Sequence record: NC_047822.1
Strand: one strand, 5' to 3'
Source of the DNA: Escherichia phage phiLLS
Length of the DNA: 64,000 nt
In this document: positions 1-64,000 of the stretch, in pieces
How positions within the stretch are numbered: position 1 is the first letter of the stretch
How the letters are laid out: each line of letters begins with the position of its first letter
The notes under the pieces: generated by a model
What the model was told of the DNA's origin: nothing
Seen by the model: only the letters and a program-made list of their open reading frames with translations
The model's database searches: none
Program-made: the position numbers and the translations under genes

Positions 1-1
1 C

Positions 2-1843
2 GCCGCTGCTATTTCCGCTACAAAAGCGGGTAACAGTGCTGTTGAGGCTGGGCAACAAGCTAGTAATGCTGCTAGTAGCGCACAAAGCGCATCTACCGAC
101 GCTGGACGTGCAGAAGTGGCTGCTGGAAAAGCTGAAGGTATTATTGGTAAATCGTTACTAAAAGAAAATAATCTTTCAGATCTGTCGGATATTAATGCTT
201 CTCGTCAGACGCTCCTTATAGACTCACTTGTGCAGGATGGGGCTCATACTTTTTTATACTCGCATAATAGATTATATAGATTTGTTATGAGAGATGATGG
301 GCTTATTGTACTCCAGAAAAACATAAAGGGTGATGGTATCTCATGGGAATCTCTTCCATTATCAATTATTGCTGGTGGTACTGGAGCGGATACACTTGAA
401 GGTGCTAGATATAATTTAGGAGTTGATAGGCTGTTTCAGAATTCTGGTGAAACAGTTTTATATTCCCCAAATAAAAACAAGTATCTAACCATTCCAGATG
501 GTGGGGATCATTGGGGCGTTTATGATGCTACAACCGAGCAATGGCTACCCCTAGGTATTCAATTTGGTGGTACGGGTGCTAAGGATGCGAATGGTATTAG
601 AAATAATATAGGACTCGGGGAAAAACATGCGCCAAAGTTCCTAAGTCTTACTGTTGAAAATGAAACTGAAAATGCAACTACTGCAAACGCAGGTATATAC
701 CATTCAAAATTAAAGAATACACAAGGCGAGGATATTGGTTCTTCTCAGTCTTACTTTGAAACTCAACTTGGCGTAGGAAAGCATACTATAGGTGTATTTC
801 ATAATAACTTGTCTCACTATTATCAGTTTAATGAAAATGGTACTTTTTCAGGAGCGAAAAGTATTTCCTTAGCTCCTGGGGCTGGTATTTATGTAGACGG
901 AAATGAGCGAAATGCGTCGCAATTGTTTTCAATTATGAATCCACCAATCAACACATGGACTGGTGTAAGTCGTTACAACTGGTATGACGATTACGCTATC
1001 GCTGGTTTAATCAGAAGAGACGATACACACGTTGAATCTTTTGGAATAGAATTGTATCAAGCAGGGATACAGGCCTATATGCACAAGTTTTACCCGGACG
1101 GCAGAACGCATTCTGCCCAATACACAGGGAAGACACAACAGATGGGCTGGGACGATCCTAACTATTGGGGTAATGCTCTTGTTTGGGGTGAGATTATTGC
1201 TAACAATGACGGTGGTTGGGCACCGGGTCTTTCATGGGGAACCCAGTCCACCGGTGGCTATCCTATTCGCGCAACTTGGGGTCTTATTCCACAGGGAAAT
1301 AATGCATGGCCTTTTTGCTCGTTAAGGCTTCGTGGTGATGGTAATTTTTTCTGTAACTTCCAGTTCCAGCCAGCATCAAATGATATAACTACATGGTCAT
1401 CAAGTGGAAATTTCATTTTTCAAAAGGCCGCTAACTCTGACAGAGATTTAAAGCACGATATCATCTATACAGATGGAAAAGAAAGCTATGATCGCGTTAT
1501 GCAGTGGCTGCCTACAATGTTTAAGTACAATGGAAGCAATATCCAGCGATTTGGTTTAATAGCCCAAGACCTACTAAAAATAGACCCGGAATATGTAAAA
1601 TTAATTCCTGGCGGGGACATCTTTGCAGACGTTATAGGTGTTAATGAAGAAGGTGAAGAATATGTAGACCGTCAAATTGTTGTTGATAAAGCGGACGATA
1701 CATTAGCTCTTGATAATAACGTAATTATGGCTGATTTAGCTTGTGCATTTCGTTATCAAGCTGACAAAGTTAACAAACTTGAGCAAGAATTAACTGAACT
1801 GAAAAAACTTGTGAGCGAGCTCATTAAGCCAAATAACTCATAA
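2..1843 (+). CDS. L-shaped tail fibre protein, C-terminal part (5' end outside window); C-terminal intramolecular chaperone-like domain
   Basis: Open frame runs from window edge to stop at 1843; Gly/Ala-rich N-terminal repeats; C-terminal ...NVIMADLACAFRYQADKVNKLEQEL resembles autoproteolytic chaperone domain of phage fibres. Confidence 0.7.
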   Translation, partial: AAAISATKAGNSAVEAGQQASNAASSAQSASTDAGRAEVAAGKAEGIIGKSLLKENNLSDLSDINASRQTLLIDSLVQDGAHTFLYSHNRLYRFVMRDDGLIVLQKNIKGDGISWESLPLSIIAGGTGADTLEGARYNLGVDRLFQNSGETVLYSPNKNKYLTIPDGGDHWGVYDATTEQWLPLGIQFGGTGAKDANGIRNNIGLGEKHAPKFLSLTVENETENATTANAGIYHSKLKNTQGEDIGSSQSYFETQLGVGKHTIGVFHNNLSHYYQFNENGTFSGAKSISLAPGAGIYVDGNERNASQLFSIMNPPINTWTGVSRYNWYDDYAIAGLIRRDDTHVESFGIELYQAGIQAYMHKFYPDGRTHSAQYTGKTQQMGWDDPNYWGNALVWGEIIANNDGGWAPGLSWGTQSTGGYPIRATWGLIPQGNNAWPFCSLRLRGDGNFFCNFQFQPASNDITTWSSSGNFIFQKAANSDRDLKHDIIYTDGKESYDRVMQWLPTMFKYNGSNIQRFGLIAQDLLKIDPEYVKLIPGGDIFADVIGVNEEGEEYVDRQIVVDKADDTLALDNNVIMADLACAFRYQADKVNKLEQELTELKKLVSELIKPNNS

Positions 1844-1862
1844 TGTATACATAGTAAAAAGA

Positions 1863-1894
1863 AACCCCAGTGGACAAAATCCACTGGGGTTTTA
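1863..1894. terminator. bidirectional rho-independent terminator between convergent tail-fibre and early genes
   Basis: ccccagtgga/tccactgggg hairpin flanked by A-run upstream and T-run downstream. Confidence 0.7.
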
Positions 1895-1898
1895 CTAT

Positions 1899-2156
1899 TT
1901 ATTTACTGCCTTCTATAATACCAAGATTATAAATAATTAATAGTAATTTTAACTGCTCATTATCTGTATTAGTACAAAGCTCTACAAAACCTTCAGGATC
2001 CCAGAAAATAACGTTACCTTCTTTATCTATTTTTAATACAATCTTTTCTGGTTCAGTAGTTTTAATCTGATAAGTTGACATATTAGTATCAATACCTACC
2101 ATATTATGATGAACAAAATTACTTGCTTCCTGAGCTTCCAAATCCACCTTCTCCAC
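1899..2156 (-). CDS. hypothetical protein
   Basis: ORF; overlaps dUTPase 3' end, true start may be internal (MVGIDT...). Confidence 0.35.
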   Translation of the reverse strand: MEKVDLEAQEASNFVHHNMVGIDTNMSTYQIKTTEPEKIVLKIDKEGNVIFWDPEGFVELCTNTDNEQLKLLLIIYNLGIIEGSK

Positions 2157-2565
2157 GAATAGTCTCCTCTAGTTCGTCAACGATTTTAAAGTTATGGGTT
2201 GAATAATGTGGGAGTACCACTAGTTGACAAAGTCTCTCGAAATTCTCCAGAGTTTGCATTTCAGAACCGTAATTATAGAGGTTCATCTTAATAGTGCCAC
2301 GATAATCTGAGTCGATCACTCCTGCGGTGTTTGCAATCATCAGATGACGCTTTCCTAAAGAACTACGAGGAACCACCAAACCGAACCAACCTCGCGGAAT
2401 TTCCACCGCGACACCGGTGTCAATCATTAAGGATTTGCCTGGTGCAATAGCCCGTAAATCTGCAGCAGGGTTAGTACCAAAGAATGCTCGCAGATCCATA
2501 CCTGCGGCATCTTCAGAGCCGATCTTAGGCATACAATCTGGATGAGTTAACTTAATTTTAATCAT
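2119..2565 (-). CDS. dut: dUTP diphosphatase (dUTPase)
   Basis: 148 aa; motifs AGMDLRA, GLVVPRSS, TAGVIDSDYRG, RGEGGFGSSG typical of trimeric dUTPase. Confidence 0.9.
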   Translation of the reverse strand: MIKIKLTHPDCMPKIGSEDAAGMDLRAFFGTNPAADLRAIAPGKSLMIDTGVAVEIPRGWFGLVVPRSSLGKRHLMIANTAGVIDSDYRGTIKMNLYNYGSEMQTLENFERLCQLVVLPHYSTHNFKIVDELEETIRGEGGFGSSGSK

Positions 2566-3437
2566 TGTTCTGCAATCTCCAAAATATCTTTTGTAAACTT
2601 ATCTAATACGTCTTGACCTACAGCAGCAATAGCATCCACACAGTAGGTAGGTAAATCAACCAGAATTAGGTTTCGATAAAGCAATTCTTCCGAAGCATTT
2701 AAATTCTGTATATATTTCTGTTTTCCAGGTAGTGGAAGCTGATCAATAATATCCAGAACGTTACCAAATTCACGAATAATATTATATCCGCGTTTTGCCC
2801 CAATACCTTCAACACCCCGGATATTATCCCCTAAATCACCCATAATTGCCTTTAGAGAGATGAACTGCTCTACATCGTCAACATTATGATGCTCATACAT
2901 ATCACGAAGATGATATTCACGACGTGTTGTGAAAGAGAAGCGAGAAACTTTATCAGTTAATAAAGTATCCCAGTCGCCATCGGTAGAAATTAGCCAAACA
3001 TGATCATATAGATGCCCAATCAGCTTAACAATATAAGCTGCCATATCATCTGCTTCTACGCCACGAATAGTGAAAGTTGGGAATGTAGTTTCACACAACT
3101 CGAAAGCATCACGCAGGTACTCAAAGAACTGTTCATCCAGTGCTTTCTCTTCCTCTGTACGTTGTGAGTATTTTTCATCACGATTACCTTTATACTCTGG
3201 TAGATGTTCTAGACGAAATACAGATTTACCTTTATCGCCTAAAACAATCGTAGTTCTTGCGGAGTAGGATTTTGCCAGAGATTGAATAGTTGAAACATAA
3301 CTTGAGGCAAAGGGTTTCTTACTATTATTATGTTTGAATCGAAAACCTAAGTTAGTTCCGTCAACGATCATTAGATTACGACGAGAGGCCATTTCAGCCT
3401 CTTCCTCTTCAATAAATTTTCCCCAGGATTTGCTCAT
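2562..3437 (-). CDS. flap endonuclease / 5'-3' exonuclease (T5 D15-like)
   Basis: 291 aa; LMIVDGTNLGFRF, EADDMAAY, GDLGDNIRGVEGIGAKRG (H3TH) motifs of FEN family. Confidence 0.9.
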   Translation of the reverse strand: MSKSWGKFIEEEEAEMASRRNLMIVDGTNLGFRFKHNNSKKPFASSYVSTIQSLAKSYSARTTIVLGDKGKSVFRLEHLPEYKGNRDEKYSQRTEEEKALDEQFFEYLRDAFELCETTFPTFTIRGVEADDMAAYIVKLIGHLYDHVWLISTDGDWDTLLTDKVSRFSFTTRREYHLRDMYEHHNVDDVEQFISLKAIMGDLGDNIRGVEGIGAKRGYNIIREFGNVLDIIDQLPLPGKQKYIQNLNASEELLYRNLILVDLPTYCVDAIAAVGQDVLDKFTKDILEIAEQ

Positions 3438-3919
3438 TATTTAATTAAGTCCTCAACAGATGCATGATGTAGCCACGGCTCAAACAACCCTATTACAATT
3501 TCCATATCTTTCTTATTTAACACCATATGTGTACGACTCATTAGGTTATCCACCATTGGGTCAGAACTATCTAAAGCAATTAGCCACTGTCCTCTGTCTT
3601 TTTTGAATATTAATGCTGGTTTAGAGTTCATTTGCTCACCTTCACGCGAGCATTGCTGCCACCATTTCTCTAGAGTGGATTCACCAACATTAAATAAATT
3701 GCTTGAAATATTATCATCTTTATACCACTTAACTTCGAAGCAGTATTTACTAATATGTCCACTTTGTGGGGGAAGGTAGATATCACCCTTTAGTCCATGA
3801 CTCTGGCCAAAAGCACCAGAGCCTGGAACACGTTCCCACTCAAGACCTGTACGCTCACGTAGAATATCTCTTACCTGATATTCACCACGTTTACCTTTCT
3901 CTCTACTATCTACAGCCAT
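3437..3919 (-). CDS. putative PD-(D/E)XK-type nuclease (hypothetical)
   Basis: 160 aa; GDIY...FEVKWYK arrangement resembles D...ExK nuclease core; inference only. Confidence 0.45.
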   Translation of the reverse strand: MAVDSREKGKRGEYQVRDILRERTGLEWERVPGSGAFGQSHGLKGDIYLPPQSGHISKYCFEVKWYKDDNISSNLFNVGESTLEKWWQQCSREGEQMNSKPALIFKKDRGQWLIALDSSDPMVDNLMSRTHMVLNKKDMEIVIGLFEPWLHHASVEDLIK

Positions 3920-3922
3920 GTT

Positions 3923-5761
3923 TTATTCTAAGTAGGAAAATCCTTCTGCATCTTTTTTGACAGTAATCTTATGAGCTAATGGATGCGTATGCCCATGAGA
4001 AACAATGATAGAATTTAGACTTTCTTCCTCATTTAATAGCTCAACGAGAGTATCAAGTCCCTTCGTATCAATAAAGCTAATTACTTCATCAAGGAATAGA
4101 AGATTAATATTAACTTTACTAATAGATGTTAACAGCATCCGAATAGCTAACAGGGTTGCTAGATTAATTCGACTTTGCTGACCAGTAGAGCAGTTTTCCA
4201 TACTGGTACGGTTTCCATCATTGAAGATTACTACTTGTAATTTAGTTTCATCTAGTTCAAATCCAAGTGCGAATTTACCACCAGTCATAATAGAAAGATA
4301 TTTATTAATTAGCTCTTCAAATACTTTCACACTATGCTCTAGTTTATATCCAACCAGATTTTTCAATGCAGCAATTAGAATATCGAGATCAGCAACAGCT
4401 TCTGATACTCCATCCAGTTTGGAAGTAATCTCAGTCATTTCTGCTTCTGCTTTCTCAATCTGTTCTAGCTTTGCTTTATATTTTGCATTGGCTAATTCGA
4501 CATTTGCATTATGCTCTTTGGCAATTGCAACCTTAGAACGGCCATCAGCGATTTCCTGTTCTAATTGTCGGATTTGCACCTGTAGGATTTGCACATTGAG
4601 TTCTTCAAAAGAAGCATCACTCATTGAATTTTTGAACTCGTCTCTAGCTACCACTGCTTTATCCAAAGCATCCTTTGCTCTAGTATACGCAACGTACTCA
4701 AGTTGTTCTTTCTTCAACTGTTCTAGCTTAGCTTCAAGAGATTGCTTCTCTTTGAACAGAGGATCATATTCTACTCTAGCCATATCCATTGCTTTTTGAG
4801 CAGCAGTTGTATCCAGATGAGTACCACAAGTAGGACATTCAGTATTTGAAGCCTCTTGCTTGAACTTCTGATAACGTTTCTTAACTTCGATCGCACGTGA
4901 GGTCACAATCGTTAAGTCACGCGTAACACTTGAGATCTCTTCGTTTTGGTCAGTGGGCGCGGGCAAATTTTTGAAAGGCTCGAAAGATTGTTCGGCAACT
5001 TGTACAGCTTTGTCCAAATTACGCAATTTAGTAATATTAGCCTCTTGAGACTTGGCTAATGCCGCCTTAATTTTCGATTCAGTAAGTTCTTGTGCTAATG
5101 GCTCTTCATCAAACTCCGGTACTTCTACAGGTTCCTGCAAAGTTCCTAGATTATTTTTTCCATTAAGGATTTTCGTAATTACAGCCATTTGGCCCTGCAA
5201 ATTATTTAAGGTATTTGCTATTTCTTTACGGTCAGCCTTAATAGTTTCCGACATTTCTTTGTATTGTTCTTGATTGAACAAGTTGACAAGAAAAGCCTTA
5301 CGTGTTGCATCTGTTGCTTTTAGAAAATCTAGGTTGGAACCCACTGATTGATAAATCAGTTTGGTGAATGTTTGAAAGTCACCACCCATAATCTCTTCAA
5401 TCATCTTGTATGTTTGGGTTGCCGTATGTCCACTAATATCTTCCCCATTCTTAATCAACGTTACTTTAGCAGTTGACTTAACTACTTTATGCAGCTCATA
5501 CTCATCATCATCTTTTGAAAAGTAAGCGTGCATATCGTATTCTTTCTTAGGGGCATTCCAAGAGAACAGAGCATCTTTCTTAATACCACGTGAGTTCTTG
5601 TTATAAAATAGTTCTTCAATAACCGTAGCGATGGTGGATTTCCCTAGTCCATTGCCACCAATTAGTTGAGTAACTGGATTCTTATCGAAATGAATTACGA
5701 TGTCCTTACCATAAGACATAACGTTACTAAATTTTAGTGTCTTAATTGTAATCTTTGACAT
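3923..5761 (-). CDS. SbcC/Rad50-like recombination ATPase
   Basis: Walker A GGNGLGKST near N-terminus, long coiled-coil, CPTCG zinc hook, C-terminal LFLDEVISFID signature; start chosen at MSKITIK (track ORF extends to 5842). Confidence 0.8.
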   Translation of the reverse strand: MSKITIKTLKFSNVMSYGKDIVIHFDKNPVTQLIGGNGLGKSTIATVIEELFYNKNSRGIKKDALFSWNAPKKEYDMHAYFSKDDDEYELHKVVKSTAKVTLIKNGEDISGHTATQTYKMIEEIMGGDFQTFTKLIYQSVGSNLDFLKATDATRKAFLVNLFNQEQYKEMSETIKADRKEIANTLNNLQGQMAVITKILNGKNNLGTLQEPVEVPEFDEEPLAQELTESKIKAALAKSQEANITKLRNLDKAVQVAEQSFEPFKNLPAPTDQNEEISSVTRDLTIVTSRAIEVKKRYQKFKQEASNTECPTCGTHLDTTAAQKAMDMARVEYDPLFKEKQSLEAKLEQLKKEQLEYVAYTRAKDALDKAVVARDEFKNSMSDASFEELNVQILQVQIRQLEQEIADGRSKVAIAKEHNANVELANAKYKAKLEQIEKAEAEMTEITSKLDGVSEAVADLDILIAALKNLVGYKLEHSVKVFEELINKYLSIMTGGKFALGFELDETKLQVVIFNDGNRTSMENCSTGQQSRINLATLLAIRMLLTSISKVNINLLFLDEVISFIDTKGLDTLVELLNEEESLNSIIVSHGHTHPLAHKITVKKDAEGFSYLE

Positions 5762-6719
5762 ATTTCGCAGCTCTAGCCAAGATTCTATCAATGTCGCCTT
5801 GAGATAGCTTCTCGACTTCACGGAAGTAAAGTTCAAGTTCACCTAACATATCAAGATCAACAAGATTTAACTTAGCGTCTTTAGTGACTCGATGATTAAT
5901 CTTCTTATCTAATAAATCAGAGTCTTTGATAGACTTTAATTGAACAACGTCACCAGTAACTTCATAGACTACACGATCATAATCACTAGGTTCCATCTCT
6001 TCACCAGCTCCGATTGTTTTACGAATCAGTTGTGGTAAATCACCTAGTTCAATCCATTCTACTTTTAATGTGTCGGTATCAATGATAAAGCAACCATTTG
6101 TACCTTTTGTGCGTTCTCTATGGAACGATGTAGTTAATGGGGATCCTGGGTAGAGAAGTCTAGTAGATCCGATAGTCTGGCTATTAGTATAAGAATGTAA
6201 ATCGCCAGCAATTACAGTATCATAACAGTTGTACTTAGTTAGATCAATTTCTGGTTTTACATGTGGAGGGATTTCACCACGAACATGTGTGAAACATAGT
6301 TTTGATTCAGATGGTTTCCATTTGGATTTATGGATCTCATCATACGGAACAATATCAAATTCAGGGGAACGATATGGTTTGGTAATTACTTCCCACTTAC
6401 CACTCGTTACTTTATTAATAACTCCTGCATAGTGATATAGACATGAAATGGTTTTAGTTAGCATTTCATGATTTCCAGTAAAGATTTTACCTGGATGGTC
6501 AAGTCTTGACATGAACTGTTCAAGCAGTTCTATTTCTTCTGACGACGGATCGGCAACATCAAGTATATCACCACCAGCAATATGAAGATCACAGTTATGA
6601 TTATGGAATATATCATTTAACCGTTCTCCTAGCATCAGGAAGCGACGCTTCTGCCATTCCTTTGGAACTTTATCTTGTCCTAGTTTGATATGATGATCAG
6701 CACTAAATAATATTCTCAT
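5742..6719 (-). CDS. SbcD/Mre11-like nuclease (calcineurin-like metallophosphatase)
   Basis: MRILFSADHH, GGDILD, GNHE, GDLH motifs. Confidence 0.85.
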   Translation of the reverse strand: MRILFSADHHIKLGQDKVPKEWQKRRFLMLGERLNDIFHNHNCDLHIAGGDILDVADPSSEEIELLEQFMSRLDHPGKIFTGNHEMLTKTISCLYHYAGVINKVTSGKWEVITKPYRSPEFDIVPYDEIHKSKWKPSESKLCFTHVRGEIPPHVKPEIDLTKYNCYDTVIAGDLHSYTNSQTIGSTRLLYPGSPLTTSFHRERTKGTNGCFIIDTDTLKVEWIELGDLPQLIRKTIGAGEEMEPSDYDRVVYEVTGDVVQLKSIKDSDLLDKKINHRVTKDAKLNLVDLDMLGELELYFREVEKLSQGDIDRILARAAKYVKDYN

Positions 6720-6721
6720 TG

Positions 6722-6750
6722 GTTAAAAAGAAAGGGGCCGAAGCCCCTCT
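6722..6750 (-). terminator. rho-independent terminator
   Basis: aggggccgaagcccct hairpin with T-run on minus strand. Confidence 0.6.
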
Positions 6751-6755
6751 ATTTA

Positions 6756-7529
6756 TTAATCGTCCAGATCGCTTGCAGCTTCTGAGTCAATACCTTTCTG
6801 GGAACCTGCATTGCTATTACCAGATTTGGCATCATCATCTTTATTCTCACGACCTTCCATGAAGGCTAGAATTGCTTCTTTCTGCTCTTCATAGGTAGGA
6901 ACCGGATAGGTTTGTTCCAGAGAAGGAACTTTTTCGAACTTAATGATGTCGCCATCTTCATCACACATAGCTTCACCGATCAGATCGACATCCGCAGCAT
7001 ATTGCTTAGATTCCGCACTGTTAGGATCTTGCAGCTTAATCTGGAACTGCATAGCAGCAATCTGCTGTACATCATACTCAGTATCGAAACCTTTACCTTT
7101 TTTCTCGATAGAAATATCAATATCAAACGGAGTTGCCAGGTTCAACTGCTTCATGATAGACTGGATGCCTTTCAGAATAGTAGCCTTGACTTCCATTACT
7201 TTCAGTTTGTTATCAGAACGGTCAATAACAAAGGCGATATAGTTTTTCTTAGGTTTCAGCGGAACACGATTACCATCTTTATCCAGCTCTTTCTCGAAGA
7301 AGCCCATCTCATGAACCGGATCAGCTTTACCACGAACAAAGCTCTCTTTGTCACGGTTAAAACGGAGACATTCGAAAGGAGCTACGCTACCCTCTTTATT
7401 AGTCAGCCAATAGACATAACGTGGAAGAACACCAGAAACGATACGAACACGAGTGATACCGTTGTTGAACTTCAGGAATTCGATTTTATCGTTAGAACCG
7501 CCAGTAGTTTCGCCCCAAGACTTAGCCAT
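6756..7529 (-). CDS. hypothetical protein (T5 D11-like), acidic C-terminus
   Basis: 257 aa ORF in replication module. Confidence 0.6.
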   Translation of the reverse strand: MAKSWGETTGGSNDKIEFLKFNNGITRVRIVSGVLPRYVYWLTNKEGSVAPFECLRFNRDKESFVRGKADPVHEMGFFEKELDKDGNRVPLKPKKNYIAFVIDRSDNKLKVMEVKATILKGIQSIMKQLNLATPFDIDISIEKKGKGFDTEYDVQQIAAMQFQIKLQDPNSAESKQYAADVDLIGEAMCDEDGDIIKFEKVPSLEQTYPVPTYEEQKEAILAFMEGRENKDDDAKSGNSNAGSQKGIDSEAASDLDD

Positions 7530-7806
7530 ATTTTATTTCCTCTTTAAAGATTAATTTCGATTTGTTAATTGCGATTAGTGGGTTAGTGTCGATTACTAAA
7601 CGTGGTATCCATACTGGAACATATTGTATGTCCAAACTAGGATCGTTTGTAAACTTGTATTCGGCATAATTTCGTAGACTTAAAATTCCTAGATATTCTG
7701 CCAGTTGTCTATTAGACAATTTATTTGGATTATCAACAATAGTTGACTCATTTAAAATGAATGAGGAACCGACCAATAATTGATGAGCATCAGGCTCTGT
7801 AAGCAT
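7522..7806 (-). CDS. hypothetical protein
   Basis: 94 aa ORF downstream of promoter module. Confidence 0.4.
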   Translation of the reverse strand: MLTEPDAHQLLVGSSFILNESTIVDNPNKLSNRQLAEYLGILSLRNYAEYKFTNDPSLDIQYVPVWIPRLVIDTNPLIAINKSKLIFKEEIKYG

Positions 7807-7913
7807 TCTTTTGAATAGCTTAATAATTAGGTCGGAATTTCCTCTAGCTAGTAAGTATAGCTTTTCATAATCGAAGAATTTAATTTTTGTTTTCTCCTCG
7901 AATTTATGTATAT

Positions 7914-7943
7914 ATTATACTAGATTTCGAGAGAATTTAGCAA
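7914..7943 (-). promoter_or_regulatory. sigma70-type early promoter (conserved module), minus strand
   Basis: reverse-complement gives TTGCTA -35, ~17-18 bp spacer, TATAAT -10, ACATAAATT downstream; second copy at ~7990-8030. Confidence 0.6.
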
Positions 7944-8026
7944 CTAAAATTTTTATTTTTCTGCTTCGGACTTTCTTATCAATCCGAAACTTTCTCTCTC
8001 AAATTTATGTATATATTATACATCAT

Positions 8027-9379
8027 TTATGAGCTATTGCCAAATGCAATTTTAGCTAATTGAACTGCTTTCTCAGGAGTCATGGTAATAGTTTTCCACC
8101 CGTTATTACGATATACTGCCATACGCCCAGAAGCCTGTCTTAGTCCAGTGCCCCCTTTCATAATTAGATCTACAACAATAGGGTCGAGTTTACCTTCAAC
8201 AATACGTTGAACACGACCTGCAAGCTGTTCAATGAGAGATTCATTATTAATAAGACTTCCCATTATTAAACAAGATAGCTCATTAAGGGAAATACCTTCA
8301 GAGAAGATACTCTGAGCTGCTGCAAGTACACAAGGACCACCTTTTGCTATATCTTCTTGAATTTTTAATCGGTCATCCAAGTGGGTTGCCCCTATAATTT
8401 CATATGTTGTAACACCACGCTGTGCAAGAGCTTCTAGTACTGTTTGGATTAACTCTGTTCTATCACTTACAATGAGTACTTTATGCCCCATATTCACATA
8501 TAAATGTGCTAGGTTTATAATAGTTTCTCGATATTCAGGATGATTATACACATCGTTAGCACGTAATGCCCATGGTACGTTTTGGTTTCCTGATAACTCA
8601 ACAGGTACGGAGTACCTATGGATTGTAGGTGCAACAGTATTATTAACCGGCGGACTAAATATCTTATATCCAAAGAAATCTTTGAACATAACTTGTAGAC
8701 CGTCTTTCCGTTTTAATGTGCCGGATAGTCCAATTTTATAGCGAGCACAGGATATTTCTAGGAAGTTAGTGAAAGTTGTAGCCACACAATGGTGAACTTC
8801 ATCAACTATAACAGTACCGAATACTTTAGAAAGATTATTCGCATGTTTATTCACTGTTTGAATATTACTGACCACAATTGGTGGATCAATGTTATATTTC
8901 CCAGAACCTATTATGCCTGGTTCAAACCCAAACCATTTACGAACTTCTGCTGCCCACATCTCACGAATAGATGTATTTGTACAGATTACCAAAGTTTTCT
9001 GGCCAAATTTATATGCAAGTGCAAGGGCTAGGATAGTTTTGCCAAATCCAGGCTTACCGTTAATAATACAGGTATCATCGCATTCTTCGTATATTGGAAG
9101 TTGATCTTCTTCACGCAGCTTGAACTTAGGTTTTGGTATATCTACCGGAGCTAATGTGCGTTTATCGACTAATTCGTATTTTACTCCTTTAGCATCTAAT
9201 AAGTCCAGACGCGTAATAGGAATCCACTTAATCTCTTTAGCAACAACACCACTATTCTTATACATAATAGGGTATTTACTAGTCATTGTCTCAATGTGAT
9301 AAGTGGTTTGCTTACTACAATAATCCCAAAGTTCATCATCGGGCTTGAAATAGGCTTTATTAGATATAACAACCTTCAT
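8027..9379 (-). CDS. SF2 DNA helicase (T5 D10-like)
   Basis: 450 aa; Walker A GKPGFGKT, DEVHH box, helicase C-terminal motifs QLAGRVQR. Confidence 0.8.
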   Translation of the reverse strand: MKVVISNKAYFKPDDELWDYCSKQTTYHIETMTSKYPIMYKNSGVVAKEIKWIPITRLDLLDAKGVKYELVDKRTLAPVDIPKPKFKLREEDQLPIYEECDDTCIINGKPGFGKTILALALAYKFGQKTLVICTNTSIREMWAAEVRKWFGFEPGIIGSGKYNIDPPIVVSNIQTVNKHANNLSKVFGTVIVDEVHHCVATTFTNFLEISCARYKIGLSGTLKRKDGLQVMFKDFFGYKIFSPPVNNTVAPTIHRYSVPVELSGNQNVPWALRANDVYNHPEYRETIINLAHLYVNMGHKVLIVSDRTELIQTVLEALAQRGVTTYEIIGATHLDDRLKIQEDIAKGGPCVLAAAQSIFSEGISLNELSCLIMGSLINNESLIEQLAGRVQRIVEGKLDPIVVDLIMKGGTGLRQASGRMAVYRNNGWKTITMTPEKAVQLAKIAFGNSS

Positions 9380-9873
9380 AATTTTATTCTAAGTCTAGGA
9401 ATTTCAGGCTCCTCTTGATGGACTTGATAAATAACAGGGCTATTATTTACCAGAATATAGCTTATATAAGCTGGAACATAGGATAATACAAATGGATATG
9501 GAACTTTAGCCACATAGCATTGGTATTTTCCATTATAAATTCTAGCTGAATGCAAAACTTTAGAGGTGACAACATCATAGAACGTAGTTTTCTTCCAATT
9601 AATAAGATTTCCATCAGAATCTATAAATTGGTTACGCTTTGACCCCACTAATTGAGACAACATTGATATTCTACCCCTAATAGGATAGAGCTTGTATGGT
9701 AATTCTTTCCGTTTCTCAAATAGAATAAGCCTACGTTGAGAAAACGTGCCAGGCAACTTCCTGTTATCTAGCACATATTTATTATATCTTGTTGTAATTA
9801 CGGAATAATCACCTTCTTGCTCAATTGATACAAATGCCCGTAACGCATAGACGGGCAATTTGAAATTAAGCAC
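9376..9873 (-). CDS. hypothetical protein
   Basis: 165 aa ORF, translationally coupled between helicase and polymerase. Confidence 0.5.
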   Translation of the reverse strand: MLNFKLPVYALRAFVSIEQEGDYSVITTRYNKYVLDNRKLPGTFSQRRLILFEKRKELPYKLYPIRGRISMLSQLVGSKRNQFIDSDGNLINWKKTTFYDVVTSKVLHSARIYNGKYQCYVAKVPYPFVLSYVPAYISYILVNNSPVIYQVHQEEPEIPRLRIKL

Positions 9874-12433
9874 CGAGAATCCTTTTCACGTTATCCAGAT
9901 CTTTACATATAGCAATAAACTTATCATCCTTGTACTTGCTATGATCTGGATGCTCTTTATCCATTGCAGCTAGTTTCTTATACTCGAACTCTGCATCAAG
10001 TAATACACCCTTGACATAACGAGTATATTCATCATCATCAATACAAGCGATTGATGGATGCTGTTTCTTCATCTTACCACAGGAGTAGTCACGAGAACCT
10101 CCAGCCTCAGAATCAGAATCAATACCAATCGGACAGCCAGGGATACTGATACCACGGTCTTTCTGAATATTACGAATCAGGATTTCATTGTATTGGTCGA
10201 TCAAATCCTCACGAACAATAGCAACTACGGAGTCATGAACCAGCATAACAATCTTCATCTCTTGTTCTAGGCCAAGAGAAATGATCTCATTATCTGCATC
10301 TACCGCACCTAAAAGGAGGCTATCAGAAGAAGCAGACTGAATGATTGCGTTAAATCCAGAACGGATTTCTTCACCCTGAACACCACGGTCTTCGGAGTGG
10401 ATATTATGCAGACGACGTTTACGACCAAAGTGACTGTAGATAAATCCATGATTCTTGATCTGATCGTGGCACTTATCAATCCAACGCTTAAGCTGCGGGA
10501 ACTGACCGAAGTAAGTTTCAATGTACTCTTTAGCATCTGCAACAGTACACTCTACAAACGGTTCGCCTGTCTTAGCAGCCTGTTCCAGAAGAGCTTCGTT
10601 AACAGAATGAGCTACTTTAGCTGGGCCAGAACCATACAGAATACCAAAGGTGATTGCTTTAGCTGCTTGACGCAGAGCTGGGAATAACTTTTTAACATCA
10701 CGAGGTTCGCATTGGAGCTTAAATACCATGTGTGCGATGTTAGAGTGGAAGTCAGGGTATTTATCAGGTTCATTTCTCATGTTGATAAATACCTGTTGCA
10801 TATTTCTATCACCAGATAGAACAGCAGCATAATAAACTTCCGCAGTTGTTAAGTCCCATGCGATTACACGGTATCCAGGTGGTGCAACCACACAACCCTT
10901 GATAATAGATTCATCACGAGGTAACTGTTGCAGGTTCAGTTTACCAGAAGAACTCAGACGACCAGAAGTAGTCATGTGTTCGTGGAAGCCAGTACGAATG
11001 CAACCATCAGCATCAATGCTCAGAAGAATCTTCTCAACGTAAGTAGAGATCAGCTTAGTCAGCTTACGAATCTCCAGCAAAGTCTTAGCAATTGGATGCT
11101 GTGTAGACAATTCGTTCAGAGCTTCTGCATCTGTAGAGTCTGCTCCAGTATCCGTCAATTTACCTGTTGGAGTTAAGCCAACATAATCAAACAGAAGAAC
11201 ACGTAGCTGCTTAACAGAGTTTGGGTTAAATGCTTCGTTCTGATCTTTCTCTAGCTGAACGACTTCTGGATAAGTATACAGCTTCTCACGGGCTTTATTC
11301 AGATTATGAGTTAACTGATATTGAGCTTCTTTCAAGCGATCAATAGAAATTGGTACACCACGATCCTCAACACGCTGGAGAAATACACAACCAGGCATTA
11401 GAACATCATAATACAGACTGCAAAGTTTTTCATTCTTCTCAATTTTTGGTAAGAAGAAGTTGTGCAAACGTATGGTGGCATCGGTATCTTTTGCAGCGTA
11501 AGGCCACATAATATCAAACGGAATTAAATCATAGGTGAAATCTTCTTTCTTGATTTTATGTGCTTTGCAGTAATCCTCTTTGAACTTATCTAGTTCGAAG
11601 TCATAGTCACCCATATCGGTGTACTTCATCGCTAGAGATTTCAAGCCATGAGTACCACGACGCTCATCTAGAACATAATGCTGCAACATAGTATCATGGA
11701 GCCTGCGTTCTTTATGTGCTTTATCAAAAGTAAGTCCCAGATGGTACTTATAAAAGTGCATATCAAACTTCAAGTTGTGAAAAACAATAGTGTGGTTTTC
11801 ACTATCCAGAATTTTCTGGAGATAATATACTGCAACCTCTGTGAGACAATCAGAATCGATATACACACCCTGATACTCTTGGTGAGATATAGAAACACCA
11901 AGCAGATAACCATCTCGACAGTATAGTGCTGAGGTTTCGGAGTCGAATGCGACAGGTCCGATAACCATGTTATACACCATCTTGATATATTCTTCCGCCT
12001 CATCAGGGTCCGTAATAGGACGGTAATCACCAGCTTTTGCAACCTTCTCACGACCATTGATAATATCGTGGATATTCTCTACTGTTGCATCAAAAACTGG
12101 TTTCATTTCAGGCTTAAAGTGTAACTGGGCTGGGCTGATACTCGCAATCCAGTTAGCATATCCATTATACTCTACACGTTTACCAGTATAGTCACCAATG
12201 CCTTTCTTACCTGCGAAGTACAGGAAAGGTTCAGCACCTACTAGTATAACAAAATCATAATCATTCGGATCAAATGGGTTTTCTGGTGTTCCAATAGTAA
12301 TATGCTTTTTAAGCAAACGACCAGATAACTTCTCGTTACACATATGGAATACATCAACTTCCTCACCGTATAGCTGGAAGTGTTTATCGTAACGAGTGTT
12401 GTTTAGAGCTTTATCAACTACTGCGATTTTCAA
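9866..12433 (-). CDS. DNA polymerase, family A, with 3'-5' exonuclease domain
   Basis: 855 aa; exonuclease motifs (VAFDSETSAL, HNLKFD), polymerase motifs (RQAAKAITFGILYGSG, VHDSVV). Confidence 0.95.
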   Translation of the reverse strand: MKIAVVDKALNNTRYDKHFQLYGEEVDVFHMCNEKLSGRLLKKHITIGTPENPFDPNDYDFVILVGAEPFLYFAGKKGIGDYTGKRVEYNGYANWIASISPAQLHFKPEMKPVFDATVENIHDIINGREKVAKAGDYRPITDPDEAEEYIKMVYNMVIGPVAFDSETSALYCRDGYLLGVSISHQEYQGVYIDSDCLTEVAVYYLQKILDSENHTIVFHNLKFDMHFYKYHLGLTFDKAHKERRLHDTMLQHYVLDERRGTHGLKSLAMKYTDMGDYDFELDKFKEDYCKAHKIKKEDFTYDLIPFDIMWPYAAKDTDATIRLHNFFLPKIEKNEKLCSLYYDVLMPGCVFLQRVEDRGVPISIDRLKEAQYQLTHNLNKAREKLYTYPEVVQLEKDQNEAFNPNSVKQLRVLLFDYVGLTPTGKLTDTGADSTDAEALNELSTQHPIAKTLLEIRKLTKLISTYVEKILLSIDADGCIRTGFHEHMTTSGRLSSSGKLNLQQLPRDESIIKGCVVAPPGYRVIAWDLTTAEVYYAAVLSGDRNMQQVFINMRNEPDKYPDFHSNIAHMVFKLQCEPRDVKKLFPALRQAAKAITFGILYGSGPAKVAHSVNEALLEQAAKTGEPFVECTVADAKEYIETYFGQFPQLKRWIDKCHDQIKNHGFIYSHFGRKRRLHNIHSEDRGVQGEEIRSGFNAIIQSASSDSLLLGAVDADNEIISLGLEQEMKIVMLVHDSVVAIVREDLIDQYNEILIRNIQKDRGISIPGCPIGIDSDSEAGGSRDYSCGKMKKQHPSIACIDDDEYTRYVKGVLLDAEFEYKKLAAMDKEHPDHSKYKDDKFIAICKDLDNVKRILGA

Positions 12434-12494
12434 ATTTAATCTCCTCTTGGTAAGTAAGTATAACTTCAGTGTTTCTTCTCTAACTTACCAATAT

Positions 12495-12523
12495 ATTATA
12501 TCAAAGTATTAGGATAATAGCAA
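12495..12523 (-). promoter_or_regulatory. sigma70-type early promoter (conserved module), minus strand
   Basis: rc TTGCTA-17-TATAAT. Confidence 0.55.
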
Positions 12524-12526
12524 ATA

Positions 12527-12856
12527 CTATTTATATGTGTGTAGTAGTTTAAGCATTTCGTTGCGCTGCTTTTCTACTGCCTTAAGTTCTTCATCTATGC
12601 GCAAGAAAGCTCTGAGTACTTTCATAGATTGCTCAGTATTTTCTACAACAGCCCAATCATACGTTAGATATACCTCTTGACCAGTATCTTTTACTATAAA
12701 GTAAATATATGATGCTGGTAATTTAGAGTCTCCAAATAGATGGAAATCCTTTCGTTTATTAAGGGATTCTAGTACCGTAAACCGTTCTAACTCCACTCTT
12801 TCATGTGTTGTACTGTCGTATACTGGAACATCCTCATAAATATATACATATTCCAT
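12527..12856 (-). CDS. hypothetical protein
   Basis: 109 aa ORF. Confidence 0.5.
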   Translation of the reverse strand: MEYVYIYEDVPVYDSTTHERVELERFTVLESLNKRKDFHLFGDSKLPASYIYFIVKDTGQEVYLTYDWAVVENTEQSMKVLRAFLRIDEELKAVEKQRNEMLKLLHTYK

Positions 12857-12884
12857 AGTGACTCCTCAGTTATTTATGAAAATA

Positions 12885-13775
12885 TTATACCAAATCTTTA
12901 AGCGATTCAGCAACTAAAATTTCAATACGTTTTGCTAACATATCAATTTCATCTTTGTTTAAATCACCCGGATCTTTACCTTCTGGCAGAAGAAAGTTAG
13001 CAACTACAGGTGTTAAACGCGTTTTTGTACGAATTAACTTGGCCAATGCTTGTGCAGCCTTATTACCAGAAGCATCATTATCTAGTAAGATAACAACAAC
13101 TTTAACACCAGCAATAATATAAGGACTGAACTTATCTGCAATGTTATCCGAGGTAAACTGATGTGTACCAAAGCAGCAAGAAGCATAGTCTATACCATTA
13201 TCCTCTAGGTTCAGCATATCAAAGATACCTTCAACTAGAATAAGAACTGGAGTATTATATCGTACAGGGAAAATCGGTGGTGAAACTTGTTTTGGTTTTA
13301 CTAAGTATTTAGGAGGGGCAGAACTGTTTATAGAACGACCCAAAAATAGGATATTGCGTCCAACAGCATCTGTGATTGGGAATACAATTCTGCCTTCCCA
13401 GTCTGCTTGGTGTTGGAAAGCAAAATATTTCTTCAAGGTCTTAGAACTTATACCTCGGAAATCACCTTCGAAAAGGTAAGCAGATTCAGGAATTGCAAGA
13501 TTCGTTGATCCATTCCTAATCTCTGAAATCTTTTTGCGTACTTGCGATAGCCTTGGGGACTGTCGGTACTGAGTCTCATTAAAATAATGGTAAATGCTCG
13601 GTATACCTTTACCGAAGCCACAACTCAAGCAGTGCATAATACCTGTTTCAGGATCAATACGCAAACTTGGATGTTTATCGTCATGATCTGGATTGAGACA
13701 ACAGATGAGGATGTCCCCACCTGTGTCTTTATATTCAATGCCTTTCAGATCAAGTAGTTCTGTTATTCTACTCAT
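12885..13775 (-). CDS. DNA primase (zinc ribbon + TOPRIM)
   Basis: 296 aa; CHC2-type zinc ribbon CCLNPDHDDKHPS...CLSCG; TOPRIM LVEGIFD. Confidence 0.8.
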   Translation of the reverse strand: MSRITELLDLKGIEYKDTGGDILICCLNPDHDDKHPSLRIDPETGIMHCLSCGFGKGIPSIYHYFNETQYRQSPRLSQVRKKISEIRNGSTNLAIPESAYLFEGDFRGISSKTLKKYFAFQHQADWEGRIVFPITDAVGRNILFLGRSINSSAPPKYLVKPKQVSPPIFPVRYNTPVLILVEGIFDMLNLEDNGIDYASCCFGTHQFTSDNIADKFSPYIIAGVKVVVILLDNDASGNKAAQALAKLIRTKTRLTPVVANFLLPEGKDPGDLNKDEIDMLAKRIEILVAESLKDLV

Positions 13776-15244
13776 ATATCGCTGGCCTGTTCACCTGTTG
13801 AATTTTCAGTTTTGTCTTTCTTAGCACGTTTAGGTTGAGCCGGCTTATCCTTCTCAATAGGGATAACGAACTCAGCTTCCATTTGAGATATATCTTCCAT
13901 TGCTAGGTTGGTAGTGTTATCCATCCGCAGGGTTTCCCAGTTCATTTTAGGCATAAACTTCACACTATCAGAAGAACGAGTCTTAACGAAGTCAAACATA
14001 ATAGCACCTTGACCATTATCAGCTTTTGCAGCATTAAGATTAGCAGCCATGTCTGCGGAATCAAGAATACCCTTTGACATACGTGTTCTACCATCTTGAT
14101 CGATCTGGTAAGGAGCTACACCAGCCACGTTATGTTTCTGGCAGATAGATTTGAAAGACGAGCTAACAACCATCTGTTCTTTCCAGTCATACATATCAAT
14201 GGTTTTAGAGTCTGGAAGTCGGGTTTGGTTAATATAGTCCAGTAAAGCTACTGTAACTTTATCACCATATCTAGCAACTAATTTATTTAATTCTACGTCA
14301 ACTGTTGTAATGGACAGTTCAGGGTCATAAACGATAATCATAGGAGTATGTAGTTCATATCCCTCTATTAGCTTACTCTCCATATCGTAGAAATCACTCA
14401 TCTTAGCCATTGTGTACTGTTTAACGAAGTTGTCGAAAAGCTCTTCACCACCATTAAACATCCTAGCTCTAGTTCTGGCTAATCTCAACAGAGCTGCACC
14501 TTCTAGAGTATTATTACGCATTGCTAATGCTGATACACCAGCTAACATGGCTAGATTACGTCTAAATACTTCATGTTCTTTCATCTCAATTGAGAAGTAT
14601 GGAGCAATATCTCCATTCAAATATTGCTGAACCTGTATGTTTGAACAGATAATGGATTTACCAGTACCACGCCAACCACCAAGCAGTAACGTTTCTGTGC
14701 GAGCTAAACCAATTTGAGCGTCAAACTCATTACAAATACCAAGAGCGATTAGGTTCAGTTTGGTATCTTCTTCTCTCTGGAAAATACGCATATTATCTGC
14801 GTTGAATACTTTTCCAGTATTCGTTACTTTCTCTTCTAATTTTAAGTGAAGGGAGGCAACTCGGTTGAGAATTTCTCCCTGATCCAGCATTGTTAAATCT
14901 TGAAGCACGTCTGTTTCTAGAAGCTTCAGGAATAAATCCTGTGTATATTCGGCTTCTAGGACTTCAAGTGCCTGTTCCATGCTCACTTCTGGAATTTGAG
15001 TGTTAGCTAAGACGACTAGAGCTTGAGAAAGGCGGGCGTTCCTATTAGCTTCAAGCATAAGTGCGTCAATGGACGGCATTGTGTTATATTTTTTATAATA
15101 ATTCTGGACGGCTTGGTAAATTGAGGAGAAAGCGTCATTAAAATGATCTTTATGCAGTTTTGAGAATGTTTCCAATGCTATTTGCTTCTGTTCGGAAGCT
15201 AGAAGCATCTTCAACACTACAGCTTGCACGTTAAACAAGGTCAT
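13772..15244 (-). CDS. replicative DNA helicase (DnaB-like)
   Basis: Walker A GGWRGTGKS; start chosen at MTLFN with AAGGAG SD (track ORF extends to 15295 into hairpin). Confidence 0.75.
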   Translation of the reverse strand: MTLFNVQAVVLKMLLASEQKQIALETFSKLHKDHFNDAFSSIYQAVQNYYKKYNTMPSIDALMLEANRNARLSQALVVLANTQIPEVSMEQALEVLEAEYTQDLFLKLLETDVLQDLTMLDQGEILNRVASLHLKLEEKVTNTGKVFNADNMRIFQREEDTKLNLIALGICNEFDAQIGLARTETLLLGGWRGTGKSIICSNIQVQQYLNGDIAPYFSIEMKEHEVFRRNLAMLAGVSALAMRNNTLEGAALLRLARTRARMFNGGEELFDNFVKQYTMAKMSDFYDMESKLIEGYELHTPMIIVYDPELSITTVDVELNKLVARYGDKVTVALLDYINQTRLPDSKTIDMYDWKEQMVVSSSFKSICQKHNVAGVAPYQIDQDGRTRMSKGILDSADMAANLNAAKADNGQGAIMFDFVKTRSSDSVKFMPKMNWETLRMDNTTNLAMEDISQMEAEFVIPIEKDKPAQPKRAKKDKTENSTGEQASDI

Positions 15245-15286
15245 TCTCCTTTGCACGCTTTCGTGCCTTCTAAATGCAAAAAGGGG

Positions 15287-15326
15287 AAGGAGCATAGCCC
15301 CCTCCCCTTAGGTTTAATTTACCAGA
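15287..15326 (-). terminator. rho-independent terminator (minus strand)
   Basis: GC-rich hairpin ggggaggggg...ccttcccc followed by T-run on minus strand. Confidence 0.5.
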
Positions 15327-16094
15327 TTATTCAGCAGCCGCAGCTTTTGCATCCAGTTTAGCACGCTTAGCGGCACCATCATAGTCCTTAGCAACCAGAC
15401 CACGACGAGACAGCATAGATTTAACACCGCGCTCAGACTTACCAGTTTTCTCAGCGATCTCAGCAACAGTCATGTTAACCAGATCCAGACCTTCTAACAG
15501 ATCTTCACGAGTTTTAGCACTTGAGGTTTCCTGTACCGGCATAGCGGCGATACGACCTTCACGAAGCAAGCTCAGAGCTTTACCACGAATCTGCTTGATA
15601 TTGCGACCGAAGTGAGCAGCGATAGCTTCAATAGTAGCACCAGCAACAACCTGATTAACAAAATCAGTTTCTTCATCCGGAGTGAAGGAACGAACAGCAG
15701 CAGCTTTTTCGGTTGGTTTAACAGAAGCGGTCATTTCCAGACTCAGAATCTTACCCTGTACCTGCTTAGCACCGAACTGACCACCAGCTACAGCAGCAGC
15801 AATTTCAGCATAGGTATACTGACCAGCATGAGCGTTCAGGAAATCAACCAGTTCAGCTTCCTGCTCAGGAGTCCACGGGGATTTCTGTACTTCGTTAGCT
15901 TTTTGTACTTCAAAACCTTCTTTACGCAGTTTAGAGCCAACAGAGCGAGCAGTAACATCTTTACCAGTTTCAGCAGCCAGTTCAGCAGCGATAGCAGCTA
16001 CTTGTTCTTGAGAGATTACAGCAACACCCAGAGCAGTGGCTTTTGCTTTCAGAGACTCGGTTACACCTTCTACGTTCCAGTTCAGTTTAGACAT
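15327..16094 (-). CDS. Ala-rich putative DNA-binding protein (T5 D5-like)
   Basis: 255 aa ORF with internally repeated helical segments. Confidence 0.5.
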   Translation of the reverse strand: MSKLNWNVEGVTESLKAKATALGVAVISQEQVAAIAAELAAETGKDVTARSVGSKLRKEGFEVQKANEVQKSPWTPEQEAELVDFLNAHAGQYTYAEIAAAVAGGQFGAKQVQGKILSLEMTASVKPTEKAAAVRSFTPDEETDFVNQVVAGATIEAIAAHFGRNIKQIRGKALSLLREGRIAAMPVQETSSAKTREDLLEGLDLVNMTVAEIAEKTGKSERGVKSMLSRRGLVAKDYDGAAKRAKLDAKAAAAE

Positions 16095-16869
16095 TATTAT
16101 TTTTCTCCAATAGTTCTTTAATCGACAGGATTTCTATCCCATTCGTTTCGGCTTTCTTATAAGATGAGGAAGAACATTTTGATTCATCCTCACAGATTAG
16201 GTATTTGACGTCTTTGGTAACGGATTTCTTAACCGTATACCCTAGACTTTCTAAATAGTTTGTTGCATCCGTTCTATTTGCAAAATCTTGCAAAGATCCG
16301 GTAATACACACCGCGATTCCATTTGGCTGGGCAACTAATTCATCCGTAATGATAATATTAGCTTTAGTGCCCTTAATACCAGTTGAAAATTTCCACGGTA
16401 GTTCGATAACATCCTTGCCTTGTGGGGAATTTAGCCAGGCTTTATAATTTTCTCCAGCCTTGCCGTCAGCCTTCACATCGTGGAAGCTAGTGCAATTTTG
16501 GGATAATTTCTTTGCTGCAACCTCTCCAATTAGAGGGATTCCTAAAGAACCGAGAACTGAACCAAAGTCAATGTCTCCGCGAACTTTAGTATTTAATTCG
16601 CTAATTAACTTAGCGGCAACCTTGCTACCCACGGCTCTAACCAAATCTTCTTCGGTTAGGTAAAATAGTTCTGAAATCTTCGTCAGCTCCAGCTTCTCAA
16701 TAGTTTTTGGACCAAAGCCCTTTAACTTCATTTTTGAACAGAAGTTCTCAATTAACTTGCTTGATTGCGCTGGACAATTGGACTTATTACGACAGAATAA
16801 TTGTCCGTTGACAAGATCTAGCTTAGAACCACAAGAGGGACATTGTGTTGGAATTTCGATTTTCATCAA
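16087..16869 (-). CDS. NAD-dependent DNA ligase, C-terminal part (Zn-finger/HhH/BRCT-like)
   Basis: 260 aa; CPSCGSKL...C Zn finger, HhH-like GFGPKTIEKL. Confidence 0.75.
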   Translation of the reverse strand: MMKIEIPTQCPSCGSKLDLVNGQLFCRNKSNCPAQSSKLIENFCSKMKLKGFGPKTIEKLELTKISELFYLTEEDLVRAVGSKVAAKLISELNTKVRGDIDFGSVLGSLGIPLIGEVAAKKLSQNCTSFHDVKADGKAGENYKAWLNSPQGKDVIELPWKFSTGIKGTKANIIITDELVAQPNGIAVCITGSLQDFANRTDATNYLESLGYTVKKSVTKDVKYLICEDESKCSSSSYKKAETNGIEILSIKELLEKNNNV

Positions 16870-16896
16870 ATTTCTTCCTTATCAATTTATATAAAT

Positions 16897-16925
16897 ATTA
16901 TAGCAAGTATTTAAGCATTTAGCAA
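16897..16925 (-). promoter_or_regulatory. sigma70-type early promoter between the two ligase ORFs (minus strand)
   Basis: rc TTGCTA-17-TATAAT with ATAAATTGA downstream. Confidence 0.55.
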
Positions 16926-17068
16926 CTACAATTTTAACTAACTTTGCTTACCCTCGCCATAACTTTCTATCCCTCAACTGAATGATAATAGTATATACCT
17001 AAGCGGCGAAAATGTCAATAACCACTTTATAATTCCGATATGGTAGATGGGTAGCAAGGGGTTATGTA

Positions 17069-18040
17069 TTAATCGTATACTCGCTCTACTATGCACGGGA
17101 TTACACCACCAGCACGAATCACTCGAATCTGGCAACCGATCTCTAGATCGAGAGAGTTAATATAATCAACGTTATTAAGAGTCGCTTTAACAATTGTAGC
17201 ATCATCAATAATTACCGGTTCGAAATAACCAACTGGAGTTACTTTACCAGAAGCCCCTACCTGCCATTCAACTCTAGTAAGAGTTGTAATCTCGCCTTCT
17301 TCATCCTCTTTAATAGCGAATGCTCCACGAGGGAATTTATTAGTCCAGCCTTCCCGGAAGAATTTGTTGTTGTCATTAATACGAACAACTTTACCGTCCG
17401 TCGGAATCCATTTAAAGAAGGAACGCACATTAACAACTGTTAAGAAATCTTCATTCTCTAGCCAAAGCATATCTTTTAAGTACGATTCTGTAATACCCAC
17501 AGATTCAGCAGAACACTGGATACCGTATGCAACGAAGATTAAACCACCTTCCCCGATACGTTGTACGAAATCATCGCTATCTTTGAGGTTAATAGCACCT
17601 GAGGCAAAGTTACGTTTATTTTCTACTTCTTTTGTAATTAGAACTTCACCAGTGATTTGAGTAGGTACTTTTTGGGAAATCTTTTTAGGGATATTCAGCA
17701 GTCTTACGTTGCTTGTGACATCATTCCCTAGAATACCATTACCACGAGTTAGTGCTTGAACAAATTCGCCATTAATATATAATAGAGAAATCGCACAACC
17801 ATCTAACTTGTCAGTTTCTACCTGACCTAATGGGTTAAATGGGGGTTTATCTCCACGATTATAATAAACTTTCTGTAAAGAATACATACGGTACAGATGT
17901 GGAATATCACCCTTAGGCCCGATCTCTTCTTCTAACGGAAATCTTTTAATCAGACGATCATATTCTTCATCAGAGATTAAAGACATTCCCTGGTAATATG
18001 CTTCTTGGCAACGTTTAATAAATTCTTTTACATTGGTCAT
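17069..18040 (-). CDS. NAD-dependent DNA ligase, N-terminal adenylation part
   Basis: 323 aa; KxDG adenylation motif (TDKLDGCAISL), N-terminal NAD-binding Ia-like region. Confidence 0.8.
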   Translation of the reverse strand: MTNVKEFIKRCQEAYYQGMSLISDEEYDRLIKRFPLEEEIGPKGDIPHLYRMYSLQKVYYNRGDKPPFNPLGQVETDKLDGCAISLLYINGEFVQALTRGNGILGNDVTSNVRLLNIPKKISQKVPTQITGEVLITKEVENKRNFASGAINLKDSDDFVQRIGEGGLIFVAYGIQCSAESVGITESYLKDMLWLENEDFLTVVNVRSFFKWIPTDGKVVRINDNNKFFREGWTNKFPRGAFAIKEDEEGEITTLTRVEWQVGASGKVTPVGYFEPVIIDDATIVKATLNNVDYINSLDLEIGCQIRVIRAGGVIPCIVERVYD

Positions 18041-18313
18041 TTATTCTGCCTCATAGTACGTGGGTTGTCTGGTAGATCCGTGCCACGTATAATTTTTGCA
18101 AAGATGCAAATATGTAGTTTTTACTAGCCTATCCGATAATGGAGAGTATATTTCAGCTATTAATACTTCTTTTTCGTAATAAAGTGAAATCAGTTTATAC
18201 CCAATTCTAGTTTTAGTATACTTTTCCCCATTAATCTTTTCCTCCCACATGAGTATGAGGGGCTGTCCGATATATGGAAAAGGTTTAAGTGTACTTATGT
18301 TTATCTTTTTCAC
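18041..18313 (-). CDS. hypothetical protein
   Basis: 90 aa ORF abutting ligase. Confidence 0.45.
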   Translation of the reverse strand: MKKINISTLKPFPYIGQPLILMWEEKINGEKYTKTRIGYKLISLYYEKEVLIAEIYSPLSDRLVKTTYLHLCKNYTWHGSTRQPTYYEAE

Positions 18314-18343
18314 TTTGCAACCCTCTCATTAATTTATATAAAT

Positions 18344-18372
18344 ATTATATAACAAAACTGAGTTGAAAGCAA
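18344..18372 (-). promoter_or_regulatory. sigma70-type early promoter (minus strand)
   Basis: rc TTGCTT-17-TATAAT. Confidence 0.55.
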
Positions 18373-18399
18373 ATACATTTATAAAGAAAAAGCCAAGAA

Positions 18400-18708
18400 C
18401 TAGGCATTCTTGGCTTTGAGTTCTTCAGCTCGTTTCTGTACTTCATGTAAAACCTCAGATTCACTAAGAATCTGTGTAAACGCGTAGAAAAGCTGTGATG
18501 TTGTTTCTAGGGTGTAAGGAAAAGAGAAGCCAGATTTCGTTGGAAACCATTCATCATTAATATCAAGAAGCCAGTAACGAATACCCATGTATAGATTCCC
18601 ACGAAATTCAGATACTGTTAATCTTACTTGTTCTCCCTCCTTCTCCCAAAGTATGATGGACTGGTCATCAACGTGTCCTTCATAGTTTTGATTTACCTGT
18701 TCGCTCAT
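18400..18708 (-). CDS. hypothetical protein
   Basis: 102 aa ORF. Confidence 0.5.
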   Translation of the reverse strand: MSEQVNQNYEGHVDDQSIILWEKEGEQVRLTVSEFRGNLYMGIRYWLLDINDEWFPTKSGFSFPYTLETTSQLFYAFTQILSESEVLHEVQKRAEELKAKNA

Positions 18709-18727
18709 TTACATATCCCAAATACAC

Positions 18728-18752
18728 AAAAAGCCCCATATAGGGGCTAATT
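18728..18752 (-). terminator. rho-independent terminator (minus strand)
   Basis: agcccctatatggggct hairpin plus T-run on minus strand. Confidence 0.55.
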
Positions 18753-18758
18753 GGTTTC

Positions 18759-19055
18759 TTATCGGCCTACTGGAGAAGCACGATCTAACTCTGATTGGAG
18801 GCTAGTCACACGACGGACTTTCTCAACAGGAATAAAACGGAAGCTATCATTAGTACGAGAGAAGACAAGGATCTCATCATCTTTCGCTTTACGAATACGT
18901 TCACGTTTAATACGCTCAGCCAGATATTTATCTTGGGCTGGATCAAATTCCATCGTACCCTGAAGGTACGTGGTTCCTTTCTGACGAAGTTTCTCGTAAT
19001 GAAGATAAAACTCACCAAATTTTTCACATTGTGCGATAATTTCAGCTTTGGTCAT
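18759..19055 (-). CDS. hypothetical protein
   Basis: 98 aa ORF. Confidence 0.5.
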   Translation of the reverse strand: MTKAEIIAQCEKFGEFYLHYEKLRQKGTTYLQGTMEFDPAQDKYLAERIKRERIRKAKDDEILVFSRTNDSFRFIPVEKVRRVTSLQSELDRASPVGR

Positions 19056-19091
19056 AACTGTGTTCCTTTTGTTGGTGGATTTATCTAAATA

Positions 19092-19502
19092 TTACTTAGT
19101 AATAGCTCGGATTGCTTCTGCCAGATGAGCAGCCGCTTTACCGGTCAGTTTGTCGATAATTGCATCATCCAGAAAATCTGGTGCTAAGCCAGCGTCAGAG
19201 AATGCTGCGCGAAGGTCGGCATGGGCTTGAGCTTTGGAGGTACGAGAACCACCGGAAGCTTTTTCTCCAGTAGATGCGCTAGATTTAGAAGTAGAACCAG
19301 CAGCTTTCTTAATATACAAACCTGCTTTAGTCAGCTTCATACGAAAACCGTTCGGAGTTACACCATTTTCCTGGGCAATTTCGCTAACAATTTCCATGCT
19401 AACACCCGGACGTTCATCCTCTGGGAATTGCTCCATACGAGCAACGTATTCGGAAGACATTTTTTCGAACAGTTCATCAGTCCACTGAGTTGGAGTAGTC
19501 AT
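19092..19502 (-). CDS. hypothetical protein
   Basis: 136 aa ORF. Confidence 0.5.
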   Translation of the reverse strand: MTTPTQWTDELFEKMSSEYVARMEQFPEDERPGVSMEIVSEIAQENGVTPNGFRMKLTKAGLYIKKAAGSTSKSSASTGEKASGGSRTSKAQAHADLRAAFSDAGLAPDFLDDAIIDKLTGKAAAHLAEAIRAITK

Positions 19503-19549
19503 ATTTTATATTTCCTTAATTAAGAATTAAACAGAATAGTTCTTTCAAA

Positions 19550-19578
19550 CTATGAGAATATTATATCAAGAATTGTAG
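19550..19578 (-). promoter_or_regulatory. sigma70-type early promoter (minus strand)
   Basis: rc TTGCTT-17-TATAAT. Confidence 0.5.
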
Positions 19579-19605
19579 GATTAAGCAACTGAAATTTTTA
19601 AGTAG

Positions 19606-19881
19606 TTACTCCACCAGGCCAACAGCGAGCATATCCTCGATGCTGGCAACCTCCCAATCATCTGCAATAGCTTCGCATACTGTTAATGAAACAACCTCGC
19701 TATATGGATAGTTACCGGCTACCCAGGTATGCTGAGTAGCTATATCCGAGTCAGCATCTAAAGTTAGTAACACTAAGCCGTTATTATCGTTATCCCAGCT
19801 TCTACGATATAGTGTTTTTACTTCCCCATCTTTAAGTAAATCAGTTAGTCTACTCACGGCGTTTTCCTTTTTCTTTATCAA
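19606..19881 (-). CDS. hypothetical protein
   Basis: 91 aa ORF. Confidence 0.45.
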   Translation of the reverse strand: MIKKKENAVSRLTDLLKDGEVKTLYRRSWDNDNNGLVLLTLDADSDIATQHTWVAGNYPYSEVVSLTVCEAIADDWEVASIEDMLAVGLVE

Positions 19882-20575
19882 GTTTCAAGGCGGCCTTAAC
19901 AGCTTCGTTAATCAACGTAATGACTTCTTCCCGAGTCCACTTATACCCTAGAGATTTTACATCAACCCCTAGCTTTTCCAGATGTTTAACAGAAGCCAAC
20001 TCATAATTCATATAATGAACGTTCTGTTGTTTGCCTTCTGATAGAAGCCATACACGGTAACAACCAACAGGGTTATCCATTGCTTTTTTGATTTCACCGA
20101 TACACTGGTATCCAGGAACCCAAACAAGCTCACCTACCTCAAATTCTTCTGCTACAGCATCATCAGGAATAATTGGTGGATTCAATGGATCTACAATATC
20201 GTTCAAACGAAGCAGAGCACCATAGCGTTCCAGAACAGATTTAACCATTGCTACAGAGCGGTAATTACGATCGGCAATTTCTTCAAAAGAATCACCAGAT
20301 AAATACTGTTCAATAACGTTGGCCAACTCAATACCTTCAATGAGTGTACCACGTTTCTTTTTCTTCATCTCGGCAACTTGAACCTGGCGGTCTTGCCACT
20401 CTTCAATCATCCTTTCCATAGTTGGATTGGATGATACGCCGAGCATTTCACAAGCTGCTTTCTTAGTACCACCGTTCTCCAGATGCTCTATAACTTTTTT
20501 AAAGACTTCATCCGGGATTTCATGGATATGTTTCTTTCTGCGAGAACCGGCCATATTTAAACTCCTCTCTCTCAA
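19850..20575 (-). CDS. hypothetical protein with putative N-terminal HTH
   Basis: 241 aa; GGTKKAACEMLGVSSNPTMERM resembles HTH. Confidence 0.5.
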   Translation of the reverse strand: MRERSLNMAGSRRKKHIHEIPDEVFKKVIEHLENGGTKKAACEMLGVSSNPTMERMIEEWQDRQVQVAEMKKKKRGTLIEGIELANVIEQYLSGDSFEEIADRNYRSVAMVKSVLERYGALLRLNDIVDPLNPPIIPDDAVAEEFEVGELVWVPGYQCIGEIKKAMDNPVGCYRVWLLSEGKQQNVHYMNYELASVKHLEKLGVDVKSLGYKWTREEVITLINEAVKAALKLDKEKGKRRE

Positions 20576-20577
20576 AT

Positions 20578-20606
20578 TTATGAATCTATTATACAGAAAT
20601 TTTTTG
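20578..20606 (-). promoter_or_regulatory. sigma70-type early promoter (minus strand)
   Basis: rc TTGCAT-17-TATAAT. Confidence 0.5.
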
Positions 20607-20624
20607 AACTATGCAAATAAATTT

Positions 20625-20867
20625 TTACGATTCCTTGAGCAAAGAAGCAAGTTCAGCATAGACTTTATCTAACTCAAAGCCGATGCGAAGAGACACGTTT
20701 GTTTTCCGTTGTTTAAGTAACCACTCGGATATGTTAGGGATGCCAGCTAATCTGTGTGGTACCACCCTACATAGCTTTTCCGAAGTGTCGTAAACAGGAA
20801 TTTTACGTTCTTTTACTGGAAACTTCCTTGTTTCCCATTTTTTATTCTTCACTGTCATTTCTAGCAC
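20625..20867 (-). CDS. hypothetical protein
   Basis: 80 aa ORF. Confidence 0.4.
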   Translation of the reverse strand: MLEMTVKNKKWETRKFPVKERKIPVYDTSEKLCRVVPHRLAGIPNISEWLLKQRKTNVSLRIGFELDKVYAELASLLKES

Positions 20868-23709
20868 CTAACTCTGACATTGCTTCATCATGCATATGTT
20901 TTTCCTCGTCAGTCATGAACTTATAAGGAATTGGCATACACTCGATTTTACAATAGGTTCTATACCAGTCTACAATATTTTCAGTGTTCATATCCTTACC
21001 AATACCCATCATACCAAGATACATTCTAGCATATTTTGGGTTAGCACTCTGACCTGTTTTAAGGAAGAAGTCTTTCTTCTTACCTTTCAGAGCCTCTATG
21101 AATGGTTTAATGGTCACATTTGAACACTTCTTAATATCTTCCCAGAACATCTCGTGCATCTTATGGAAGAATGCAGCTCGATCATTTGGTTTATCTTTGA
21201 TATATTGTTCGACATGCTCAACTGTTACATCTTTAATAGACTCAAGATGATAATAGCGAACAAGAAGTAGTTTAGCCTCATACGCATCCGCATGACGTGG
21301 AGCACAATAATCCGGAGTTGAATGTAGAATAGCTTTAATTCGCTCTTCTGTGTACTCTTTACCAGCACCTTCAATAGTTCCCCAGCTTTCGCTGAAAATA
21401 TCAATAGTTGCACCCTGATCAAGCAAGTAATAACGTAAAGTACTAGTATAGTTCCTAGATTCTAGCTCCCTGCGACGTGCGTATAATTGCTGTGCTAACT
21501 CCAGCCAACCTTCATCAATATTATATTGTTCAGAACCTGCGGAGAACCCACTAGTGGATTTATCAATAAAATAATAGATGTTCTGAGCACCACGGTCGCG
21601 CCTGATTGCTTGGAAACGCATGTTTGGCGCCTGGTTTGAGGTTCTAGTAATAACGAATACGTTATCAAAATAGTTGAAGTCAACGCCACTCGTTACGGAT
21701 GGGCTACATAATAAGCAATCAATTTGTTGATCAATTAGCTCATTAGTTGTATAATCCAGAATACGTCGAATATCCACATCTGAGGTAGAGTTTGAATGGA
21801 TTTCCTTAACTAACGCACCCGTATTACGACGCAGTGCCATACCCTTCTCATTCAGCTCATCAGGACCACAATCAGATACTAGAATAGATTTCTCACCCAT
21901 CTCTAGAGAAGTCTGAAGTGCAACCCAAATACTGGATTCATCAGGGAACTCATAAGCATGAGCTTTTGACAGCATCTTACGATGATGATTATAAAATGCG
22001 ACCGGTTTATCAAACTCAATCAAAGAACCATATGCTTCAATTGTTTCTGCACTAATATCACCATCAGATAATATAATGATTTTTGCAGTTGCAAGAATAT
22101 CCCGAAGAACCTGAATACACTCGCGACGTTGCTTAACAACCGGGGCGAATAATAGGTCATTCATTACAGCATCACATTCATCGATAAAGATTGCATCAAT
22201 TTGACCAATAAAACTCTTGAATTTATGCAAAGAGTGAATAGTTGTGGACATACGGTCAATAGCACCGCGCTTAAAATTAAGCATATCTACAGACTTATCA
22301 TATTGCCCTGCACTAAATTTCTTAGCATTTGAAGACACTAGTGCCCTAGTATTGGTAATTGCTAAGAAATTACCTTTAATAACTCCTGAATCCAGCCAAC
22401 GAACAACAGCCGTTGTTTTACCTGTACCTAGACTTGCTTTTACAAAAGTCATATAACCTTCTGGTGGCACAGTATTTAATTTCAAGAAGTTATCAGTTTC
22501 TAGAGAATTAGTTTCTAGCTTTTTAAGTGGAATACCTTTTAAAACATCTGGTATATCACGTTTAGAATTATTAACAAACGCTTTCAGAGCCTGCTTACGA
22601 CCGTTGTTAAAGTAGTCTTGAATATTACGACTATTATCTTTAGTTGCAATATACTCTGATAAGGCTGGGCGGATTTCTTTTTCTAGCCATGCAAAATCAA
22701 CACCATCCTCTAAAGCCCTGTGATAGAGTTTAGGAATAATACGTAGATACACTCCATCCTCAGCTTCTTCTAGTTCGCTGATAGTTTCTTCTACTTTATC
22801 AGAGGCAGCTTTTTTACCCTTAATTTGGTCGAGTAAAGAGTAGAACTCTTCTTTAAACTCACCTCTAGTTGTTTCATAGTCAACCAGATTATTGGGTAAA
22901 TTTACTTTTGAGCCTTTAACAAATACCAGACGTGAAGCACCCTCCGCTTTAAACGGATCTACTATACCATCAGTGAATAAAGGATCTGCAAAGTAATGGA
23001 GCTGTACGGAAGAGTAATAAGCTAAGTCGGCAATATCAAAGCCATACTTTTGTCTACTACTTTCGTTGATAGATGTAAATAAGAATTTGATTTGACCCTG
23101 AGTTACTTTAACATTAGATTCTAGTATTAAGTGCATTCGGATACCTGGTTTTAACCCAGCCGAAGACGATGCATGAGCGATAAACCCTGCATCAAGAGGA
23201 AACATATCCTCACTAATACTATTTAACATCCTAATAATATGTCGAGCCATGCCAACAAGATCAAACTTGTTACAACCACCTGTATCTACAATACCATCCA
23301 CGTCCATTGCAATTATATGACTTGGGTTAGATACATTAAAGTTGCCCTTCTTACGTCGCACATTATTTTTAGGTGCAAGACATCGACCTCGTACCGCAAC
23401 GATATGAGGGTCAGACGTTAAACGTCTCATAAGAGGGAGCATTTCTACTAGGGTTTGAGGATCAACTTCATCAATTACATCAAACTTGAAGGGCATTGAA
23501 GCTGGTTTACCTTCAGGATGCTTTGAGGAAAATCTTTTAGCAAAAAGATAATCTTCTGCTTTAACTTCTCGCCAATTGCCTGTGGCTAAATCGCGATGAA
23601 ATCCTGCATGACCTTGTAGGATTGAAAACACAACAATACTCCTGTGTTGGAAATGAAATAAGTTTTCTTTAGGACTATTCAGAAAGAATAGAACAACTGT
23701 TACTGTCAA
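20842..23709 (-). CDS. replication origin-binding-type helicase (SF2 family)
   Basis: 955 aa; Walker A SLGTGKTTAV, DECD box (FIDECDAVM); start uncertain. Confidence 0.7.
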   Translation of the reverse strand: MTVTVVLFFLNSPKENLFHFQHRSIVVFSILQGHAGFHRDLATGNWREVKAEDYLFAKRFSSKHPEGKPASMPFKFDVIDEVDPQTLVEMLPLMRRLTSDPHIVAVRGRCLAPKNNVRRKKGNFNVSNPSHIIAMDVDGIVDTGGCNKFDLVGMARHIIRMLNSISEDMFPLDAGFIAHASSSAGLKPGIRMHLILESNVKVTQGQIKFLFTSINESSRQKYGFDIADLAYYSSVQLHYFADPLFTDGIVDPFKAEGASRLVFVKGSKVNLPNNLVDYETTRGEFKEEFYSLLDQIKGKKAASDKVEETISELEEAEDGVYLRIIPKLYHRALEDGVDFAWLEKEIRPALSEYIATKDNSRNIQDYFNNGRKQALKAFVNNSKRDIPDVLKGIPLKKLETNSLETDNFLKLNTVPPEGYMTFVKASLGTGKTTAVVRWLDSGVIKGNFLAITNTRALVSSNAKKFSAGQYDKSVDMLNFKRGAIDRMSTTIHSLHKFKSFIGQIDAIFIDECDAVMNDLLFAPVVKQRRECIQVLRDILATAKIIILSDGDISAETIEAYGSLIEFDKPVAFYNHHRKMLSKAHAYEFPDESSIWVALQTSLEMGEKSILVSDCGPDELNEKGMALRRNTGALVKEIHSNSTSDVDIRRILDYTTNELIDQQIDCLLCSPSVTSGVDFNYFDNVFVITRTSNQAPNMRFQAIRRDRGAQNIYYFIDKSTSGFSAGSEQYNIDEGWLELAQQLYARRRELESRNYTSTLRYYLLDQGATIDIFSESWGTIEGAGKEYTEERIKAILHSTPDYCAPRHADAYEAKLLLVRYYHLESIKDVTVEHVEQYIKDKPNDRAAFFHKMHEMFWEDIKKCSNVTIKPFIEALKGKKKDFFLKTGQSANPKYARMYLGMMGIGKDMNTENIVDWYRTYCKIECMPIPYKFMTDEEKHMHDEAMSELGARNDSEE

Positions 23710-24130
23710 TTTCTCAACAAATTAATCGCAAATACTGAAGGGGGGTGGCAACTTCCCCTTTCACGCTACACTGCCGCTTCACTATACCGCACAAATCCTT
23801 GAGGATGGCCGCTAAGCCAGATTTGCTCACCTAATGCTTCATGTACTAGCTCATACTAGATGTAGTATACCTTACGTCATCACTTCTCAGAGTTTTTCAC
23901 TCTTCCCGTCTCACTTCACAACCACCTCACACTAGGTTGCTTCGAGGCCTTACCAGGGTTCCTACGGGATGTAGATCGCTAAGTATTCTATTAACTATTT
24001 GTTTAAAAACTAACACGTAACAGTTAAAACAACCCTTAATGGGGCAGCCTAACTGTTCCGTATCGCGGATTGTAAACAAGAAAAATTAGCAAAATCAATT
24101 TTTACTAATGTCTCTCGATTCAATATAAAT

Positions 24131-24159
24131 ATTATATCAAGATTTTGGGCATCATGCAA
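24131..24159 (-). promoter_or_regulatory. sigma70-type early promoter (minus strand)
   Basis: rc TTGCAT-17-TATAAT. Confidence 0.5.
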
Positions 24160-24250
24160 GTAAAATTTTCCGGATGGTGCTAACATTGGTCTTGGGTACG
24201 GATAAAACCGAGCCAAAATGACTCGGTAATCAGAGTTCAGCTAATAAAAA

Positions 24251-24643
24251 TCATTCATCATTTAATCCCGGAACATAGATCCCAACACGGCTTAATTGTT
24301 CTTTAGCTTCTGCGAGAATATCTGGAGTGTACTCCCAAATATCATCTTCCACCTGTAAAAGATGGGGCGAACAACCATCATCCGGCACACGACATATGGC
24401 CAACCCACGTGGATGGAATATAGAGAAGTTTAGGGCAACAATCAAGCCCATAACAGACAATTCATTCCAATCCAATTCCCATTCCCCGGCATATCCAGAC
24501 AGGAAAACGCCAATGCAGGGGTCATCTATTTGCTGCTCCGGAAAAGTGAAGGAGGCTTGCCTTACCCCCAACCAACGTTGTAGCAGTTTTTCCGCACGTT
24601 TCACCAAACTAGGGTCAATATGTCGCCAAAATACTCGTTCCAT
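24251..24643 (-). CDS. hypothetical protein, paralog of adjacent ORF
   Basis: 130 aa; shares CIG(V/L)...W.ELD.MGL(I/V)(V/F)ALN...IPGL(N/T) blocks with 24653-25081. Confidence 0.55.
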   Translation of the reverse strand: MERVFWRHIDPSLVKRAEKLLQRWLGVRQASFTFPEQQIDDPCIGVFLSGYAGEWELDWNELSVMGLIVALNFSIFHPRGLAICRVPDDGCSPHLLQVEDDIWEYTPDILAEAKEQLSRVGIYVPGLNDE

Positions 24644-24652
24644 TCTGCCTCC

Positions 24653-25081
24653 TTAAGCAGTTAAACCTGGGATGATATACCCGAAACGTCGAAGTTTCTG
24701 AATCCCCTCATTTACTTCTTCCGGTGAGTAAGACCAACCATAACGTTCATTAACCTGAAAACCAGGAGATTCACTAGTCTTATAGTTAACAACGAGGCGA
24801 TGCTTAGCAGGCATAAACAGCTTATAGTTTAACGCAAAAACTAAGCCCATTTCATCTAGCTCTTTCCATCCCACAATCTCTTCAAGACCATCCTCTACCT
24901 GCACAATTAAACCAATACATGGGGCCTCATCAATATCATCTTTAAAAGCAAAGGAGATTTCGTTATTCTCACACCATATTTTCAAAAAGTTAATAGCCTC
25001 ATTATACAGGCTAGCCGGGAGAGTACGCCAAAAGTTAACCAAAATTGGGTTAGCTTCTTTAGAGAATACATTATTGAACAT
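24653..25081 (-). CDS. hypothetical protein, paralog of adjacent ORF
   Basis: 142 aa; tandem duplicate of 24251-24643. Confidence 0.55.
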   Translation of the reverse strand: MFNNVFSKEANPILVNFWRTLPASLYNEAINFLKIWCENNEISFAFKDDIDEAPCIGLIVQVEDGLEEIVGWKELDEMGLVFALNYKLFMPAKHRLVVNYKTSESPGFQVNERYGWSYSPEEVNEGIQKLRRFGYIIPGLTA

Positions 25082-25083
25082 AC

Positions 25084-25590
25084 TTACACCTTAAATTGTT
25101 GTAAGGATTTACACATTTCAAGATCTGGGCTAAATTCTAGCATATAGCTAACAGCCATTAAATCTTGAAGATTTATTCCAGTTCTACCATTGACTATAAC
25201 CGTTGGATACTGGTACATCATAGCACCAGCGTCATCCAGTACACACCAATGTTTGAGCTTATGCTTTTCAACGAAGCGAAGAACAGAATTACCCCTAGAT
25301 AGCCCACCACCAGTAAAATCCGTTGTACCAAGAAAACGATCGATAAGACCCAATCCGGTCATAATCTGAACGTTCTCCATCTCATTCCTGACAGAGAACC
25401 ATGAGGATACCCCAACAATCATTATCGGAGAAGGACGAATAAAGTCCTGAAAAGCCTTGAGAAGCGGTTTGAAAACCCAGTCACTTCCAAAGAAAATCTT
25501 TTCATCATCAGGTGCATGATGGTGGGAGATGCTCGAATTGAGCACCCCATCAATGTCTAGAAAAATAATTGGAGTATTACTTATTTCCAT
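25084..25590 (-). CDS. HAD-superfamily phosphatase (putative deoxyribonucleotidase)
   Basis: 168 aa; N-terminal FLDIDGVL matches HAD motif I (DxDGxL). Confidence 0.65.
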   Translation of the reverse strand: MEISNTPIIFLDIDGVLNSSISHHHAPDDEKIFFGSDWVFKPLLKAFQDFIRPSPIMIVGVSSWFSVRNEMENVQIMTGLGLIDRFLGTTDFTGGGLSRGNSVLRFVEKHKLKHWCVLDDAGAMMYQYPTVIVNGRTGINLQDLMAVSYMLEFSPDLEMCKSLQQFKV

Positions 25591-25759
25591 TTTTGTTCCT
25601 TTCTAAGAACGTATCATACTCAGCCGTATCAACATATATGACACCATAGTCATCGGATTTATAGTCCATTTCCCACAGTTCACAGCGATAGCACCAACTA
25701 CCGTCCGCCCATACAAATATATCATCAGAGTGTGTATACACAGATTTAATTATGGACAT
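25577..25759 (-). CDS. hypothetical protein
   Basis: 60 aa ORF overlapping neighbours by a few nt (translational coupling). Confidence 0.35.
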   Translation of the reverse strand: MSIIKSVYTHSDDIFVWADGSWCYRCELWEMDYKSDDYGVIYVDTAEYDTFLERNKNGNK

Positions 25760-26574
25760 ATTTGTTTCCCCGGCATATAAGGTCTACCCTCTAGATGAGC
25801 TTCTACACGAGCAATAAAATCAGGGTCACTGAAAGCATCTACCGCACCTTTACTCCAGTAAGGGATACCGCGTTCTTCCAGCTGGTACATCTCACTACGA
25901 GTCATACCTTGATAGCCCGGTTCCGCCGCTAGGGCACTATCATAGTAGTTAACAACCATAAGTTTCGCAGCAGTCAAATTAAGAACAGGAAATAATTCCC
26001 AGTAGAAATTAATTACTTGGTTAGAGCAACCAACCACAATGATCATATCTTGACTGGTAATACCATCAAAAACATTGTACATTTCTGCATATGCAGGAGC
26101 ATGCTCTCCAAAGAAGATTACATTAGGTTTAACCCATTTATAATCATCTGGATCAATAGAATTATATCCTACATCAATAATCCGTTTATTGCTACTATTG
26201 TAGCTATCAGCTACAACAACCTCTTTTAAATATCCGTGAATGTGCAGAATATCACTATGTGGAACGCCAGCACGCTCAATAAGGTCATCAACGTTGGTAG
26301 TCAAGTTTACTACTTGACCGGGGTATTGTTTATACCATTCACCAATACGCAAATGCGCAAGATTGGGTTCAACAGTTTTTAGCTCTTCACGACGCTTGTT
26401 GTAAAACATATGGGTTTTATGATAAAAATTACCACGAAAGGCATGAATATTACATACTTCTTCTAGATCATAATCATCCCACAATGCTTTACCACTAGCA
26501 GTATCAGTACGAAAAGCTCGTACACCACTTTCAACACTCAAACCTGCACCGCTAATAATAATTAATCTACGCAC
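25750..26574 (-). CDS. Sir2-like (sirtuin family) protein
   Basis: 274 aa; ISGAGLSVESGVRAFR matches Sir2 GAGIS..SGI..FR NAD-binding motif. Confidence 0.7.
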   Translation of the reverse strand: MRRLIIISGAGLSVESGVRAFRTDTASGKALWDDYDLEEVCNIHAFRGNFYHKTHMFYNKRREELKTVEPNLAHLRIGEWYKQYPGQVVNLTTNVDDLIERAGVPHSDILHIHGYLKEVVVADSYNSSNKRIIDVGYNSIDPDDYKWVKPNVIFFGEHAPAYAEMYNVFDGITSQDMIIVVGCSNQVINFYWELFPVLNLTAAKLMVVNYYDSALAAEPGYQGMTRSEMYQLEERGIPYWSKGAVDAFSDPDFIARVEAHLEGRPYMPGKQICP

Positions 26575-26768
26575 TATACGATTCCTCGCTTAAATCCTTC
26601 GATAATATCTCGGAGTAAAATTGCTTCCTCCGGGCGTACCTTTTCTTGCTTAATAAGCATATCTAATCTAGCAATACAAGTAGCTATACCAGCATTATAA
26701 CCATAGTTCCATTGCTCAATAAGCATATTTTCTGGATTACTTTTTGGATTCTGATTCAAGAAGTCCAT
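26574..26768 (-). CDS. hypothetical protein
   Basis: 64 aa ORF. Confidence 0.35.
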   Translation of the reverse strand: MDFLNQNPKSNPENMLIEQWNYGYNAGIATCIARLDMLIKQEKVRPEEAILLRDIIEGFKRGIV

Positions 26769-26940
26769 AAAGTTTTTCCTCTAGTTCCATAACACGATTT
26801 TCATAAGAAGCACGCAACTTTTCAATTGCCAGCGCACGCACTGTAACCTCATTAGAATTAATAGCTAATTGGGCCAGGTCTTCTGTTTCCATACGTCCGT
26901 TGTAAATTAAGCGATATTTAAGATGTTTTACGTTTTTCAT
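26737..26940 (-). CDS. hypothetical protein
   Basis: 67 aa ORF. Confidence 0.35.
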   Translation of the reverse strand: MKNVKHLKYRLIYNGRMETEDLAQLAINSNEVTVRALAIEKLRASYENRVMELEEKLYGLLESESKK

Positions 26941-27311
26941 TCTTTTAGCTCCGTTCCAATATCCTCATAGAAGTAGTCGTAGTAAACCTGCTTAATATGA
27001 TGTTTAATAACAGAAGAGAAATCCTCTGTGCCATTAAGGGTAACATTAAACACTTGTAAGTGGTTCCAATATACAAATTCTAGAGTCTCTTTTAAGTCTT
27101 CAGGTTCTTCATATATAGGATTATAGACAGTAATATCTAGTTCTTGCTCTACGAAGTCACCTAGTAATGCAGGATACCCAATACCCCCTAGTAATGAGTA
27201 ATCACCTGTAGCAGCAAAAATAGCTTCCTGAACAGTATCTACTCCTAAGTGATAATGTCCTAACTTAGATACAACAATAAATGGTTTTAGGTCCATATAC
27301 CCTCCTCTCAA
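26937..27311 (-). CDS. hypothetical protein
   Basis: 124 aa ORF downstream of promoter. Confidence 0.45.
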   Translation of the reverse strand: MRGGYMDLKPFIVVSKLGHYHLGVDTVQEAIFAATGDYSLLGGIGYPALLGDFVEQELDITVYNPIYEEPEDLKETLEFVYWNHLQVFNVTLNGTEDFSSVIKHHIKQVYYDYFYEDIGTELKE

Positions 27312-27323
27312 ATTTATAAATCA

Positions 27324-27352
27324 ATTATACATAAATTTTAGCTCGAAAGCAA
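27324..27352 (-). promoter_or_regulatory. sigma70-type early promoter (minus strand)
   Basis: rc TTGCTT-17-TATAAT. Confidence 0.55.
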
Positions 27353-27394
27353 ATAAAATAAAAGCCAGGTCGACTAGCAACCCGGCTGATTAGC

Positions 27395-29269
27395 TTATTT
27401 AGCTCGAATATCCTGATGTTTCACCCTGCCCATAACCTCGTGCTGTTTGCCGGGGTTAAATGGACGAGCGCCCGGATTTCCAAGATACCCACAAACTCGA
27501 CGAGTTACTTCAAGAGTTTCGGGGTCATGATTACCACAGATAGGGCACTTAAATCCATCTTCGGATGCTATTGTTTCACCTAAGAATCCACATTTACCAC
27601 AGGAATCCACTGGGGTATTAATACCGAAGTAATGAACCTTACTAGCAGCATAATTAATAACCCATTCCAGTGCATCTGGGAATCGTTTCATATCCGGTAG
27701 TTCTACATAGGAAATGCACCCACCAGAAGCAATCGGAGTAAAGTTAGATTCATAATCAAATTTGACGTTAGGAGCAACTTTACGTTCCACATCAAGGTGA
27801 TGCGAGTTAGTGTAGTATCCTTTAGACAGAATATCTTCATGCTCTGGGAAATATTCACGGTCTAAACGGCAAAACCTATCACATAGGGACTCTGATGGTG
27901 TAGCATACAGGCTATAACCTAACTTAGTCTCTTCCTTCTTCTGATCGACTCTATCTCGCATGTACTGCAATACACGCTGAACAAACTTGATGCAGGTCTC
28001 TGACATTGTGTCTACATCTTTGCCAAACATGAACTGTAGCATTTCATGGCAACCAATATACCCTAGAGATACAGAAGCACGGTTATAGAAATGATCGAAT
28101 ACATATTCATCAGGCTCCAAGCGTAACCCAAAGGCTCCTGACATATAGAGGATGGGTGCAGCTTTAGCTTGGATGTACTTTAAGCGATCAACTCTCCACT
28201 CCAATGCTTTTAACGCTGTATCCACACGTAGCTCAAGCAAATCAAAGAATAGATCAATATTTCCTTCAGCTTCGATAGCAATTCTAGGCAAGTTTACAGA
28301 AACAACACCTAAGTTATTACGGCCAGCAGTTTCACCATCTTCTGCAGCAGCTAGGAATGAACGGCAGCCCATAGAAACTTTATAGTCTCCAGTAACTTCT
28401 ACAACTTTGTCATAGCTGATATAATCTGGATACATACGTTCAGCAGTACATTTCATAGCTAACTTCTTGATGTCATAATTAACATCTCCTGGTTTCATAT
28501 TTACGCCATCGCGAAGTACAAATACCAGTTTCGGGAAGATAGCTGTACGTTTATTGATACCTAAACCATCCATGCGTACTTTCAGTATTGCTTTCTGTAC
28601 TAGACGTGCTTCCCAGGAAGTTCCTAGACCAAAACCAAAGGTAATAAATGGACTCTGACCATTAGAGTTGAACATGGTATTGATTTCATATTCTAAACCC
28701 TGACAAGCGTCATAGACTTCTTTTTCAGTCATCTCCGTAGCCATTACTGATGCTTTGGCTTCATCCTTAGTCCAACGTTTTGCAAACGCATGATTTTTGT
28801 CATAGGATTTACGAACATAAGGGGCTAATACTTCATCAAGGCGATCTACAGAAGTACCACCATACTGATGGGAGCTAACCTGAGTGATAATCTGAGCAGT
28901 AATAGCCGCCGCAGTAGTGATAGAGTTTGGAGTGCTAATTTCAGCATTACCAACCTTCATACCATTCTTCAACATATCTTCCAGAGCTACCAGACAACAG
29001 TTAGTCATGCCTAATGCAGCATAATCAGCATCATGGAAATGAATATCCCCAATCATATGAGCATTTCGAATCTGAATTGGCATTTCTTCTAGAATCAGAT
29101 ACTTACTCAATTCACCTGCAAGCATATCCCTTTGTGTAGGGAAACGTTCTGAGGGTTTATTGGCATTATTAAACAGCAGCTCTTCATCTGCTGACCCTTC
29201 GATAATCTCTTTGCAGTTTCTAATTAACGCCTGCATTTCTTTATATTTTAGTTCTTCATTACGATTCAT
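27395..29269 (-). CDS. nrdD: anaerobic ribonucleoside-triphosphate reductase (class III RNR)
   Basis: 624 aa; C-terminal glycyl-radical motif RVCGYLG and Zn-ribbon CGKCGF...CPICG. Confidence 0.9.
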   Translation of the reverse strand: MNRNEELKYKEMQALIRNCKEIIEGSADEELLFNNANKPSERFPTQRDMLAGELSKYLILEEMPIQIRNAHMIGDIHFHDADYAALGMTNCCLVALEDMLKNGMKVGNAEISTPNSITTAAAITAQIITQVSSHQYGGTSVDRLDEVLAPYVRKSYDKNHAFAKRWTKDEAKASVMATEMTEKEVYDACQGLEYEINTMFNSNGQSPFITFGFGLGTSWEARLVQKAILKVRMDGLGINKRTAIFPKLVFVLRDGVNMKPGDVNYDIKKLAMKCTAERMYPDYISYDKVVEVTGDYKVSMGCRSFLAAAEDGETAGRNNLGVVSVNLPRIAIEAEGNIDLFFDLLELRVDTALKALEWRVDRLKYIQAKAAPILYMSGAFGLRLEPDEYVFDHFYNRASVSLGYIGCHEMLQFMFGKDVDTMSETCIKFVQRVLQYMRDRVDQKKEETKLGYSLYATPSESLCDRFCRLDREYFPEHEDILSKGYYTNSHHLDVERKVAPNVKFDYESNFTPIASGGCISYVELPDMKRFPDALEWVINYAASKVHYFGINTPVDSCGKCGFLGETIASEDGFKCPICGNHDPETLEVTRRVCGYLGNPGARPFNPGKQHEVMGRVKHQDIRAK

Positions 29270-29462
29270 TACACCCTCCTTCTCTAACTAAGACTACTAT
29301 TATAACTCATTCGAGGGCGGATGTCAATATAATTTTTCTCTTAGATATTGTATTTTGATCTGTGCTAAGAAAATTGATCAGAATGTCAAAATTTTATTGA
29401 CACCACCATAACTTTTGTATAAGATATATACATAACTTAAAAAATTTGACAAGGAAATAAAA

Positions 29463-29954
29463 ATGAACACTGAAATAACACAAGACCTACTAAGAACCTA
29501 CTTTGACTATAAAGATGGAGAATTGTTTTACAAACCAACCTATAAAACCCCTGCGGGAAGAATATCCAAAAAAGCAGGTAAATCTGCCAGACTAACTCCG
29601 TGTAACGGGTACTATCGTATAAATGTACCAAGAATAGGTGTACAGAAAGAACATAGGATGATTTTCCTATATCATGAAGGATACCTACCAGAAGTAGTAG
29701 ATCATATTGATAGGGATAAAGAAAATAATAGGATAGAGAACCTTAGGGCATCTAATCTTCAGGACAACGCTATTAATCGCTCCATAAGTAAGAGTAATAC
29801 CTCTGGTATTGTGGGTGTCCATTATGATGAATCGTATGGTAAGTGGGTTGTAACGTATAGGGGTAAGTACTTTGGAAGATTTGATACCAAAGAAGAAGCT
29901 GCCGAAGTTAATGCTAATGTTCGTGCCCTTGATCAAACCCGTATAAATAGTTGA
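29463..29954 (+). CDS. HNH homing endonuclease with AP2-like DNA-binding domain
   Basis: 163 aa; VDHIDRDKENNRIENLRASN HNH motif; paralog of 33690, 37181, 54193 ORFs. Confidence 0.8.
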   Translation: MNTEITQDLLRTYFDYKDGELFYKPTYKTPAGRISKKAGKSARLTPCNGYYRINVPRIGVQKEHRMIFLYHEGYLPEVVDHIDRDKENNRIENLRASNLQDNAINRSISKSNTSGIVGVHYDESYGKWVVTYRGKYFGRFDTKEEAAEVNANVRALDQTRINS

Positions 29955-30037
29955 GTATCTAATATCACACATCTCACGTTAAAAGCAAGCAAATTTTTTA
30001 TTTAAATGCAATATCATAGGCTTATTTAAAATTGTAG

Positions 30038-30066
30038 TTGCTTTTTACTGTATATATTGGTATAAT
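30038..30066 (+). promoter_or_regulatory. sigma70-type early promoter
   Basis: TTGCTT-17-TATAAT. Confidence 0.55.
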
Positions 30067-30139
30067 ATATTTGTAAGTTGATAAACAAGATCTTTTTGTT
30101 GATCCTCTGTTAGCGAAGTACACTATAGGAGTGTTATTT

Positions 30140-30892
30140 ATGGGAAAAGCACGTCAAAAAAGAGAGAACCGCAATGGTTCAAGAAAGCGTGGCAACAAAT
30201 ATGAGAATAACGTAATTCAGGCTGATTTTTCTAATGATTACGCTAACCCAGTTGCTAAATCCCTAGTAGGTAAAAACCGCGAGCAAAAATCATATATCAA
30301 TATGATCAAGAACAACACAGTGACTGTGGGTATCGGTGAGCCAGGTACTGGTAAAACCTTTATCCCGTCCGTTCTTGCAGCTCAGGAACTAGTAGACATT
30401 CACTCAGATATTGAGCAAGTGATTCTCGTACGTCCTAATGAACCTCTAGGTAAGTCTCTTGGTATGCTTCCTGGTGATCTAGCGGAAAAGCTAGAGCCTT
30501 GGTTGGAGCCAATAGCTGATGGTATGAAATGGGCCATCGGCGATCATGCATATAAGGGATATGTCGAACGTCAGAAAATTAAATTTTTGGCTATCGAACA
30601 TGCTCGTGGCAGAACTTTCAACAACTCCTATGTAATTGTCGATGAAGCTCAGAATATTTCCGTTGAGGCAATGATTTGTCTCCTAACTCGTGTAGGACAA
30701 GACTGCCGTTTAATTATCTGCGGAGATATAGCTCAGAAAGACATTAAAGGTGACTCAGGTCTAGCACTCCTTATGGAAGTCTATGGGAAATACGAAAATG
30801 CCCCATTCTCAATGATCGAATTGATTGATAACGTTCGTTCTGTTGAGTCTAAAGCATTCTATGACATTTTTAAAGACATGGGGAAGGTGTAA
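30140..30892 (+). CDS. phoH: PhoH-like ATPase
   Basis: Walker A GEPGTGKT, Walker B VIVDEAQN; AGGAG SD before ATG at 30140. Confidence 0.85.
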   Translation: MGKARQKRENRNGSRKRGNKYENNVIQADFSNDYANPVAKSLVGKNREQKSYINMIKNNTVTVGIGEPGTGKTFIPSVLAAQELVDIHSDIEQVILVRPNEPLGKSLGMLPGDLAEKLEPWLEPIADGMKWAIGDHAYKGYVERQKIKFLAIEHARGRTFNNSYVIVDEAQNISVEAMICLLTRVGQDCRLIICGDIAQKDIKGDSGLALLMEVYGKYENAPFSMIELIDNVRSVESKAFYDIFKDMGKV

Positions 30893-30893
30893 T

Positions 30894-31115
30894 ATGGGAA
30901 ACGTAGTTCATCTGAGCCGTAAAACTAAAATACATCGTACTTCACTGAGTGCTGCTAATATGATTACACGTAAGGAAGGGGAAGAAAGTCCTAAGACAAC
31001 CCTAGCGTGGAAAATTGTAACCTCAAATCCAAATAAACCATTCAATTATAACGAGCTGAGCACCTCCATAGATATTTTATTAAAAGAAGTAGCTAGAGCT
31101 AAAGTAATTGAATAA
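30894..31115 (+). CDS. hypothetical protein
   Basis: 73 aa; start MGNVVHL with AAGGTG SD. Confidence 0.45.
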   Translation: MGNVVHLSRKTKIHRTSLSAANMITRKEGEESPKTTLAWKIVTSNPNKPFNYNELSTSIDILLKEVARAKVIE

Positions 31116-31257
31116 GCTAAAAAGCTAGACTGGTAATATATAGGGCCTGGGTATGAAAATACTCGGGCCTTTTCTATCAGAAAATTTTATTTGCCTAATG
31201 ACCGATAATAAAATAGAATATTCCTTAAATCCTGATAACTATAAAAAGGAAAGCCAA

Positions 31258-33588
31258 ATGAGCCATCGCATTGAAAAAGTAATTAAACGTGACGGTACTG
31301 TAGAAGACTTTGCTCCTGAAAAACTCAATGGTTGGGCAGAGTATGGTTGCAAAACAGTTGATGTAAGTTGGTCAGCCATTACTATGGCTGCTCAAAAAAC
31401 TCTGCCTAAAGGGGTTGTAGATTCCGATACTCTGATGGATGCATTAATTAAAGCTGCTGAAAGTCTTATCAAAGATAATCCAGCATACGATGTGCCAGCA
31501 AAGGAATTACGTCTTGCGCAAATGCGTAAACGCCTTTATGATTCTTTCGAACCACCCTCTCTACGCTTCTTCCATGACCATATGGTTAGCGTAGGTGCAT
31601 GGGAAGATATGAGTGCATGGATTACCGATGAGCAATTTGAAGCTCTGAATCAGGTTATAGACCACGATCGTGACCGTCTTTTTACTAGTGGTGGGCTGAA
31701 ACAGTTCTTTGATAAGTATTCCCGTCGTAACATAGCCACTGGTGAAATTTACGAAACCCCGCAGTTTGCCTACATGGGTATGGCAATGGCGATGTTATCT
31801 CAACCTAACTGGACAATTCTAGATGCAATCGACCTCTACAACGCAATGTCACTCCACAAAATCAACGTTCCTACGCCGCCACTGGTTGGTCTGCGCTCTA
31901 GTGACCGTGGATTTGCTAGTTGTTGCCTCGTGGATTCCACTGACACGTTGGATTCAATCGACACCGCCGAGCACATCGTCTTCAAAATGGTCGCAGCCAG
32001 AGCGGGAATCGGGTATCATCTTGAAAGCAGATCAATTGCTGATCCGGTGCGAAATGGGGCATTCCCGCATTCCGGAAAACTGCCATATTATCGACACATT
32101 GACCGCTCAGTAAAGGCCAATACTCAGCAAACTCGTGGTGGTTCTGCTACAGTGTCTTATCCATACTTCGACCCTGAAATCATTCAATTGATGCAGGTTA
32201 AGCAACAACGTGCTACAGATGAGAATAAAATCGATAAGATGGATTATTCTCTGAGCTTCAACAATCTTTTACTAAAACGTTATCTTAAAAACGAAGATAT
32301 TACGCTAATGTCATACTTCTATGCTCCAGAAGTTCATGAAGCGTTTTATAGTGATGACGAGGCTAAATTTGAAGAAATCTACGTGGCAGCGGAGAAACGT
32401 GTGGCATCTCTTACAAAGATCGACCACGAAGGAAAAACAGTTCCTGCAGCTCCTAAAGTCTCTGCAAAAGAAATCCTAGATACTTGGCTACGTATCCGAA
32501 TGGAAACAGGACGTATGTATGCTCATCACATCGGGGAATCTAATCGTCACGGTAACTTCCTTGATCCAATCCGTATGACAAACCTTTGTGTTGAAATTAC
32601 TCAGCCTACGCGCCCGTTCCATCATATCACAGAACTGTATAAGACAAAAGAGCAGCTTGATCAAATGAAGCCGGAGGATATTGGTGAAGTATCTCTGTGT
32701 AACTTAGGTGGTGTTGTACTGGGGCGCATGGAATCTCTGGCTGAGTGGGAAAAAACTTGCTACATCCTCCTGAAATTCGTTGATACAATTATTGAAATTC
32801 AGGATTATCCGTTCCCAACTATGGAATATACGGCTAAGAAACGTCGTAATGTTGGTATTGGCCTAATGAACGCAGCAGGTGCAATGGCAGCAGAAGGTCT
32901 GGCTTATGAAGGTATTGAAGCCCGTAACTGGATTCACCGTGAGGCTGAAAAACTGTCCTACTTCCTGCATAAAGCCTCTGTACGCCTAGCTAAAGAACAG
33001 GGTGCATGTGAGTGGTTTGATCGTACTAAACCATCTAAAGGAATTCTGGTAATCGACACGTACAAGAAAACTGTTGATGAACTGGTATCCGTAGGTCTAG
33101 AAATGGATTGGGAGTCTCTGCGTGCAGATATTCTGAAATACGGTATGCGTAACTCTGTTCTGACTGCTCAGATGCCAGGAGAAAGTTCTTCTGTTCTGTT
33201 AGGTGTTACTAATTCTATTGAACCGCCTCGTAAGATTGTATCTATCAAGGGTAGTGCAGTGAATAAAGTAATTGCAATTGCTCCGGGTGCAACCGATTGG
33301 GAAACGTTAATGAGCTATAAACTGGCTTATGATGTAGATCGTATCGAGTGGATCAAATGGGTAGCAACTATGCAGAAATTCTTCAGTCAGTCTATCAGTA
33401 CGAATATGTACTATGACTACACCAAGTTTGAGAATGAAATCATTCCTGGCCCAGTAGTAGTTCGTGATTTCATGACTGCTGTTAAGTATGGGTGGAAGAC
33501 TTTCTACTACGCAAACTTCAACACCGCAAATGGTGGGGGTGCTGGAGAAGAAGCAGCCGGTTGTGCATCCGGTGGTTGTACTATTTAA
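31258..33588 (+). CDS. nrdA: ribonucleoside-diphosphate reductase large subunit (class I RNR alpha)
   Basis: N-terminal ATP-cone (IKRDGTVEDF), catalytic core motifs, C-terminal Cys pair; start MSHRIEK with SD. Confidence 0.9.
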   Translation: MSHRIEKVIKRDGTVEDFAPEKLNGWAEYGCKTVDVSWSAITMAAQKTLPKGVVDSDTLMDALIKAAESLIKDNPAYDVPAKELRLAQMRKRLYDSFEPPSLRFFHDHMVSVGAWEDMSAWITDEQFEALNQVIDHDRDRLFTSGGLKQFFDKYSRRNIATGEIYETPQFAYMGMAMAMLSQPNWTILDAIDLYNAMSLHKINVPTPPLVGLRSSDRGFASCCLVDSTDTLDSIDTAEHIVFKMVAARAGIGYHLESRSIADPVRNGAFPHSGKLPYYRHIDRSVKANTQQTRGGSATVSYPYFDPEIIQLMQVKQQRATDENKIDKMDYSLSFNNLLLKRYLKNEDITLMSYFYAPEVHEAFYSDDEAKFEEIYVAAEKRVASLTKIDHEGKTVPAAPKVSAKEILDTWLRIRMETGRMYAHHIGESNRHGNFLDPIRMTNLCVEITQPTRPFHHITELYKTKEQLDQMKPEDIGEVSLCNLGGVVLGRMESLAEWEKTCYILLKFVDTIIEIQDYPFPTMEYTAKKRRNVGIGLMNAAGAMAAEGLAYEGIEARNWIHREAEKLSYFLHKASVRLAKEQGACEWFDRTKPSKGILVIDTYKKTVDELVSVGLEMDWESLRADILKYGMRNSVLTAQMPGESSSVLLGVTNSIEPPRKIVSIKGSAVNKVIAIAPGATDWETLMSYKLAYDVDRIEWIKWVATMQKFFSQSISTNMYYDYTKFENEIIPGPVVVRDFMTAVKYGWKTFYYANFNTANGGGAGEEAAGCASGGCTI

Positions 33589-33620
33589 TAAAAACAAGGA
33601 GATCTTCGGGTCTCCTTTTT
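33589..33620 (+). terminator. rho-independent terminator
   Basis: ggagatcttcgggtctcc hairpin + TTTTTC. Confidence 0.65.
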
Positions 33621-33634
33621 CTTTGAAATTTTAC

Positions 33635-33663
33635 TTGCTAATCGCTATCAGATTTGCTATAAT
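33635..33663 (+). promoter_or_regulatory. sigma70-type early promoter
   Basis: TTGCTA-17-TATAAT. Confidence 0.55.
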
Positions 33664-33689
33664 ATCTTCATTAATTAGGGAGATATAAT

Positions 33690-34190
33690 TTGATTACGCA
33701 AGAAGAATTAAAACTTTTATTGGATTATGGCCCAATAAAAGGAATCTTTATATGGAAAGAACGAAATCCAGATAAAGGTGGATTTAACAAACAATTCGCA
33801 GGAAAAGTAGCAGGAACATATGATGATCTTGGCTACCTACGAATTAAGATTAACGGTGTGCAATATTTAGCGCATAGATTGGCCTTCCTTTTCGTAAAAG
33901 GATATATGCCAGAATTAGTAGACCATAAAGACCGTAATCCTAGTAATCTAGCTTGGGACAACCTTAGAGAAGCTACCAATTCTCAAAATATAATGAACTC
34001 AGCTGCTAGATCAGATAATAAACTAGGACTAAAGAACATAAGAATCAAGGGAAACTCATATCAGGTACGAATAGGCAAGAATGGCAAATCGTACACCAAG
34101 ACTATGAAATCTCTTGAAGAAGCCATAGAATGGCGGGATACTAAACTAGCTGAACTACACCAAGAATTTGCTAACAATGGAGAAGATTAA
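33690..34190 (+). CDS. HNH homing endonuclease (AP2-like domain), free-standing between nrdA and nrdB
   Basis: 166 aa; VDHKDRNPSNLAWDNLREAT HNH motif; TTG start with GGGAG SD. Confidence 0.8.
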   Translation: MITQEELKLLLDYGPIKGIFIWKERNPDKGGFNKQFAGKVAGTYDDLGYLRIKINGVQYLAHRLAFLFVKGYMPELVDHKDRNPSNLAWDNLREATNSQNIMNSAARSDNKLGLKNIRIKGNSYQVRIGKNGKSYTKTMKSLEEAIEWRDTKLAELHQEFANNGED

Positions 34191-35335
34191 TGACGACTTT
34201 ACTTAACCTAGCGTGGGATCATACTAATCCTGAACTTTTCTTAGGTGACTCCCTGGGTATTGCTGACTATGTACGAGTAGCCCACCCTGAGTTAGAACGT
34301 CTAGCACTGCTACAGCGTTCCCAATTCTGGACTGAGACAGAAATTAGTCTAGAGAGCGACAAAAAACAATGGCCTAATCTCCAACGAGAAATTCAGGAAA
34401 TTACACTCCTGAACTTAGCATGGCAGACTCAAACTGATTCCTTTATCAGTCGTGCCCCTGAAGCAGCTATTATGCCGCTTGTAAGTCGTCCAGAATTGGA
34501 AGGTATGCTCAAACAGTGGAGCTATTTTGAAGACCTGCATAGTCGTGCTTATAGCAATATTATTCGTAATGTTCTGACTGATCCAGCAGAATTTATTGAT
34601 TCTGTAACCAAAAACCAAGAAGCATTCGCACGAATCGCTGATTCTGTTGAACTATTCGATGAACTGTACCAGTTAGGTCAGTATTTCATCGCAGTACGCG
34701 ATCATCGTGGCGACAATACATATCCAGAAACTGAGTTCCCTGAAGTTAAACGTGAAACTCAGGCTAAACTATTAGACGCTTACTTTGCTATCTATGGTCT
34801 GGAAGCAATGCAGTTTTACGCATCCTTTGCATGTACCTTTGCACTAGCAGAGAACGATATTCTGCAAGGTATTGCTAAAAATCTGCAATTAATCGCTAAA
34901 GATGAGGCTCTGCATACTCAGATGTCCAAAGCAATCATCCAGATTATGTTCCAGCAGTTTGACAAAGACCTGGTGGATGAAGCCGTGGCTAAAGCACCAG
35001 CACAGCTCCTGAAAACTCTGAAAACTGAAATTGAATGGGGTCATTTCATTTTCAAAGGTCGTAGTCTGATTGGCTTGAATGCAGAACTTCTAGAAGAATA
35101 TTTGTACTTTGTGGGGCGTAATGCATTTATGCACATCGGTGTAGAATGGCCTAGTCATTTACCAGTAATCACCAAAAATCCTATTCCGTGGATCATGAAC
35201 TGGTTGGATACTACTTCTCTACAGCCTGCTCCACAAGAAATCCAGATTGGTGCAGCCTACCGTGTAGGTCAGGTAACTGAGACCTCTACTGATACTCTGA
35301 AAGATCTGGGCAATGAATTTGGAGATTTCTTATGA
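34190..35335 (+). CDS. nrdB: ribonucleoside-diphosphate reductase small subunit (class I RNR beta)
   Basis: 381 aa; di-iron ligand helices (EDLHSRAYS, EALHTQ). Confidence 0.9.
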   Translation: MTTLLNLAWDHTNPELFLGDSLGIADYVRVAHPELERLALLQRSQFWTETEISLESDKKQWPNLQREIQEITLLNLAWQTQTDSFISRAPEAAIMPLVSRPELEGMLKQWSYFEDLHSRAYSNIIRNVLTDPAEFIDSVTKNQEAFARIADSVELFDELYQLGQYFIAVRDHRGDNTYPETEFPEVKRETQAKLLDAYFAIYGLEAMQFYASFACTFALAENDILQGIAKNLQLIAKDEALHTQMSKAIIQIMFQQFDKDLVDEAVAKAPAQLLKTLKTEIEWGHFIFKGRSLIGLNAELLEEYLYFVGRNAFMHIGVEWPSHLPVITKNPIPWIMNWLDTTSLQPAPQEIQIGAAYRVGQVTETSTDTLKDLGNEFGDFL

Positions 35336-35865
35336 TTACAGCAATGTATGCAGTTGGGCCGAATGGGGAGTTCGGCCTCCGCGGTAAACTTCCATGGGGT
35401 TCCTTCAAAGAAGAACTAGATGCTTTCTATTCTCAACTGGACGTGTTGAATCCAGATAACATCATCATTGGTGCGGGTACTTATTTAGCTCTTCCATACG
35501 CCGTTAGAGAACGTATGATTGGAGCTTCTGACCTATTTATTCGTGCTGATCGTCCACTGCCAGATGATATTACACATGATATTTACACCCCAATTTCTAA
35601 GATTGGGGATGCTTTACCTACTTTTCTGAAAGATCAGCAGACAGTAGTTCTAGGTGGGGCTAACCTTCTTCTAGAAATGTATATTCATGGACATATTGAA
35701 AGTGCTTTTGTATCCACAATCTTTAGTGATCAAAAACTAGAGGCAGATGTACATCTGGATAATACGATTCTAGATTACAACTATGAATCTACTCGTTTAG
35801 TTTACGCAACTGGCGCAAACAGTGATAACAGCCTGCGATTTGTACAGGAATTGGTTACTTATTAA
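35332..35865 (+). CDS. folA: dihydrofolate reductase
   Basis: 177 aa; N-terminal MITAMYAVGPNGEFGLRGKLPW DHFR signature. Confidence 0.85.
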   Translation: MITAMYAVGPNGEFGLRGKLPWGSFKEELDAFYSQLDVLNPDNIIIGAGTYLALPYAVRERMIGASDLFIRADRPLPDDITHDIYTPISKIGDALPTFLKDQQTVVLGGANLLLEMYIHGHIESAFVSTIFSDQKLEADVHLDNTILDYNYESTRLVYATGANSDNSLRFVQELVTY

Positions 35866-36704
35866 TGCAACAATACTTAAAAATTTTGACAGATGTAATT
35901 TTACTAGGTGAACCACGTAACGATCGTACAGGGACAGGCACAGTTTCAATTTTTGATTCCTATGCTAAGTTCGATCTACGTGAAGGGTTCCCGGCTGTAA
36001 CTACTAAACGCCTGGCCTGGAAATCAGTAGTAGGAGAACTCTTATGGTTCTTGTCTGGTTCCACAAATCTCCATGATCTACGTGTATTCACCTTTGGTCG
36101 TGACGAAGGACAGTGGACCATCTGGACTCCAAATTATGAAGACCAAGCTATAAGTATGGGGTATGATAAGGGTAATCTAGGACCAGTATATGGTAAACAA
36201 TGGCGCAACTTTGGTGGACGAGATCAGATCCTAGAACTCATTGAGGGTCTCAAGAATAATCCACATGGTCGTAGACACCTAGTATCTGCATGGAACGTAG
36301 CTGAACTTGATAAAATGGCATTACCACCCTGTCACTACGGCTTCCAGTGCTATGTAAGTAACGATGGATACCTAGATCTTAAATGGACACAACGTTCTGT
36401 AGATTGTTTCCTCGGTTTACCTTTCAATATTGCTAGTTATGCTTTATTAACGCATATATTAGCAAAACTGACAGGATTAAAACCTCGTTATCTTATCTTT
36501 AGTGGCGGTGATACTCATATCTATAATGACCACATGGAACAGGTAGAAGAACAGGTAAAACGTAAACCTCGTGCTTTACCTACTCTAGTAATGCCAGAGT
36601 TTGTAGATCTTTACGATTTATTAGAAAATAATACGGCAGCTTGGTCCTTCCAGCTTGAAGGATATGATCCGCATCCGGCTCTTAAAGCTAAAATGTCCTC
36701 TTAA
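35865..36704 (+). CDS. thyA: thymidylate synthase
   Basis: 279 aa; RRHLVSAWNV...ALPPCHYGFQCYV active-site motif. Confidence 0.9.
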   Translation: MQQYLKILTDVILLGEPRNDRTGTGTVSIFDSYAKFDLREGFPAVTTKRLAWKSVVGELLWFLSGSTNLHDLRVFTFGRDEGQWTIWTPNYEDQAISMGYDKGNLGPVYGKQWRNFGGRDQILELIEGLKNNPHGRRHLVSAWNVAELDKMALPPCHYGFQCYVSNDGYLDLKWTQRSVDCFLGLPFNIASYALLTHILAKLTGLKPRYLIFSGGDTHIYNDHMEQVEEQVKRKPRALPTLVMPEFVDLYDLLENNTAAWSFQLEGYDPHPALKAKMSS

Positions 36705-36706
36705 CT

Positions 36707-36735
36707 TAAATAGCCCTTCGGGGCTATTATATTTG
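36707..36735 (+). terminator. rho-independent terminator
   Basis: tagcccttcggggcta hairpin + T-rich tail. Confidence 0.6.
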
Positions 36736-36743
36736 AAATTGTA

Positions 36744-36773
36744 TTTGCTTATTAAGTACAATTTCAAATATAA
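36744..36773 (+). promoter_or_regulatory. sigma70-type early promoter
   Basis: TTGCTT-18-TATAAT. Confidence 0.55.
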
Positions 36774-36804
36774 TATACTCAATAAGTACAAAAAGGATAA
36801 TAAA

Positions 36805-37188
36805 ATGAGTAAAGAAATTGAATTAGAACAAGCCCTTCTGAGTTACTCCAATTACTTGCAGAGTGATAAAGAAACTATTACTAAGGAACAGGTATTATTA
36901 ATACTAGACTCTATCACTTCTAAATTCAGGACTTTAGAAGACTACTACTCTGTAGGCAATGGAGATGAGAAGGTAGAGTTACGTCTAAATCTTCTAGAAG
37001 ATATGGGTTGGGACGAGGAAGATCAATTAGGATATTTAGGTATATCTACAGAAATTCTAGAAAATACAGAGCATGAAAATATACTTGAAGTAAAGAGCAA
37101 AAGTGCTATTCGATATAATACTTATGGTACAGGTATTACAGGAATAAAAGCATTACTTAGTATAGACATAGGATGGTTAGATGAGTAA
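36805..37188 (+). CDS. hypothetical protein
   Basis: 127 aa from MSKEIELE with AAGGA SD. Confidence 0.5.
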   Translation: MSKEIELEQALLSYSNYLQSDKETITKEQVLLILDSITSKFRTLEDYYSVGNGDEKVELRLNLLEDMGWDEEDQLGYLGISTEILENTEHENILEVKSKSAIRYNTYGTGITGIKALLSIDIGWLDE

Positions 37189-37729
37189 AAAGTTACCTAG
37201 CCAAGAAAGATTAAAAGAAATACTAATCTATGACCCAGATACTGGTATATTTACTAATAAGGTAAGTCGTGGTAGGGGAGGAAAAGCAGGTTCGCTAGCT
37301 GGATACCTAAGAAAAGACGGCTATATAACTATTAAGATAGATAAAATAGATTATTTAGCGCATAGGTTAGCCTTTCTATACATGACAGGATCAATACCTG
37401 ATTTAATAGACCACAAAAATAGAATTAGGTCAGATAATAGGTGGATAAATCTAAGAGAAGCTACAAGCCAGTCTAATAACAGAAATTGTACCGCATCGAG
37501 TAAATCTGGATATCTAGGTGTACACTGGAACAAACAACTACAGAAATGGCAAGTACAGGTGATTGATAATAATGGTAAAAATATTTACGGGGGTGTTTTT
37601 GACTACTTAGACCTAGAAAGTGCGGTCATAAAGGCTAATGAACTAAGAAAAACACTTCATGGTAACGAAGCAGTTATAGAAGATTTCTATACCAACTATT
37701 ACCCACCAATAGAGGAACTTAATAAGTGA
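37181..37729 (+). CDS. HNH homing endonuclease (AP2-like domain)
   Basis: 182 aa; IDHKNRIRSDNRWINLREAT HNH motif. Confidence 0.8.
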   Translation: MSKKLPSQERLKEILIYDPDTGIFTNKVSRGRGGKAGSLAGYLRKDGYITIKIDKIDYLAHRLAFLYMTGSIPDLIDHKNRIRSDNRWINLREATSQSNNRNCTASSKSGYLGVHWNKQLQKWQVQVIDNNGKNIYGGVFDYLDLESAVIKANELRKTLHGNEAVIEDFYTNYYPPIEELNK

Positions 37730-38202
37730 GCGTTTTCCACATTTACACAGATGGTGCTTGTAAGTCTAACCCAGGTCCAGGTGCTTGGGGTTTTATTGTC
37801 TATGATGATAACGACGATCGTTTAGGTTCTAAATCTGGATATAGTCCTAAAACTACAAATAATGAGATGGAACTCACGGCTATTGTAGAGGCTCTACGTT
37901 GGTCAGTTAAAAAAGATAATAGACCAATTGTTATCTATACTGACTCTGCTTATTGCAAAAATGGCATGGAAAGTTGGATGTTTTCTTGGCAAAGGAAAGG
38001 CTGGAAGAAAGCAGATGGTGAAGTTCCTCTTAATCTAGAACTTTGGCAGGAAGCATTTAAATTAACACAGCAGTATATCAACTTTCATAATACTAACCCT
38101 ACCTTTATTAAGGTTAAAGGACATTCTGGTATTAGTGGTAATGAAGCTGTAGACGCCTTATGTAACACAGTTATTACTGAAGCTGAAATGGCTGAGATGT
38201 AA
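37726..38202 (+). CDS. rnhA: ribonuclease H
   Basis: 158 aa; IYTDGACKSNPGPGAWG and YTDSAY, GHSG motifs. Confidence 0.85.
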   Translation: MSVFHIYTDGACKSNPGPGAWGFIVYDDNDDRLGSKSGYSPKTTNNEMELTAIVEALRWSVKKDNRPIVIYTDSAYCKNGMESWMFSWQRKGWKKADGEVPLNLELWQEAFKLTQQYINFHNTNPTFIKVKGHSGISGNEAVDALCNTVITEAEMAEM

Positions 38203-38222
38203 TAAATAAATTAAAAATTCTC

Positions 38223-38251
38223 TTGCTTAAATCTCTCTAATTTAGTATAAT
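38223..38251 (+). promoter_or_regulatory. sigma70-type early promoter
   Basis: TTGCTT-17-TATAAT. Confidence 0.55.
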
Positions 38252-38278
38252 ATTTGTATTGAAAGTGAGGAGGGCTTT

Positions 38279-38557
38279 ATGCGGATTTATAACTCAAATT
38301 CATTAGGATTTAAACCATTGAGAAAACGTGCACAATCACCTCGTCAAATAAGAAAGGCTAATATTGGTGAGCCAGAAACACGTCTTCCACCTCCTCCAGA
38401 ACAACGTTTAGTTTATCTGGATGAAGAGTTAGCTGAACGCGAAAGAAAAGCTCAAGAAGAGATTGAGCGTAAGAAAATGTGTACTGCTCCAGCGTATAAT
38501 AAAGGAGCGTATCAATATGTTTCCGATGCAGAACAAGCCAAGATGGTTGGTAGATAA
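38279..38557 (+). CDS. hypothetical protein
   Basis: 92 aa ORF with GAGGAGGG SD. Confidence 0.5.
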   Translation: MRIYNSNSLGFKPLRKRAQSPRQIRKANIGEPETRLPPPPEQRLVYLDEELAERERKAQEEIERKKMCTAPAYNKGAYQYVSDAEQAKMVGR

Positions 38558-38573
38558 TTTTTAAAAAATTCAT

Positions 38574-38602
38574 TTGCTAAACGCTTCAAATTCTCGTATA
38601 AT
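38574..38602 (+). promoter_or_regulatory. sigma70-type early promoter (canonical copy of repeated module)
   Basis: AAAAATTCATTTGCTA -35, 17 bp, TATAAT, then CATAAATTGA. Confidence 0.65.
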
Positions 38603-38640
38603 ATACTTCATAAATTGATAAACAAAAAGGAAAATAAATA

Positions 38641-39156
38641 ATGGCTAAGCAGAAAAACGCAAAAACTCAAGCAGCTACTACAGTTAAAACTTTCCCTCAG
38701 ACTGAGGCTAACCGCAAAGCTCGTCTGGAACGCCACCTGCGCAAGCACCCTACTGATGCTCAAGCTGCACAGGCACTGAATCGTCCGGCTCCGATTCGTC
38801 AAAAGCCGAAGGCTAAGAACGCAACTCGTTCTGTAGCCCGCCTTGTGACCTATGTACAGGGTTACGGTCACAAATCTGTTCCAGTAGCACTGAGTTTCAA
38901 TGCTGGAGCAGAATTGTTCCCTCGTAATGGCATGGCCATGAAAGATTACGAGAAAGCAGTTAACCAGAAACGCAAACCAACGGCAGATGTATTGCGTGAT
39001 ACTCGTGGACAGTTTGGTTCTGTTAAGCCAAATATCTTTGGCGTAGAGTATAGTAAAGATAATGTTCGTGCTCTGTGTTACGGTGTAGGCATTAAGTTCA
39101 CGGGTGATTCTGCTCGTAAATCTGCTAAACCAGCTCGTAAACGTAAAGCGAAGTAA
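38641..39156 (+). CDS. hypothetical basic protein (possible nucleic-acid binding)
   Basis: 171 aa, Lys/Arg-rich termini. Confidence 0.5.
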   Translation: MAKQKNAKTQAATTVKTFPQTEANRKARLERHLRKHPTDAQAAQALNRPAPIRQKPKAKNATRSVARLVTYVQGYGHKSVPVALSFNAGAELFPRNGMAMKDYEKAVNQKRKPTADVLRDTRGQFGSVKPNIFGVEYSKDNVRALCYGVGIKFTGDSARKSAKPARKRKAK

Positions 39157-39219
39157 TAGATAAATAGGGGCTTCTGCCCCTAGAATCTACTAATTCTCTA
39201 ACTAATCAAGGATATTTTT

Positions 39220-39435
39220 ATGTTCTCTAAGAAACCACGTTCTGTTACTGAAATCGTTGCTTCCTTTACCATCATCACTGATGAGCTTCAAGCTCGTATT
39301 GAGGCTGATCAAAAAATTGCTGCGGATATTCAGAAACAGCAGGAAGAACTCGCTTTAAAGTTGGCTGAAACCAACAAGAGTGAAAAATCTGCCCAAACTA
39401 TTATGGAAAATATCCTTAAACTGCTGGGCAAGTGA
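39220..39435 (+). CDS. hypothetical protein
   Basis: 71 aa ORF. Confidence 0.45.
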   Translation: MFSKKPRSVTEIVASFTIITDELQARIEADQKIAADIQKQQEELALKLAETNKSEKSAQTIMENILKLLGK

Positions 39436-39566
39436 TTTAAATCAGGGGGCGAAAGCCACTCTTATTTGGAGAAACTATGCGTAATTTTGTAGCAAAGAAT
39501 GATTTTAACCGTGCTAGCACCCATAAGTCAGCTAGGGATTATACATGACTTTCTAGTCATGAGGTA

Positions 39567-39713
39567 ATGGATGCCTGTTATGAAGAGCTGGAAGGTAGCT
39601 GGAATGAATGGCCCGACTTCTCTATGGAAGAGAACTGGGATGTCAGTGAGGATATGCTTCCTGGTTTTAAAGACCCCAAGAAGTGGGAGTCTATTAAAGA
39701 GACAGCTCTTTAA
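39567..39713 (+). CDS. hypothetical small acidic Trp-rich protein
   Basis: 48 aa ORF (MDACYEELEGSWNEW...), GAGG SD; below track size cutoff. Confidence 0.3.
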   Translation: MDACYEELEGSWNEWPDFSMEENWDVSEDMLPGFKDPKKWESIKETAL

Positions 39714-39741
39714 TAGTTTTCTACACAATAAAGGATAAGTT

Positions 39742-40443
39742 ATGAAAGTAAAACCATTTGGTATGCTAGATATTGAATCTCTAGGAACTCCAGGAGATTG
39801 TGGTACTACTCATATCGCAATGCCTTCTTTCGCTTTTGTGGCTATGCATGGGATTGACAAAGACCCTGACTTAGTATTTGTTACTTTGGATGTGCAGGAT
39901 CAGCTTAATTCTGGTGCCAAAGTTACAGCATCTACTCTAGCATTCTGGATGGATCAAGCTAAAAATAGCCCCTCTGCTATTCACATAATGGAAGCTATGA
40001 AGGAACGTAATCCAAAACTGATTGCCTTCCAAAATGGTAAACATCACTGTACTAATAAGCTCGGCTCTAACTATGCTGCCTTCTCTATGGCTCAAAATAT
40101 TATGGAGTTGGCTCTAGGCGAAAATGCTTTGTATTATGGCAATGGCCCAGAGTTTGATATGACTATCTACTCTGCAAACACGTTCCATGCTGGAACCAAT
40201 GAAGAGGTAGTTCCGTGGAAATTCTGGAATTTGGGTAATGTTCGATCTCTTCGTAATCTCTGGATGCAAGCTGGATACAGTTATAAGGCTCTAGAGACCG
40301 AAGCTATTAGCTGGGCAATAGCTAAAATGGAGAAGATGGACACCATTCGTTATGGGATCTATCCGGTTAAGCACGACCCAGCATTCGATGCACTAGTTGA
40401 GGGCTATTGTGTTGCAGCTATGATCGAAAAAATGAAAATTTGA
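39742..40443 (+). CDS. putative DEDDh-type 3'-5' exonuclease
   Basis: 233 aa; MLDIESLG (Exo I DxE-like) and YPVKHDPAFDA (Exo III H-x4-D-like). Confidence 0.5.
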   Translation: MKVKPFGMLDIESLGTPGDCGTTHIAMPSFAFVAMHGIDKDPDLVFVTLDVQDQLNSGAKVTASTLAFWMDQAKNSPSAIHIMEAMKERNPKLIAFQNGKHHCTNKLGSNYAAFSMAQNIMELALGENALYYGNGPEFDMTIYSANTFHAGTNEEVVPWKFWNLGNVRSLRNLWMQAGYSYKALETEAISWAIAKMEKMDTIRYGIYPVKHDPAFDALVEGYCVAAMIEKMKI

Positions 40444-40444
40444 T

Positions 40445-40473
40445 TTGCTTCCGGCTTCAAAATTCTGTATAAT
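40445..40473 (+). promoter_or_regulatory. sigma70-type early promoter
   Basis: TTGCTT-17-TATAAT. Confidence 0.55.
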
Positions 40474-40513
40474 ATATTCATAAATTTGAGAAAACAATAA
40501 AAGGAAAACAAAT

Positions 40514-40696
40514 ATGCCAGTATCTAAAAATGTTCGTAAAAATGGTAAGAAAGCTACTCGTAATCTGGGTATCCGTCGTATGGCTGAACGTCAATCAGGT
40601 GTCCAGAAAATCTTTGATCTGCTAAATCGTGCTAATCCTAAAATTGATAACAGTAACGATACTGTTCTACGCACTCTGCTGGCAATTGGTCTGTAA
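40514..40696 (+). CDS. hypothetical small basic protein
   Basis: 60 aa ORF. Confidence 0.4.
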   Translation: MPVSKNVRKNGKKATRNLGIRRMAERQSGVQKIFDLLNRANPKIDNSNDTVLRTLLAIGL

Positions 40697-40749
40697 TAGA
40701 CCAACTTTAAACAAATTCAAATCTCAAACTTCATATAAGGAAGCAAATA

Positions 40750-41388
40750 ATGACTACTCGTATTTCTAAAACTCGCGCTCTAGCAACTATCAAATCTCTG
40801 GAAGCTAAAATCCGTAAAGCTACTGAACAGCAGCTTCTGATCGCTGTTGGTGAAGGTAAGGATAAAAACCAGGTTGTAGTTGGCGCTGCAATCGAAGTAG
40901 CTGATCTGTCTACTCGTATTAAGACTGATTTCCAGTCTCTGCTGGATATGATGTCCCAGCGTGATTGTATCAAAGCTGCTCTGATTAAAAGCAATGCGGA
41001 AACAATCGTTGAGATTGGCTCTCGTAAGATGACTGTTGCGGAAGCAATTGAAGCTAAGCGTTCTATGGAACTTAAAGCCCAATTGCTGGCTAACATGCGT
41101 AAGCAGTTCCATGCCGCTACGGTTAAGTTTAATACGCAGAAAGCACAGTTTGATGCTAAATATGAGCGTTTGCAGGATAGCATGGCTACCCGCGATAAGA
41201 AAACTTCCGAAGATGAAGTTAAAATGCAGCTCAACCTGCTGGAACTCAAGAATACTCCATTCTTGATTGATCCGCTGGAACTGGAAAAGCTGATTAAGCA
41301 GCATGACGAGGAATACCAGGACTTTGCAACAAATGTTGACTTTGTTCTGTCCGAGTCTAACGCCTCTACCTTCATTGAAGTAGAGTAA
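40750..41388 (+). CDS. hypothetical protein
   Basis: 212 aa ORF; antisense ORFs 40731-41430 rejected. Confidence 0.55.
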   Translation: MTTRISKTRALATIKSLEAKIRKATEQQLLIAVGEGKDKNQVVVGAAIEVADLSTRIKTDFQSLLDMMSQRDCIKAALIKSNAETIVEIGSRKMTVAEAIEAKRSMELKAQLLANMRKQFHAATVKFNTQKAQFDAKYERLQDSMATRDKKTSEDEVKMQLNLLELKNTPFLIDPLELEKLIKQHDEEYQDFATNVDFVLSESNASTFIEVE

Positions 41389-41771
41389 TAATTTAAAAGC
41401 TAGTAAATCGGTAGACGAAAGCCCAAGCATCTTACCTCGCAGCAGCGGTTGAAATACGAGGTTAAATAAGACCGCTGACCATACTATAAAATATAATCTA
41501 TTGGAGATTATGTTTATTACACCAGCCTTTTAAGCTGACACGTAAGAACAAAGCGTCGTTGATATTACCGACACAACTTCAAAGATCAACATTTAAGTAT
41601 GAAAGCTGAAAAGTTTAAAGAACTCAAACTTCTAAACTTCTAAAGCTAAAAGATGCAAAGTATTCGTTGATGATTCAAACCCTAGATCAAAGGTACATGG
41701 CTCATAAGATATGGCCTGTGGCGCCTCTAGGCTGTTTATCGGTTTACTAGTTTCACAATTTAAAAATGTAT

Positions 41772-41800
41772 TTGCTAATTTACTAAGTTATCTGTATAAT
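41772..41800 (+). promoter_or_regulatory. sigma70-type early promoter
   Basis: TTGCTA-17-TATAAT. Confidence 0.55.
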
Positions 41801-41830
41801 ATATTTTTAAATTGATGAAACGAGGCTATT

Positions 41831-42148
41831 ATGACTTTTCATATTTTGATTGATGATGTGCGTAATCTTCACGGAATGGACATTATCATTCGAACCCCAG
41901 AAGCCGCTGTCGAGTTTCTGAATAAAACTGATACCACAGGCCACTTCGTTTATATGGATAATGACTTGGCTGTAGATGGTATGGAAGGTTATCAAATTCT
42001 TCGTTTACTCTTAGAATTTGGGCAGAGACCAAAGAAAGTGGTACTAGTAACCTCGAACCCAGTAGCTAAGCAACATATGCGTAATGATTTGCTTGACTTA
42101 GGGTACAAAGAAAGCCCCAATCGTGTTGAATATGATTGGCAGGAGTAA
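41831..42148 (+). CDS. stand-alone CheY-like receiver (REC) domain protein
   Basis: 105 aa; ILIDDV acidic pocket, FVYMDNDL (phospho-acceptor Asp region), VVLVTS (conserved Thr/Ser), downstream Lys; alignable to CheY by eye. Confidence 0.5.
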   Translation: MTFHILIDDVRNLHGMDIIIRTPEAAVEFLNKTDTTGHFVYMDNDLAVDGMEGYQILRLLLEFGQRPKKVVLVTSNPVAKQHMRNDLLDLGYKESPNRVEYDWQE

Positions 42149-42603
42149 AAAGAATGAAGGCAGCTTTGCTTTTAGTAGCTGCCCTTACCTTCAGCTTTAG
42201 TAGTCAGGCATCGCACGATGCAAAAGAAATAGATTGCATTGCTAAAAATATCTATTTCGAAAGTCGTGGTGAGGGCATAAAGGGAATGACGGCGATTGCA
42301 CACGTTACTAAAAACCGTGTAAACTCCGGTAAATTCCCAGATTCCTACTGTAAAGTAGTATATCAGTCTAACCAGTTCTCTTGGGTATCTAAGAGACCAA
42401 AAGTTGATAAAACTGATGAGGCTTGGCAAACCGCTAAGAATTTAGCTAGAGTGATATACTACGTTGATTTACCACAAGATCCTACACATGGAGCACTATA
42501 CTTCCATAGTGGTAAAGATAAACCTTACTGGACAAAGAAGTTTAAGAAAACAACTAAGATTAAGGGACATACGTTTTATAAACCTGTTGTCACTAAAACT
42601 TAA
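42136..42603 (+). CDS. secreted SleB-like cell-wall hydrolase
   Basis: 155 aa; N-terminal signal peptide; NIYFESRGEG...AHVTKNRV...YCKVVYQSNQFSW. Confidence 0.65.
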   Translation: MAGVKRMKAALLLVAALTFSFSSQASHDAKEIDCIAKNIYFESRGEGIKGMTAIAHVTKNRVNSGKFPDSYCKVVYQSNQFSWVSKRPKVDKTDEAWQTAKNLARVIYYVDLPQDPTHGALYFHSGKDKPYWTKKFKKTTKIKGHTFYKPVVTKT

Positions 42604-42611
42604 AAATTTAC

Positions 42612-42640
42612 TTGCTTAAATACTTAAATTTCCGTATAAT
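42612..42640 (+). promoter_or_regulatory. sigma70-type early promoter
   Basis: TTGCTT-17-TATAAT. Confidence 0.55.
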
Positions 42641-42671
42641 ACTTCCATAAATTAATGAGAGGAAGCGAAAT

Positions 42672-42842
42672 ATGAAATCAGTTGTAATTATTGGTGTTAA
42701 CACTCGCGGTATTCGTACTACGAAAATTGTTAAAACTTCTAACGTTGCTGAGATCACTACGAACCCTAAAAAGTTTGATTTCGCCAAAGTCTCAGCAGTT
42801 ATGACAGAACAATCTTTTAACCAAGCGTTAGGAATGAAATAA
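42672..42842 (+). CDS. hypothetical small protein
   Basis: 56 aa ORF, TAATG overlap with next gene. Confidence 0.4.
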   Translation: MKSVVIIGVNTRGIRTTKIVKTSNVAEITTNPKKFDFAKVSAVMTEQSFNQALGMK

Positions 42843-43285
42843 TGGAAGAGAATATTTTAGATGTTTTGCGTAGAGCTTTGCAGGATTCTAAGTTTAATGG
42901 TTCTGATAAAGAAGTCGCTAAAAGCTATCAGACCATAATCGGGGATCTTCAGCGTATTGATAAAGATTTCATCACTTCTGAACAATTTGTGTCTTATCTC
43001 AAAGCTCAACTAAAAAGCATTAACCAGATGAAAGCTAAACTTCATGGTCAAGATCTTGATAGTTATAGCTTGCAGTCCGCTCAGTATGAATACATTCTAA
43101 ATAAGTGGTTGCAGGAGTATCTGCCTCCTCAGTTATCTGATACTGAGATTCGTAAATACTTTGCAGAATTAGTTAAGCTAAACCCTGGAATTACAAAAGG
43201 TATGCTGATGAAAGCGATTAAGGAAGAATTTCCTGGGCGTTACGATGGTGGTACTGCTGCTCAGATTGCTGGCGAATTTAATTAA
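42842..43285 (+). CDS. GatB/YqeY-domain-like protein
   Basis: 147 aa; resemblance to YqeY/GatB C-terminal domain by eye. Confidence 0.4.
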   Translation: MEENILDVLRRALQDSKFNGSDKEVAKSYQTIIGDLQRIDKDFITSEQFVSYLKAQLKSINQMKAKLHGQDLDSYSLQSAQYEYILNKWLQEYLPPQLSDTEIRKYFAELVKLNPGITKGMLMKAIKEEFPGRYDGGTAAQIAGEFN

Positions 43286-43293
43286 AAATTTAT

Positions 43294-43322
43294 TTGCTAA
43301 ATGCTTATAAATTCTGTATAAT
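43294..43322 (+). promoter_or_regulatory. sigma70-type early promoter preceding ORF-free region
   Basis: TTGCTA-17-TATAAT. Confidence 0.55.
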
Positions 43323-43339
43323 ATATTCATAAATTAGAG

Positions 43340-44135
43340 AACAGCGAGCCGATTACGCTGAACTTGTCTTAATGTAAGATGCGTCGAGCACTAAGATTCG
43401 TTGAATAGAGTCGGTGGGTTAGTTGTAAAACTAGTACACAGGGGGCGGCAATCCCGGTTAGTGGCTAGAACGTGTAAAATGAGGCGTCTGAAACCTCTCC
43501 CCTAAACTCTTCTCTAATTTATAAATAGTGGGGTGTGGAAATCACTTATGTAGTAACACTGCCGTCCTAGTATAATTGGTATTATCAAGCCGTAACCGGT
43601 GGAAGATGTAGGTTCGAATCCTACGGTCGGTAAGAACTGGATAACTGATGCTTTTAACGTAAAAGCTTCCGAGGTTAGTTGCGCACTGCCTAAACCACGC
43701 GGTAGTTGGTTCCAGACTAACCAACCAGTCTGCTGAATAGTTTTATTACGATTTAACTATGTCCAGGCTAAAGAAGAACTTTAGAAGGTATTCTAGGATA
43801 GTGAAGTTCTTTCTCCATATCGGAGTAGTTTTTCAAGCTATCCACAAAGTGGGAAATGCTGACATGAGAGATGTCACTAATGGTGCACAATAGCACAGGT
43901 AATTCGCGATAACTCCTGTTGAGTAGCAGCAAAAGGCGGGAAGTCATGACCCCAAGCCTAACCGAGTCCTCAATATACCGCAGGACATAACCACTAAGTC
44001 ACCCTGACTTAAACTGGAAAATAATAGACGTTACTGTATTTTGTCTTGAAATACTTAATGAGTGAGACTTATGACTCTCCCGGTATCGTCTGTATTTTTA
44101 AGAGTTTTTTACGAGAGTTCTTAAAAATACTTAAA
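43340..44135 (+). ncRNA. candidate non-coding RNA region (promoter-driven, ORF-free, tRNA-like fragments)
   Basis: ~800 bp with no ORF above ~26 codons; internal T-arm-like GTAGGTTCGAATCCTAC at 43608-43624; several hairpins. Confidence 0.3.
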
Positions 44136-44207
44136 CGGGGTGTAGTCTAAGGGAGAGGCAGGAGTCTTCTAAATTCCTTTATGCAGGTTCGAATCCTGTC
44201 ACCTCGG
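44136..44207 (+). tRNA. tRNA-Arg (anticodon TCT)
   Basis: 7-bp acceptor, D/anticodon/T arms fold; TTCGAAT T-loop; CCA encoded. Confidence 0.8.
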
Positions 44208-44244
44208 CCAATTTTATTAACTGTAACTAAAACAAAGGAAATAT

Positions 44245-45192
44245 ATGTTTGCTACTAAAAATATGAAAGAACTGACTTCTGAGCAGAAAGTAATTCGTAC
44301 TATTAAACGTTGGGGTATTGGTGCTGTAGTTGGTTTAGCAGGTTTAGTCCTAGCTTTTAATTCATATACTATTGTTTCTGATGGTACGGTTAAAACCCAA
44401 ACATTCCTGGGTAAAGTAGACCCTAATCCTGTATTACCTGGTTTTCATCTTGTAAACCCATTTGCATCTTTCGATACTTTTAGTACAAAAGACATTGCTG
44501 TAAAATTAGATAAACTTCAGGTTCCTAGTCAGGATAAGTTTAAATCCACTGTTGACCTGACTGTTATGTTGCAGTTTGATGGTTCTAAGGCACCAATTAA
44601 CCGTATTAACGCAGGTACTCAGGACCAGGCGCTAGACAAGTATGTAACTGAAAAATTACTGTCTACTATTCGTGAGTTTGGTAAATCTGTACCTAAAGCA
44701 CAAGATTTATTTGATGCTAAAATTCAGGCTCAATTGCAAACTGCAATTCAACAGGAAGTTGAAGAGTATGCACGCCCATATGGTTACACAGTTAAGCAGG
44801 TGTTTCTTCAGGATATTACTTTGCCACCAGTAATTATGGAGCAAGTACAAAATACAAAAGTTCGTGAAGAACAAGTTAATGCGGCTAAAGCTGAATTGGC
44901 TCGTGTTGAACAAGAAGCACAGCAGAAAGTCAAACAAGCTGAAGCAGATCGTGAAGCACGTAACAACCAAGCTATCGCTAATGAACGTGACGCCGATGCT
45001 AAGCTGTATGCAGCTAAGAAAGAAGCTGAAGCTAACGCCGCATTGCAACGTACCATTACTCCTGAGATGATTCGTTGGAAGCAATTGGAAGTCGAAATGA
45101 TTCGTGCTCAGAAATATCAAGGTGGTGTACCTCAGACTGTGGTAGGTACTGGCTACGATGGTCAAATGATCATGGATATGCGTAATAAATAA
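44245..45192 (+). CDS. SPFH/band-7 (HflC/prohibitin-like) membrane protein
   Basis: 315 aa; N-terminal TM helix, SPFH-like core, long Ala/Gln/Glu-rich coiled coil. Confidence 0.7.
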   Translation: MFATKNMKELTSEQKVIRTIKRWGIGAVVGLAGLVLAFNSYTIVSDGTVKTQTFLGKVDPNPVLPGFHLVNPFASFDTFSTKDIAVKLDKLQVPSQDKFKSTVDLTVMLQFDGSKAPINRINAGTQDQALDKYVTEKLLSTIREFGKSVPKAQDLFDAKIQAQLQTAIQQEVEEYARPYGYTVKQVFLQDITLPPVIMEQVQNTKVREEQVNAAKAELARVEQEAQQKVKQAEADREARNNQAIANERDADAKLYAAKKEAEANAALQRTITPEMIRWKQLEVEMIRAQKYQGGVPQTVVGTGYDGQMIMDMRNK

Positions 45193-45214
45193 TATCCGCA
45201 CGTAACATCTGAAG

Positions 45215-45252
45215 TAAGCCCTGCGTTCCCTGGAGAGCGCAGGGCTTTTCTG
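45215..45252 (+). terminator. rho-independent terminator
   Basis: agccctgcg...cgcagggct hairpin + TTTTCT. Confidence 0.7.
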
Positions 45253-45269
45253 TACTTAAGATAAAAGAA

Positions 45270-45302
45270 AAGCCCCTAAGTCTTTCTACTAGGGGCTTTA
45301 TT
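45270..45302. terminator. bidirectional terminator hairpin
   Basis: agcccctag...ctaggggct hairpin flanked by A-run and T-rich tail. Confidence 0.6.
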
Positions 45303-45516
45303 GTTTGGTTTCTTAGAACCATATACTCTTGTTACAGCAACCACCCATACGGGAGGCCAATCTTGACTGAAAATCTACTCTAGGGGGCAGGATAAGAGTA
45401 GGCTTAAAGGCAAAGGGATTGAACGCCGGTATTTGTGTAAACATTGCTGGAGAGCAACAACGTGCTACAGGCATTGGGCAGCACGAAACAGATTTTCTGC
45501 AACACATAATTTCTCC

Positions 45517-45933
45517 TTAGGAGTTATTACCACCATTTTGAGCTTTTGCAACTTGGCTTTGGCAGAAGCTATTAAACTTACCCATAAGTGATACAAGCTG
45601 TTTCCCATCCTCTGTCTTTGCGAAGTCTTCGAAAAGGGCTAGTACTGCCTGTCCTTCCGCAGAAACCTGCGGTTGTTGGGTTTGTTGCTGAACTTGCTGC
45701 TGAGCCACCTGTTGCTGCATTTGTTGAGGCATTTGCGACTGCCCGCTCATTTGCTGCATCATTTGCATAGGACTCACACTTCCAGGGTTTTGCTGGAGTT
45801 GTTGCTGCATCTGTTGCGCTTCTGCTAAACGCTGTTGCAATTGTTGTAAGTAGGGGTTATCCAGACCCGGAATGGGCTGCTGGGAGCCCCTACTTTGATT
45901 AAGTCCGTTATTTACAAAACCATATTTACTCAT
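45517..45933 (-). CDS. Gln-rich low-complexity protein (hypothetical)
   Basis: 138 aa; poly-Q/QQM repeats; co-oriented with 45955-46947. Confidence 0.55.
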   Translation of the reverse strand: MSKYGFVNNGLNQSRGSQQPIPGLDNPYLQQLQQRLAEAQQMQQQLQQNPGSVSPMQMMQQMSGQSQMPQQMQQQVAQQQVQQQTQQPQVSAEGQAVLALFEDFAKTEDGKQLVSLMGKFNSFCQSQVAKAQNGGNNS

Positions 45934-45954
45934 AATGGGCTCCTCCCCCTAATA

Positions 45955-46947
45955 TTAAGCCGGCAGTTTAGCCTGCAGACCAGCCAGAGTCTGAGTGATA
46001 GCACCAAGACTTACAGCGATTTGATTAATTACCTGACCGTTAGCACCGTTACCCGCAGCGATTGCTTCACGTAGGCGACATGCATCTAACTCATCCTGAA
46101 TACGAGCAGTAGTTACACCAGCGATAGCAGTCTGAAGTTCACAGCAACATTCAGCGATCTGACGTTCCAGAGAGTTCTGGTTAGCACACATCTGAGCCTG
46201 AACAGCGGCAAACTGGTTATTAGTTTGTAAAGTCTGCTGGAAAGCGATCTGTGCAGAATCAAACTTATCTTGTGCACGAGCTATCTGATTAGCTGCGAAA
46301 GATTGATCAATCTGGCGAGAAAGATCGAACTGACCCTGAATAACGTTGCGAGTTTCCTGACAGATCTGATTAGACAGATTAGCACCTGTACCATAGATCG
46401 TAGTTAGTACAGACTGAGTATCACGGCTCTGGTTTTGGGATGTCTGGCTAAACCCATTGTTAACTGCGCTTAAAACAGCTCCAGTACCCTGGTTAGCTTC
46501 TGTACGAGTAGTGTTAATAGCTGCTAGAATACTAGCGGTATCTTGGTTCTGAAGTACTGCATCAACTGCGGTACCATCACCAACTACACCACGTCCACCG
46601 AATCCACCGAAACCACCGAATCCGCCTGTTAATAGAGCACCGATTAGGATAGCTCCGAATAGTCCCATACCTTCACCACCGAAAGCACCTGCGTTTGCTG
46701 GGTAACCACCCAGTAGGCCAGGGAAGCCACTAGTAAATACGTTTACTGGTTCTTGCATTTTATGTTTTCCATATTTATGACAATGTTCATCGTCATCTTC
46801 TTCATCATCGTGTTCACGATGTTTTTCTTCGTAGGCTCTGACCTTCTCCCACTTTTTCTTATCTGATTCCTCGTGACGGTGCAGTTCTGCTGCAACGCTA
46901 GCGACGGTCTCAGGACTCTTAGCTACTTCTTCTGTCATTTTTGACAC
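45955..46947 (-). CDS. Gly-rich / Gln-Asn-Ala-rich hypothetical protein with His/acidic N-terminus
   Basis: 330 aa; strong SD (AGGAGGTG); GGFGGFGGFGG hydrophobic Gly segment; C-terminal half predicted helical. Confidence 0.6.
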   Translation of the reverse strand: MSKMTEEVAKSPETVASVAAELHRHEESDKKKWEKVRAYEEKHREHDDEEDDDEHCHKYGKHKMQEPVNVFTSGFPGLLGGYPANAGAFGGEGMGLFGAILIGALLTGGFGGFGGFGGRGVVGDGTAVDAVLQNQDTASILAAINTTRTEANQGTGAVLSAVNNGFSQTSQNQSRDTQSVLTTIYGTGANLSNQICQETRNVIQGQFDLSRQIDQSFAANQIARAQDKFDSAQIAFQQTLQTNNQFAAVQAQMCANQNSLERQIAECCCELQTAIAGVTTARIQDELDACRLREAIAAGNGANGQVINQIAVSLGAITQTLAGLQAKLPA

Positions 46948-47145
46948 CTCCTAGTATATAGAAAATGTGTGTCTCTTTGATCACTCATCCATAACATATA
47001 CTTTACACTACCCCAGCGAAAATGTCAAGGGGTCTTTAAAAATTGCCCCTGAATTTTTAGTGGGGTCACAAATTTTGGTCCTCACCACTTATCTGCTATC
47101 CTTAAGTGCCCTATGATTTTCCTCTAAAAAGTTAAAAAAATTTGA

Positions 47146-47174
47146 TTGCTTGAATGCTAAATTCTCTGTATAAT
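47146..47174 (+). promoter_or_regulatory. sigma70-type early promoter
   Basis: TTGCTT-17-TATAAT. Confidence 0.55.
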
Positions 47175-47204
47175 ATATCTATAAATTTGAAAGAGGAACC
47201 AAAT

Positions 47205-47723
47205 ATGAATGTTGATGAGCTAACACAGCACCTCTTATCTAGAGGATTTGATACAGATAAATATCATTGCTGGTTAAGTCCGGAAGGATGGCTAACAGTC
47301 CCGTTGTATGACTTCTCTGGGATGTTGAGGGGCTATCAAACTTATAATCCTTCTGCTCCAAAAGGTCATGGTAAGTGCCCCTTTGAAGCTAAATACTTTA
47401 CTTATTCTACTACCCAGTGTGTATGGGGACTAGAAACTCTCAATGGAGATGAAAAAGTAGTATTGATTGCTGAATCTGTATTTAAGGCAGTTGCGTTACA
47501 TAATGCTGGTTATCCAGCCCTAGCAATGTTGGGTTCTTCTCCAGGAAAAGCGTTATTAAAGCAACTGAAATTACTACCTTTTAAATTGGTAGCTGTCGGA
47601 GATAATGATCCTGCGGGTGAAAAATTTGCTAGAAAATTAAACGGCTTTGTTTCTCCCGTAGATGTGGATGAGATGTCTACCGAAAACTTGAAAAATTTTC
47701 TTGCTATGAAGCTAAATTTCTAA
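47205..47723 (+). CDS. TOPRIM-domain protein (hypothetical)
   Basis: 172 aa; VVLIAESVFKAV ... AVGDNDPAGEKFARKL resembles TOPRIM E...DxD core. Confidence 0.5.
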   Translation: MNVDELTQHLLSRGFDTDKYHCWLSPEGWLTVPLYDFSGMLRGYQTYNPSAPKGHGKCPFEAKYFTYSTTQCVWGLETLNGDEKVVLIAESVFKAVALHNAGYPALAMLGSSPGKALLKQLKLLPFKLVAVGDNDPAGEKFARKLNGFVSPVDVDEMSTENLKNFLAMKLNF

Positions 47724-47729
47724 TATAAT
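47700..47729 (+). promoter_or_regulatory. sigma70-type promoter overlapping 3' end of preceding ORF
   Basis: TTGCTA-18-TATAAT. Confidence 0.45.
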
Positions 47730-47744
47730 ATATCTTATAAATTC

Positions 47745-47830
47745 GGAAGAATAGCATAACGGTATTGCAGCAGATTGCTAATCTGTCGGTTTGAAATATA
47801 GCCTTGTGGGTTCGATTCCCGCTTCTTCCG
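47745..47830 (+). tRNA. tRNA-Ser (anticodon GCT), class II
   Basis: perfect acceptor ggaagaa/ttcttcc, long variable arm, TTCGATT T-loop, CCA encoded. Confidence 0.8.
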
Positions 47831-47839
47831 CCAAATTCT

Positions 47840-47914
47840 GGTTCTCAAGCTCATATGGTATGAGCACCCGGCTCATAACCGGAAGGTACGTAGGTTCGAA
47901 TCCTCGGGGAGCCA
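47840..47914 (+). tRNA. tRNA with CAT anticodon (Met/fMet/Ile2)
   Basis: acceptor and D stems pair; anticodon loop CTCATAA; CCA encoded; T-stem imperfect. Confidence 0.65.
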
Positions 47915-47936
47915 CCAAATTAAATAGAGGTCACAA

Positions 47937-48125
47937 ATGGATCTATATATAGTTTATGTTGTGTTTATCCAAGATAGAGAATACCCGGATGAATATAAAA
48001 AAGGGTATAGGTTGGCCAGAGCTACCTCTGAAGCCCAAGCTATGGATAAAGTGGCAGATTATATGATTACGGTAGAAAACATACACTATATCGACTACCT
48101 TGAAGCCTCAAAAGTAATTGACTAA
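47937..48125 (+). CDS. hypothetical protein
   Basis: 62 aa ORF. Confidence 0.4.
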   Translation: MDLYIVYVVFIQDREYPDEYKKGYRLARATSEAQAMDKVADYMITVENIHYIDYLEASKVID

Positions 48126-48131
48126 ACTACA

Positions 48132-48205
48132 CGGGGGTGTAATCGAATTGGCATAGGTACTGGACTTAAAATTCAGGTTTTGTGGGTTCGAATCCCACCA
48201 CCCCT
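48132..48205 (+). tRNA. tRNA with TAA anticodon (Leu-decoding) but short variable arm
   Basis: perfect T-arm GTGGG/CCCAC, anticodon stem CTGGA/TTCAG, loop CTTAAAA; CCA encoded. Confidence 0.6.
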
Positions 48206-48384
48206 ACCAAACTAAGGAAATAAGATGTATAGACATCCACCTCCGCCAACACGTCGTTCTAGAGAAGTTATCCTCATGGAATTGACTAAAAACTTCAAGG
48301 CAACTCTTGAAGATAGAGATCTAGGTACAGATGAAGACGTTGATTTCATTTGTAAACTATTAAAAATGAAGCTGGAGAAACATC

Positions 48385-48591
48385 ATGGCTAACCGTGAAA
48401 TTACTATGCAACGAATCATGACTAAAGGCATGATAGCCGAGGCAGGTATTGAACAAGAAGTAAAAGGCTATTACGAACAGATTAAGACTATTATAGACTC
48501 TGCTAAAAACACCGGAGAAAAAGAGCATGGTGCGGCAATTATGGCTATAACTCTTATTAGTCTAGACTTGGCCGAAGAATCTGGAGTTTAG
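48385..48591 (+). CDS. hypothetical protein
   Basis: 68 aa ORF. Confidence 0.4.
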   Translation: MANREITMQRIMTKGMIAEAGIEQEVKGYYEQIKTIIDSAKNTGEKEHGAAIMAITLISLDLAEESGV

Positions 48592-48621
48592 CTCCTCCAA
48601 ACAGAATTTTTAAAAATGTAC

Positions 48622-48651
48622 TTGCCTTTTGCTTTAAATTTCTGATATAAT
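48622..48651 (+). promoter_or_regulatory. sigma70-type early promoter
   Basis: TTGCCT-18-TATAAT. Confidence 0.5.
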
Positions 48652-48681
48652 AGTTATATAAATTGATGGAGGAGTTAACGA

Positions 48682-48957
48682 ATGCAAAATCGTGTTGTAG
48701 CAACTGGTATTGAAAGTGCAATCTGTAAATCCTGGGAAGGCTGGGAAGGTGAGATTGAATGGCTTTATTTCTATGATGTAGAACTTCTACCGGAAGTTAA
48801 AGCTAAATGTATTGAAGCTGGCATGGCTCCAGATGCAAAAGCTGATATTGATATTTTAATGTCTGAACTTAAAGGTCGTGTAGTTACCGTTAGTAATGAG
48901 GGCGAAGAAGTTTTCGAACTTCCGTTCTCCTTAACTGTCACTCCTAAGTTCGACTAA
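48682..48957 (+). CDS. hypothetical protein
   Basis: 91 aa ORF with GGAGG SD. Confidence 0.5.
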   Translation: MQNRVVATGIESAICKSWEGWEGEIEWLYFYDVELLPEVKAKCIEAGMAPDAKADIDILMSELKGRVVTVSNEGEEVFELPFSLTVTPKFD

Positions 48958-48993
48958 CTAATACAGCACTGAGCAAGTTCTTTAAAATTTGAC

Positions 48994-49022
48994 TTGCTCA
49001 GTGCTATAAAACTTGATATAAT
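48994..49022 (+). promoter_or_regulatory. sigma70-type promoter overlapping a 15-bp inverted repeat
   Basis: TTGCTC-17-TATAAT; IR cagcactgagcaagt / acttgctcagtgctat spans the -35. Confidence 0.5.
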
Positions 49023-49156
49023 AGTTATCTAATTTGGAAAGTTCTTTTTAAGGTAGTTCCTACTTTAGTAGAGTAAATTTTTGGCAGATGGCCCCCACCA
49101 TTTTACCGATAACTCCTAGTCAGTGCGGCAACACTGGCTACCTTAAAGAGAATTTT

Positions 49157-49241
49157 GGGCGTTTATTCCGTAAGTGGTAGCGGAGGGGATTGTAAATCCC
49201 TGGTCATTGCGACTCGAGTGGTTCGACTCCATTAACGCCCA
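49157..49241 (+). tRNA. tRNA-Tyr (anticodon GTA), class II
   Basis: perfect acceptor gggcgtt/aacgccc; anticodon loop TTGTAAA; CCA encoded. Confidence 0.8.
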
Positions 49242-49251
49242 CCAATTTAAT

Positions 49252-49323
49252 GCACCTATCGTCTAGCGGTTAGGACACCACTCTTTCACAGTGGGAACAC
49301 GAGTTCGACCCTCGTTGGGTGTG
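49252..49323 (+). tRNA. tRNA-Glu (anticodon TTC)
   Basis: perfect T and anticodon stems; loop CTTTCAC; CCA encoded. Confidence 0.8.
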
Positions 49324-49335
49324 CCAATTAATAAT

Positions 49336-49403
49336 TGGGGTACGCATAGGTTGCAAATGGGCCTCCAAAACCCATGAAAAGGTTTCGAATACCTTTACCC
49401 CTG
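49336..49403 (+). tRNA. tRNA-like element (possible pseudo-tRNA; 9-nt anticodon-like loop)
   Basis: T-arm AAGGT/ACCTT with TTCGAAT loop and CCA, but 5' acceptor mismatch and no consistent cloverleaf. Confidence 0.3.
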
Positions 49404-49412
49404 CCAAAATTT

Positions 49413-49484
49413 GCACCTTTAGCTGAGATGGATTAGCGCTTGCCTGAAGAGCTTGAGAGGTTCGTTCGATTCGAACAGGGTGCA
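49413..49484 (+). tRNA. tRNA-Phe (anticodon GAA)
   Basis: acceptor, D and T arms pair; anticodon loop CTGAAGA; CCA encoded; two U-U mismatches in anticodon stem. Confidence 0.65.
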
Positions 49485-49504
49485 CCAATTTGAAGGAGCT
49501 GCTG

Positions 49505-49777
49505 ATGCATACTGAAAACTTCTTTATTTACTGCGCGGATAAGTCGCTGAAACGTAGAATTAACAAAGTCTATCATTATCGTGTTAGTCAACAGCCTTAT
49601 GTATATGCTTTTGACGGTGATCACATTCCACTAGAACAATTATCTTGTGATTACATGATATTGAAGAACTTTGACGAGACAAAGATCTCAAGCGTTCATA
49701 ATCGACAGAATCCATTAACGTGGAAATATAAGAAGAAAAAGAAAGGCATCAAATTCTTAAAAAATGTAGTTGCTTAG
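49505..49777 (+). CDS. hypothetical protein
   Basis: 90 aa ORF between tRNA genes. Confidence 0.45.
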   Translation: MHTENFFIYCADKSLKRRINKVYHYRVSQQPYVYAFDGDHIPLEQLSCDYMILKNFDETKISSVHNRQNPLTWKYKKKKKGIKFLKNVVA

Positions 49778-49798
49778 TTTCCAAAAGTTCTGTATAAT
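49770..49798 (+). promoter_or_regulatory. sigma70-type early promoter
   Basis: TTGCTT-17-TATAAT. Confidence 0.5.
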
Positions 49799-49846
49799 AA
49801 TTACATAAATTGAACTGGAGAAGCAACATGACAGAATAAGATAAAC

Positions 49847-49919
49847 CGACCGTTGGCTGAATGGCTTAGGCGAAGGATTGCAAATCCTTTTTATGTGAGT
49901 TCAAATCTCATGCGGTCGT
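49847..49919 (+). tRNA. tRNA-Cys (anticodon GCA)
   Basis: acceptor cgaccgt/gcggtcg, perfect anticodon stem AAGGA/TCCTT; CCA encoded. Confidence 0.8.
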
Positions 49920-49943
49920 CCAAATTACTAAAGGAAAGAAGTA

Positions 49944-50462
49944 GTGCATACAAAAGTTTTTGATAGTTTGGTAAAGAAAGGCATTGTTACTAATAAGCCT
50001 TTCTGTATAACCGCAGAACTAATCCAAAGATTTATGGAAGAATATATAAATCTTTCAGGAACTAATGGTAATACCAAAAAGAATACAAATACTATGTATT
50101 CGAGAAAACTTGCCGCACTTTCCTTTATAAAGTTTAAGCAGGAAAATAAACTTCCTATTTCTGAAGGTTTTGTATACTGTATTAGTAATCCTGCATGGAA
50201 AAATCAGTATAAAATAGGTATGAGTCAAAATCCAAAAGAGAGATTAGCTCAATATCAGACCTATTCCCCCTATAGGGATTATAAATTAGAGCATTGGTCG
50301 TTTTGGTTTGACAAACGAAAAGGTGAAAAACTAATTCACCAGTATTTCAAAGATTTAAAAGAACATGAGTGGTTTAGTATAAATTCTAGGGATCTTAGTA
50401 AATATCTAGAACGTATTAACTCTAGTTCTGACTTATATGGTTCCTTAGCTCTAATTGGTTAG
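49944..50462 (+). CDS. T5orf172-domain (GIY-YIG-like) protein
   Basis: 172 aa; GFVYCISNPAWKNQYKIGMS...EHEWF pattern; GTG start with AAGGAAAG SD; 3' end overlaps next tRNA. Confidence 0.55.
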   Translation: MHTKVFDSLVKKGIVTNKPFCITAELIQRFMEEYINLSGTNGNTKKNTNTMYSRKLAALSFIKFKQENKLPISEGFVYCISNPAWKNQYKIGMSQNPKERLAQYQTYSPYRDYKLEHWSFWFDKRKGEKLIHQYFKDLKEHEWFSINSRDLSKYLERINSSSDLYGSLALIG

Positions 50463-50513
50463 AGCGGCATCTTGTTAAGTTGAGGGTTGCTGGTTCGAAT
50501 CCAGCAGGAACCG
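50439..50513 (+). tRNA. tRNA-Asn (anticodon GTT)
   Basis: perfect acceptor ggttcct/aggaacc, D and T stems; loop TTGTTAA; CCA encoded. Confidence 0.7.
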
Positions 50514-50618
50514 CCAAATTCTGTGTAGAGTTAAGTAAACCGGTAGCCAACCAGCTATCATTGCTGACATCGAATTCAGCCACAGATACCATTTTCATTA
50601 ATAACTGAGGAAATAAGC

Positions 50619-50804
50619 ATGTCCAAGAATGTAATTGCGCAGCTAGAAGTTCATCGTGATAGCACTATCAACAATATTGAAGTTGAAAAGAAATACATCG
50701 AAGAACTTAAACACGATATACTAATAAGTCTCAATCGTCTTAATGTACGAAAAGAGTTTCTTAAAGAACTTAATGCAGCTATTGAAAAACTCAAAGCTGA
50801 GTAA
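50619..50804 (+). CDS. hypothetical protein
   Basis: 61 aa ORF with GAGGAAA SD. Confidence 0.45.
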   Translation: MSKNVIAQLEVHRDSTINNIEVEKKYIEELKHDILISLNRLNVRKEFLKELNAAIEKLKAE

Positions 50805-50813
50805 ATGAATTAT

Positions 50814-50887
50814 GCGACCGGGGCTGGCTTGGTAATGGTACTCCCCTGTCACGGGAGGGAATGTGGGTTCAAATCCCATCGGTCGCG
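50814..50887 (+). tRNA. tRNA-Asp (anticodon GTC)
   Basis: perfect acceptor gcgaccg/cggtcgc and anticodon stem; CCA encoded. Confidence 0.8.
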
Positions 50888-50915
50888 CCAAATTAATTTA
50901 GTATGAGAATATACT

Positions 50916-51263
50916 ATGCGTAATGCCAAAGAAGAGCTGTTACTTGCCTTAAAAAATACTAATTCTGAAGTTAAATGTATTAAAATAGAATTCGGGTATT
51001 ATGGGGATAAAAAAGTTTGGGTATTGCCTTTAGGTTACACAGAAGAAGATATTGAGGATTTTCTTAATAACCTAGACTTTAAATATGACTCTGGGTACGG
51101 TGGACAATTACTTTATGGTAATGTATGGTTTGCCGATGGAACTTGGCTAGAACGTGGAGAATATGATGGTGCTGAGTGGTGGGAATACAAAGCCACACCA
51201 GCAATTCCAGAGGAATGCCGAACAATTAATGGTGAAGTAGATAATACTTTACGGTTAAACTAA
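50916..51263 (+). CDS. hypothetical protein
   Basis: 115 aa ORF. Confidence 0.5.
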   Translation: MRNAKEELLLALKNTNSEVKCIKIEFGYYGDKKVWVLPLGYTEEDIEDFLNNLDFKYDSGYGGQLLYGNVWFADGTWLERGEYDGAEWWEYKATPAIPEECRTINGEVDNTLRLN

Positions 51264-51385
51264 TAAAATTTCAGTGCAGAACACGGAGCTAGCAATTCGG
51301 AAGTGCTGACTCATGATAAGCTGCCTATGTACTTGCGAAGCGGTCGTGTCCAAGACTCGGACTCTTGCACTGAAAACAATCAAAC

Positions 51386-51506
51386 ATTCTAGCGTGGTTG
51401 ATGGGGAAACCAGCTTGGCTAGGGCAGAAGCTCGTTCGATTCGAGTGAAAGAATGGTTCTCGTAAGTCCGCACAAGTGATAACAGGTTCGAGTCCTGTCT
51501 AGAATG
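51386..51506 (+). ncRNA. tRNA-like structured RNA (~120 nt) with perfect 7-bp acceptor-type closing helix and T-arm
   Basis: attctag (51386-92) pairs with ctagaat (51499-505); T-arm ACAGG-TTCGAGT-CCTGT; internal hairpins; no CCA. Confidence 0.35.
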
Positions 51507-51692
51507 ACATATTCTGGAGATTCTATGGATTATGAAGAGTTAGATAAATTAGCTGATACATTATCAGAACTATCTGATAATGTAGTAATAAAAGATTCTA
51601 GGATAGACAGTTTTATTGCTGATTATCGTAATGGTATTATCTCTAGGCAAGAACTAGTAGATAAAACTTATCAATATTTAAAGGGAAAGTAA
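51504..51692 (+). CDS. hypothetical protein
   Basis: 62 aa ORF. Confidence 0.4.
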   Translation: MTYSGDSMDYEELDKLADTLSELSDNVVIKDSRIDSFIADYRNGIISRQELVDKTYQYLKGK

Positions 51693-51712
51693 ACGAAAGT
51701 TTACTTATTATG

Positions 51713-51810
51713 TAGGTTCCGATAGATCGGCGGGTCTATTCTGGCATTTAAGAGAAGTCTCGCAAACTTCTTTGTCAGCCGTGGGGTTGGTAGCCTCCAG
51801 GTGGCCTACA
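51713..51810 (+). ncRNA. tRNA-like element (~98 nt) without canonical T-loop
   Basis: terminal helix gtaggtt/ggcctac; internal anticodon-like hairpin AGAAGT-CTCGCAA-ACTTCT. Confidence 0.3.
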
Positions 51811-51837
51811 CAATAAGTAAATTTATTAAAAATTCAT

Positions 51838-51866
51838 TTGCTATTCTGCTTTATTATCTGTATAAT
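51838..51866 (+). promoter_or_regulatory. sigma70-type early promoter
   Basis: AAAAATTCATTTGCTA-17-TATAAT. Confidence 0.6.
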
Positions 51867-51899
51867 ATATTTTATAAAGTGAAGAGAAGGAAAGCAAAA

Positions 51900-52058
51900 T
51901 GAAACACAAGATAGCTCAAGTTTTTATGGCATTATGGTGTATGCCAATAGCTATAACAGCATTTAATCTAGATACTTTTACTATAGAAGAAAAATGTATC
52001 GGATTAGTTAGCGGTTTTAGTATGCTGGGCTTATCTTTGCTGTGGTTAAAGAAATAAT
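51900..52058 (+). CDS. hypothetical small membrane protein
   Basis: 52 aa ORF (MKHKIAQVFMALWCMPIAITAF...) with AAGGAAAG SD; below track cutoff. Confidence 0.4.
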
Positions 52059-52061
52059 ATT

Positions 52062-52136
52062 CTCCGTGTAGCTCAGTTTGGCCAGAGCGTTTCGTTTGGG
52101 GCGATAGGGTCGGGGGTTCAAATCCTCCCACGGAGA
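52062..52136 (+). tRNA. tRNA-Pro (anticodon TGG)
   Basis: perfect acceptor ctccgtg/cacggag, D stem GCTC/GAGC, T-loop TTCAAAT; CCA encoded. Confidence 0.75.
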
Positions 52137-52145
52137 CCAAACAAT

Positions 52146-52220
52146 TGCGGGTTAGATCTCTGGTAGAGATCGCTAGTCTCATAAGCTAGAAAGAGGTAGG
52201 TTCGATTCCTGCACCCGCTT
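52146..52220 (+). tRNA. tRNA with CAT anticodon (Met/fMet/Ile2); 1:72 mismatch
   Basis: anticodon stem CTAGT/GCTAG, loop CTCATAA; CCA encoded. Confidence 0.7.
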
Positions 52221-52243
52221 CCATTTTAATAGAGGATTTCGAA

Positions 52244-52411
52244 ATGAAAGTATTTCGATTAGTAGTAAGTGACAAACGTTTAGGTAATAATACCTCAAGA
52301 TCCTTACTTGCACATTATGGAAAAGATGAAAAAGAAGTAATGGCGGAGTTTGGGATTAATCATTCTTACTTAAAAGTCCATTCTATTAAAGAAGTATACA
52401 ATGGTTACTAA
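52244..52411 (+). CDS. hypothetical small protein
   Basis: 55 aa ORF with AGAGGA SD between tRNA genes. Confidence 0.4.
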   Translation: MKVFRLVVSDKRLGNNTSRSLLAHYGKDEKEVMAEFGINHSYLKVHSIKEVYNGY

Positions 52412-52412
52412 T

Positions 52413-52488
52413 AGATCGCTAGCTCAATAGGTTTAGTAGCATCCGACTTTTAATCGGAAGGTTCTGGGTTCGAGTCCCAGGCGATCTA
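52413..52488 (+). tRNA. tRNA-Lys (anticodon TTT)
   Basis: perfect acceptor, anticodon stem TCCGA/TCGGA, T-arm CTGGG/CCCAG; CCA encoded. Confidence 0.85.
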
Positions 52489-52509
52489 CCAATTTCAAGA
52501 AAAACGCAG

Positions 52510-52538
52510 TTGCTTGATGCTTAATTTCTTGTTATAAT
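52510..52538 (+). promoter_or_regulatory. sigma70-type early promoter preceding ORF-free region
   Basis: TTGCTT-17-TATAAT. Confidence 0.55.
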
Positions 52539-52559
52539 ATTTATATAAATTGATGCGAA

Positions 52560-52870
52560 AATAGCTGCCTAGATACCAGGTGTATGACGTCTACACTAGC
52601 AGAGCTACCGAAAAAGAGATCCTCAGGATAAACGTCGTAGCAAAATTAGTCTGGTATCCATCAATTTAGTTCACTAAGGTATTAGCTCGACCTAGGACTG
52701 GCTGCCAAAAAGCACGATCCCTACGATTCGGGAGAAGTTCTAGATTAGTCCACTAGATTCAGCGGCAACTGAATAGTGTATTGGGTTTGCGAGATGACGC
52801 AGTTCCTTCCGCTCGAAGCGAAGGTGCTGTAGTTACGCCGAGCTAATAGCCTTAGTAAACTAAAGAATTT
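52560..52870 (+). ncRNA. candidate structured non-coding RNA (~310 nt, ORF-free, downstream of promoter)
   Basis: long imperfect hairpin 52562-52608; further hairpins near 52800-52825; no ORF, no canonical tRNA fold. Confidence 0.3.
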
Positions 52871-52871
52871 G

Positions 52872-52947
52872 GGGGAATGGGTCTGCATGGAGTGGACACC
52901 TCGCTTGCACCGAGGACATCAGAACGGTTCGATTCCGTTATTCTCCA
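52872..52947 (+). tRNA. tRNA-Ala (anticodon TGC)
   Basis: perfect anticodon stem CCTCG/CGAGG, loop CTTGCAC, T-arm AACGG/CCGTT; 3' end CAA rather than CCA. Confidence 0.65.
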
Positions 52948-52955
52948 CAAAATAC

Positions 52956-53029
52956 GCGTGATTGATGGAATTGGCATACATACCGTCCTTAGAAGTCGGG
53001 TTTTGAGGGTTCGAATCCCTTGTCACGCA
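52956..53029 (+). tRNA. tRNA with TAG anticodon (Leu-decoding) but short variable arm
   Basis: acceptor gcgtgat/gtcacgc, T-arm GAGGG/CCCTT; loop CTTAGAA; CCA encoded. Confidence 0.55.
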
Positions 53030-53144
53030 CCAAATTTGATGGTCAGAGTAAATTAAACCTACTATCTCGGTTGAGCTGTTTTAATGGGTTCGAATCCCAG
53101 CGGGGCGTAACTGCCTGGTGTGATAGAGGCATCATCTTATTATT

Positions 53145-53232
53145 GGAAGAGCAAATCGAATTGGCGACGAAAACCGCTTGGAAAGTGGCTGACTGGTAAA
53201 ACGGCTTGAGAGTTCAAATCTCTCCTCTTCCG
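53145..53232 (+). tRNA. tRNA-Ser (anticodon GGA), class II
   Basis: perfect acceptor ggaagag/ctcttcc, T-arm GAGAG/CTCTC, long variable region; CCA encoded; anticodon assignment tentative. Confidence 0.65.
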
Positions 53233-53247
53233 CCAAACAATTTATAT

Positions 53248-53339
53248 GGTAGGTCAATCCAACGGCTGGCGCTGGACTCCGACTTGAAATCGGTTGATCG
53301 TAGTGATACGGTGTAAGGGTTCGATCCCCTTACCTACCT
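53248..53339 (+). tRNA. tRNA-Ser (anticodon TGA), class II
   Basis: perfect acceptor ggtaggt/acctacc, T-arm AAGGG/CCCTT, loop CTTGAAA; CCA encoded. Confidence 0.7.
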
Positions 53340-53342
53340 CCA

Positions 53343-53478
53343 AATCTTGGAATATGCCGGAATTGGTAGACGGGACTGCCGAATAGGTTTACTAGGAACA
53401 TCCACTCCTAGAAATATACCTTAAAAGCGGTTGAGTTAAATGGTCTAACTCATGAAGGTTCAAATCCTTCTATTCCTT
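53343..53478 (+). ncRNA. tRNA-like element / possible pseudo-tRNA with insertion
   Basis: canonical T-arm GAAGG-TTCAAAT-CCTTC and acceptor-like 3' strand; upstream D-loop consensus AATTGGTAGAC; no consistent cloverleaf. Confidence 0.3.
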
Positions 53479-53707
53479 GATACATCAATGGCTCAAAGTG
53501 TAACGGTGCTATTTGATGCACTTGGAAAGACTTTCCCGACATGCGTTCGGGGGTAAGCTTCTGAGGCTAGAATAGAAGAGTTTCTGGGAGCCGCCACAAT
53601 CGAAAATTCGTACTCGTCTTGAGCTGCGTGCAATAGGAGATAACTTGATTAGTATTCTAGAACATGCTAATTGAGGATGGTTTCGCTAACCCTGCGAGTT
53701 TTCAATT

Positions 53708-53781
53708 GTGGCTATATCATAATTGGTTAATGATCCTGATTGTGAATCAGGCCTATGTGGATTCGAATTCCACTAGCCACC
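53708..53781 (+). tRNA. tRNA-His (anticodon GTG)
   Basis: perfect acceptor gtggcta/tagccac, anticodon stem CCTGA/TCAGG; CCA encoded. Confidence 0.8.
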
Positions 53782-53809
53782 CCAAATTAATTTAAATAGG
53801 AAATAAAAT

Positions 53810-54004
53810 ATGGCTGATTTCTGCAAACAATGCTCCATTGATATGTGGGGCAGAGATACTGGTGACTTAGCTGGTCTGATTACAGAAGCCGAAGTCAAAG
53901 AAGGTTATGGTGCAGTTGTGGTTTGCGAAGGATGCGGAGTCATTCGAGTAGACCATAAAGGTAAGCGCCTTGAAGAACCTGAGCCAGTTACTCTATTTCC
54001 ATAG
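53810..54004 (+). CDS. hypothetical Cys-rich small protein (zinc-ribbon-like)
   Basis: 64 aa; CKQC...CEGC pairs. Confidence 0.45.
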   Translation: MADFCKQCSIDMWGRDTGDLAGLITEAEVKEGYGAVVVCEGCGVIRVDHKGKRLEEPEPVTLFP

Positions 54005-54017
54005 AGTAAAGAATTAT

Positions 54018-54090
54018 TGGGATGTAGATCAATTGGCAGATCGTCGGCCTCTGACTCCGAAGGTTCCACGTTCGATCCGTGGCATCCCAG
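54018..54090 (+). tRNA. tRNA-Gln (anticodon CTG)
   Basis: perfect acceptor tgggatg/catccca, T-arm CCACG/CGTGG; CCA encoded. Confidence 0.75.
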
Positions 54091-54099
54091 CCAAATTAT

Positions 54100-54172
54100 T
54101 GGAGAGTAGTGTAACGGTTAGCACAACGGCCTTTGACTCCGTTAATGGTAGGTTCGATTCCTCCTTCTCCAG
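54100..54172 (+). tRNA. tRNA-Gln (anticodon TTG)
   Basis: acceptor tggagag/ttctcca, loop CTTTGAC; CCA encoded. Confidence 0.7.
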
Positions 54173-54192
54173 CCAACTTAAAAGGTAAAAAT

Positions 54193-54753
54193 GTGAAGGT
54201 AATACCGGAATTTCCATTATATAGTATATCTGAGGATGGTAAAGTTTGGTCAACTTATTCTAATAAGTTTTTATCCTCTTATATTAACAATGATGGGTAT
54301 CCCTGTTATAAATTACATAAGAAGGGGGTTCAGTATACTCAACTAATACATAGATTATTAGCTAGAGTATACAAAGATCTGCCTTCTCTGGATTCTGACC
54401 TAGAGGTAGATCACAAAGATACTAATATTCTTAACTATGCACTAGAGAATATACAAGTTCTCAGTAAAGAGGATCACAGAAAGAAAACCTTACTAGATAA
54501 TGGGTATACTGCGTATAACAAGGTATGTCCAACTTGCTCAGGATACAAAGATCCCGGAGCTATTCAGTGTAAGGGATGTTCTTCGCTATCCCAAGTAAAG
54601 AATAAAGATGTTACTGCTGAGCAAATAGAATACTGGGTGTCCAAGTATTCATGGGTTAGAGCAGCCAAAGAATTTGGATACTCAGATAATGGACTTCGTA
54701 AAAGGTATAAATCCCTTACTGGTAAAGATCCAAAAACAATAAAACGCGGTTAG
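54193..54753 (+). CDS. HNH homing endonuclease inserted in tRNA cluster
   Basis: HNH motif EVDHKDTNILNYALENIQVL and C-terminal Zn-finger-like CPTCSG...CKGC; probable GTG start at 54193 after tRNA-Gln. Confidence 0.7.
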   Translation: MKVIPEFPLYSISEDGKVWSTYSNKFLSSYINNDGYPCYKLHKKGVQYTQLIHRLLARVYKDLPSLDSDLEVDHKDTNILNYALENIQVLSKEDHRKKTLLDNGYTAYNKVCPTCSGYKDPGAIQCKGCSSLSQVKNKDVTAEQIEYWVSKYSWVRAAKEFGYSDNGLRKRYKSLTGKDPKTIKRG

Positions 54754-54814
54754 CCTCATGGTGGGGACTCAGCCTTCCAAGCTGATGGAGAGGGTTCGAT
54801 TCCCTCTAGCCGCT
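54746..54814 (+). tRNA. tRNA-Gly (anticodon TCC), compact
   Basis: acceptor gcggtta/tagccgc, perfect anticodon stem TCAGC/GCTGA, T-arm GAGGG/CCCTC; CCA encoded; overlaps stop of HNH ORF. Confidence 0.65.
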
Positions 54815-54833
54815 CCAACTTTAAGGAAACACT

Positions 54834-55085
54834 ATGCACGTTTTTGAGTTTCGTAATAAAAGTACTGATAAGCGAGTTATCATTATTGGAGAAACATATC
54901 GAGCATATGAACAAACTGACGGCTCTGTTATCTTGAATGATGAGAAAGGAGGTTTTAGCTTTTATCCAGAAGAACCTTATGAAGAGTTTCGAAAACAATT
55001 TAACCTAGACTGGAGAAAGCATTTAAACACTGTTGCTCCATCTGTAGTATTGCCAACTACCAGTACTGTACCCTCTAATGGCTGA
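54834..55085 (+). CDS. hypothetical protein
   Basis: 83 aa ORF. Confidence 0.45.
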   Translation: MHVFEFRNKSTDKRVIIIGETYRAYEQTDGSVILNDEKGGFSFYPEEPYEEFRKQFNLDWRKHLNTVAPSVVLPTTSTVPSNG

Positions 55086-55242
55086 CAACCTAAAAGTAAA
55101 GATTGATAAACAAAAGAAACGTGTAGAAGTAGAGATTGGCGAAGAACGTGTTGCCTTTACTTTCGAGTTTCTTCAGCAGTTGGCAATGACAGTAATGTCA
55201 GATAAATCCCCTGTATTTGAAAAAGAAATCCCGTTGAAATAA
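55078..55242 (+). CDS. hypothetical small protein
   Basis: 54 aa ORF (MADNLKVKIDKQ...); below track cutoff. Confidence 0.35.
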   Translation: MADNLKVKIDKQKKRVEVEIGEERVAFTFEFLQQLAMTVMSDKSPVFEKEIPLK

Positions 55243-55252
55243 CGGGATTATC

Positions 55253-55324
55253 GCTCCTAAAGCATTGCTGGCGATGCAGTTGCCTTGTAAGCATCTGAAC
55301 CGGGTTCGATTCCTGGTGGGAGCA
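55253..55324 (+). tRNA. tRNA-Thr (anticodon TGT)
   Basis: acceptor gctccta/tgggagc, D stem GCAT/ATGC, loop CTTGTAA; CCA encoded. Confidence 0.75.
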
Positions 55325-55342
55325 CCAAATTTAAAAATTCAT

Positions 55343-55371
55343 TTGCTTTCTCCCTTATTTATTGCTATAAT
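55343..55371 (+). promoter_or_regulatory. sigma70-type early promoter
   Basis: AAAAATTCATTTGCTT-17-TATAAT. Confidence 0.6.
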
Positions 55372-55401
55372 ATTTATATAAATTAATGAGAGGGAAACCA
55401 A

Positions 55402-55692
55402 ATGAAACGTTATCTTTCTGTAATATTCCAAACTGGTGGCCAAAGATACACCTATGAATTTCCATCCTCTTGGAAAATCAAAGAGGGTGATCAAGTAGTA
55501 GTGCTAACACCGCGTGAAGGATATAAAGTAGTAACGGTTAAACAAGTATTTCCAAAAGATCATGAACCAGCTAAAGGCATCCGCTATAAGATGATTCATG
55601 GTGTGGTTCGTCAAGTACCACGAACTGAGGTAGAAGTAGATAAGACTGGAGAAACTAAATTCCATTATACTTCTTACTTAGACAGTGTGTGA
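55402..55692 (+). CDS. hypothetical protein
   Basis: 96 aa ORF with GAGGGAAA SD. Confidence 0.5.
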   Translation: MKRYLSVIFQTGGQRYTYEFPSSWKIKEGDQVVVLTPREGYKVVTVKQVFPKDHEPAKGIRYKMIHGVVRQVPRTEVEVDKTGETKFHYTSYLDSV

Positions 55693-55707
55693 TGTAAATA
55701 TTTTAAT

Positions 55708-55781
55708 GCTTCGGTAGCTTAGCGATCTAAAGCACTCGGCCGATAACCGAGAGATCGGGGGTTTAAATCCCTCCCGGAGTA
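55708..55781 (+). tRNA. tRNA-Ile (anticodon GAT) with non-canonical C33 and TTTAAAT T-loop
   Basis: perfect D stem GCTT/AAGC and anticodon stem CTCGG/CCGAG; CCA encoded. Confidence 0.65.
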
Positions 55782-55870
55782 CCAAATTTAGGAATTAAGA
55801 CTATGCGTCCAGGAAAGTTTAAAAAAGCTAATTGGTCTAAAGAGTATAAAGAATACTTACTTAGTCTAGT

Positions 55871-55943
55871 AAAACATAACAGTTAGTTGGCAGAGTGGTT
55901 ATGCACCTCCTTCATACGGAGCGACTACAGTGGTTCAAATCCA
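55871..55943 (+). tRNA. tRNA with CAT anticodon (third CAT tRNA; Met/fMet/Ile2)
   Basis: perfect acceptor agttagt/actaact and T-arm AGTGG/CCACT; loop TTCATAC; CCA encoded. Confidence 0.7.
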
Positions 55944-55993
55944 CTACTAACTACCATTAAAATAGCTAGAGATAGCTAAATTTAGGAGCAGCT

Positions 55994-56188
55994 ATGTTAA
56001 CAATTAAAATAATGTCAGCCAAGAATGGGGAGCAGATTCATACAGGCAAAAGTGTAAGCTTTAATCCTAGAAATAAAAGATTAGCTATAGTTGGAGTAGA
56101 CCAAGCCATCTTTTTAAAAGAAGATGAAGTAGCATATGTTATGAACCAAACTGGTAAGACAGTTTCCGTATACTATGGAAAAGTATAA
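55994..56188 (+). CDS. hypothetical protein
   Basis: 64 aa ORF with AGGAG SD. Confidence 0.45.
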   Translation: MLTIKIMSAKNGEQIHTGKSVSFNPRNKRLAIVGVDQAIFLKEDEVAYVMNQTGKTVSVYYGKV

Positions 56189-56230
56189 AGAATAAAGAGC
56201 TGAGCCAAATTCTAACATCGGGGAGATCTA

Positions 56231-56599
56231 ATGAAAGCATATCAAAACCTTAAATCTGGCGTAATTAATATTGTTCATAATAATCAGATCATTCAGCTAT
56301 ACTCCGACAATGGTGAACTTAAACAGAAAGTTCTAGTTGAAGATCTAGAAGGTATTACACCACAATTCGATCCTGAATCCTTCCGTGAAGTTAAGGTGGA
56401 AGTCGCCCCTCAAATCGAAGGTGGTCAGCACCTAAATGTCAATGTATTAAGCCGTGATCAGCTTTTGGATGCACAGAAACATCCTGAAAAGTACCCTCAA
56501 TTAACTATCCGTGTTTCAGGGTACGCTGTACGTTTTAATGCACTGACTCGTGAACAGCAGAACGACGTTATTAGTCGTACATTTACTCAGGCGATGTAA
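56231..56599 (+). CDS. grcA: autonomous glycyl-radical cofactor (GrcA/YfiD-like)
   Basis: 122 aa; C-terminal [19 protein letters not shown] glycyl-radical signature. Confidence 0.75.
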
Positions 56600-56680
56600 T
56601 GGGGTTTGGATACGATTTCTCCGAATTACGTGAGGTAGTCGAGCAAATTCCATTTATCTCCCAAGTTTTAGGAGAAATGT

Positions 56681-56995
56681 GTGGATCGAGCATTAAGACG
56701 CCATCACCGGCAACGTGTGAAGAACAACCGCAAGAAGTATTGGACAGTATTTCCACATGAAGAAAGCCCTAAGCGGTTAGGTATTATCACTACTACTCCT
56801 TGCATCTGTTCTTGTTGGATGTGCGGGAACCCTCGCAAATATTATAAGAATAGTAAAGCAGGCATGAAAATTTCGGAGATTAGGAAAATGGAAGCAATGA
56901 TTATGGGCATCTCAAATGATGAATTTGATGGCTTTGTAGGATTCGGAGAAGGAATTAGCTCAGGCTGTTTCGAAGATGAACGCCCCGATCTGTAA
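56681..56995 (+). CDS. hypothetical Cys-rich basic protein
   Basis: 104 aa; CICSCWMCGN cluster; GTG start with AGGAG SD. Confidence 0.45.
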   Translation: MDRALRRHHRQRVKNNRKKYWTVFPHEESPKRLGIITTTPCICSCWMCGNPRKYYKNSKAGMKISEIRKMEAMIMGISNDEFDGFVGFGEGISSGCFEDERPDL

Positions 56996-57004
56996 TTAAT
57001 AACA

Positions 57005-57040
57005 AACCCCAGCTATTGAATAAGTAGTCTGGGGTTTTTC
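57005..57040 (+). terminator. rho-independent terminator
   Basis: accccag...ctggggt hairpin + TTTTTCT. Confidence 0.7.
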
Positions 57041-57116
57041 TGTATAAAGGTACATAATATATGTATAACAAAATTCATCCACATTAGGTTAATTTAAAAG
57101 ACTTAATGGAGGTAAT

Positions 57117-57464
57117 ATGAGCCGTACTTATCGTAAACAATCTGGTGATCAGTGGTGGAAGTCTAAAGAACAATTCTCTCAAGAATATTCTTTCATCAAA
57201 GAAAATGGCTACTGGATTCGTGTTATTTATGCTAAATCCTGGGATGATGTAGAACAGGAAATGAAGGAAGCAACCATTCGTAATGAGAAAAAGGATGGTT
57301 ATAACTGGAATTCTATTAGTAAGAATGTTAAGTGGCATTCTAATAAAATGGTTCGTCAAGGGAATCGTCAAGAACTCCACCGCGTGATGAAAGATCCAGA
57401 AAATTATGATTATAATCGCGATCATGACATGCGTAAGCGTGGATTATGGTGGTGCTATGACTAA
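57117..57464 (+). CDS. hypothetical protein
   Basis: 115 aa ORF with GGAGG SD. Confidence 0.5.
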   Translation: MSRTYRKQSGDQWWKSKEQFSQEYSFIKENGYWIRVIYAKSWDDVEQEMKEATIRNEKKDGYNWNSISKNVKWHSNKMVRQGNRQELHRVMKDPENYDYNRDHDMRKRGLWWCYD

Positions 57465-57481
57465 ATTCTGAAATAATTCAT

Positions 57482-57510
57482 TTGCTAAACCTCTCTTTTC
57501 TTGCTATAAT
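57482..57510 (+). promoter_or_regulatory. sigma70-type early promoter
   Basis: ATTCATTTGCTA-17-TATAAT. Confidence 0.6.
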
Positions 57511-57540
57511 ATATTTATAAATTGATGAGAGAGGTTTGAA

Positions 57541-57822
57541 ATGAAAACTCGTCTAGACTGTGCTGTTCATGTTCTTGAACATGATGTTGTGGGAACCTGT
57601 ATGTCTTATCACGAAGCAGGTCGTTTAATTAAAGAACGTGTGGCAGATGTGTGCGGATTGAAGATTACTGCTGAGGAAGCTGATGATCTTTTAGGTCAAG
57701 CACTAGAGAAAACCGAAATGTTTCTCTGCGATTCTTGTTCTTGGTGGTGTGAAGCTCACGAACGTTCTTTCAACGATTATGATGTATGTCGTGATTGTAG
57801 TGGGGAGGATGAAGATGAATAA
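57541..57822 (+). CDS. hypothetical Cys-rich acidic protein
   Basis: 93 aa; CDSCSWWC and CRDCSG pairs. Confidence 0.5.
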   Translation: MKTRLDCAVHVLEHDVVGTCMSYHEAGRLIKERVADVCGLKITAEEADDLLGQALEKTEMFLCDSCSWWCEAHERSFNDYDVCRDCSGEDEDE

Positions 57823-58114
57823 GTTTATTATTGCACTGATGATCTCCACAGTTAGTTTCGGTTCTCTGGCATCTACCAAAGTTTCTATGAAAAATGGTAA
57901 TGTTAAAGTCCAACAGAACGGCATTATTACCGAGTATGGTAAAGTTCGTGATGTTAAGGAACGTAATGGTAAAGTAGAAATATATACTAATAAAAACTTC
58001 TCTACTCCAGCCGTTACTATTAGCAAACGCGGTGAAATAACCACTCAACGTACTAATAGCTCCAGTTCTTTTACTTGTCGTTATGATTGCGGCTTTGAAG
58101 GTGAAGATGAATAA
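57815..58114 (+). CDS. hypothetical secreted protein (signal peptide)
   Basis: MNKFIIALMISTVSFGSLAST N-terminus; ATG overlaps upstream stop (ATGAATAA). Confidence 0.5.
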   Translation: MNKFIIALMISTVSFGSLASTKVSMKNGNVKVQQNGIITEYGKVRDVKERNGKVEIYTNKNFSTPAVTISKRGEITTQRTNSSSSFTCRYDCGFEGEDE

Positions 58115-58502
58115 TTTAGACCCTAGAATTAAATTTGCAATTACAGAAATCCAAGATCAAATTGATGAGGATTTCACTGTTTGGTCAAGATCTGGTAATG
58201 GAGAATATTGCCAGCTTTATAGCATGAAAATGGGTATCTCAATTGATCTTAATATCAACTCTGAAGGTAGAGTGGAAGCCCAACCCATGTTCAGTGTTCC
58301 AGGCTTCTCTGGATTTGTTGCAGGTATAAAATTGTGTCTACCAAATAACCATCTTCATCGAGTTATTTGTCAGCTAGAGACTATTAAGCATTTCTTGCCA
58401 GAAGGTAACATTAATGACTACTATCATGAAGTTGTAGCAGCTCATATGATGAAAGAATGCAAACGTCGGAGAGAAGAGCGTGAAAAAGCTAAACATCAAT
58501 AG
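58107..58502 (+). CDS. hypothetical protein
   Basis: 131 aa from MNNLDP; coupled to upstream gene. Confidence 0.5.
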   Translation: MNNLDPRIKFAITEIQDQIDEDFTVWSRSGNGEYCQLYSMKMGISIDLNINSEGRVEAQPMFSVPGFSGFVAGIKLCLPNNHLHRVICQLETIKHFLPEGNINDYYHEVVAAHMMKECKRRREEREKAKHQ

Positions 58503-58776
58503 CACAGTGCAGATTCCAGCAACTAAGGATATTTTAACATTCCTACGTAGTGAGAATACCCAGTTTTGGCATGACTATATTCAGGAAAATAAAAATAATC
58601 CAGACATAGTTGCTTTTGCCAAAAAACGTATTGGGGAATATAAAGATCCAGAGATTAAAGATGGCATGATTACTATGCAATTGTGGGTAGCCATGAATAC
58701 GTTTGGACCTACTATGAGTCTAGGAGTTACTCCACTGTTTACTAATATTCTAATTAATGAAAAGGATCTAAAATGA
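58480..58776 (+). CDS. hypothetical protein
   Basis: 98 aa ORF. Confidence 0.45.
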   Translation: MKKLNINSTVQIPATKDILTFLRSENTQFWHDYIQENKNNPDIVAFAKKRIGEYKDPEIKDGMITMQLWVAMNTFGPTMSLGVTPLFTNILINEKDLK

Positions 58777-59057
58777 TTATCTCTCCCTTTGCTCTTTGGT
58801 TCGTCATTGGATCTATAGTAGCTATTTACAGCTTGGTTGATGATCTGTATATTTCTAAGAATAAAGATGTAATATTATACGTTATACATAAAACTCGACC
58901 GTTAGATATACCTCCTCTTGATGATAAAACATTACTGAGATGTGCTAGATCTATGATATTTATTGTGGATATTCTTCTAGGCCCAACATCTGTGTTTTTC
59001 TTTTATAGAAAGACTCGTAATATGAAAAAATTTAAAGCTGAAATGCAGAATACCTAA
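58773..59057 (+). CDS. hypothetical membrane protein
   Basis: 94 aa; two hydrophobic segments. Confidence 0.45.
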   Translation: MIISPFALWFVIGSIVAIYSLVDDLYISKNKDVILYVIHKTRPLDIPPLDDKTLLRCARSMIFIVDILLGPTSVFFFYRKTRNMKKFKAEMQNT

Positions 59058-59167
59058 AGAACTCGCGTAGGACCGAGTTGCGTCACCTGCAACTGTTACG
59101 GATAAGGGAGTCGTGCCCCTTAGTGCGGTAAGTGGTGAGGTGGCTGCTAGCCCTAACTGGAGATAAT

Positions 59168-59512
59168 ATGACTATATTACTAATTCTTGTTACAACTTGG
59201 TTTTTAATCGGTGCTGGATACGCGATAGCTATTATTAGACATTTGGATGAACATTCTGCTGAATGGTTTGTTAAGTATCTACGTATTGATGGTCAAGAAC
59301 AGAAGTTTAAAGACGAAAAGCAGAAAAAAGCAGTAAATAATATGACAGCCAAAGAATGCTTGTTCTACATGCGTATTGTAGGGTTCTTTGGACTATTAGT
59401 TGCTGGCCCAATTGGTTCTACCATTGCTCCGTATAAGGAAACAGTTGCTGACATCAAATTGTGGAGAAATGCAGGGGTACTGCACAAAGCTAGAAAAACT
59501 AATATTACATAA
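59168..59512 (+). CDS. hypothetical membrane protein
   Basis: 114 aa from MTILLILVTTWFLIGAGY with GGAG SD. Confidence 0.5.
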   Translation: MTILLILVTTWFLIGAGYAIAIIRHLDEHSAEWFVKYLRIDGQEQKFKDEKQKKAVNNMTAKECLFYMRIVGFFGLLVAGPIGSTIAPYKETVADIKLWRNAGVLHKARKTNIT

Positions 59513-59554
59513 GATTGACACTAAGTCAGCTTACTAGCAAAAGCAAATAATGAC

Positions 59555-59592
59555 AAAGCCCAGCCTGCACTTTTGCGACTGGGCTATTTTTA
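59555..59592 (+). terminator. rho-independent terminator
   Basis: agcccag...ctgggct hairpin + TTTTTAT. Confidence 0.6.
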
Positions 59593-59606
59593 TAATAAAA
59601 TTTTAG

Positions 59607-59635
59607 TTGCTTAGATGCCCAAACTTTTGTATAAT
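59607..59635 (+). promoter_or_regulatory. sigma70-type early promoter
   Basis: TTGCTT-17-TATAAT. Confidence 0.55.
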
Positions 59636-59666
59636 ATGTTTATAGATTGAGGCAAGAGGATTAAAT

Positions 59667-60365
59667 ATGAGGATTATTTCTAAGTTCGCCGATGTGTATG
59701 ATTTGCAGAACAGTTTGTTTGACCCAGATCGTGTGTGGGAACGTAAAACTGAGGAGTTACTGGTTAAAGTAACCGATGATGCAGAAAAGAACATTGTGCA
59801 TACTCGCCAGGTATTTCGTGATGGTTCGCTATCTTTCCATGGTGATTTCGAATATTTTGTAAACCCACTATTTGTTGCAGGTGAAGTTTACTGGTTACAC
59901 GAGCTGTACTGCTGGCATCCAGCATTTAGCTTCAAAACGTTCAACCTCGACACTATGTTCGATAAAATGGAAGAGATGGGATTGCATGCTCGCTCTTACT
60001 TAATGGATAAAAGTCGTGGGGATGTTCGTGAAACAATGCGTGATCTGCTAGTTGAAGCAAAACCTAAAGCAGAACGTATCTTATCCGAACTGCGTGTACC
60101 GATTGCATATGTGAAAGGTATTAAAAAGAATGATAACGATGATGTTCGTAACTTCGTAATTCAGACTAACATTCGTTTCCATCAGTCAGGTATTCCGTGG
60201 CAGGAAATTGAAAGTAACTTATACCGTTTACACCAAGTTCTCGAACAGTATATCTTTGGTGTACTAGGAACTGGTGAGCCTGATATGATTAAAGTATCAG
60301 ATAAAGACAGGTTAGCAGCGCATGGATTTGATACAAAAACTTCTTTCAGGAATATGGCAAGGTAA
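59667..60365 (+). CDS. hypothetical protein
   Basis: 232 aa ORF with AGAGGA SD. Confidence 0.55.
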   Translation: MRIISKFADVYDLQNSLFDPDRVWERKTEELLVKVTDDAEKNIVHTRQVFRDGSLSFHGDFEYFVNPLFVAGEVYWLHELYCWHPAFSFKTFNLDTMFDKMEEMGLHARSYLMDKSRGDVRETMRDLLVEAKPKAERILSELRVPIAYVKGIKKNDNDDVRNFVIQTNIRFHQSGIPWQEIESNLYRLHQVLEQYIFGVLGTGEPDMIKVSDKDRLAAHGFDTKTSFRNMAR

Positions 60366-60771
60366 GTGGTATATCCTGGGAGCAGGTCTAGCGATAGGCA
60401 TCGGGTTCGGTGCTTATCACTTAGTAAATAAAGTGGAGACTTTGGCGGGAGATCTTGCGGTAGCTACTAAAAAGATTTCTTCTCTAGAGACTTCCCTTAA
60501 CAAGGTGAAAGCTGAAAGCGAACTTCGTGAGACTAGAATGAATCAGTATTTCACAATGAATAATATTTCGCAAGCAGATCTAGACAAAAAGATTAAGCAG
60601 CTAGATAAAGCTCTTAGTCGTCAAGATGTTATCGCTGCAAAGCCTGGATTGGTAACATTAATTGCTAAAAAGCAGAATAAAGAATTCGAGGAAAGATTAG
60701 CGTGTTTAACTGGAAACTTGGAGTACTGCTCGCAGCCACAATCACAATCGCAGGCTGTGCAGAAGAAATAA
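60322..60771 (+). CDS. putative i-spanin (Rz-like): N-terminal TM helix + coiled coil
   Basis: 149 aa; GKWYILGAGLAIGIGFGAY TM segment then helical periplasmic region; overlapped at 3' end by lipoprotein ORF. Confidence 0.5.
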   Translation: MDLIQKLLSGIWQGKWYILGAGLAIGIGFGAYHLVNKVETLAGDLAVATKKISSLETSLNKVKAESELRETRMNQYFTMNNISQADLDKKIKQLDKALSRQDVIAAKPGLVTLIAKKQNKEFEERLACLTGNLEYCSQPQSQSQAVQKK

Positions 60772-61055
60772 AACCAGAGCCATCTCATGAGTTAAAGCAA
60801 GCTCATGTAGACTGGCCTAAAGGACTTCAACCTTGTAGCTTTGACTTTAAGTTTGAAAAGAAATTAGCTACAAATGGAGAAGATGGCGTAGTAGTTGTTG
60901 TACCGTATAAAGATTGGAATGCAAAAGCAAAATGTGAGGAAGCAGTTTACTCTTACATTTCACGACTGACTGGTATGGTTTGCTTCTATCGCCAAGATTT
61001 ACAAGAAAAACGTTGCTTAGTTTACTATCCACCAATTAACAATAGGAAAGATTAA
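60702..61055 (+). CDS. putative o-spanin (Rz1-like outer-membrane lipoprotein)
   Basis: 117 aa; signal peptide with lipobox ITIAGC; starts inside 3' end of preceding ORF in another frame. Confidence 0.5.
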   Translation: MFNWKLGVLLAATITIAGCAEEIKPEPSHELKQAHVDWPKGLQPCSFDFKFEKKLATNGEDGVVVVVPYKDWNAKAKCEEAVYSYISRLTGMVCFYRQDLQEKRCLVYYPPINNRKD

Positions 61056-61807
61056 TGTCAGTATTAGTCGGTTTACATGGTGAAGCTGGTTCGGGAAAAG
61101 ATACCGTTGCAAAATTAATTATCGATTGGTGTAATGACACGTATCCAACGTGTTTATCCCGTCGTTATAGTTTTGCTAAGCCCGTTTATGAACTTGCATC
61201 CGTAATCCTCGGTGTAACTCCAGAGTTTTTAGGAGAGCGCAGGGGAAAAGAGATTGACCAATGGTTTACGGTCACACAATCTCAACTGGAGCGAGCCAGA
61301 GATGTGTGGTTTAAGTACGGTATCGATAAGTTTGAAGACTTCTCGTACGTTTGGCCTATTTTTGAGGAAAAATATCTTAATCCTCAACAACTTATCTCAG
61401 AGAATAAAGAAGACGGACTTTATAGTTTATTTATTTCTCCGAGAAAAATGTTACAGCTCGTAGGGACAGAGCTAGGAAGGCAGCTGGTGCATGAACGCAT
61501 TTGGCTCATAATTCTGGAGCAATCCATCGCTAAAGACGACCCAGATGTCGCCGTAATAACAGATGTTAGATTCCCCAATGAAGGAGAGTTACTCAGAGAA
61601 ACAAACCATTTAGATATGGATTCTTTGATAGTAAATGTAGTACCCGCTGAGCAGAAGTTCACTATTAAATCAGATCATCCATCTGAAAGTGGTATTCCTG
61701 CAAAATATATTACTCACGAATTAGTTAATAAATTCGATGGTATCAATAACCTTAAACTAGAAGTTTATAACTTCTGTGACTTAGAGCTAGAACCACTAGT
61801 TGGATAA
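61055..61807 (+). CDS. deoxynucleoside monophosphate kinase
   Basis: 250 aa; P-loop GLHGEAGSGKDT. Confidence 0.7.
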   Translation: MSVLVGLHGEAGSGKDTVAKLIIDWCNDTYPTCLSRRYSFAKPVYELASVILGVTPEFLGERRGKEIDQWFTVTQSQLERARDVWFKYGIDKFEDFSYVWPIFEEKYLNPQQLISENKEDGLYSLFISPRKMLQLVGTELGRQLVHERIWLIILEQSIAKDDPDVAVITDVRFPNEGELLRETNHLDMDSLIVNVVPAEQKFTIKSDHPSESGIPAKYITHELVNKFDGINNLKLEVYNFCDLELEPLVG

Positions 61808-61819
61808 TCAAGGATCGCT

Positions 61820-62416
61820 ATGGCTAATAAAAAAGAAAAGACTAATCTGTTTCACTCCATTCGCCAATCTAACGAGTATACCTTCTTCTTTGATGAAGAA
61901 TTAGGCCCGCCGGATGAATACCGTGATTTATCAATGGTACTTATGCAGGCAAATGAGGACGACGAAATTAATCTGATGATTAATGGTCCGGGTGGTTATG
62001 TTGATACTGCTGCACAGTTATCTAACTTAATTGCTAATTGCCGTGGAACAGTTATAGGACACCTGATTGGTCCTAGTGCTTCTGCTTACTGCACAATTTT
62101 CCTATCCTGTCATGGATGGGTAGTACATCCACATGCTACGCTAATGGGACACACGTTCTCTGGCGGATTCTGTGAGAAGGGTCAAGAAATTAAGAAAGCC
62201 TATGAATCTTACAACAAGTTCGTAGAAGATATGATGCTAGATGTCTACTATCCGTTCTTCTCAATAGACGAAATCGACGAGATGGTAAAAGACAACAAAA
62301 ATATCTATCTAGATAGCAAAGAAATCCATAAGCGTATTGAAATCTTGGCAAAATATCGATCTGAGCAATATAATAAAGCCCAGTTACCTCAATTTGAGGA
62401 GCACAGTGGAGAGTAA
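61820..62416 (+). CDS. ClpP-like serine protease
   Basis: 198 aa; ClpP-family fold by eye (GPGGYVDTA, GPSASAY Ser region, HPHAT His region). Confidence 0.6.
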   Translation: MANKKEKTNLFHSIRQSNEYTFFFDEELGPPDEYRDLSMVLMQANEDDEINLMINGPGGYVDTAAQLSNLIANCRGTVIGHLIGPSASAYCTIFLSCHGWVVHPHATLMGHTFSGGFCEKGQEIKKAYESYNKFVEDMMLDVYYPFFSIDEIDEMVKDNKNIYLDSKEIHKRIEILAKYRSEQYNKAQLPQFEEHSGE

Positions 62417-62423
62417 GTAGTTT

Positions 62424-62458
62424 TAAGCCAGGGTTTAACGACCCTGGCTTTTCTTTTA
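62424..62458 (+). terminator. rho-independent terminator
   Basis: aagccaggg...ccctggctt hairpin + TTTCTTTT. Confidence 0.7.
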
Positions 62459-62518
62459 TCTAAAATTCTTCTTGACAACGACAAAATTTTATGCTCCAGA
62501 AGTGATCTTTAAAAACAC

Positions 62519-62549
62519 ATTGTAATTTTCCTCCAAAATTAGTATAATG
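62519..62549 (+). promoter_or_regulatory. sigma70-type promoter upstream of lysis genes
   Basis: TATAAT at 62544 with TTGTAA-like -35; additional TTGACA at 62472. Confidence 0.4.
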
Positions 62550-62572
62550 GTACTGGTTAGAGGAGGTTACAA

Positions 62573-63229
62573 TTGGAAAAGTTCTTACAATTATTAACGG
62601 TACTGCTCCAAGAAGCGAAAGATCCAGCATCGCTTCTTAAACGTCTGCTAACTATCTTAGTTGCTGTCATTATTTTCTTATTTGTTAGTAATACTAGCGA
62701 GGTGATGTCATTCTTAAAGACTTTCTCCACGTCTGCGGTCCTACAGGATGTTCAAACTCAAAGGATAGATAACTTTCCTAATGTAGCTAGAGAAAAGAGC
62801 ATGGTACTCTTTTCTCAAACGGGTGCGGATGCTGTTTTTGTCGTCAAGTATAAACCCGATGCCATTAATGATTATTCTAACATTATTGCATGGGAAAGCA
62901 ATGCGCAATTAGATAGGGCTGACTTGGCCGATAAAGCGGTAAATAAAACGTCTGAGCTATATAGACGTCACTTGGAAGGCTTTAACTACGCATCGGATTT
63001 AAGTGTAAAAGTAAATAAATACATGGGGTTAAATATACCTGCGTTTAAGAACGTTACTTTTAATTACATATACACTTGTCCATATTTCAATCTAAACAAT
63101 ATCTATGCTGGATATATTGGTATTGCTTGGAAAGATAATCCTGTAGATGCAGCCGATTCTGAGAAATTTAACGAGTATTTAACAAAGCTCTGTTCCCCAC
63201 AACAGAGATCTTTAGGTAGATCAATATGA
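62573..63229 (+). CDS. putative holin
   Basis: 218 aa; N-terminal TM helix; immediately upstream of and overlapping endolysin; TTG start with AGGAGG SD. Confidence 0.6.
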   Translation: MEKFLQLLTVLLQEAKDPASLLKRLLTILVAVIIFLFVSNTSEVMSFLKTFSTSAVLQDVQTQRIDNFPNVAREKSMVLFSQTGADAVFVVKYKPDAINDYSNIIAWESNAQLDRADLADKAVNKTSELYRRHLEGFNYASDLSVKVNKYMGLNIPAFKNVTFNYIYTCPYFNLNNIYAGYIGIAWKDNPVDAADSEKFNEYLTKLCSPQQRSLGRSI

Positions 63230-63639
63230 GTTTTAAATTTGGTAAAAATAGCGAAAAACAATTAGCTACCGTTAAGCCAGAGCTACAAAAAGTAGCTCGT
63301 AGAGCTTTAGAATTATCTCCATATGATTTCACGATCGTACAGGGTATTCGTACAGTAGCACAAAGTGCCCAGAATATTGCTAATGGTACTTCATTTTTAA
63401 AAGATCCTAGTAAAAGCAAGCATATTACTGGTGATGCTCTTGATTTTGCTCCATACATTAATGGCAAAATTGATTGGAATGACTTAGAAGCATTTTGGGC
63501 AGTTAAAAAGGCTTTTGAACAAGCGGGTAAAGAACTAGGCATTAAACTTCGTTTTGGTGCTGATTGGAATGCTTCGGGAGACTATCACGATGAAATAAAA
63601 CGTGGTACCTATGATGGCGGTCATGTCGAACTAGTTTAA
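63226..63639 (+). CDS. endolysin, L-alanyl-D-glutamate peptidase-type
   Basis: 137 aa; Zn-ligand pattern (H...D...H) typical of T5-type endolysin. Confidence 0.8.
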   Translation: MSFKFGKNSEKQLATVKPELQKVARRALELSPYDFTIVQGIRTVAQSAQNIANGTSFLKDPSKSKHITGDALDFAPYINGKIDWNDLEAFWAVKKAFEQAGKELGIKLRFGADWNASGDYHDEIKRGTYDGGHVELV

Positions 63640-63658
63640 TTAATAACTGAGGCGGGAA

Positions 63659-63684
63659 TATTCCCGCCTTTTTAGGCAAAGGGG
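63659..63684 (+). terminator. rho-independent terminator
   Basis: ggcgggaatattcccgcc hairpin + TTTTT. Confidence 0.75.
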
Positions 63685-63716
63685 GCTTTAATAATTTTTA
63701 AAGATAGGAGAAAGCC

Positions 63717-64000
63717 ATGTTTGCAGAACTATTCACTATGATGCTGCTAGGTATCTGGAAAATAAGTCTAGTAGTATTCGTTTTAATGATAGTCTTTACT
63801 ATCATTGCATTAACTACCCGAAATAGCTTATTAATAAAGGTTATTCACGGACTAGAGTATATAATTATGGGTTCATTCGGCGTTTGTAAATGCAATTGCC
63901 ATAGAGATACGAAATATTGTTGGTTATGGATGGAACTAGAGAATCCTATATCCATAGCTTTGGCTGTTTCATTCGGCATGATTCTTATGGCCCTTACTCT
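63717..64000 (+). CDS. hypothetical membrane protein (3' end outside window)
   Basis: open frame from ATG 63717 to window end; hydrophobic N-terminus; AGGAG SD. Confidence 0.45.
   Translation, partial: MFAELFTMMLLGIWKISLVVFVLMIVFTIIALTTRNSLLIKVIHGLEYIIMGSFGVCKCNCHRDTKYCWLWMELENPISIALAVSFGMILMALT

What the first reader, a model, noticed from the sequence alone, without database searches (positions are those of the whole stretch)
25084..26574. Sir2-like protein adjacent to an HAD phosphatase: possible NAD-linked module
The Sir2-like ORF (GAGLS..SGV.AFR motif) and the HAD-type phosphatase (FLDIDGVL) are neighbours and translationally coupled through small ORFs. Sir2 domains act as NAD-consuming enzymes, including as effectors in bacterial anti-phage systems. 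The phage also depends on NAD through its NAD-dependent ligase. The Sir2 homolog could manipulate host NAD or ADP-ribose pools or counter NAD-depletion defences; this is speculative.
Basis: partly seen in the sequence, partly recalled or inferred. Interest (0 to 1): 0.5.

Follow-up and report, generated by a model that had tools for sequence, protein, structure and literature searches.

The report
T5-phage sirtuin plus HAD phosphatase cassette
This is the long-annotated sirtuin gene of T5-like phages with its conserved neighbour, a small HAD-type phosphatase; the pairing is real and already published, no function has been tested, and relatives of the phosphatase sit inside phage NAD-rebuilding operons, which points to a role in NAD/ADP-ribose chemistry.

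Summary
The window is a Tequintavirus (T5-like phage). On the minus strand lie a 274-aa Sir2 protein (25750-26574), a 60-aa ORF overlapping both neighbours, and a 168-aa HAD_SAK_2 phosphatase (25084-25590). All three are under strong purifying selection.

The Sir2 is CobB-like (class III). Every NAD-binding and catalytic residue and the YxxR anion-binding motif are invariant, but the zinc cysteines are missing. It matches no defence-type SIR2 model.

The pair is not new. T5 has carried the annotation since 2005. The loss of zinc in phage sirtuins was noted in 2016. Iyer et al. (2022) described this sirtuin plus "Swiss-army-knife" HAD neighbourhood and predicted KptA-like, NAD-dependent RNA 2'-phosphate removal. 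I found no experimental test.

New here:
- The pair stays adjacent in either gene order across distant T5-like phages.
- It is deleted in the viable phage DT57C.
- The closest non-T5 relatives of the HAD head NARP1-like (Adps-Namat) NAD-rebuilding operons in Vequintavirinae-type myoviruses.

That last point suggests the HAD acts on a phosphorylated ADP-ribose species, as the Macro phosphatase Adpp does.

Verdict: a real, already known cassette of unresolved function. The "NAD-linked" reading is partly supported; the counter-defence reading is untested.

The parts
25750..26574 (-). Sir2 (sirtuin), 274 aa; orthologue of T5 T5p100. CobB-like class III sirtuin without the zinc Cys4 site.
   Evidence: Pfam SIR2 E 7.9e-25. 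phrog_2162 E 2e-121. Best PDB sequence hit is E. coli CobB 1s5p, E 1.8e-17. Foldseek top hits are CobB, TM 0.83 on the target. Invariant across 64 clade members: GAGxS, F21 R22, F57 Y58 xx R61 R62, N94, D96, H113, FFxE154-157, GxS182-184, N209. The segment H113..P150 holds 0 Cys in 40 of 64 sequences and never four. dN/dS about 0.1.
25577..25759 (-). 60-aa protein with a conserved '..W.DGSWCYR..' motif (T5p102-like). It overlaps the Sir2 stop by 10 nt and the HAD start by 14 nt.
   Evidence: phrog_5116 E 1.5e-29. Homologues follow Sir2 in T5 (two paralogues), in L003 and in Klebsiella phage Roth39, which has no HAD. dN/dS 0.11. Sequence.
25084..25590 (-). HAD-superfamily phosphatase of the HAD_SAK_2 family, 168 aa, with no cap domain; orthologue of T5 T5p103.
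26937..27311 (-). 124-aa protein of unknown function (T5p098-like), first gene after the NrdD terminator. It travels with the cassette.
   Evidence: phrog_11748 E 3.7e-64. Homologues (34-48% identity) lie between HAD and Sir2 in L070 and L075; a 118-aa ORF occupies the same position in Pantoea phage AAS21 but was not compared.
26574..26940 (-). Two small ORFs (26737-26940, 67 aa; 26574-26768, 64 aa) between the T5p098-like gene and Sir2. The stop codon of the second overlaps the Sir2 GTG start by one base.
   Evidence: phrog_5236 and phrog_5827, unknown function. Junction sequence.
24251..25081 (-). Two paralogous DUF7415 proteins (24653-25081, 142 aa; 24251-24643, 130 aa) directly downstream of the HAD (T5p104/T5p105-like).
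   Evidence: Pfam DUF7415 E 1.4e-35 and 1.7e-30. Homologues are also downstream of Sir2 in My1 and in the HAD-less Roth39. dN/dS 0.06-0.22.
27363..27387 (-). Intrinsic-terminator-like hairpin after nrdD. It marks the upstream boundary of the cassette's transcription unit.
   Evidence: 10-bp stem with 6 G-C pairs, followed by a T-run. In T5 the annotators place putative promoters after nrdD and just before Sir2.

Best explanation
This is a conserved, dispensable early-gene cassette of T5-like phages. It pairs an NAD+-consuming sirtuin with a Mg-dependent phosphomonoesterase.

The reading I commit to is as follows. The sirtuin uses NAD+ to remove an anionic group from a macromolecule. The most probable target is a 2'-phosphate on damaged or religated RNA, in a KptA/Tpt1-like reaction as Iyer et al. 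predicted. The phosphate oxygen attacks C1'' of NAD+. The conserved His then promotes attack of the ribose 2''-OH, which releases ADP-ribose 1'',2''-cyclic phosphate. The invariant Tyr58/Arg61 pair, which holds a carboxylate in CobB and SIRT5, would hold the phosphate. The HAD then hydrolyses a phosphomonoester belonging to this chemistry. That is either the leftover terminal 2'/3'-phosphate on the nucleic acid or, as I think more likely, the phosphorylated ADP-ribose by-product (ADPR-1''-phosphate). The product would be plain ADP-ribose.

Shown here: the domain identities, intact active sites, purifying selection, linkage kept through a change of gene order, and the two other genomic contexts. 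Inferred: both substrates, and that the two enzymes act in one pathway at all.
For: 1. The Sir2 looks like an active NAD+ enzyme. All NAD-binding and catalytic residues are invariant in 64 clade members.
2. A 59%-identical member of the same clade sits inside an operon reading Metallophos - RNA ligase (Rnl1) - cREC - AAA_33 kinase - Sir2 - DNA ligase in a Klebsiella myovirus. I confirmed this published type-2 neighbourhood (PMC9503650).
3. The HAD belongs to the family defined from RNA-repair proteins. One relative is fused to a calcineurin-like phosphoesterase. Another lies 3 kb from an Rnl2-like ligase.
4. Sir2 and HAD stay adjacent in two gene orders. The order is Sir2-small-HAD in Tequintavirus, Epseptimavirus and My1. 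It is HAD-small-Sir2 in L003, L070/71, L075 and Pantoea phage AAS21. HAD identity falls to about 40% and Sir2 identity to 50-69% across these.
5. HADs 38-43% identical to this one head NARP1-like operons (Prs-like Adps plus NAPRTase-like Namat) in six phages or contigs: ChuuTotoro, Kashira, ABPH49, L005, L069 and L081. In the four of these whose Pfam content was listed (ChuuTotoro/L004, L005, L069, L081) no Macro gene is called.
6. Osterman et al. 2026 showed that a Macro phosphatase (Adpp) in NARP1 operons converts ADPR-1''P to ADPR. So a phosphatase in that position has an experimentally established rationale.
7. ADPR-1''P is also the downstream product of the KptA route, via the yeast Poa1p step cited. 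One substrate class would therefore explain both HAD contexts.
Against: No biochemical or genetic test exists for any phage sirtuin or for this HAD in the literature I could search.

The 64-kb window has no RNA ligase, cREC, polynucleotide kinase or Metallophos homologue (tblastn). An RNA-repair pathway would therefore be incomplete in this window and would need host enzymes, unless the partners lie in the unsearched remainder of the genome.

The closest characterised relatives by sequence and fold are protein deacylases, not nucleic-acid enzymes.

All Sir2-HAD pairs lie in one phage family with conserved flanks (PhoH, NrdD, D2 helicase), so inherited synteny explains part of the linkage. Sugarland-like Klebsiella phages keep Sir2 without the HAD, and some myoviruses have the HAD without Sir2. 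Neither gene strictly needs the other.

Confidence: 0.35

Rival explanations
1. The Sir2 is an ordinary CobB/SIRT5-type protein lysine deacylase (deacetylase or desuccinylase). The phage would use it early in infection to rewire the host or phage acyl-proteome, for example by activating acetyl-CoA synthetase. The HAD would be an unrelated neighbour or act on something else.
For: The best sequence hits are E. coli CobB (E 1.8e-17) and SIRT5. The Foldseek top 50 are all canonical sirtuins, led by CobB. NCBIfam hits are all 'NAD-dependent protein deacylase' models. The class III Tyr/Arg pair, equivalent to CobB Y92/R95 needed for desuccinylation (PMC6636992), is invariant. Skliros et al. 2016 proposed this role for phage Sir2/CobB (PMC5107563).
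Against: Identity to CobB is only 24-26%. The score is far below the CobB equivalog cut-off (90 bits against 320). The zinc Cys4 module that shapes the peptide cleft has lost its cysteines. Clade members are embedded in RNA-repair operons. This reading does not explain why a phosphatase stays linked in either gene order.
Confidence: 0.3
2. The cassette is a counter-defence acting on the NAD+ pool. The HAD would be a non-homologous analogue of the Macro phosphatase Adpp, clearing ADPR-1''P made by RES-type NAD+ phosphorylases or another phosphorylated ADPR or NAD product. The Sir2 would act on NAD-derived molecules rather than on macromolecules. This is essentially the first reader's idea.
For: The HAD is associated with NARP1-like operons in six phages or contigs. 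Adpp sets the precedent. T5-like phages are known to invest in NAD+ defence evasion through NARP3 in TrudiRoth/Bas30. The phage depends on NAD+ through its ligase.
Against: This window has no Adps or Namat to use the ADPR. No known small-molecule reaction of a CobB-like sirtuin would restore NAD+; a sirtuin consumes it. The Sir2 is unrelated to any known anti-defence protein. DT57C lacks the cassette and is viable, although that is expected for accessory anti-defence genes.
Confidence: 0.15
3. The Sir2 is an NADase or ADP-ribosyltransferase used for host shut-off or for excluding superinfecting phages, like defence SIR2 effectors carried by prophages.
For: Sirtuin active sites can hydrolyse NAD+ or ADP-ribosylate targets. 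Iyer et al. assign such roles to a minority of phage sirtuins.
Against: No match to any PADLOC SIR2 defence model. No HerA, TIR, SLOG, pAgo or Macro partner among the cassette genes or in the examined relatives. T5 is strictly lytic and itself needs NAD+ for its ligase. The fold is closest to deacylases.
Confidence: 0.05
4. The adjacency has no functional meaning. Both are independent accessory early genes that sit in a variable slot between nrdD and the D2 helicase of Demerecviridae.
For: All pairs come from one phage family with the same flanks. The slot is mosaic: Sir2 is only about 51% identical between Tequintavirus and Epseptimavirus while the HAD is about 90% identical, and NrdD switches between about 100% and about 60% alleles independently. 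Roth39 has Sir2 without the HAD.
Against: The two genes remain neighbours after a change in gene order and at only 40% HAD identity. They were deleted together in DT57C. Both of the HAD's main partners, Sir2 and NARP1, are NAD+ enzymes, which independent placement would not predict.
Confidence: 0.15

Closest known systems
Bacteriophage T5 genes T5p100 (Sir2 family) and T5p103 (hypothetical), GenBank AY692264
   Same: Orthologues: 94% (Sir2) and 99% (HAD) amino-acid identity, and the same position between nrdD and the D2 helicase.
   Different: T5 has two small 'WCYR' ORFs (T5p101, T5p102) between them; this window has one.
Sirtuin plus 'Swiss-army-knife-like' HAD neighbourhood of the Escherichia phage SP15 group (Iyer, Burroughs, Anantharaman, Aravind 2022, PMC9503650, section 3.7.3)
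   Same: It is the same gene pair. SP15 is a Tequintavirus, and the description matches: a phage-specific sirtuin clade next to a SAK-type HAD, with no Macro partner.
   Different: Nothing structural. That paper gives only a computational prediction (KptA-like 2'-phosphate removal) and does not mention the association of the HAD with NARP1 operons.
E. coli CobB and mammalian SIRT5 (class III sirtuin deacylases)
   Same: Same fold, NAD+ site, catalytic Asn/Asp/His and the YxxR acidic-acyl motif.
   Different: 24-26% identity. No zinc cysteines, as already noted for phage Sir2/CobB in PMC5107563. Fails the CobB equivalog cut-off. Different genomic context.
KptA/Tpt1 RNA 2'-phosphotransferase with Poa1p (Macro) ADPR-1''P phosphatase
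   Same: This is the proposed working analogy: NAD+-dependent removal of an RNA 2'-phosphate, followed by dephosphorylation of the ADP-ribose phosphate by-product.
   Different: No homology. KptA has an ART fold and Poa1p a Macro fold; here the folds are sirtuin and HAD. The activity is untested.
NARP1-AP (Adps - Adpp Macro phosphatase - Namat), Osterman et al. 2026 bioRxiv 10.64898/2026.01.28.702374
   Same: A phosphatase gene is embedded in a NARP1 operon. HADs about 40% identical to the T5 one occupy the head of such operons.
   Different: The HAD fold is not the Macro fold. This window has no Adps or Namat. The substrate of the HAD is unknown.
Defence-associated SIR2 NADases (ThsA, DSR1/2, Sir2-HerA, pAgo-SIR2)
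   Same: The Sir2 superfamily fold and the use of NAD+.
   Different: No PADLOC model match, no sensor or partner domains, and these structures are absent from the top 50 fold matches.
T4 polynucleotide kinase/phosphatase (HAD-type 3'-phosphatase domain)
   Same: A phage HAD phosphatase with the DxD motif and a proposed role on nucleic-acid ends.
   Different: Only a weak fold match (Foldseek E 0.2, TM 0.41). No kinase domain. No sequence match to any PDB chain.

Membership tests
Sirtuin / SIR2 superfamily (Pfam PF02146) | Profile match above the curated threshold, and the Rossmann-type sirtuin fold | tested here: met
   88.3 bits against a cut-off of 24. Model pLDDT 90.2. Foldseek probability 1.00 to CobB, Sir2-Af1 and SIRT5.
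Sirtuin / SIR2 superfamily (Pfam PF02146) | NAD+-binding and catalytic residues: GAGxS, FR, (T/Q)N(I/V)D, HG, FGE, GxS, C-terminal N | tested here: met
   G9 A10 G11 S13, F21 R22, T93 N94 V95 D96, H113 G114, F154 F155 E157, G182 S184 and N209 are invariant in 64 sequences.
Sirtuin / SIR2 superfamily (Pfam PF02146) | Zinc-binding module with four cysteines (CxxC...CxxC) | tested here: not met
   The segment H113..P150 has 0 Cys in 40 of 64 clade members, 1 in 22 and 2 in 2. The three-stranded sheet is still modelled. The same was noted for Vibrio phage Sir2/CobB in PMC5107563.
Class III sirtuins (CobB / SIRT5 deacylases) | YxxR motif that binds acidic acyl groups | tested here: met
   F57 Y58 N K R61 R62 aligns with CobB FYNARR and is invariant. 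The role of CobB Y92/R95 in desuccinylation is as cited in PMC6636992.
Class III sirtuins (CobB / SIRT5 deacylases) | Score above the NCBIfam CobB equivalog cut-off (functional equivalence by sequence) | tested here: not met
   NF040867 gives 90 bits against a cut-off of 320. All seven deacylase models fall below their cut-offs.
Class III sirtuins (CobB / SIRT5 deacylases) | NAD+-dependent lysine deacylase activity | not testable with these tools
   This needs an enzyme assay. I found no published assay for any phage sirtuin.
Defence-associated SIR2 NADase systems | Match to defence SIR2 profiles, and a partner sensor or effector gene (HerA, TIR/ThsB, SLOG, pAgo, DSR C-terminal domain) | tested here: not met
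   PADLOC gives no SIR2 model hit. The cassette genes scanned are small ORFs, the HAD and DUF7415 proteins, with NrdD upstream.
HAD superfamily phosphatases, HAD_SAK_2 (PF18143) | Profile match; motifs I (DxD), II (S/T), III (K/R) and IV (DD); Rossmannoid HAD fold | tested here: met
Published phage sirtuin - SAK-HAD neighbourhood (Iyer et al. 2022, type 3) | A sirtuin of the phage-specific clade adjacent to a SAK-type HAD, with no Macro partner, in SP15-like phages | tested here: met
   Adjacency. Clade membership. SP15 is a Tequintavirus. None of the cassette genes scanned has a Macro domain.
KptA/Tpt1 RNA 2'-phosphotransferase | ART-fold KptA domain | tested here: not met
   The protein has a sirtuin fold. 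Any resemblance would be functional, not homologous.
KptA/Tpt1 RNA 2'-phosphotransferase | NAD+-dependent transfer of an RNA 2'-phosphate to give ADPR 1'',2''-cyclic phosphate | not testable with these tools
   Predicted by PMC9503650. It requires biochemistry.
NARP1 / NARP1-AP NAD+ reconstitution pathway | Adps (Prs-like) and Namat (Nampt-like) genes in the operon | tested here: not met
   tblastn of ChuuTotoro Adps-like and Namat-like proteins against the window finds nothing meaningful. They are present next to HAD relatives in other phages.
NARP1 / NARP1-AP NAD+ reconstitution pathway | Macro-domain ADPR-1''P phosphatase (Adpp) | tested here: not met
   The phosphatase here has a HAD fold, not a Macro fold. 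Whether it has the same activity was not testable.

The most novel reading that the evidence does not exclude
The HAD_SAK_2 protein is a second, non-Macro type of phage ADP-ribose-phosphate phosphatase, a functional analogue of Adpp. It would serve NARP1 in Vequintavirinae-type phages. In T5-like phages it would serve a zinc-less sirtuin that is the first non-ART enzyme to remove RNA 2'-phosphates, or another phosphate group, with NAD+. The T5 cassette would then be a compact two-enzyme unit linking RNA or macromolecule repair to the NAD+/ADPR arms race with host immunity.
Probability: 0.2. Interest if true: 0.75.

Novelty: already known. Interest (0 to 1): 0.38.

Why it matters
Sirtuins of this clade occur in about 1,000 sequenced phages, yet none has a tested function. 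NAD+ and ADP-ribose chemistry has recently become a central battleground between bacteria and phages (NARP1, NARP2, NARP3, aRES and Adpp). T5 is a tractable model phage, and nature has already supplied a deletion control: DT57C lacks the cassette while its sister phage DT571/2 has at least the Sir2 gene intact. The link between this HAD family and NARP1 operons gives a concrete, inexpensive substrate hypothesis (ADPR-1''P or a related phosphate). It could settle whether phage sirtuins are deacylases, RNA-repair enzymes or NAD-pool modulators. As a genome observation, however, the pair is ordinary and already described.

Tried and rejected
1. Defence-type SIR2: the PADLOC scan was negative. Rejected.
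3. Survey of 63 IMG/VR loci carrying HAD-like genes. Beyond the T5-like loci, the HADs are only 22-33% identical and none has a Sir2 nearby. A few have NAPRTase-like or Prs-like genes within 10 kb (L029, L037, L042). These are too distant to bear on the T5 protein.
4. Rosetta-stone search for fusions among 7,695 HAD_SAK_2 relatives. It found only tandem HADs, one Metallophos-HAD fusion and a DUF2442 fusion. There was no fusion to Sir2, Macro, Nudix or NAD-salvage domains.
5. RNA ligase, cREC, kinase, Metallophos and NARP1 genes in the window: none by tblastn.
6. NARP3 (PnuC/NadR) in the window: not seen among the ten large ORFs scanned. The window covers only part of the genome, so this stays open.
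7. A suspected HAD upstream of the NARP1 genes in Klebsiella phage vB_Kpn_K54_rec4: it turned out to be an HTH/T5orf172 homing-endonuclease-like gene.
8. Literature searches for any experiment on T5 or other phage sirtuins: only genome reports, the 2016 modelling paper and the 2022 comparative paper.
9. Promoter scan of the region: no more hits than in shuffled sequence, apart from the perfect nrdD promoter. It gives no evidence for a dedicated cassette promoter.
Full report
**What is there**

The window is a T5-like phage. The 3.4 kb around the finding is 92-96% identical at the DNA level to many Tequintavirus genomes such as chee24, phiAPCEc03 and HdH2.

The minus strand reads in this order:
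- nrdD (27395-29269), followed by a strong terminator-like hairpin at 27387-27363.
- Three small ORFs: 26937-27311, 26737-26940 and 26574-26768.
- Sir2 (25750-26574, 274 aa, GTG start).
- A 60-aa ORF (25577-25759).
- A HAD phosphatase (25084-25590, 168 aa).
- Two DUF7415 paralogues (24653-25081 and 24251-24643).

The 60-aa ORF overlaps the Sir2 stop by 10 nt and the HAD start by 14 nt. The Sir2 GTG overlaps the stop codon of the preceding ORF, and each start has a purine-rich Shine-Dalgarno-like element. In T5 itself these genes are T5p098 to T5p105. Sir2 is T5p100 and the HAD is T5p103, which is annotated as hypothetical. An NAD-dependent DNA ligase A subunit lies at 17069-18040.

**Are the genes real and active?**

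dN/dS against orthologues at several divergence levels is 0.05-0.15 for Sir2, the 60-aa ORF and the HAD.

In 64 clade members that are 55-87% identical to this Sir2, the following are invariant:
- The GAGxS loop and F21/R22.
- The FFxE motif, GxS and N209.

In 13 HAD homologues down to 36% identity, the nucleophile and acid pair D12/D14, S62/S63, R99 and D119/D120 are invariant. AlphaFold models are confident, with pLDDT 90.2 and 94.4.

**What kind of Sir2?**

- The best solved relatives by sequence are E. coli CobB (E 1.8e-17), archaeal Sir2-Af1/Af2 and SIRT5.
- By fold, the top 50 matches are all canonical sirtuins, led by CobB at TM 0.83 normalised on the target.
- No model of a defence-system SIR2 matches.
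- The class III motif FYxxRR is invariant as Y58/R61. The CobB equivalents, Y92 and R95, are reported as important for desuccinylation (PMC6636992).
- The segment that replaces the zinc ribbon has no cysteine in 40 of 64 clade members and never four. It is still modelled as a three-stranded sheet.
- The protein scores far below the CobB equivalog thresholds.

It is therefore a CobB-derived, zinc-less, phage-specific sirtuin clade. That clade is found in 998 phage records: T5-like siphoviruses, rV5/Mydo-like myoviruses, and Vibrio and jumbo phages.

**What kind of HAD?**

**Prior knowledge**

The T5 gene has been annotated as Sir2 since the 2005 genome. Skliros et al. 2016 noted that phage Sir2/CobB lacks the zinc site, listed T5 and My1 as carriers, and proposed a deacetylase role (PMC5107563).

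Iyer, Burroughs, Anantharaman and Aravind 2022 described three conserved neighbourhoods of this sirtuin clade. [quoted passage not shown] They predicted that the sirtuin works like KptA, removing RNA 2'-phosphates with NAD+, and that the associated phosphoesterases either open cyclic phosphates or process the ADPR>P product (PMC9503650). SP15 is a Tequintavirus. The finding is therefore already in the literature as a comparative-genomic observation. I found no experiment on any phage sirtuin or on this HAD.

1. *Linkage survives rearrangement.* Tequintavirus, Epseptimavirus and Pectobacterium phage My1 have Sir2-small ORF-HAD. A distant metagenomic T5-like phage (L003), two others (L070/71, L075) and Pantoea phage AAS21 (L083) have HAD-small ORF-Sir2. 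In these the HAD is only 40-44% identical and the Sir2 51-69% identical to the window proteins. The protein between them in L070 and L075 is a homologue of the window's 26937-27311 ORF, and AAS21 has an uncompared 118-aa ORF in the same place. The small "WCYR" protein follows Sir2 in T5, L003 and the HAD-less Roth39.

2. *The slot is mosaic.* Between Tequintavirus and Epseptimavirus the Sir2 is about 51% identical but the HAD about 90%. NrdD alleles of about 100% and about 60% identity assort independently.

3. *Neither gene is obligatory.*
 - DT57C retains only a 273-nt remnant fusing Sir2 residues 169-233 to HAD residues 128-168. Its authors annotated it "defective".
 - Sugarland-like Klebsiella phages keep Sir2, the WCYR protein and the DUF7415 proteins but have no HAD.

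4. *A second context for the HAD.* The nearest HADs outside the T5 family are 38-43% identical, as close as those of the distant T5-like phages. They sit at the 5' end of operons encoding a PRPP-synthetase-like protein and a roughly 595-aa NAPRTase-family protein.
 - This is seen in Serratia phages ChuuTotoro and Kashira, in the record named Acinetobacter phage ABPH49, and in three metagenomic myovirus contigs.
 - That gene pair is the signature of NARP1, made of Adps and Namat (bioRxiv 10.1101/2024.02.11.579819).
 - In ChuuTotoro the HAD stop overlaps the Adps-like start. No Sir2 homologue (tBLASTn) and no annotated RNA ligase is found in the surrounding 40 kb.
 - In a related Klebsiella phage without the HAD, the Sir2 (59% identical to the window protein) lies in an operon reading Metallophos-RNA ligase-cREC-kinase-Sir2-DNA ligase. 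That operon is divergent from the NARP1-like genes.
 - Osterman et al. 2026 showed that 15% of NARP1 operons carry a Macro phosphatase, Adpp. It converts ADPR-1''P, the product of RES-type NAD+ phosphorylases, into ADPR so that NARP1 can work. The HAD is not mentioned there.
 - The four HAD-bearing NARP1 loci whose Pfam content I saw have no Macro gene.

**How it most likely works**

Two independent lines tie the sirtuin clade and the HAD family to nucleic-acid end healing:
- The RNA ligase/cREC/kinase operon.
- The RNA-repair origin of the HAD family, plus a Metallophos-HAD fusion and a nearby Rnl2-like ligase.

Two lines tie the HAD to NAD+ enzymes: its adjacency to Sir2 and its position in NARP1 operons.

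One substrate class reconciles all of them, namely a phosphorylated ADP-ribose. A KptA-like reaction yields ADPR 1'',2''-cyclic phosphate and then ADPR-1''P. That is the molecule which yeast Poa1p and phage Adpp dephosphorylate.

The chemistry is plausible for a sirtuin, although this is my inference. An oxygen nucleophile on the substrate attacks C1' of the nicotinamide ribose. The catalytic His then activates the ribose hydroxyl to form a 1',2'-cyclic species. The invariant Tyr/Arg pair is an anion-binding site.

I therefore commit, at about 35%, to [quoted passage not shown]. The HAD substrate would be ADPR-1''P or a terminal 2'/3'-phosphate.

The main weakness is that the window encodes no RNA ligase, cREC or polynucleotide kinase. 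The pathway would need host partners.

The rivals:
- The chief rival, at about 30%, is that the Sir2 is simply a protein deacylase, as its homology suggests.
The phage has no Adps or Namat here, and a sirtuin consumes NAD+ rather than restoring it.
- An NADase or exclusion role is unlikely, at about 5%.
- Meaningless synteny remains possible, at about 15%.

**Verdict**

The cassette is already known, both as annotated genes and as a published neighbourhood with a mechanistic prediction.

The session adds three things:
- A demonstration that the linkage survives a change in gene order.
- A natural deletion (DT57C) that can serve as a control.
- A lead I did not find in the searchable literature: this HAD family also heads NARP1 operons, which suggests an Adpp-like activity.

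Interest is moderate (0.38). The biology is timely and easy to test, but the finding itself would not surprise a specialist.

Noticed in passing
window 25084-25590; L001 (chee24 NC_047885) 4085-4381; L080 (DT57C NC_027356) 2980-3252: Annotation artefact. PHROG phrog_18062, labelled 'Sir2 (NAD-dependent deacetylase)', is really the C-terminal 92 residues of the HAD (E 3.8e-57 to HAD residues 77-168, but only 2.3e-6 to Sir2). It probably derives from the DT57C 'sir2 (defective)' remnant, which fuses a Sir2 fragment to the HAD C-terminus. As a result many RefSeq and GenBank T5-like records label the HAD, or a truncated 98-aa call of it, as a second 'Sir2'.
   Followed up: yes
L080 (Escherichia phage DT57C) 2980-3252; also L020: A natural deletion of about 1.3 kb removes most of Sir2, the small ORF and most of the HAD in the viable phage DT57C. 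Its sister phage DT571/2 keeps a full-length Sir2 (96% identical); its HAD was not checked. The pair could serve as a near-isogenic control for function tests.
   Followed up: partly
L004/L077 (Serratia phage ChuuTotoro ON287369, record 37735-39104), L005, L069, L081: HAD_SAK_2 genes 38-43% identical to the T5 HAD sit directly upstream of NARP1-like Adps/Namat genes, overlapping them in ChuuTotoro. A conserved 125-140-aa protein precedes the HAD. No Macro (Adpp) gene is present. I did not see this association mentioned in the NARP1 or aRES papers I could read.
   Followed up: partly
window 25577-25759 (-): A small conserved protein with the motif 'W.DGSWCYR' always follows the Sir2 gene in T5-like phages, including Sugarland-like phages that lack the HAD. 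T5 has two tandem paralogues (T5p101, T5p102). It could be a Sir2 partner or regulator. Function unknown.
   Followed up: partly
window 26937-27311 (-): The 124-aa T5p098-like protein (phrog_11748) is upstream of Sir2 here, but its homologues sit between HAD and Sir2 in L070 and L075. It moves with the cassette.
   Followed up: partly
window 24251-25081 (-): Two tandem DUF7415 paralogues (33% identical to each other) follow the HAD. Homologues occur in My1 and Roth39, and the T5 annotation notes similarity to proteins of T4-like Aeromonas phage Aeh1 and of P2-like phages. No function is known.
   Followed up: no
window 27395-29269 (nrdD) versus 25750-26574 (Sir2), compared in L006-L020: There is a mosaic boundary between nrdD and Sir2. 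Among T5-like phages, NrdD is either about 93-100% or about 60% identical to the window protein, independently of whether Sir2 is about 95-99% or about 51% identical. The HAD stays at 90% or more. This indicates frequent allele replacement by recombination in this region.
   Followed up: no
window 29299-29327 (-) and 27363-27387 (-): A perfect consensus sigma-70 promoter (TTGACA, 17 nt spacer, TATAAT) lies upstream of nrdD, and a strong hairpin plus T-run terminator lies right after it. Together they isolate nrdD as its own transcription unit ahead of the Sir2 cassette.
   Followed up: no
window 44136-55956 (+): A cluster of 21 tRNA genes, including tRNA-Lys(ttt) and tRNA-Tyr(gta), typical of T5-like phages. 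It matters for any RNA-damage or repair interpretation, because the phage may replace tRNAs rather than repair them.
   Followed up: no
L076 (Klebsiella phage vB_Kpn_K54_rec4) 3923-12777: In this myovirus the NARP1-like operon and the RNA-repair operon containing Sir2 (Metallophos, Rnl1, cREC, AAA_33 kinase, Sir2, DNA ligase) are divergently arranged within about 5 kb. NAD-rebuilding and putative NAD-consuming repair genes therefore form one island.
   Followed up: partly

What the first reader, a model, noticed from the sequence alone, without database searches (positions are those of the whole stretch)
39742..40443. Early-expressed putative DEDDh 3'-5' exonuclease
The 233-aa protein has an N-terminal DIES motif and a C-terminal H-x4-D (HDPAFDA) motif, spaced like DnaQ-family DEDDh exonucleases, yet it lies outside the replication module among small early genes. 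It may degrade host nucleic acids or a nucleotide-based signal instead of proofreading.
Basis: partly seen in the sequence, partly recalled or inferred. Interest (0 to 1): 0.45.

Follow-up and report, generated by a model that had tools for sequence, protein, structure and literature searches.

The report
T5-type DexA-like 3'-5' exonuclease gene

The parts
39742..40443 (+). CDS, 233 aa: DEDDh 3'-5' exonuclease of the DexA/Rv2179c-like family; ortholog of T5 gene T5.087
39769..39780 (+). Exo I motif D10-I-E12-S (metal ligands D10 and E12)
   Evidence: Invariant in 93 of 93 aligned sequences; aligns with DexA D7/E9.
40138..40158 (+). Exo II motif G133-N-G-P-E-F-D139 (metal ligand D139)
   Evidence: D139 is invariant in 93 of 93 sequences and aligns with DexA D119; F138 is present in 91 of 93.
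40372..40389 (+). Exo III motif H211-D-P-A-F-D216 (general base H211, metal ligand D216)
   Evidence: H211 and D216 are present in 92 of 93 sequences (the remaining one has a gap); they align with DexA H186/D191 and with the catalytic set named in PMC12153337.
40213..40230 (+). P158-W-K-F-W162-N motif shared with DexA (PCKFWN); W162 aligns with DexA W152
   Evidence: Alignment. In DexA, W152 of the partner subunit contacts the substrate base (PMC12153337).
39683..39724 (+). Conserved 19-bp RNA hairpin (loop ACAG at 39702-39705) overlapping the stop codon of the upstream small ORF, ending 18 nt before the exonuclease ATG
   Evidence: Perfect 11-nt arms (I21). MFE -19.5 kcal/mol, z -3.3. Present in 11 diverse loci. 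13 of 19 pairs show compensatory changes; 93.6% of cells are paired against 40-47% when the partner is slid; 0 of 500 shuffles reach the observed values. No Rfam family matches.
39477..39713 (+). T5.088 ortholog (DUF7230-type small protein, 78 codons), interrupted here by an in-frame TGA at 39546-39548; fused to the exonuclease in some relatives
   Evidence: Translation. CGA in NBSal005 and T5 against TGA here. DUF7230 and PHROG 4586 matches. Fused 334-aa CDS in Klebsiella phage PQ569710.
38574..38602 (+). Early promoter (TTGCTA-17-TATAAT), counterpart of the annotated T5 promoter P-H207 and the likely operon promoter
   Evidence: Promoter scan. Matches the T5 P-H207 region at every aligned position except one, which lies downstream of the -10 element. 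Annotation in NC_005859 and in S114.
38641..39156 (+). T5.089 ortholog (DUF7022), first gene of the conserved DUF7022 - DUF7230 - exonuclease module
   Evidence: PF22887, E 5.6e-77. DUF7022 lies upstream in 5 of the 8 metagenomic loci; the other three do not show it within the flank read. 'Fit' in the T5 knock-down screen.

Best explanation
The ORF encodes the T5.087 ortholog, a DnaQ-fold DEDDh 3'-5' exonuclease of the DexA/Rv2179c-like family. By the established two-metal mechanism of this superfamily, D10, E12, D139 and D216 would hold two Mg2+ ions and H211 would activate the attacking water, releasing 5'-mononucleotides one at a time from a free 3'-OH end. This is inferred from invariant residues and the fold; it was not assayed. 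By analogy with its closest solved relative, T4 DexA, it most likely works as a homodimer on single-stranded DNA and oligonucleotides. Candidate substrates are leftover host DNA fragments and 3' ends made during recombination or HNH homing, which it would convert to dNMPs next to the phage's nucleotide-metabolism genes. It is an accessory enzyme, not the proofreader. It appears to be the last cistron of an early operon: P-H207-like promoter, then T5.089, a 71-aa ORF, T5.088 and T5.087. It probably cooperates with the small T5.088 protein, and a conserved RNA hairpin between the two genes probably tunes its expression. Confidence by step: DEDDh exonuclease of this family about 0.95; not proofreading about 0.9; DNA or oligonucleotide substrate with a DexA-like role about 0.5.
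Against: No biochemistry exists for this clade (0 papers mention T5.087). Identity to DexA is only about 16%, with three insertions, and the DexA D169 loop is missing. The Pfam family is named after an RNA exonuclease, and the best Foldseek hit among solved structures is RNase T, so sequence does not settle DNA versus RNA. From my own knowledge of T5 biology: T5 destroys host DNA at the pre-early stage, with A1 as the main determinant (bioRxiv 10.64898/2026.04.02.716235), and is known to discard rather than re-use the products, which weakens a scavenging role. Dimerisation and the T5.088 interaction were not testable, and the fused N-terminal region models at low confidence.
Confidence: 0.6

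Rival explanations
1. It is an RNA exonuclease of the RNase T / Rv2179c type that trims 3' trailers of the phage's many tRNAs or stable RNAs, or degrades host RNA.
For: The Pfam family is named after the Rv2179c exoribonuclease (activity summarised in PMC10534295). RNase T is the best Foldseek hit among solved structures. The tRNA cluster starts about 3 kb downstream, and 20 of the 21 tRNA genes encode CCA followed by A/T-rich trailers that need exonucleolytic trimming. Neighbouring genes carry a cyclic-phosphate processing receiver domain and a YqeY-like domain.
Confidence: 0.2
2. It is an anti-defence nuclease that removes a nucleic-acid immune signal or effector, for example linear oligonucleotide second messengers, retron or reverse-transcriptase cDNA, or guide or primer strands.
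Confidence: 0.1
3. It is a stand-alone proofreading subunit of the replisome, like Pol III epsilon.
Against: It lies about 15 kb from the replication genes on the other strand. The phage polymerase has its own 3'-5' exonuclease domain. It is 'Not Fit' in the knock-down screen.
Confidence: 0.03
4. It is a metallopeptidase, as many GenBank records still say.
For: Legacy annotation 'putative metallopeptidase', derived from an InterPro IPR000834 match quoted in NC_005859.
Against: No peptidase family appears in Pfam even at E up to 1. The fold and catalytic residues are those of a DEDDh nuclease. RefSeq has re-labelled it 'exonuclease'.
Confidence: 0.01

Closest known systems
Phage T4 DexA (exonuclease A; PDB 8kel; PMC12153337)
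   Different: Only about 16% identity. A longer, conserved loop after Exo I (GTPGDCGTTHIAMPS). An insertion of about 22 residues (roughly 83-104) and an extra helix of about 24 residues before Exo III. No DexA C-terminal acidic tail. The loop carrying DexA D169 (5hmC recognition) is absent; from my own knowledge, T5 DNA is not hydroxymethylated. It has a dedicated small partner ORF, sometimes fused, which DexA lacks; T4 dexA.1 and dexA.2 show no evident resemblance to it on inspection of their translations.
Mycobacterium tuberculosis Rv2179c (PDB 4hec), the founding member of PF16473
   Different: Rv2179c has 168 residues (155 in the PDB chain), is cellular, and is reported to act on 3' overhangs of duplex RNA (as summarised in PMC10534295). 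The phage protein is 233 aa with insertions and scores only 34 bits.
E. coli RNase T, oligoribonuclease/REXO2 and Pol III epsilon (classical DEDDh enzymes)
   Different: No sequence-level match: PDB sequence searches found none of them. Different accessory segments. Not linked to a polymerase.
Cap18, the CBASS-associated 3'-5' exonuclease (PDB 7t2s)
   Different: Cap18 is a bacterial defence-island protein. There is no PADLOC match for the phage protein and no defence context.

Membership tests
DEDDh (DnaQ-like) 3'-5' exonuclease superfamily | Exo I motif D-x-E near the N-terminus | tested here: met
   D10-I-E12; invariant in 93 of 93 aligned sequences.
DEDDh (DnaQ-like) 3'-5' exonuclease superfamily | Exo II aspartate | tested here: met
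   D139 in GNGPEFD; invariant in 93 of 93 sequences; aligns with DexA D119.
DEDDh (DnaQ-like) 3'-5' exonuclease superfamily | Exo III motif H-x4-D (the 'h' subtype rather than 'y') | tested here: met
   H211-DPAF-D216; present in 92 of 93 sequences (one gap); aligns with DexA H186/D191.
DEDDh (DnaQ-like) 3'-5' exonuclease superfamily | RNase H-like alpha/beta fold superposable on solved DEDDh enzymes | tested here: met
DEDDh (DnaQ-like) 3'-5' exonuclease superfamily | Mg2+-dependent 3'-5' exonuclease activity | not testable with these tools
   Needs purified protein; no publication was found.
Rv2179c-like / DexA family (Pfam PF16473, PHROG 255) | Profile score above the curated gathering threshold | tested here: met
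   34.0 bits against 27. PF16473 is also precomputed for most homologs.
Rv2179c-like / DexA family (Pfam PF16473, PHROG 255) | Same remote-homology cluster and closest structure as T4 DexA | tested here: met
Rv2179c-like / DexA family (Pfam PF16473, PHROG 255) | Homodimer with the active site completed in trans (DexA W152) | tested here: inconclusive
   The equivalent W162 is invariant in the close clade and present in 64 of 93 sequences. Oligomeric state could not be modelled or measured.
T4 DexA 'HREX' function (discrimination of 5hmC DNA) | D169 loop that contacts 5hmC | tested here: not met
   DexA D169 falls in a gap for this protein and for 66 of 93 sequences. So the protein belongs to the DexA family but does not share that specialised function.
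Replicative proofreading subunit (epsilon type) | Genetic or physical linkage to a polymerase that lacks its own exonuclease | tested here: not met
   The gene is about 15 kb from the polymerase on the other strand. The polymerase carries PF01612, E 5.7e-40.
M14-type metallopeptidase (legacy annotation) | Match to a peptidase profile | tested here: not met
   PF16473 is the only Pfam family at E up to 1; no NCBIfam hit.

The most novel reading that the evidence does not exclude
T5.088 (a disordered, basic-then-acidic DUF7230 protein), the covarying RNA hairpin and the T5.087 exonuclease may form one regulated unit specific to Demerecviridae. In this reading the small protein targets or gates the nuclease, or binds the hairpin in the manner of an arginine-rich-motif operator. 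The true substrate would then be an RNA (tRNA or stable-RNA 3' ends) or a host defence nucleic acid rather than bulk DNA, giving a partner-directed DEDDh nuclease with a role unlike that of DexA.
Probability: 0.12. Interest if true: 0.55.

Novelty: already known. Interest (0 to 1): 0.22.

Why it matters
As a classification the result corrects nothing new. RefSeq, PHROGs and a published T5 re-annotation already call T5.087 an exonuclease, although hundreds of GenBank records still carry the wrong 'metallopeptidase' label. The value lies in three points. First, T5-like phages carry a distant DexA relative even though T5 DNA is not hydroxymethylated (my own knowledge), so the recently proposed 5hmC-discrimination role of DexA cannot be the ancestral function of the family. 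Second, the Rosetta-stone fusion with T5.088 and the conserved DUF7022 - DUF7230 - exonuclease module give a concrete hypothesis for two proteins of unknown function. Third, the covarying hairpin is an unannotated RNA element that could be tested quickly.

Tried and rejected
Sequence searches of the PDB gave only spurious hits, both with the single protein (designed armadillo repeats, from one short W-rich stretch) and with the 27-sequence profile (PCNA, E about 1). The link to solved structures needed fold comparison.

NCBIfam and PADLOC gave nothing.

A direct search of DexA with a profile HMM built from the clade alignment scored only 5 bits. The residue correspondence was obtained instead through 65 of the 143 intermediate sequences returned by the 1.84-billion-protein profile search.

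T4 dexA.1 and dexA.2 were examined as possible counterparts of T5.088; their translations showed no evident resemblance, though no alignment was run.

An AF2 model of the natural fusion protein (P0020) left the T5.088-like part at low confidence, so it gives no interaction model.

The hairpin is not a member of a repeated family in the window. It is one of only two perfect hairpins with arms of at least 11 nt separated by a 4-nt loop, and the DUF7230 N-terminal motif occurs once.

An intrinsic-terminator reading of the hairpin was considered. It is thought unlikely as a general explanation, because the U-run is itself paired in the extended stem and is replaced by CUCUAC in some relatives.

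Literature: no paper mentions T5.087 or links DexA to Demerecviridae. The Rv2179c JBC paper is not held. The T5 host-DNA-degradation preprint implicates A1, not this gene.

Full report
**1. Observation.**
The ORF is present exactly as described: 39742-40443 on the + strand, ATG start, 233 aa, preceded by AAAGGA at 39730-39735. DIES is residues 10-13 and HDPAFDA is residues 211-217.

**2. Origin of the window.**
The region 38000-42500 is 98.1% identical over its full length to Phage NBSal005 and Escherichia phage JLBYU40, and 448 phage records match it. The window is therefore a Tequintavirus (T5-like, Demerecviridae).
- The protein is 99.6% identical to the JLBYU40 product and is found by tblastn in 582 phage records.
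- In the T5 reference NC_005859 the ortholog is T5.087 (44449-45150).
- That note explains why hundreds of GenBank records still say 'metallopeptidase'.

**3. Family assignment.**
- Pfam gives one hit, PF16473 'Rv2179c-like 3'-5' exoribonuclease domain': E 3.1e-8, 34 bits against a curated cut-off of 27, with no peptidase family even at E up to 1.
- PHROGs places the protein in phrog_255 'exonuclease' (E 9.2e-53).
- T4 DexA, taken from NC_000866, falls in the same PHROG (E 2.3e-90) and the same Pfam family (E 2.4e-22).
- NCBIfam and PADLOC give nothing.

**4. Catalytic residues.**
- A search of 5.8 billion proteins returned 34 homologs, nearly all carrying PF16473. In an alignment of 27 of them, D10, E12, D139, H211 and D216 are invariant.
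- A profile search of 1.84 billion cluster representatives found 12 at E<1e-30, 36 at E<1e-10 and 976 at E<0.001. The family is thus a small phage clade attached to a large family of 170-200-aa exonucleases.
- In a MAFFT alignment of 93 sequences including T4 DexA, the five residues are again invariant. They align with DexA D7, E9, D119, H186 and D191.
- The DexA structure paper names this set as catalytic by comparison with Pol III epsilon D12/E14/D103/H162/D167 (PMC12153337; its figure legend prints 'E12' for the glutamate).
- The Exo II aspartate, whose absence would have refuted the finding, is therefore present.
- Other shared positions are Q54, T65, W69, R168 and the motif P-x-K-F-W-N.

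**5. Fold.**
- An AlphaFold2 model built on the 27-sequence alignment has mean pLDDT 91 and pTM 0.90.
- Foldseek gives RNase T as the best solved match (E 3e-5) and phage 'exonuclease/DexA/3'-5' exoribonuclease' models in BFVD.
- Sequence-only PDB searches were uninformative.

**6. Differences from DexA.**
- Identity is about 16%.
- The T5 clade has a longer conserved loop after Exo I (GTPGDCGTTHIAMPS), an insertion of about 22 residues (roughly 83-104) and an extra helix of about 24 residues before Exo III.
- It lacks the DexA C-terminal tail and the loop carrying D169, one of the two residues reported to recognise 5hmC.
- The other such residue, W152, is conserved here as W162.
- The protein is therefore filed in the DexA/Rv2179c-like family but not under DexA's 5hmC-discriminating function.

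**7. Genomic context.**
- The replication and recombination genes (origin-binding protein, ligase, primase/helicase, polymerase, helicase, SSB, recombinase, SbcCD-like proteins, flap endonuclease, dUTPase) lie on the opposite strand, at roughly window 3.4-24.6 kb.
- The family A polymerase (9866-12433, minus strand) has its own PF01612 3'-5' exonuclease domain.
- The exonuclease sits on the divergent early arm after phoH, nrdA, nrdB, frd, thy, an HNH gene and rnh. It lies before a cell-wall hydrolase, a YqeY-like gene and the tRNA cluster.
- The same order is seen in Klebsiella and Serratia T5-like phages.
- In all eight metagenomic loci fetched, a small ORF lies immediately upstream of the nuclease. 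DUF7022 lies upstream of that ORF in five of them.

**8. Expression.**
- A TTGCTA-17-TATAAT promoter at 38574-38602 matches the annotated T5 promoter P-H207 at every aligned position except one, which lies downstream of the -10 element.
- That P-H207 is an early promoter is my own recollection of the T5 promoter literature; it was not tested here.
- The next annotated promoter overlaps the 3' end of the exonuclease gene (TTGCTT-17-TATAAT at 40445-40473, read).
- The likely operon is therefore T5.089, a 71-aa ORF absent from T5, T5.088 and T5.087.

**9. Phenotype in the literature.**
- In the CRISPRi-ART transcriptome-wide knock-down of T5 (PMC11879866, supplementary files 8 and 16), T5.087 is annotated 'exonuclease, phrog_255' and scored 'Not Fit'. 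T5.088 is 'Not Fit' and T5.089 is 'Fit'.
- No paper mentions T5.087 by name.
- DexA is likewise dispensable except in optA hosts. [quoted passage not shown]
- A 2026 preprint attributes T5 host-DNA destruction to the pre-early gene A1. A bulk host-DNA role for this early gene is therefore unlikely; clearing oligonucleotides or processing 3' ends is more plausible.

**10. Partner protein.**
- The 78-codon ORF just upstream (T5.088; PHROG 4586; weak DUF7230 match at its basic N-terminus) is fused in frame to the exonuclease in several lineages (P0015, P0020-22, P0029).
- One such fusion is a 334-aa CDS in the complete genome of Klebsiella phage vB_Kpn_K7_rec11.
- The fusion keeps an internal AAAGGA-N6-ATG, so the short form may still be made.
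- T5.088 homologs were found only in T5-like phages.
- In an AF2 model of the fusion, the first 85 residues or so are low-confidence apart from one helix.
- In this window the T5.088 ortholog carries CGA>TGA at 39546. No record in the phage collection shares this change; the best identity is 99.6%, and the single mismatch is this base.

**11. Hairpin.**
- Between the end of T5.088 and the exonuclease SD lies a hairpin at 39683-39724: perfect 11-nt arms, -19.5 kcal/mol, z -3.3.
- It is present at the same place in every relative examined, with different sequences, and also inside the fused ORF. There, codon changes (W>C, P>T) preserve the pairing.
- On an 11-sequence alignment, 93.6% of cells are paired against 40-47% when the partner is slid. 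Thirteen of 19 pairs show changes on both sides, and 0 of 500 shuffles reach the observed values.
- Frequent G-U pairs indicate a sense-strand RNA.
- Rfam has no match and NC_005859 annotates nothing there.
- Its role is open: a processing or stability site, an attenuator or an operator.

**12. Verdict.**
The protein is a DEDDh exonuclease already recognised as such in curated databases, a distant DexA relative, non-essential, with unknown substrate. The fusion partner and the covarying hairpin are the only parts not already annotated.

Noticed in passing
window 39683-39724 (+): A 19-bp RNA hairpin with loop ACAG overlaps the stop codon of the T5.088-like ORF and ends 18 nt before the exonuclease ATG. 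It is conserved with abundant compensatory changes in 11 Demerecviridae loci, including inside the fused ORF of Klebsiella phages. It is not in Rfam and not annotated in T5.
   Followed up: yes
window 39477-39713 (+), stop at 39546-39548: The T5.088 ortholog carries an in-frame TGA where NBSal005 and T5 have CGA. No record in the phage collection shares the change. It could be a private nonsense mutation or a sequencing error. An in-frame ATG at 39567 could restart a 48-aa fragment.
   Followed up: partly
L004 3228-4232 (Klebsiella phage PQ569710); proteins P0015, P0020-22, P0029: A natural in-frame fusion of the T5.088-like small protein to the exonuclease (324-334 aa), which keeps an internal SD and ATG. 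This is a Rosetta-stone link between the two genes.
   Followed up: partly
window 38641-39156 (+); loci L010, L011, L013-L015: The T5.089 ortholog (DUF7022, 171 aa, basic N-terminus) lies upstream of the small-ORF/exonuclease pair wherever the flank reaches it. It is the only one of the three genes scored 'Fit' in the T5 knock-down screen. Its function is unknown.
   Followed up: no
window 41831-42148 (+): A 105-aa protein (T5.084 ortholog) matches Pfam cREC_REC, a 'cyclic-phosphate processing receiver domain' (E 1.6e-14). It lies next to a cell-wall hydrolase and again near the exonuclease in metagenomic locus L010. This hints at RNA-end chemistry.
   Followed up: no
window 39220-39435 (+): A 71-aa coiled-coil-like ORF lies between the T5.089 and T5.088 orthologs. 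It is present in NBSal005 and S114, where it is mislabelled 'tail length tape-measure protein', but absent from T5. It is flanked by GGGGC...GCCCC hairpins.
   Followed up: no
window 40750-41388 (+) and 41389-41830: The T5.085 ortholog is annotated 'tail fiber protein' (PHROG 1491) although it sits in the early region, so this is probably a misannotation of a coiled-coil protein. It is followed by about 440 nt with no ORF of 60 aa or more before the next T5-type promoter at 41772-41800.
   Followed up: no
window 44136-55956 (+): Twenty of the 21 tRNA genes encode their 3' CCA, followed by A/T-rich trailers (mostly AATT or ATTT), so each needs 3' exonucleolytic trimming. A perfect 12-nt hairpin lies at 51557-51584 within this region.
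   Followed up: partly
window 37181-37729 (+): An HNH homing-endonuclease gene is inserted just upstream of rnh, overlapping both neighbouring ORFs by a few bases. T5 has no gene at this spot (thy is directly followed by rnh). This may be relevant if the exonuclease takes part in homing-associated end processing, as DexA does.
   Followed up: no

What the first reader, a model, noticed from the sequence alone, without database searches (positions are those of the whole stretch)
41831..42148. Stand-alone CheY-like receiver domain encoded by the phage
The 105-aa protein aligns by eye to response-regulator receiver domains: an acidic pocket (IDD), a putative phospho-acceptor Asp in FVYMDNDL, a conserved Thr/Ser in VVLVTS and a downstream Lys. 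It has no output domain. It could intercept host two-component phosphorelays or act as a phosphate sink early in infection.
Basis: partly seen in the sequence, partly recalled or inferred. Interest (0 to 1): 0.55.

Follow-up and report, generated by a model that had tools for sequence, protein, structure and literature searches.

The report
Phage cREC: trimmed receiver-fold enzyme
The 105-residue early protein of this T5-like phage really has a CheY-type receiver fold, but it belongs to the already described cREC family, a trimmed phage version predicted to be a phosphate-cleaving enzyme and not a signalling receiver.

Summary
The ORF at 41831-42148 (+) is real: ATG start, GAGG ribosome-binding site, promoter-like site upstream, and dN/dS of 0.06-0.15 against orthologues. 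It is the orthologue of phage T5 gene T5.084.

Helices alpha1 and alpha5 are missing. The conserved Lys of receivers is replaced by Ser95, in a variable column. The family instead keeps D8, D9, R11, R21, D43, D45, G53 and N76, with Thr or Ser at position 74.

Near-identical proteins are already named cREC in GenBank and UniProt. The family was defined by Iyer et al. (2021, 2022), who report it is never linked to histidine kinases and has not been characterised experimentally.

Verdict:
- The receiver-fold observation is confirmed, except for the Lys.
- The idea that it intercepts host phosphorelays is not supported.
- The most likely role is a small Asp-based phosphoesterase acting on cyclic-phosphate RNA ends or nucleotides. 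This is inferred, not shown.
- It is a known family, so interest is modest.

The parts
41772..41800 (+). Sigma-70-like early promoter candidate (TTGCTA, 17-nt spacer, TATAAT)
   Evidence: Consensus scan, 10 of 12 matches. T5 carries an annotated promoter directly upstream of the orthologue T5.084. A consensus match alone is weak evidence: the region has no more such sites than shuffled sequence.
41822..41825 (+). Shine-Dalgarno-like GAGG, 5 nt before the ATG
   Evidence: Read directly from the sequence.
41831..42148 (+). cREC gene, 105 aa plus stop; orthologue of T5.084
   Evidence: ORF list. Pfam PF20274, E 1.6e-14. phrog_1479, E 1.8e-29. Proteins 92-98% identical are named 'cyclic-phosphate processing receiver domain-containing protein'. 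dN/dS 0.06-0.15.
41852..41863 (+). Codons for D8-D9-V10-R11: the acidic pair at the end of beta1, followed by a near-invariant Arg
   Evidence: D8 and D9 are each 147 of 150, R11 is 139 of 150. They align to CheY D12/D13. Beta1 spans residues 4-7 in the model.
41957..41965 (+). Codons for D43-N44-D45: acceptor-position Asp plus an invariant Asp at D+2, a DxD motif at the end of beta3
   Evidence: D43 and D45 are each 149 of 150. D43 aligns to CheY D57 and D45 to N59. The family motif is DHDLG in 182 and DNDL[GA] in 57 of the 280 sequences held.
42050..42058 (+). Codons for T74-S75-N76: Thr at the end of beta4 plus a near-invariant Asn at T+2
   Evidence: Position 74 is Thr or Ser in 149 of 150; N76 is 147 of 150. 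T74 aligns to CheY T87 and N76 to E89.
42113..42115 (+). Codon for S95, the position equivalent to the receiver Lys (CheY K109)
   Evidence: hhalign pairs GYKESP with GYVVKP. The column is variable in the family.

Best explanation
The gene encodes a stand-alone cREC domain (Pfam PF20274). This is a phage-borne, trimmed derivative of the receiver fold that keeps the phosphoryl-binding aspartate cluster but has lost the surfaces and the lysine used in two-component signalling.

Shown here:
- It is an early gene under purifying selection.
- It has a receiver-like fold without alpha1 and alpha5.
- All invariant polar residues (D8, D9, R11, R21, D43, D45, T74, N76) lie at or just after the C-terminal ends of beta1 to beta4. 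That is the canonical receiver active-site position.

Inferred:
- The pocket is a catalytic site for a phosphoester or phosphotransfer reaction on a nucleotide or RNA-end substrate.
- D43 would be the nucleophile or phosphate-binding residue.
- D8 and D9 would hold a divalent cation.
- D45 at D+2 would act as general acid/base, as in the DxD motif of HAD phosphatases.
- N76, R11 and R21 would take over the phosphate contacts that the missing Lys normally makes.

Following Iyer et al., the most likely substrates are 2',3'-cyclic phosphate RNA ends or ADP-ribose 1'',2''-cyclic phosphate. In a T5-like phage, whose adjacent tRNA cluster is known to counter host tRNA-cleaving defences, the protein would help clean up or detoxify cleaved-RNA ends or cyclic-phosphate nucleotides early in infection.
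For: Membership:
- PF20274 scores 54.8 bits against a gathering cutoff of 27.
- phrog_1479, E 1.8e-29.
- 439 representatives at 50% identity and at least 5113 clusters at 90% identity. Nearly all are about 100 aa and carry only PF20274.
- The best BFVD structural matches are named cREC proteins.

Fold:
- pLDDT 90.7.

Active-site pattern:
- Residue conservation comes, residue equivalences.
- D+2 and T+2 are the receiver positions that contact attacking and leaving groups and set the reaction kinetics (PMC12632262). Here they are fixed as Asp and Asn.

Context:
- Within 3.5 kb of cREC genes in 26 non-redundant loci I found RtcB RNA ligase twice, AAA_33 kinase-like twice, and HAD_SAK_2, Thg1 and SIR2 once each.
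- The RtcB genes lie 0.6 kb and 2 kb downstream on the same strand in L030 and L027.
- In this window the neighbours include an Rv2179c-like 3'-5' exoribonuclease domain, a YqeY-like protein and 21 tRNA genes.

Literature:
- cREC was defined and predicted to resolve cyclic phosphates. It is reported as never linked to histidine kinases, and as linked to Nudix, sirtuin, 2H, RNA ligases and WYL (PMC7824862 and PMC9503650).
- T5 tRNAs neutralise tRNA-targeting defences (PMC11464382 and PMC11555353, listed).
Against: - No biochemical data exist for any family member. PMC9503650 states this, and four literature searches found nothing newer.
- Most loci show no RNA-repair partner. blastp clustering of neighbours across 37 loci found no family in more than 5 loci. 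Three Pfam-annotated loci are simply blocks of small accessory genes, with ArdA, AbiEii or a DNA methylase nearby.
- This window contains no detected RNA ligase, Nudix, 2H or sirtuin gene.
- The gene directly downstream, probably co-translated, is a secreted cell-wall hydrolase, which has no obvious link to RNA ends.
- I could not inspect model coordinates, so the pocket geometry is inferred from strand positions and not measured.
- Iyer et al. call the site metal-independent, whereas receiver chemistry needs Mg2+. The catalytic details are open.
Confidence: 0.5

Rival explanations
1. One reading: a CheY-like single-domain response regulator that host histidine kinases or acetyl phosphate phosphorylate on D43. 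It would divert or drain host phosphorelays early in infection.
For: - Receiver fold.
- The DD pair, D43 and T74 are conserved and align to the CheY quintet positions.
- Substitutions at the Lys do not always abolish phosphorylation chemistry in receivers (PMC12632262).
Against: - No Response_reg hit at all.
- The Lys is absent.
- Alpha1 is deleted and alpha5 is absent. From established knowledge, these form the kinase and Hpt docking surface.
- The family is mainly in phages (or prophages) and is reported never to co-occur with histidine kinases.
- The same invariant residue set is kept in phages from very different environments and hosts. That fits a common small substrate better than specific host kinases.
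- The extra invariant R11, R21, D45 and N76 are not explained by a signalling role.
Confidence: 0.07
2. A non-catalytic binder. The conserved acidic and arginine pocket would sequester a phosphorylated nucleotide messenger, as phage sponge proteins do. Alternatively the protein acts as a pseudo-receiver adaptor that binds a host or phage protein.
For: - It is small (about 100 aa) and stand-alone.
- It sits in early or accessory blocks next to anti-restriction and anti-defence genes in some loci: ArdA in L007 and Tad3 in one neighbourhood.
- By Bourret's definition, a receiver lacking the Lys is a pseudo-receiver.
Against: - Pseudo-receiver families generally lose the active-site residues. Here they are invariant and reinforced by D45 and N76 at the positions that govern catalysis.
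- Recurrent fusion and operon links to enzymes such as Nudix, RNA ligases and sirtuin, reported in PMC9503650, suggest a step in a pathway.
Confidence: 0.2
3. An Asp-based phosphatase or phosphotransferase acting on a substrate unrelated to cyclic phosphates or RNA repair, for example a nucleotide monophosphate, (p)ppGpp-like alarmone or acyl phosphate. This would fit the nucleotide-metabolism block upstream.
For: - In T5-like phages and in phage My1 the gene lies just downstream of nrdAB, frd, thy and rnh.
- Thymidylate synthase recurs near cREC in 5 of 37 loci and in 2 of the 147 neighbours scanned.
- One neighbourhood has adenylosuccinate synthetase and one has an HD_4 domain.
- The DxD geometry resembles HAD phosphatases (own knowledge).
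Against: The same weak-linkage problem applies: no partner recurs widely. The RtcB, HAD_SAK_2, Thg1 and SIR2 neighbours and the published contexts point to RNA ends or ADP-ribose derivatives.
Confidence: 0.2

Closest known systems
cREC / cRec domain, Pfam PF20274 (Iyer, Anantharaman, Krishnan, Burroughs, Aravind; Viruses 2021, PMC7824862, and Viruses 2022, PMC9503650)
   Same: - The HMM match is well above threshold.
- It is stand-alone, about 100 aa and phage-encoded.
- The aspartates are conserved.
- Near-identical T5-like proteins already carry this name.
   Different: - In the window the gene is not next to Nudix, sirtuin, 2H or an RNA ligase.
- The T5-like clade has DNDLA where the family consensus is DHDLG.
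- Its C-terminus is distinctive, conserving ...NR.EYD... (N97, R98, E100, Y101, D102).
Canonical receiver domains (CheY, Spo0F, PhoB N-terminal domain; Pfam PF00072)
   Same: - The DD pair, the Asp at the end of beta3, the Thr at the end of beta4, and the aromatic residue at K-3 (Y92 = CheY Y106) are all present.
   Different: - No PF00072 hit.
- No alpha1 or alpha5.
- The Lys is replaced by a variable position.
- D+2 is fixed as Asp and T+2 as Asn, and there are two extra near-invariant arginines.
- No kinase partner is reported.
HAD-superfamily phosphatases (DxD motif I). This is a 'works-like' comparison only, from my own knowledge.
   Same: An Asp followed two residues later by a second Asp at the C-terminal end of a central parallel strand, with further acidic residues that could hold Mg2+. 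In HAD enzymes the first Asp is the nucleophile and the second is the general acid/base.
2H phosphoesterases (for example LigT, and Acb1-type phage enzymes)
   Same: The predicted job is the same: resolving 2',3'-cyclic or 1'',2''-cyclic phosphates in RNA repair or nucleotide-signal degradation (PMC9503650).
   Different: The fold and catalytic residues are unrelated: two HxT/S motifs against an Asp cluster. This is an analogy of role only.

Membership tests
cREC (Pfam PF20274) | Score above the Pfam gathering threshold over the full model | tested here: met
   54.8 bits against 27. Residues 4-87 match model positions 2-86 of 88.
cREC (Pfam PF20274) | Receiver-like Rossmannoid fold | tested here: met
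   [not shown]
cREC (Pfam PF20274) | Conserved catalytic aspartates shared with receiver domains | tested here: met
   D8, D9, D43 and D45 are invariant in A2 and 98-99% conserved across 150 representatives.
cREC (Pfam PF20274) | Genomic association with RNA-repair or NAD/ADP-ribose-processing genes and never with histidine kinases | tested here: inconclusive
   The window has an exoribonuclease-like gene, a YqeY-like gene and 21 tRNAs nearby, but no ligase, Nudix, 2H or sirtuin gene. Across 26 loci: RtcB twice, and HAD_SAK_2, Thg1 and SIR2 once each. No kinase family appears among those displayed, but only 25 of 76 families were shown.
cREC (Pfam PF20274) | Cyclic-phosphate phosphoesterase activity | not testable with these tools
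   This is a prediction only. PMC9503650 states the family is experimentally uncharacterised.
Canonical receiver domain (PF00072, CheY-like) | Match to the Response_reg profile | tested here: not met
   No PF00072 hit at E<=10. Best PDB sequence match to CheY has E 0.9.
Canonical receiver domain (PF00072, CheY-like) | Complete (beta-alpha)5 topology | tested here: not met
   The model has beta1, a loop, beta2, then three helix-strand units, and ends at residue 105. hhalign shows a 10-residue deletion at alpha1. There is no alpha5.
Canonical receiver domain (PF00072, CheY-like) | Acidic pair (DD) after beta1 | tested here: met
   D8/D9 align to CheY D12/D13 and are invariant.
Canonical receiver domain (PF00072, CheY-like) | Phospho-acceptor Asp at the end of beta3 | tested here: met
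   D43 aligns to CheY D57 and is 149 of 150. Only the position is met; phosphorylation was not tested.
Canonical receiver domain (PF00072, CheY-like) | Thr/Ser at the end of beta4 | tested here: met
   T74 aligns to CheY T87. The column is Thr in 113 and Ser in 36 of 150.
Canonical receiver domain (PF00072, CheY-like) | Conserved Lys after beta5 | tested here: not met
   S95 aligns to CheY K109. The column holds K 21, N 20 and S 17 of 150. By the definition in PMC12632262 this makes it a pseudo-receiver.
Canonical receiver domain (PF00072, CheY-like) | Cognate histidine kinase or Hpt partner, and phosphotransfer | not testable with these tools
   The window ORFs I scanned gave no kinase family, but I did not scan every ORF. 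The literature reports no kinase linkage.
HAD phosphatases | DxDx(T/V) motif on beta1 of a HAD Rossmannoid core with squiggle and flap | tested here: not met
   [not shown]

The most novel reading that the evidence does not exclude
cREC would be the first receiver-fold domain working as a true enzyme and not as a switch. In T5-like phages it would be a counter-defence factor. It would open or remove the 2',3'-cyclic phosphates left on tRNAs by host anticodon nucleases, or degrade a cyclic-phosphate nucleotide messenger. In this way it would act alongside the adjacent phage tRNA cluster, which is already known to neutralise PARIS and retron effectors.
Probability: 0.3. Interest if true: 0.65.

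Novelty: already known. Interest (0 to 1): 0.3.

Why it matters
The sequence itself adds little. The family has a Pfam entry, two descriptive papers and database names on near-identical proteins.

What remains open is the biochemistry. cREC is very widespread in phages (at least 5113 clusters at 90% identity), and no member has been assayed.

T5 is a tractable model phage, and its neighbouring tRNA genes were recently shown to be counter-defence tools. T5.084 and its orthologues would therefore be a convenient entry point for testing whether a receiver fold has been turned into a cyclic-phosphate or RNA-end-processing enzyme.

The residue map given here gives concrete mutants and a reason why kinase docking is unlikely:
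- a DxD motif at positions D and D+2;
- Asn at T+2;
- two arginines in place of the Lys;
- loss of alpha1 and alpha5.

Tried and rejected
- NCBIfam and PADLOC scans of the protein gave no hits.
- PDB sequence searches gave nothing usable. With the single sequence, the top hits were spurious de novo beta-trefoil proteins, and CheY scored E 0.9. With the family profile, the top hit was a spurious TALE-repeat protein (Hax3), and receiver domains scored only E 0.08-0.6.
- The search for related loci with the broad alignment A2 failed because no stretch was conserved enough. A narrower alignment, A3, worked.
- blastp clustering of all neighbouring ORFs in 37 loci found no conserved partner.
- I looked for the sirtuin plus HAD 'Swiss-army-knife' pair that PMC9503650 reports for phage SP15. 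Window ORFs and eight T5 early ORFs outside the window gave no Sir2 or HAD hit, so the pair was not located.
- The N-terminal extensions seen in a few family members were examined. One is an HNH homing-endonuclease fusion, probably a gene-call fusion. The others have no Pfam domain, so they were not informative.
- Functional coupling to the downstream cell-wall hydrolase was considered and rejected. The adjacency is broken in phage falkor by an extra ORF and is absent in phage My1.
- Literature searches for T5.084, YP_006912 and KVP40.0304 found nothing relevant.

Full report
**The observation.** The window is part of a T5-like phage genome (Demerecviridae, Tequintavirus). The 4-kb stretch around the finding is 98.6% identical to Escherichia phages vB_EcoS_FFH_1 and SP15 and matches 448 phage records. 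GAGG lies 5 nt before the ATG. A TTGCTA-17-TATAAT site lies at 41772-41800. The T5 orthologue is T5.084 (YP_006912.1, 'hypothetical protein, similar to KVP40.0304'), and it has an annotated promoter directly upstream.

The gene is under clear purifying selection. dN/dS is 0.10 against Salmonella phage S116 (87% nucleotide identity, 28 synonymous and 14 non-synonymous differences). It is 0.15 against T5 and 0.06 against SIA3lw. So this is a real, expressed-looking early gene.

**What the protein is.** Pfam gives no Response_reg (PF00072) hit even at E<=10. It gives a full-length hit to PF20274 cREC_REC, 'Cyclic-phosphate processing Receiver domain' (E 1.6e-14, 54.8 bits, cutoff 27). PHROGs places it in phrog_1479, function unknown (E 1.8e-29). 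NCBIfam and PADLOC have nothing. Proteins 92-98% identical are already named 'cyclic-phosphate processing receiver domain-containing protein' in GenBank and UniProt.

**Where it departs from CheY.** The model runs beta1 (4-7), a loop, beta2 (18-20), helix (23-32), beta3 (39-42), helix (53-62), beta4 (69-72), helix (77-90), then a short strand or hairpin to residue 105. Helix alpha1 is missing and there is no alpha5.

I aligned the family profile (99 sequences, A2) to a small CheY/Spo0F/PhoB profile. The alignment covers 92 columns at E 1.8e-4 and shows a 10-residue deletion exactly where alpha1 lies. A separate alignment to CheY alone gives the same register. The equivalences to CheY are:
- D8/D9 = D12/D13
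- D43 = D57
- D45 = N59 (position D+2)
- T74 = T87
- N76 = E89 (position T+2)
- Y92 = Y106
- S95 = K109
- P96 = P110

Four of the five receiver 'quintet' residues are therefore present, but the Lys is not.

**Family-wide conservation.** An exhaustive HMMER search found 439 representatives at 50% identity. A second search found at least 5113 clusters at 90% identity. Nearly all are stand-alone proteins of about 100 aa. Counts across 150 representatives:

| Residue | Count of 150 |
|---|---|
| D8 | 147 |
| D9 | 147 |
| R11 | 139 |
| D17 | 125 |
| R21 | 146 |
| D43 | 149 |
| D45 | 149 |
| Position 47 (G; Ala here) | 141 |
| G53 | 149 |
| P67 | 140 |
| Position 74 (T or S) | 149 |
| N76 | 147 |
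| Y92 | 136 |

One search gives the same picture on alignment A2. The K109-equivalent column is variable (K 21, N 20, S 17).

The family signature is therefore lIDDxR ... D..R ... lD[HN]DLG ... G ... P..v.lv[TS]xNPV[GA]. That is a receiver core with four additional near-invariant polar residues and without the Lys. In the terminology of Bourret and colleagues, a receiver lacking any quintet residue is a pseudo-receiver. D+2 and T+2 are the positions that touch the attacking and leaving groups and set the phosphotransfer kinetics (PMC12632262).

**How it most likely works.** All invariant polar residues sit at or just after the C-terminal ends of beta1 to beta4. In a parallel flavodoxin-like sheet these ends converge on the receiver active site. 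I inferred this from strand positions, because I could not open the model coordinates.

An Asp cluster in which the central Asp is followed two residues later by a second invariant Asp resembles the nucleophile plus general acid/base pair of HAD phosphatases (my own knowledge, an analogy only). Together with the fixed Asn at T+2 and two arginines that could replace the Lys-phosphate contact, this reads as a catalytic or tight phosphate-binding pocket, not a conformational switch.

From established knowledge of kinase-regulator co-structures, alpha1 and the beta5-alpha5 region form the face that histidine kinases and Hpt domains dock on. Losing both argues against phosphotransfer from host kinases.

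Iyer et al. defined this family in 2021. They noted that it is never found with histidine kinases. They found it linked to NAD/ADP-ribose-processing and RNA-repair genes (Nudix fusions, sirtuin, 2H, RNA ligases, WYL). They proposed that it resolves 2',3'-cyclic RNA ends or ADP-ribose 1'',2''-cyclic phosphate. In 2022 they stated that it remained experimentally uncharacterised (PMC7824862 and PMC9503650). My literature searches found nothing newer.

**Independent look at context.** In this window the gene sits in the early region. Upstream are nrdAB, frd, thy and rnh and a protein annotated as 'metallopeptidase', which in fact matches an Rv2179c-like 3'-5' exoribonuclease domain. Downstream are a secreted Hydrolase_2 cell-wall hydrolase, a YqeY-like protein and then 21 tRNA genes. 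The hydrolase ATG at 42154 follows an AGGAG that lies inside the last cREC codons.

The adjacency to the hydrolase is not conserved. An extra ORF intervenes in phage falkor. In Pectobacterium phage My1 the gene sits near rnh, separated from it by one small ORF.

I collected 27 viral and 5 genomic loci with distant homologues, plus three Pfam-annotated contigs. blastp clustering of all neighbours found no partner family in more than 5 of 37 loci. A Pfam scan covered 147 neighbours of at least 115 aa, within 3.5 kb, in 26 non-redundant loci. It found:
- RtcB twice
- AAA_33 twice
- HAD_SAK_2, Thg1, SIR2, Tad3 and HD_4 once each
- Band_7 twice
- thymidylate synthase twice

No kinase family was among those displayed, but only 25 of 76 families were shown. 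The two RtcB genes are 0.6 kb and 2 kb downstream of cREC on the same strand. In L030, RtcB is followed by a Band_7 gene, as the tRNA-proximal Band_7 gene follows in this window.

There is therefore a real but minority RNA-repair flavour, consistent with the published inference. Most stand-alone cREC genes simply float in blocks of small accessory genes. The window itself has no detected RNA ligase, Nudix, 2H or sirtuin gene. Eight T5 early ORFs outside the window also gave none.

**Rivals.**
Against it stand the missing Lys, the missing alpha1 and alpha5, the absent Response_reg match, the phage-dominated distribution and the unexplained extra invariant residues. I give it about 0.07.
- *A non-catalytic nucleotide sponge or adaptor.* This is possible given the small size, the accessory-block location and the ArdA or Tad3 neighbours in some loci. 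However, pseudo-receivers normally lose the active-site residues and do not reinforce them. About 0.2.
- *An Asp-based phosphatase on some other phospho-substrate tied to nucleotide metabolism.* This is also open, given the recurrent thymidylate synthase and the nrd, frd and thy block upstream. About 0.2.

**Comparison with the known, and verdict.** This is a member of the cREC family. It meets the HMM, fold and residue criteria. The association criterion is inconclusive here and the activity is untestable with these tools. It is not a member of the canonical receiver family. It works, at most, like a HAD-type Asp phosphoesterase and would play the role of a 2H phosphoesterase, without being related to either.

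The functional interpretation is not supported. Because the family, its name and its predicted role are already in Pfam, UniProt, GenBank and two papers, novelty is 'already known'. Interest is modest (0.3). The open point is the untested biochemistry of a very widespread phage protein, in a model phage whose neighbouring tRNA genes are established counter-defence tools (PMC11464382 and PMC11555353, listed).

Noticed in passing
window 43561-43632 (+): A tRNA-like element scores 35.5 bits against Rfam tRNA (gathering score 29), but ARAGORN does not call it. It lies in the stretch equivalent to T5 'RNAX', a 719-nt stable RNA of unknown function between the YqeY-like gene and tRNA-Arg. Some related records annotate it as 'tRNA-OTHER'..
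   Followed up: partly
window 39742-40443 (+): This gene is annotated 'putative metallopeptidase' in most related phage records ('exonuclease' in T5). It matches the Pfam Rv2179c-like 3'-5' exoribonuclease domain (E 3.1e-8), so the common annotation looks wrong..
   Followed up: partly
window 40731-41430, both strands: Three long ORFs overlap almost completely: 212 aa on the + strand, and 214 and 216 aa on the - strand. The + strand ORF is annotated 'tail fiber protein' in relatives although it sits in the early region, and it has no Pfam match..
   Followed up: no
window 42154-42603 (+): A Hydrolase_2 (SleB-like) cell-wall hydrolase with an N-terminal signal-like sequence is encoded in the early region. 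It is probably translationally coupled to the cREC gene. It is separate from the holin and endolysin cassette at 62573-63639..
   Followed up: partly
window 41389-41830; L043 3395-4847 (phage falkor): The 442-bp gap upstream of cREC has no ORF of 60 aa or more. In phage falkor the same gap holds a homing endonuclease. There the cREC allele is only 55% identical, although the flanking gene order matches the window, and an extra 174-aa ORF follows it. This suggests allele replacement at this spot..
   Followed up: partly
window 44245-45192 (+); L030 8352-9398: A Band_7/SPFH gene lies a few genes downstream of cREC in this window. One also follows the cREC and RtcB genes in an unrelated viral contig. 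Band_7 appeared twice among the 147 neighbours scanned..
   Followed up: partly
window 56231-56599 (+): A 122-aa protein carries only the C-terminal glycine-radical motif (Pfam Gly_radical, E 3.2e-18). It is encoded just after the tRNA cluster..
   Followed up: no
window 45313-46947 (-): A small island of minus-strand ORFs (64, 138 and 330 aa; the two larger have no Pfam match, the smallest was not scanned) interrupts the otherwise + strand early and tRNA region. It corresponds to T5.077-T5.079, which in T5 are bounded by a bidirectional terminator and a mapped DNA nick..
   Followed up: no
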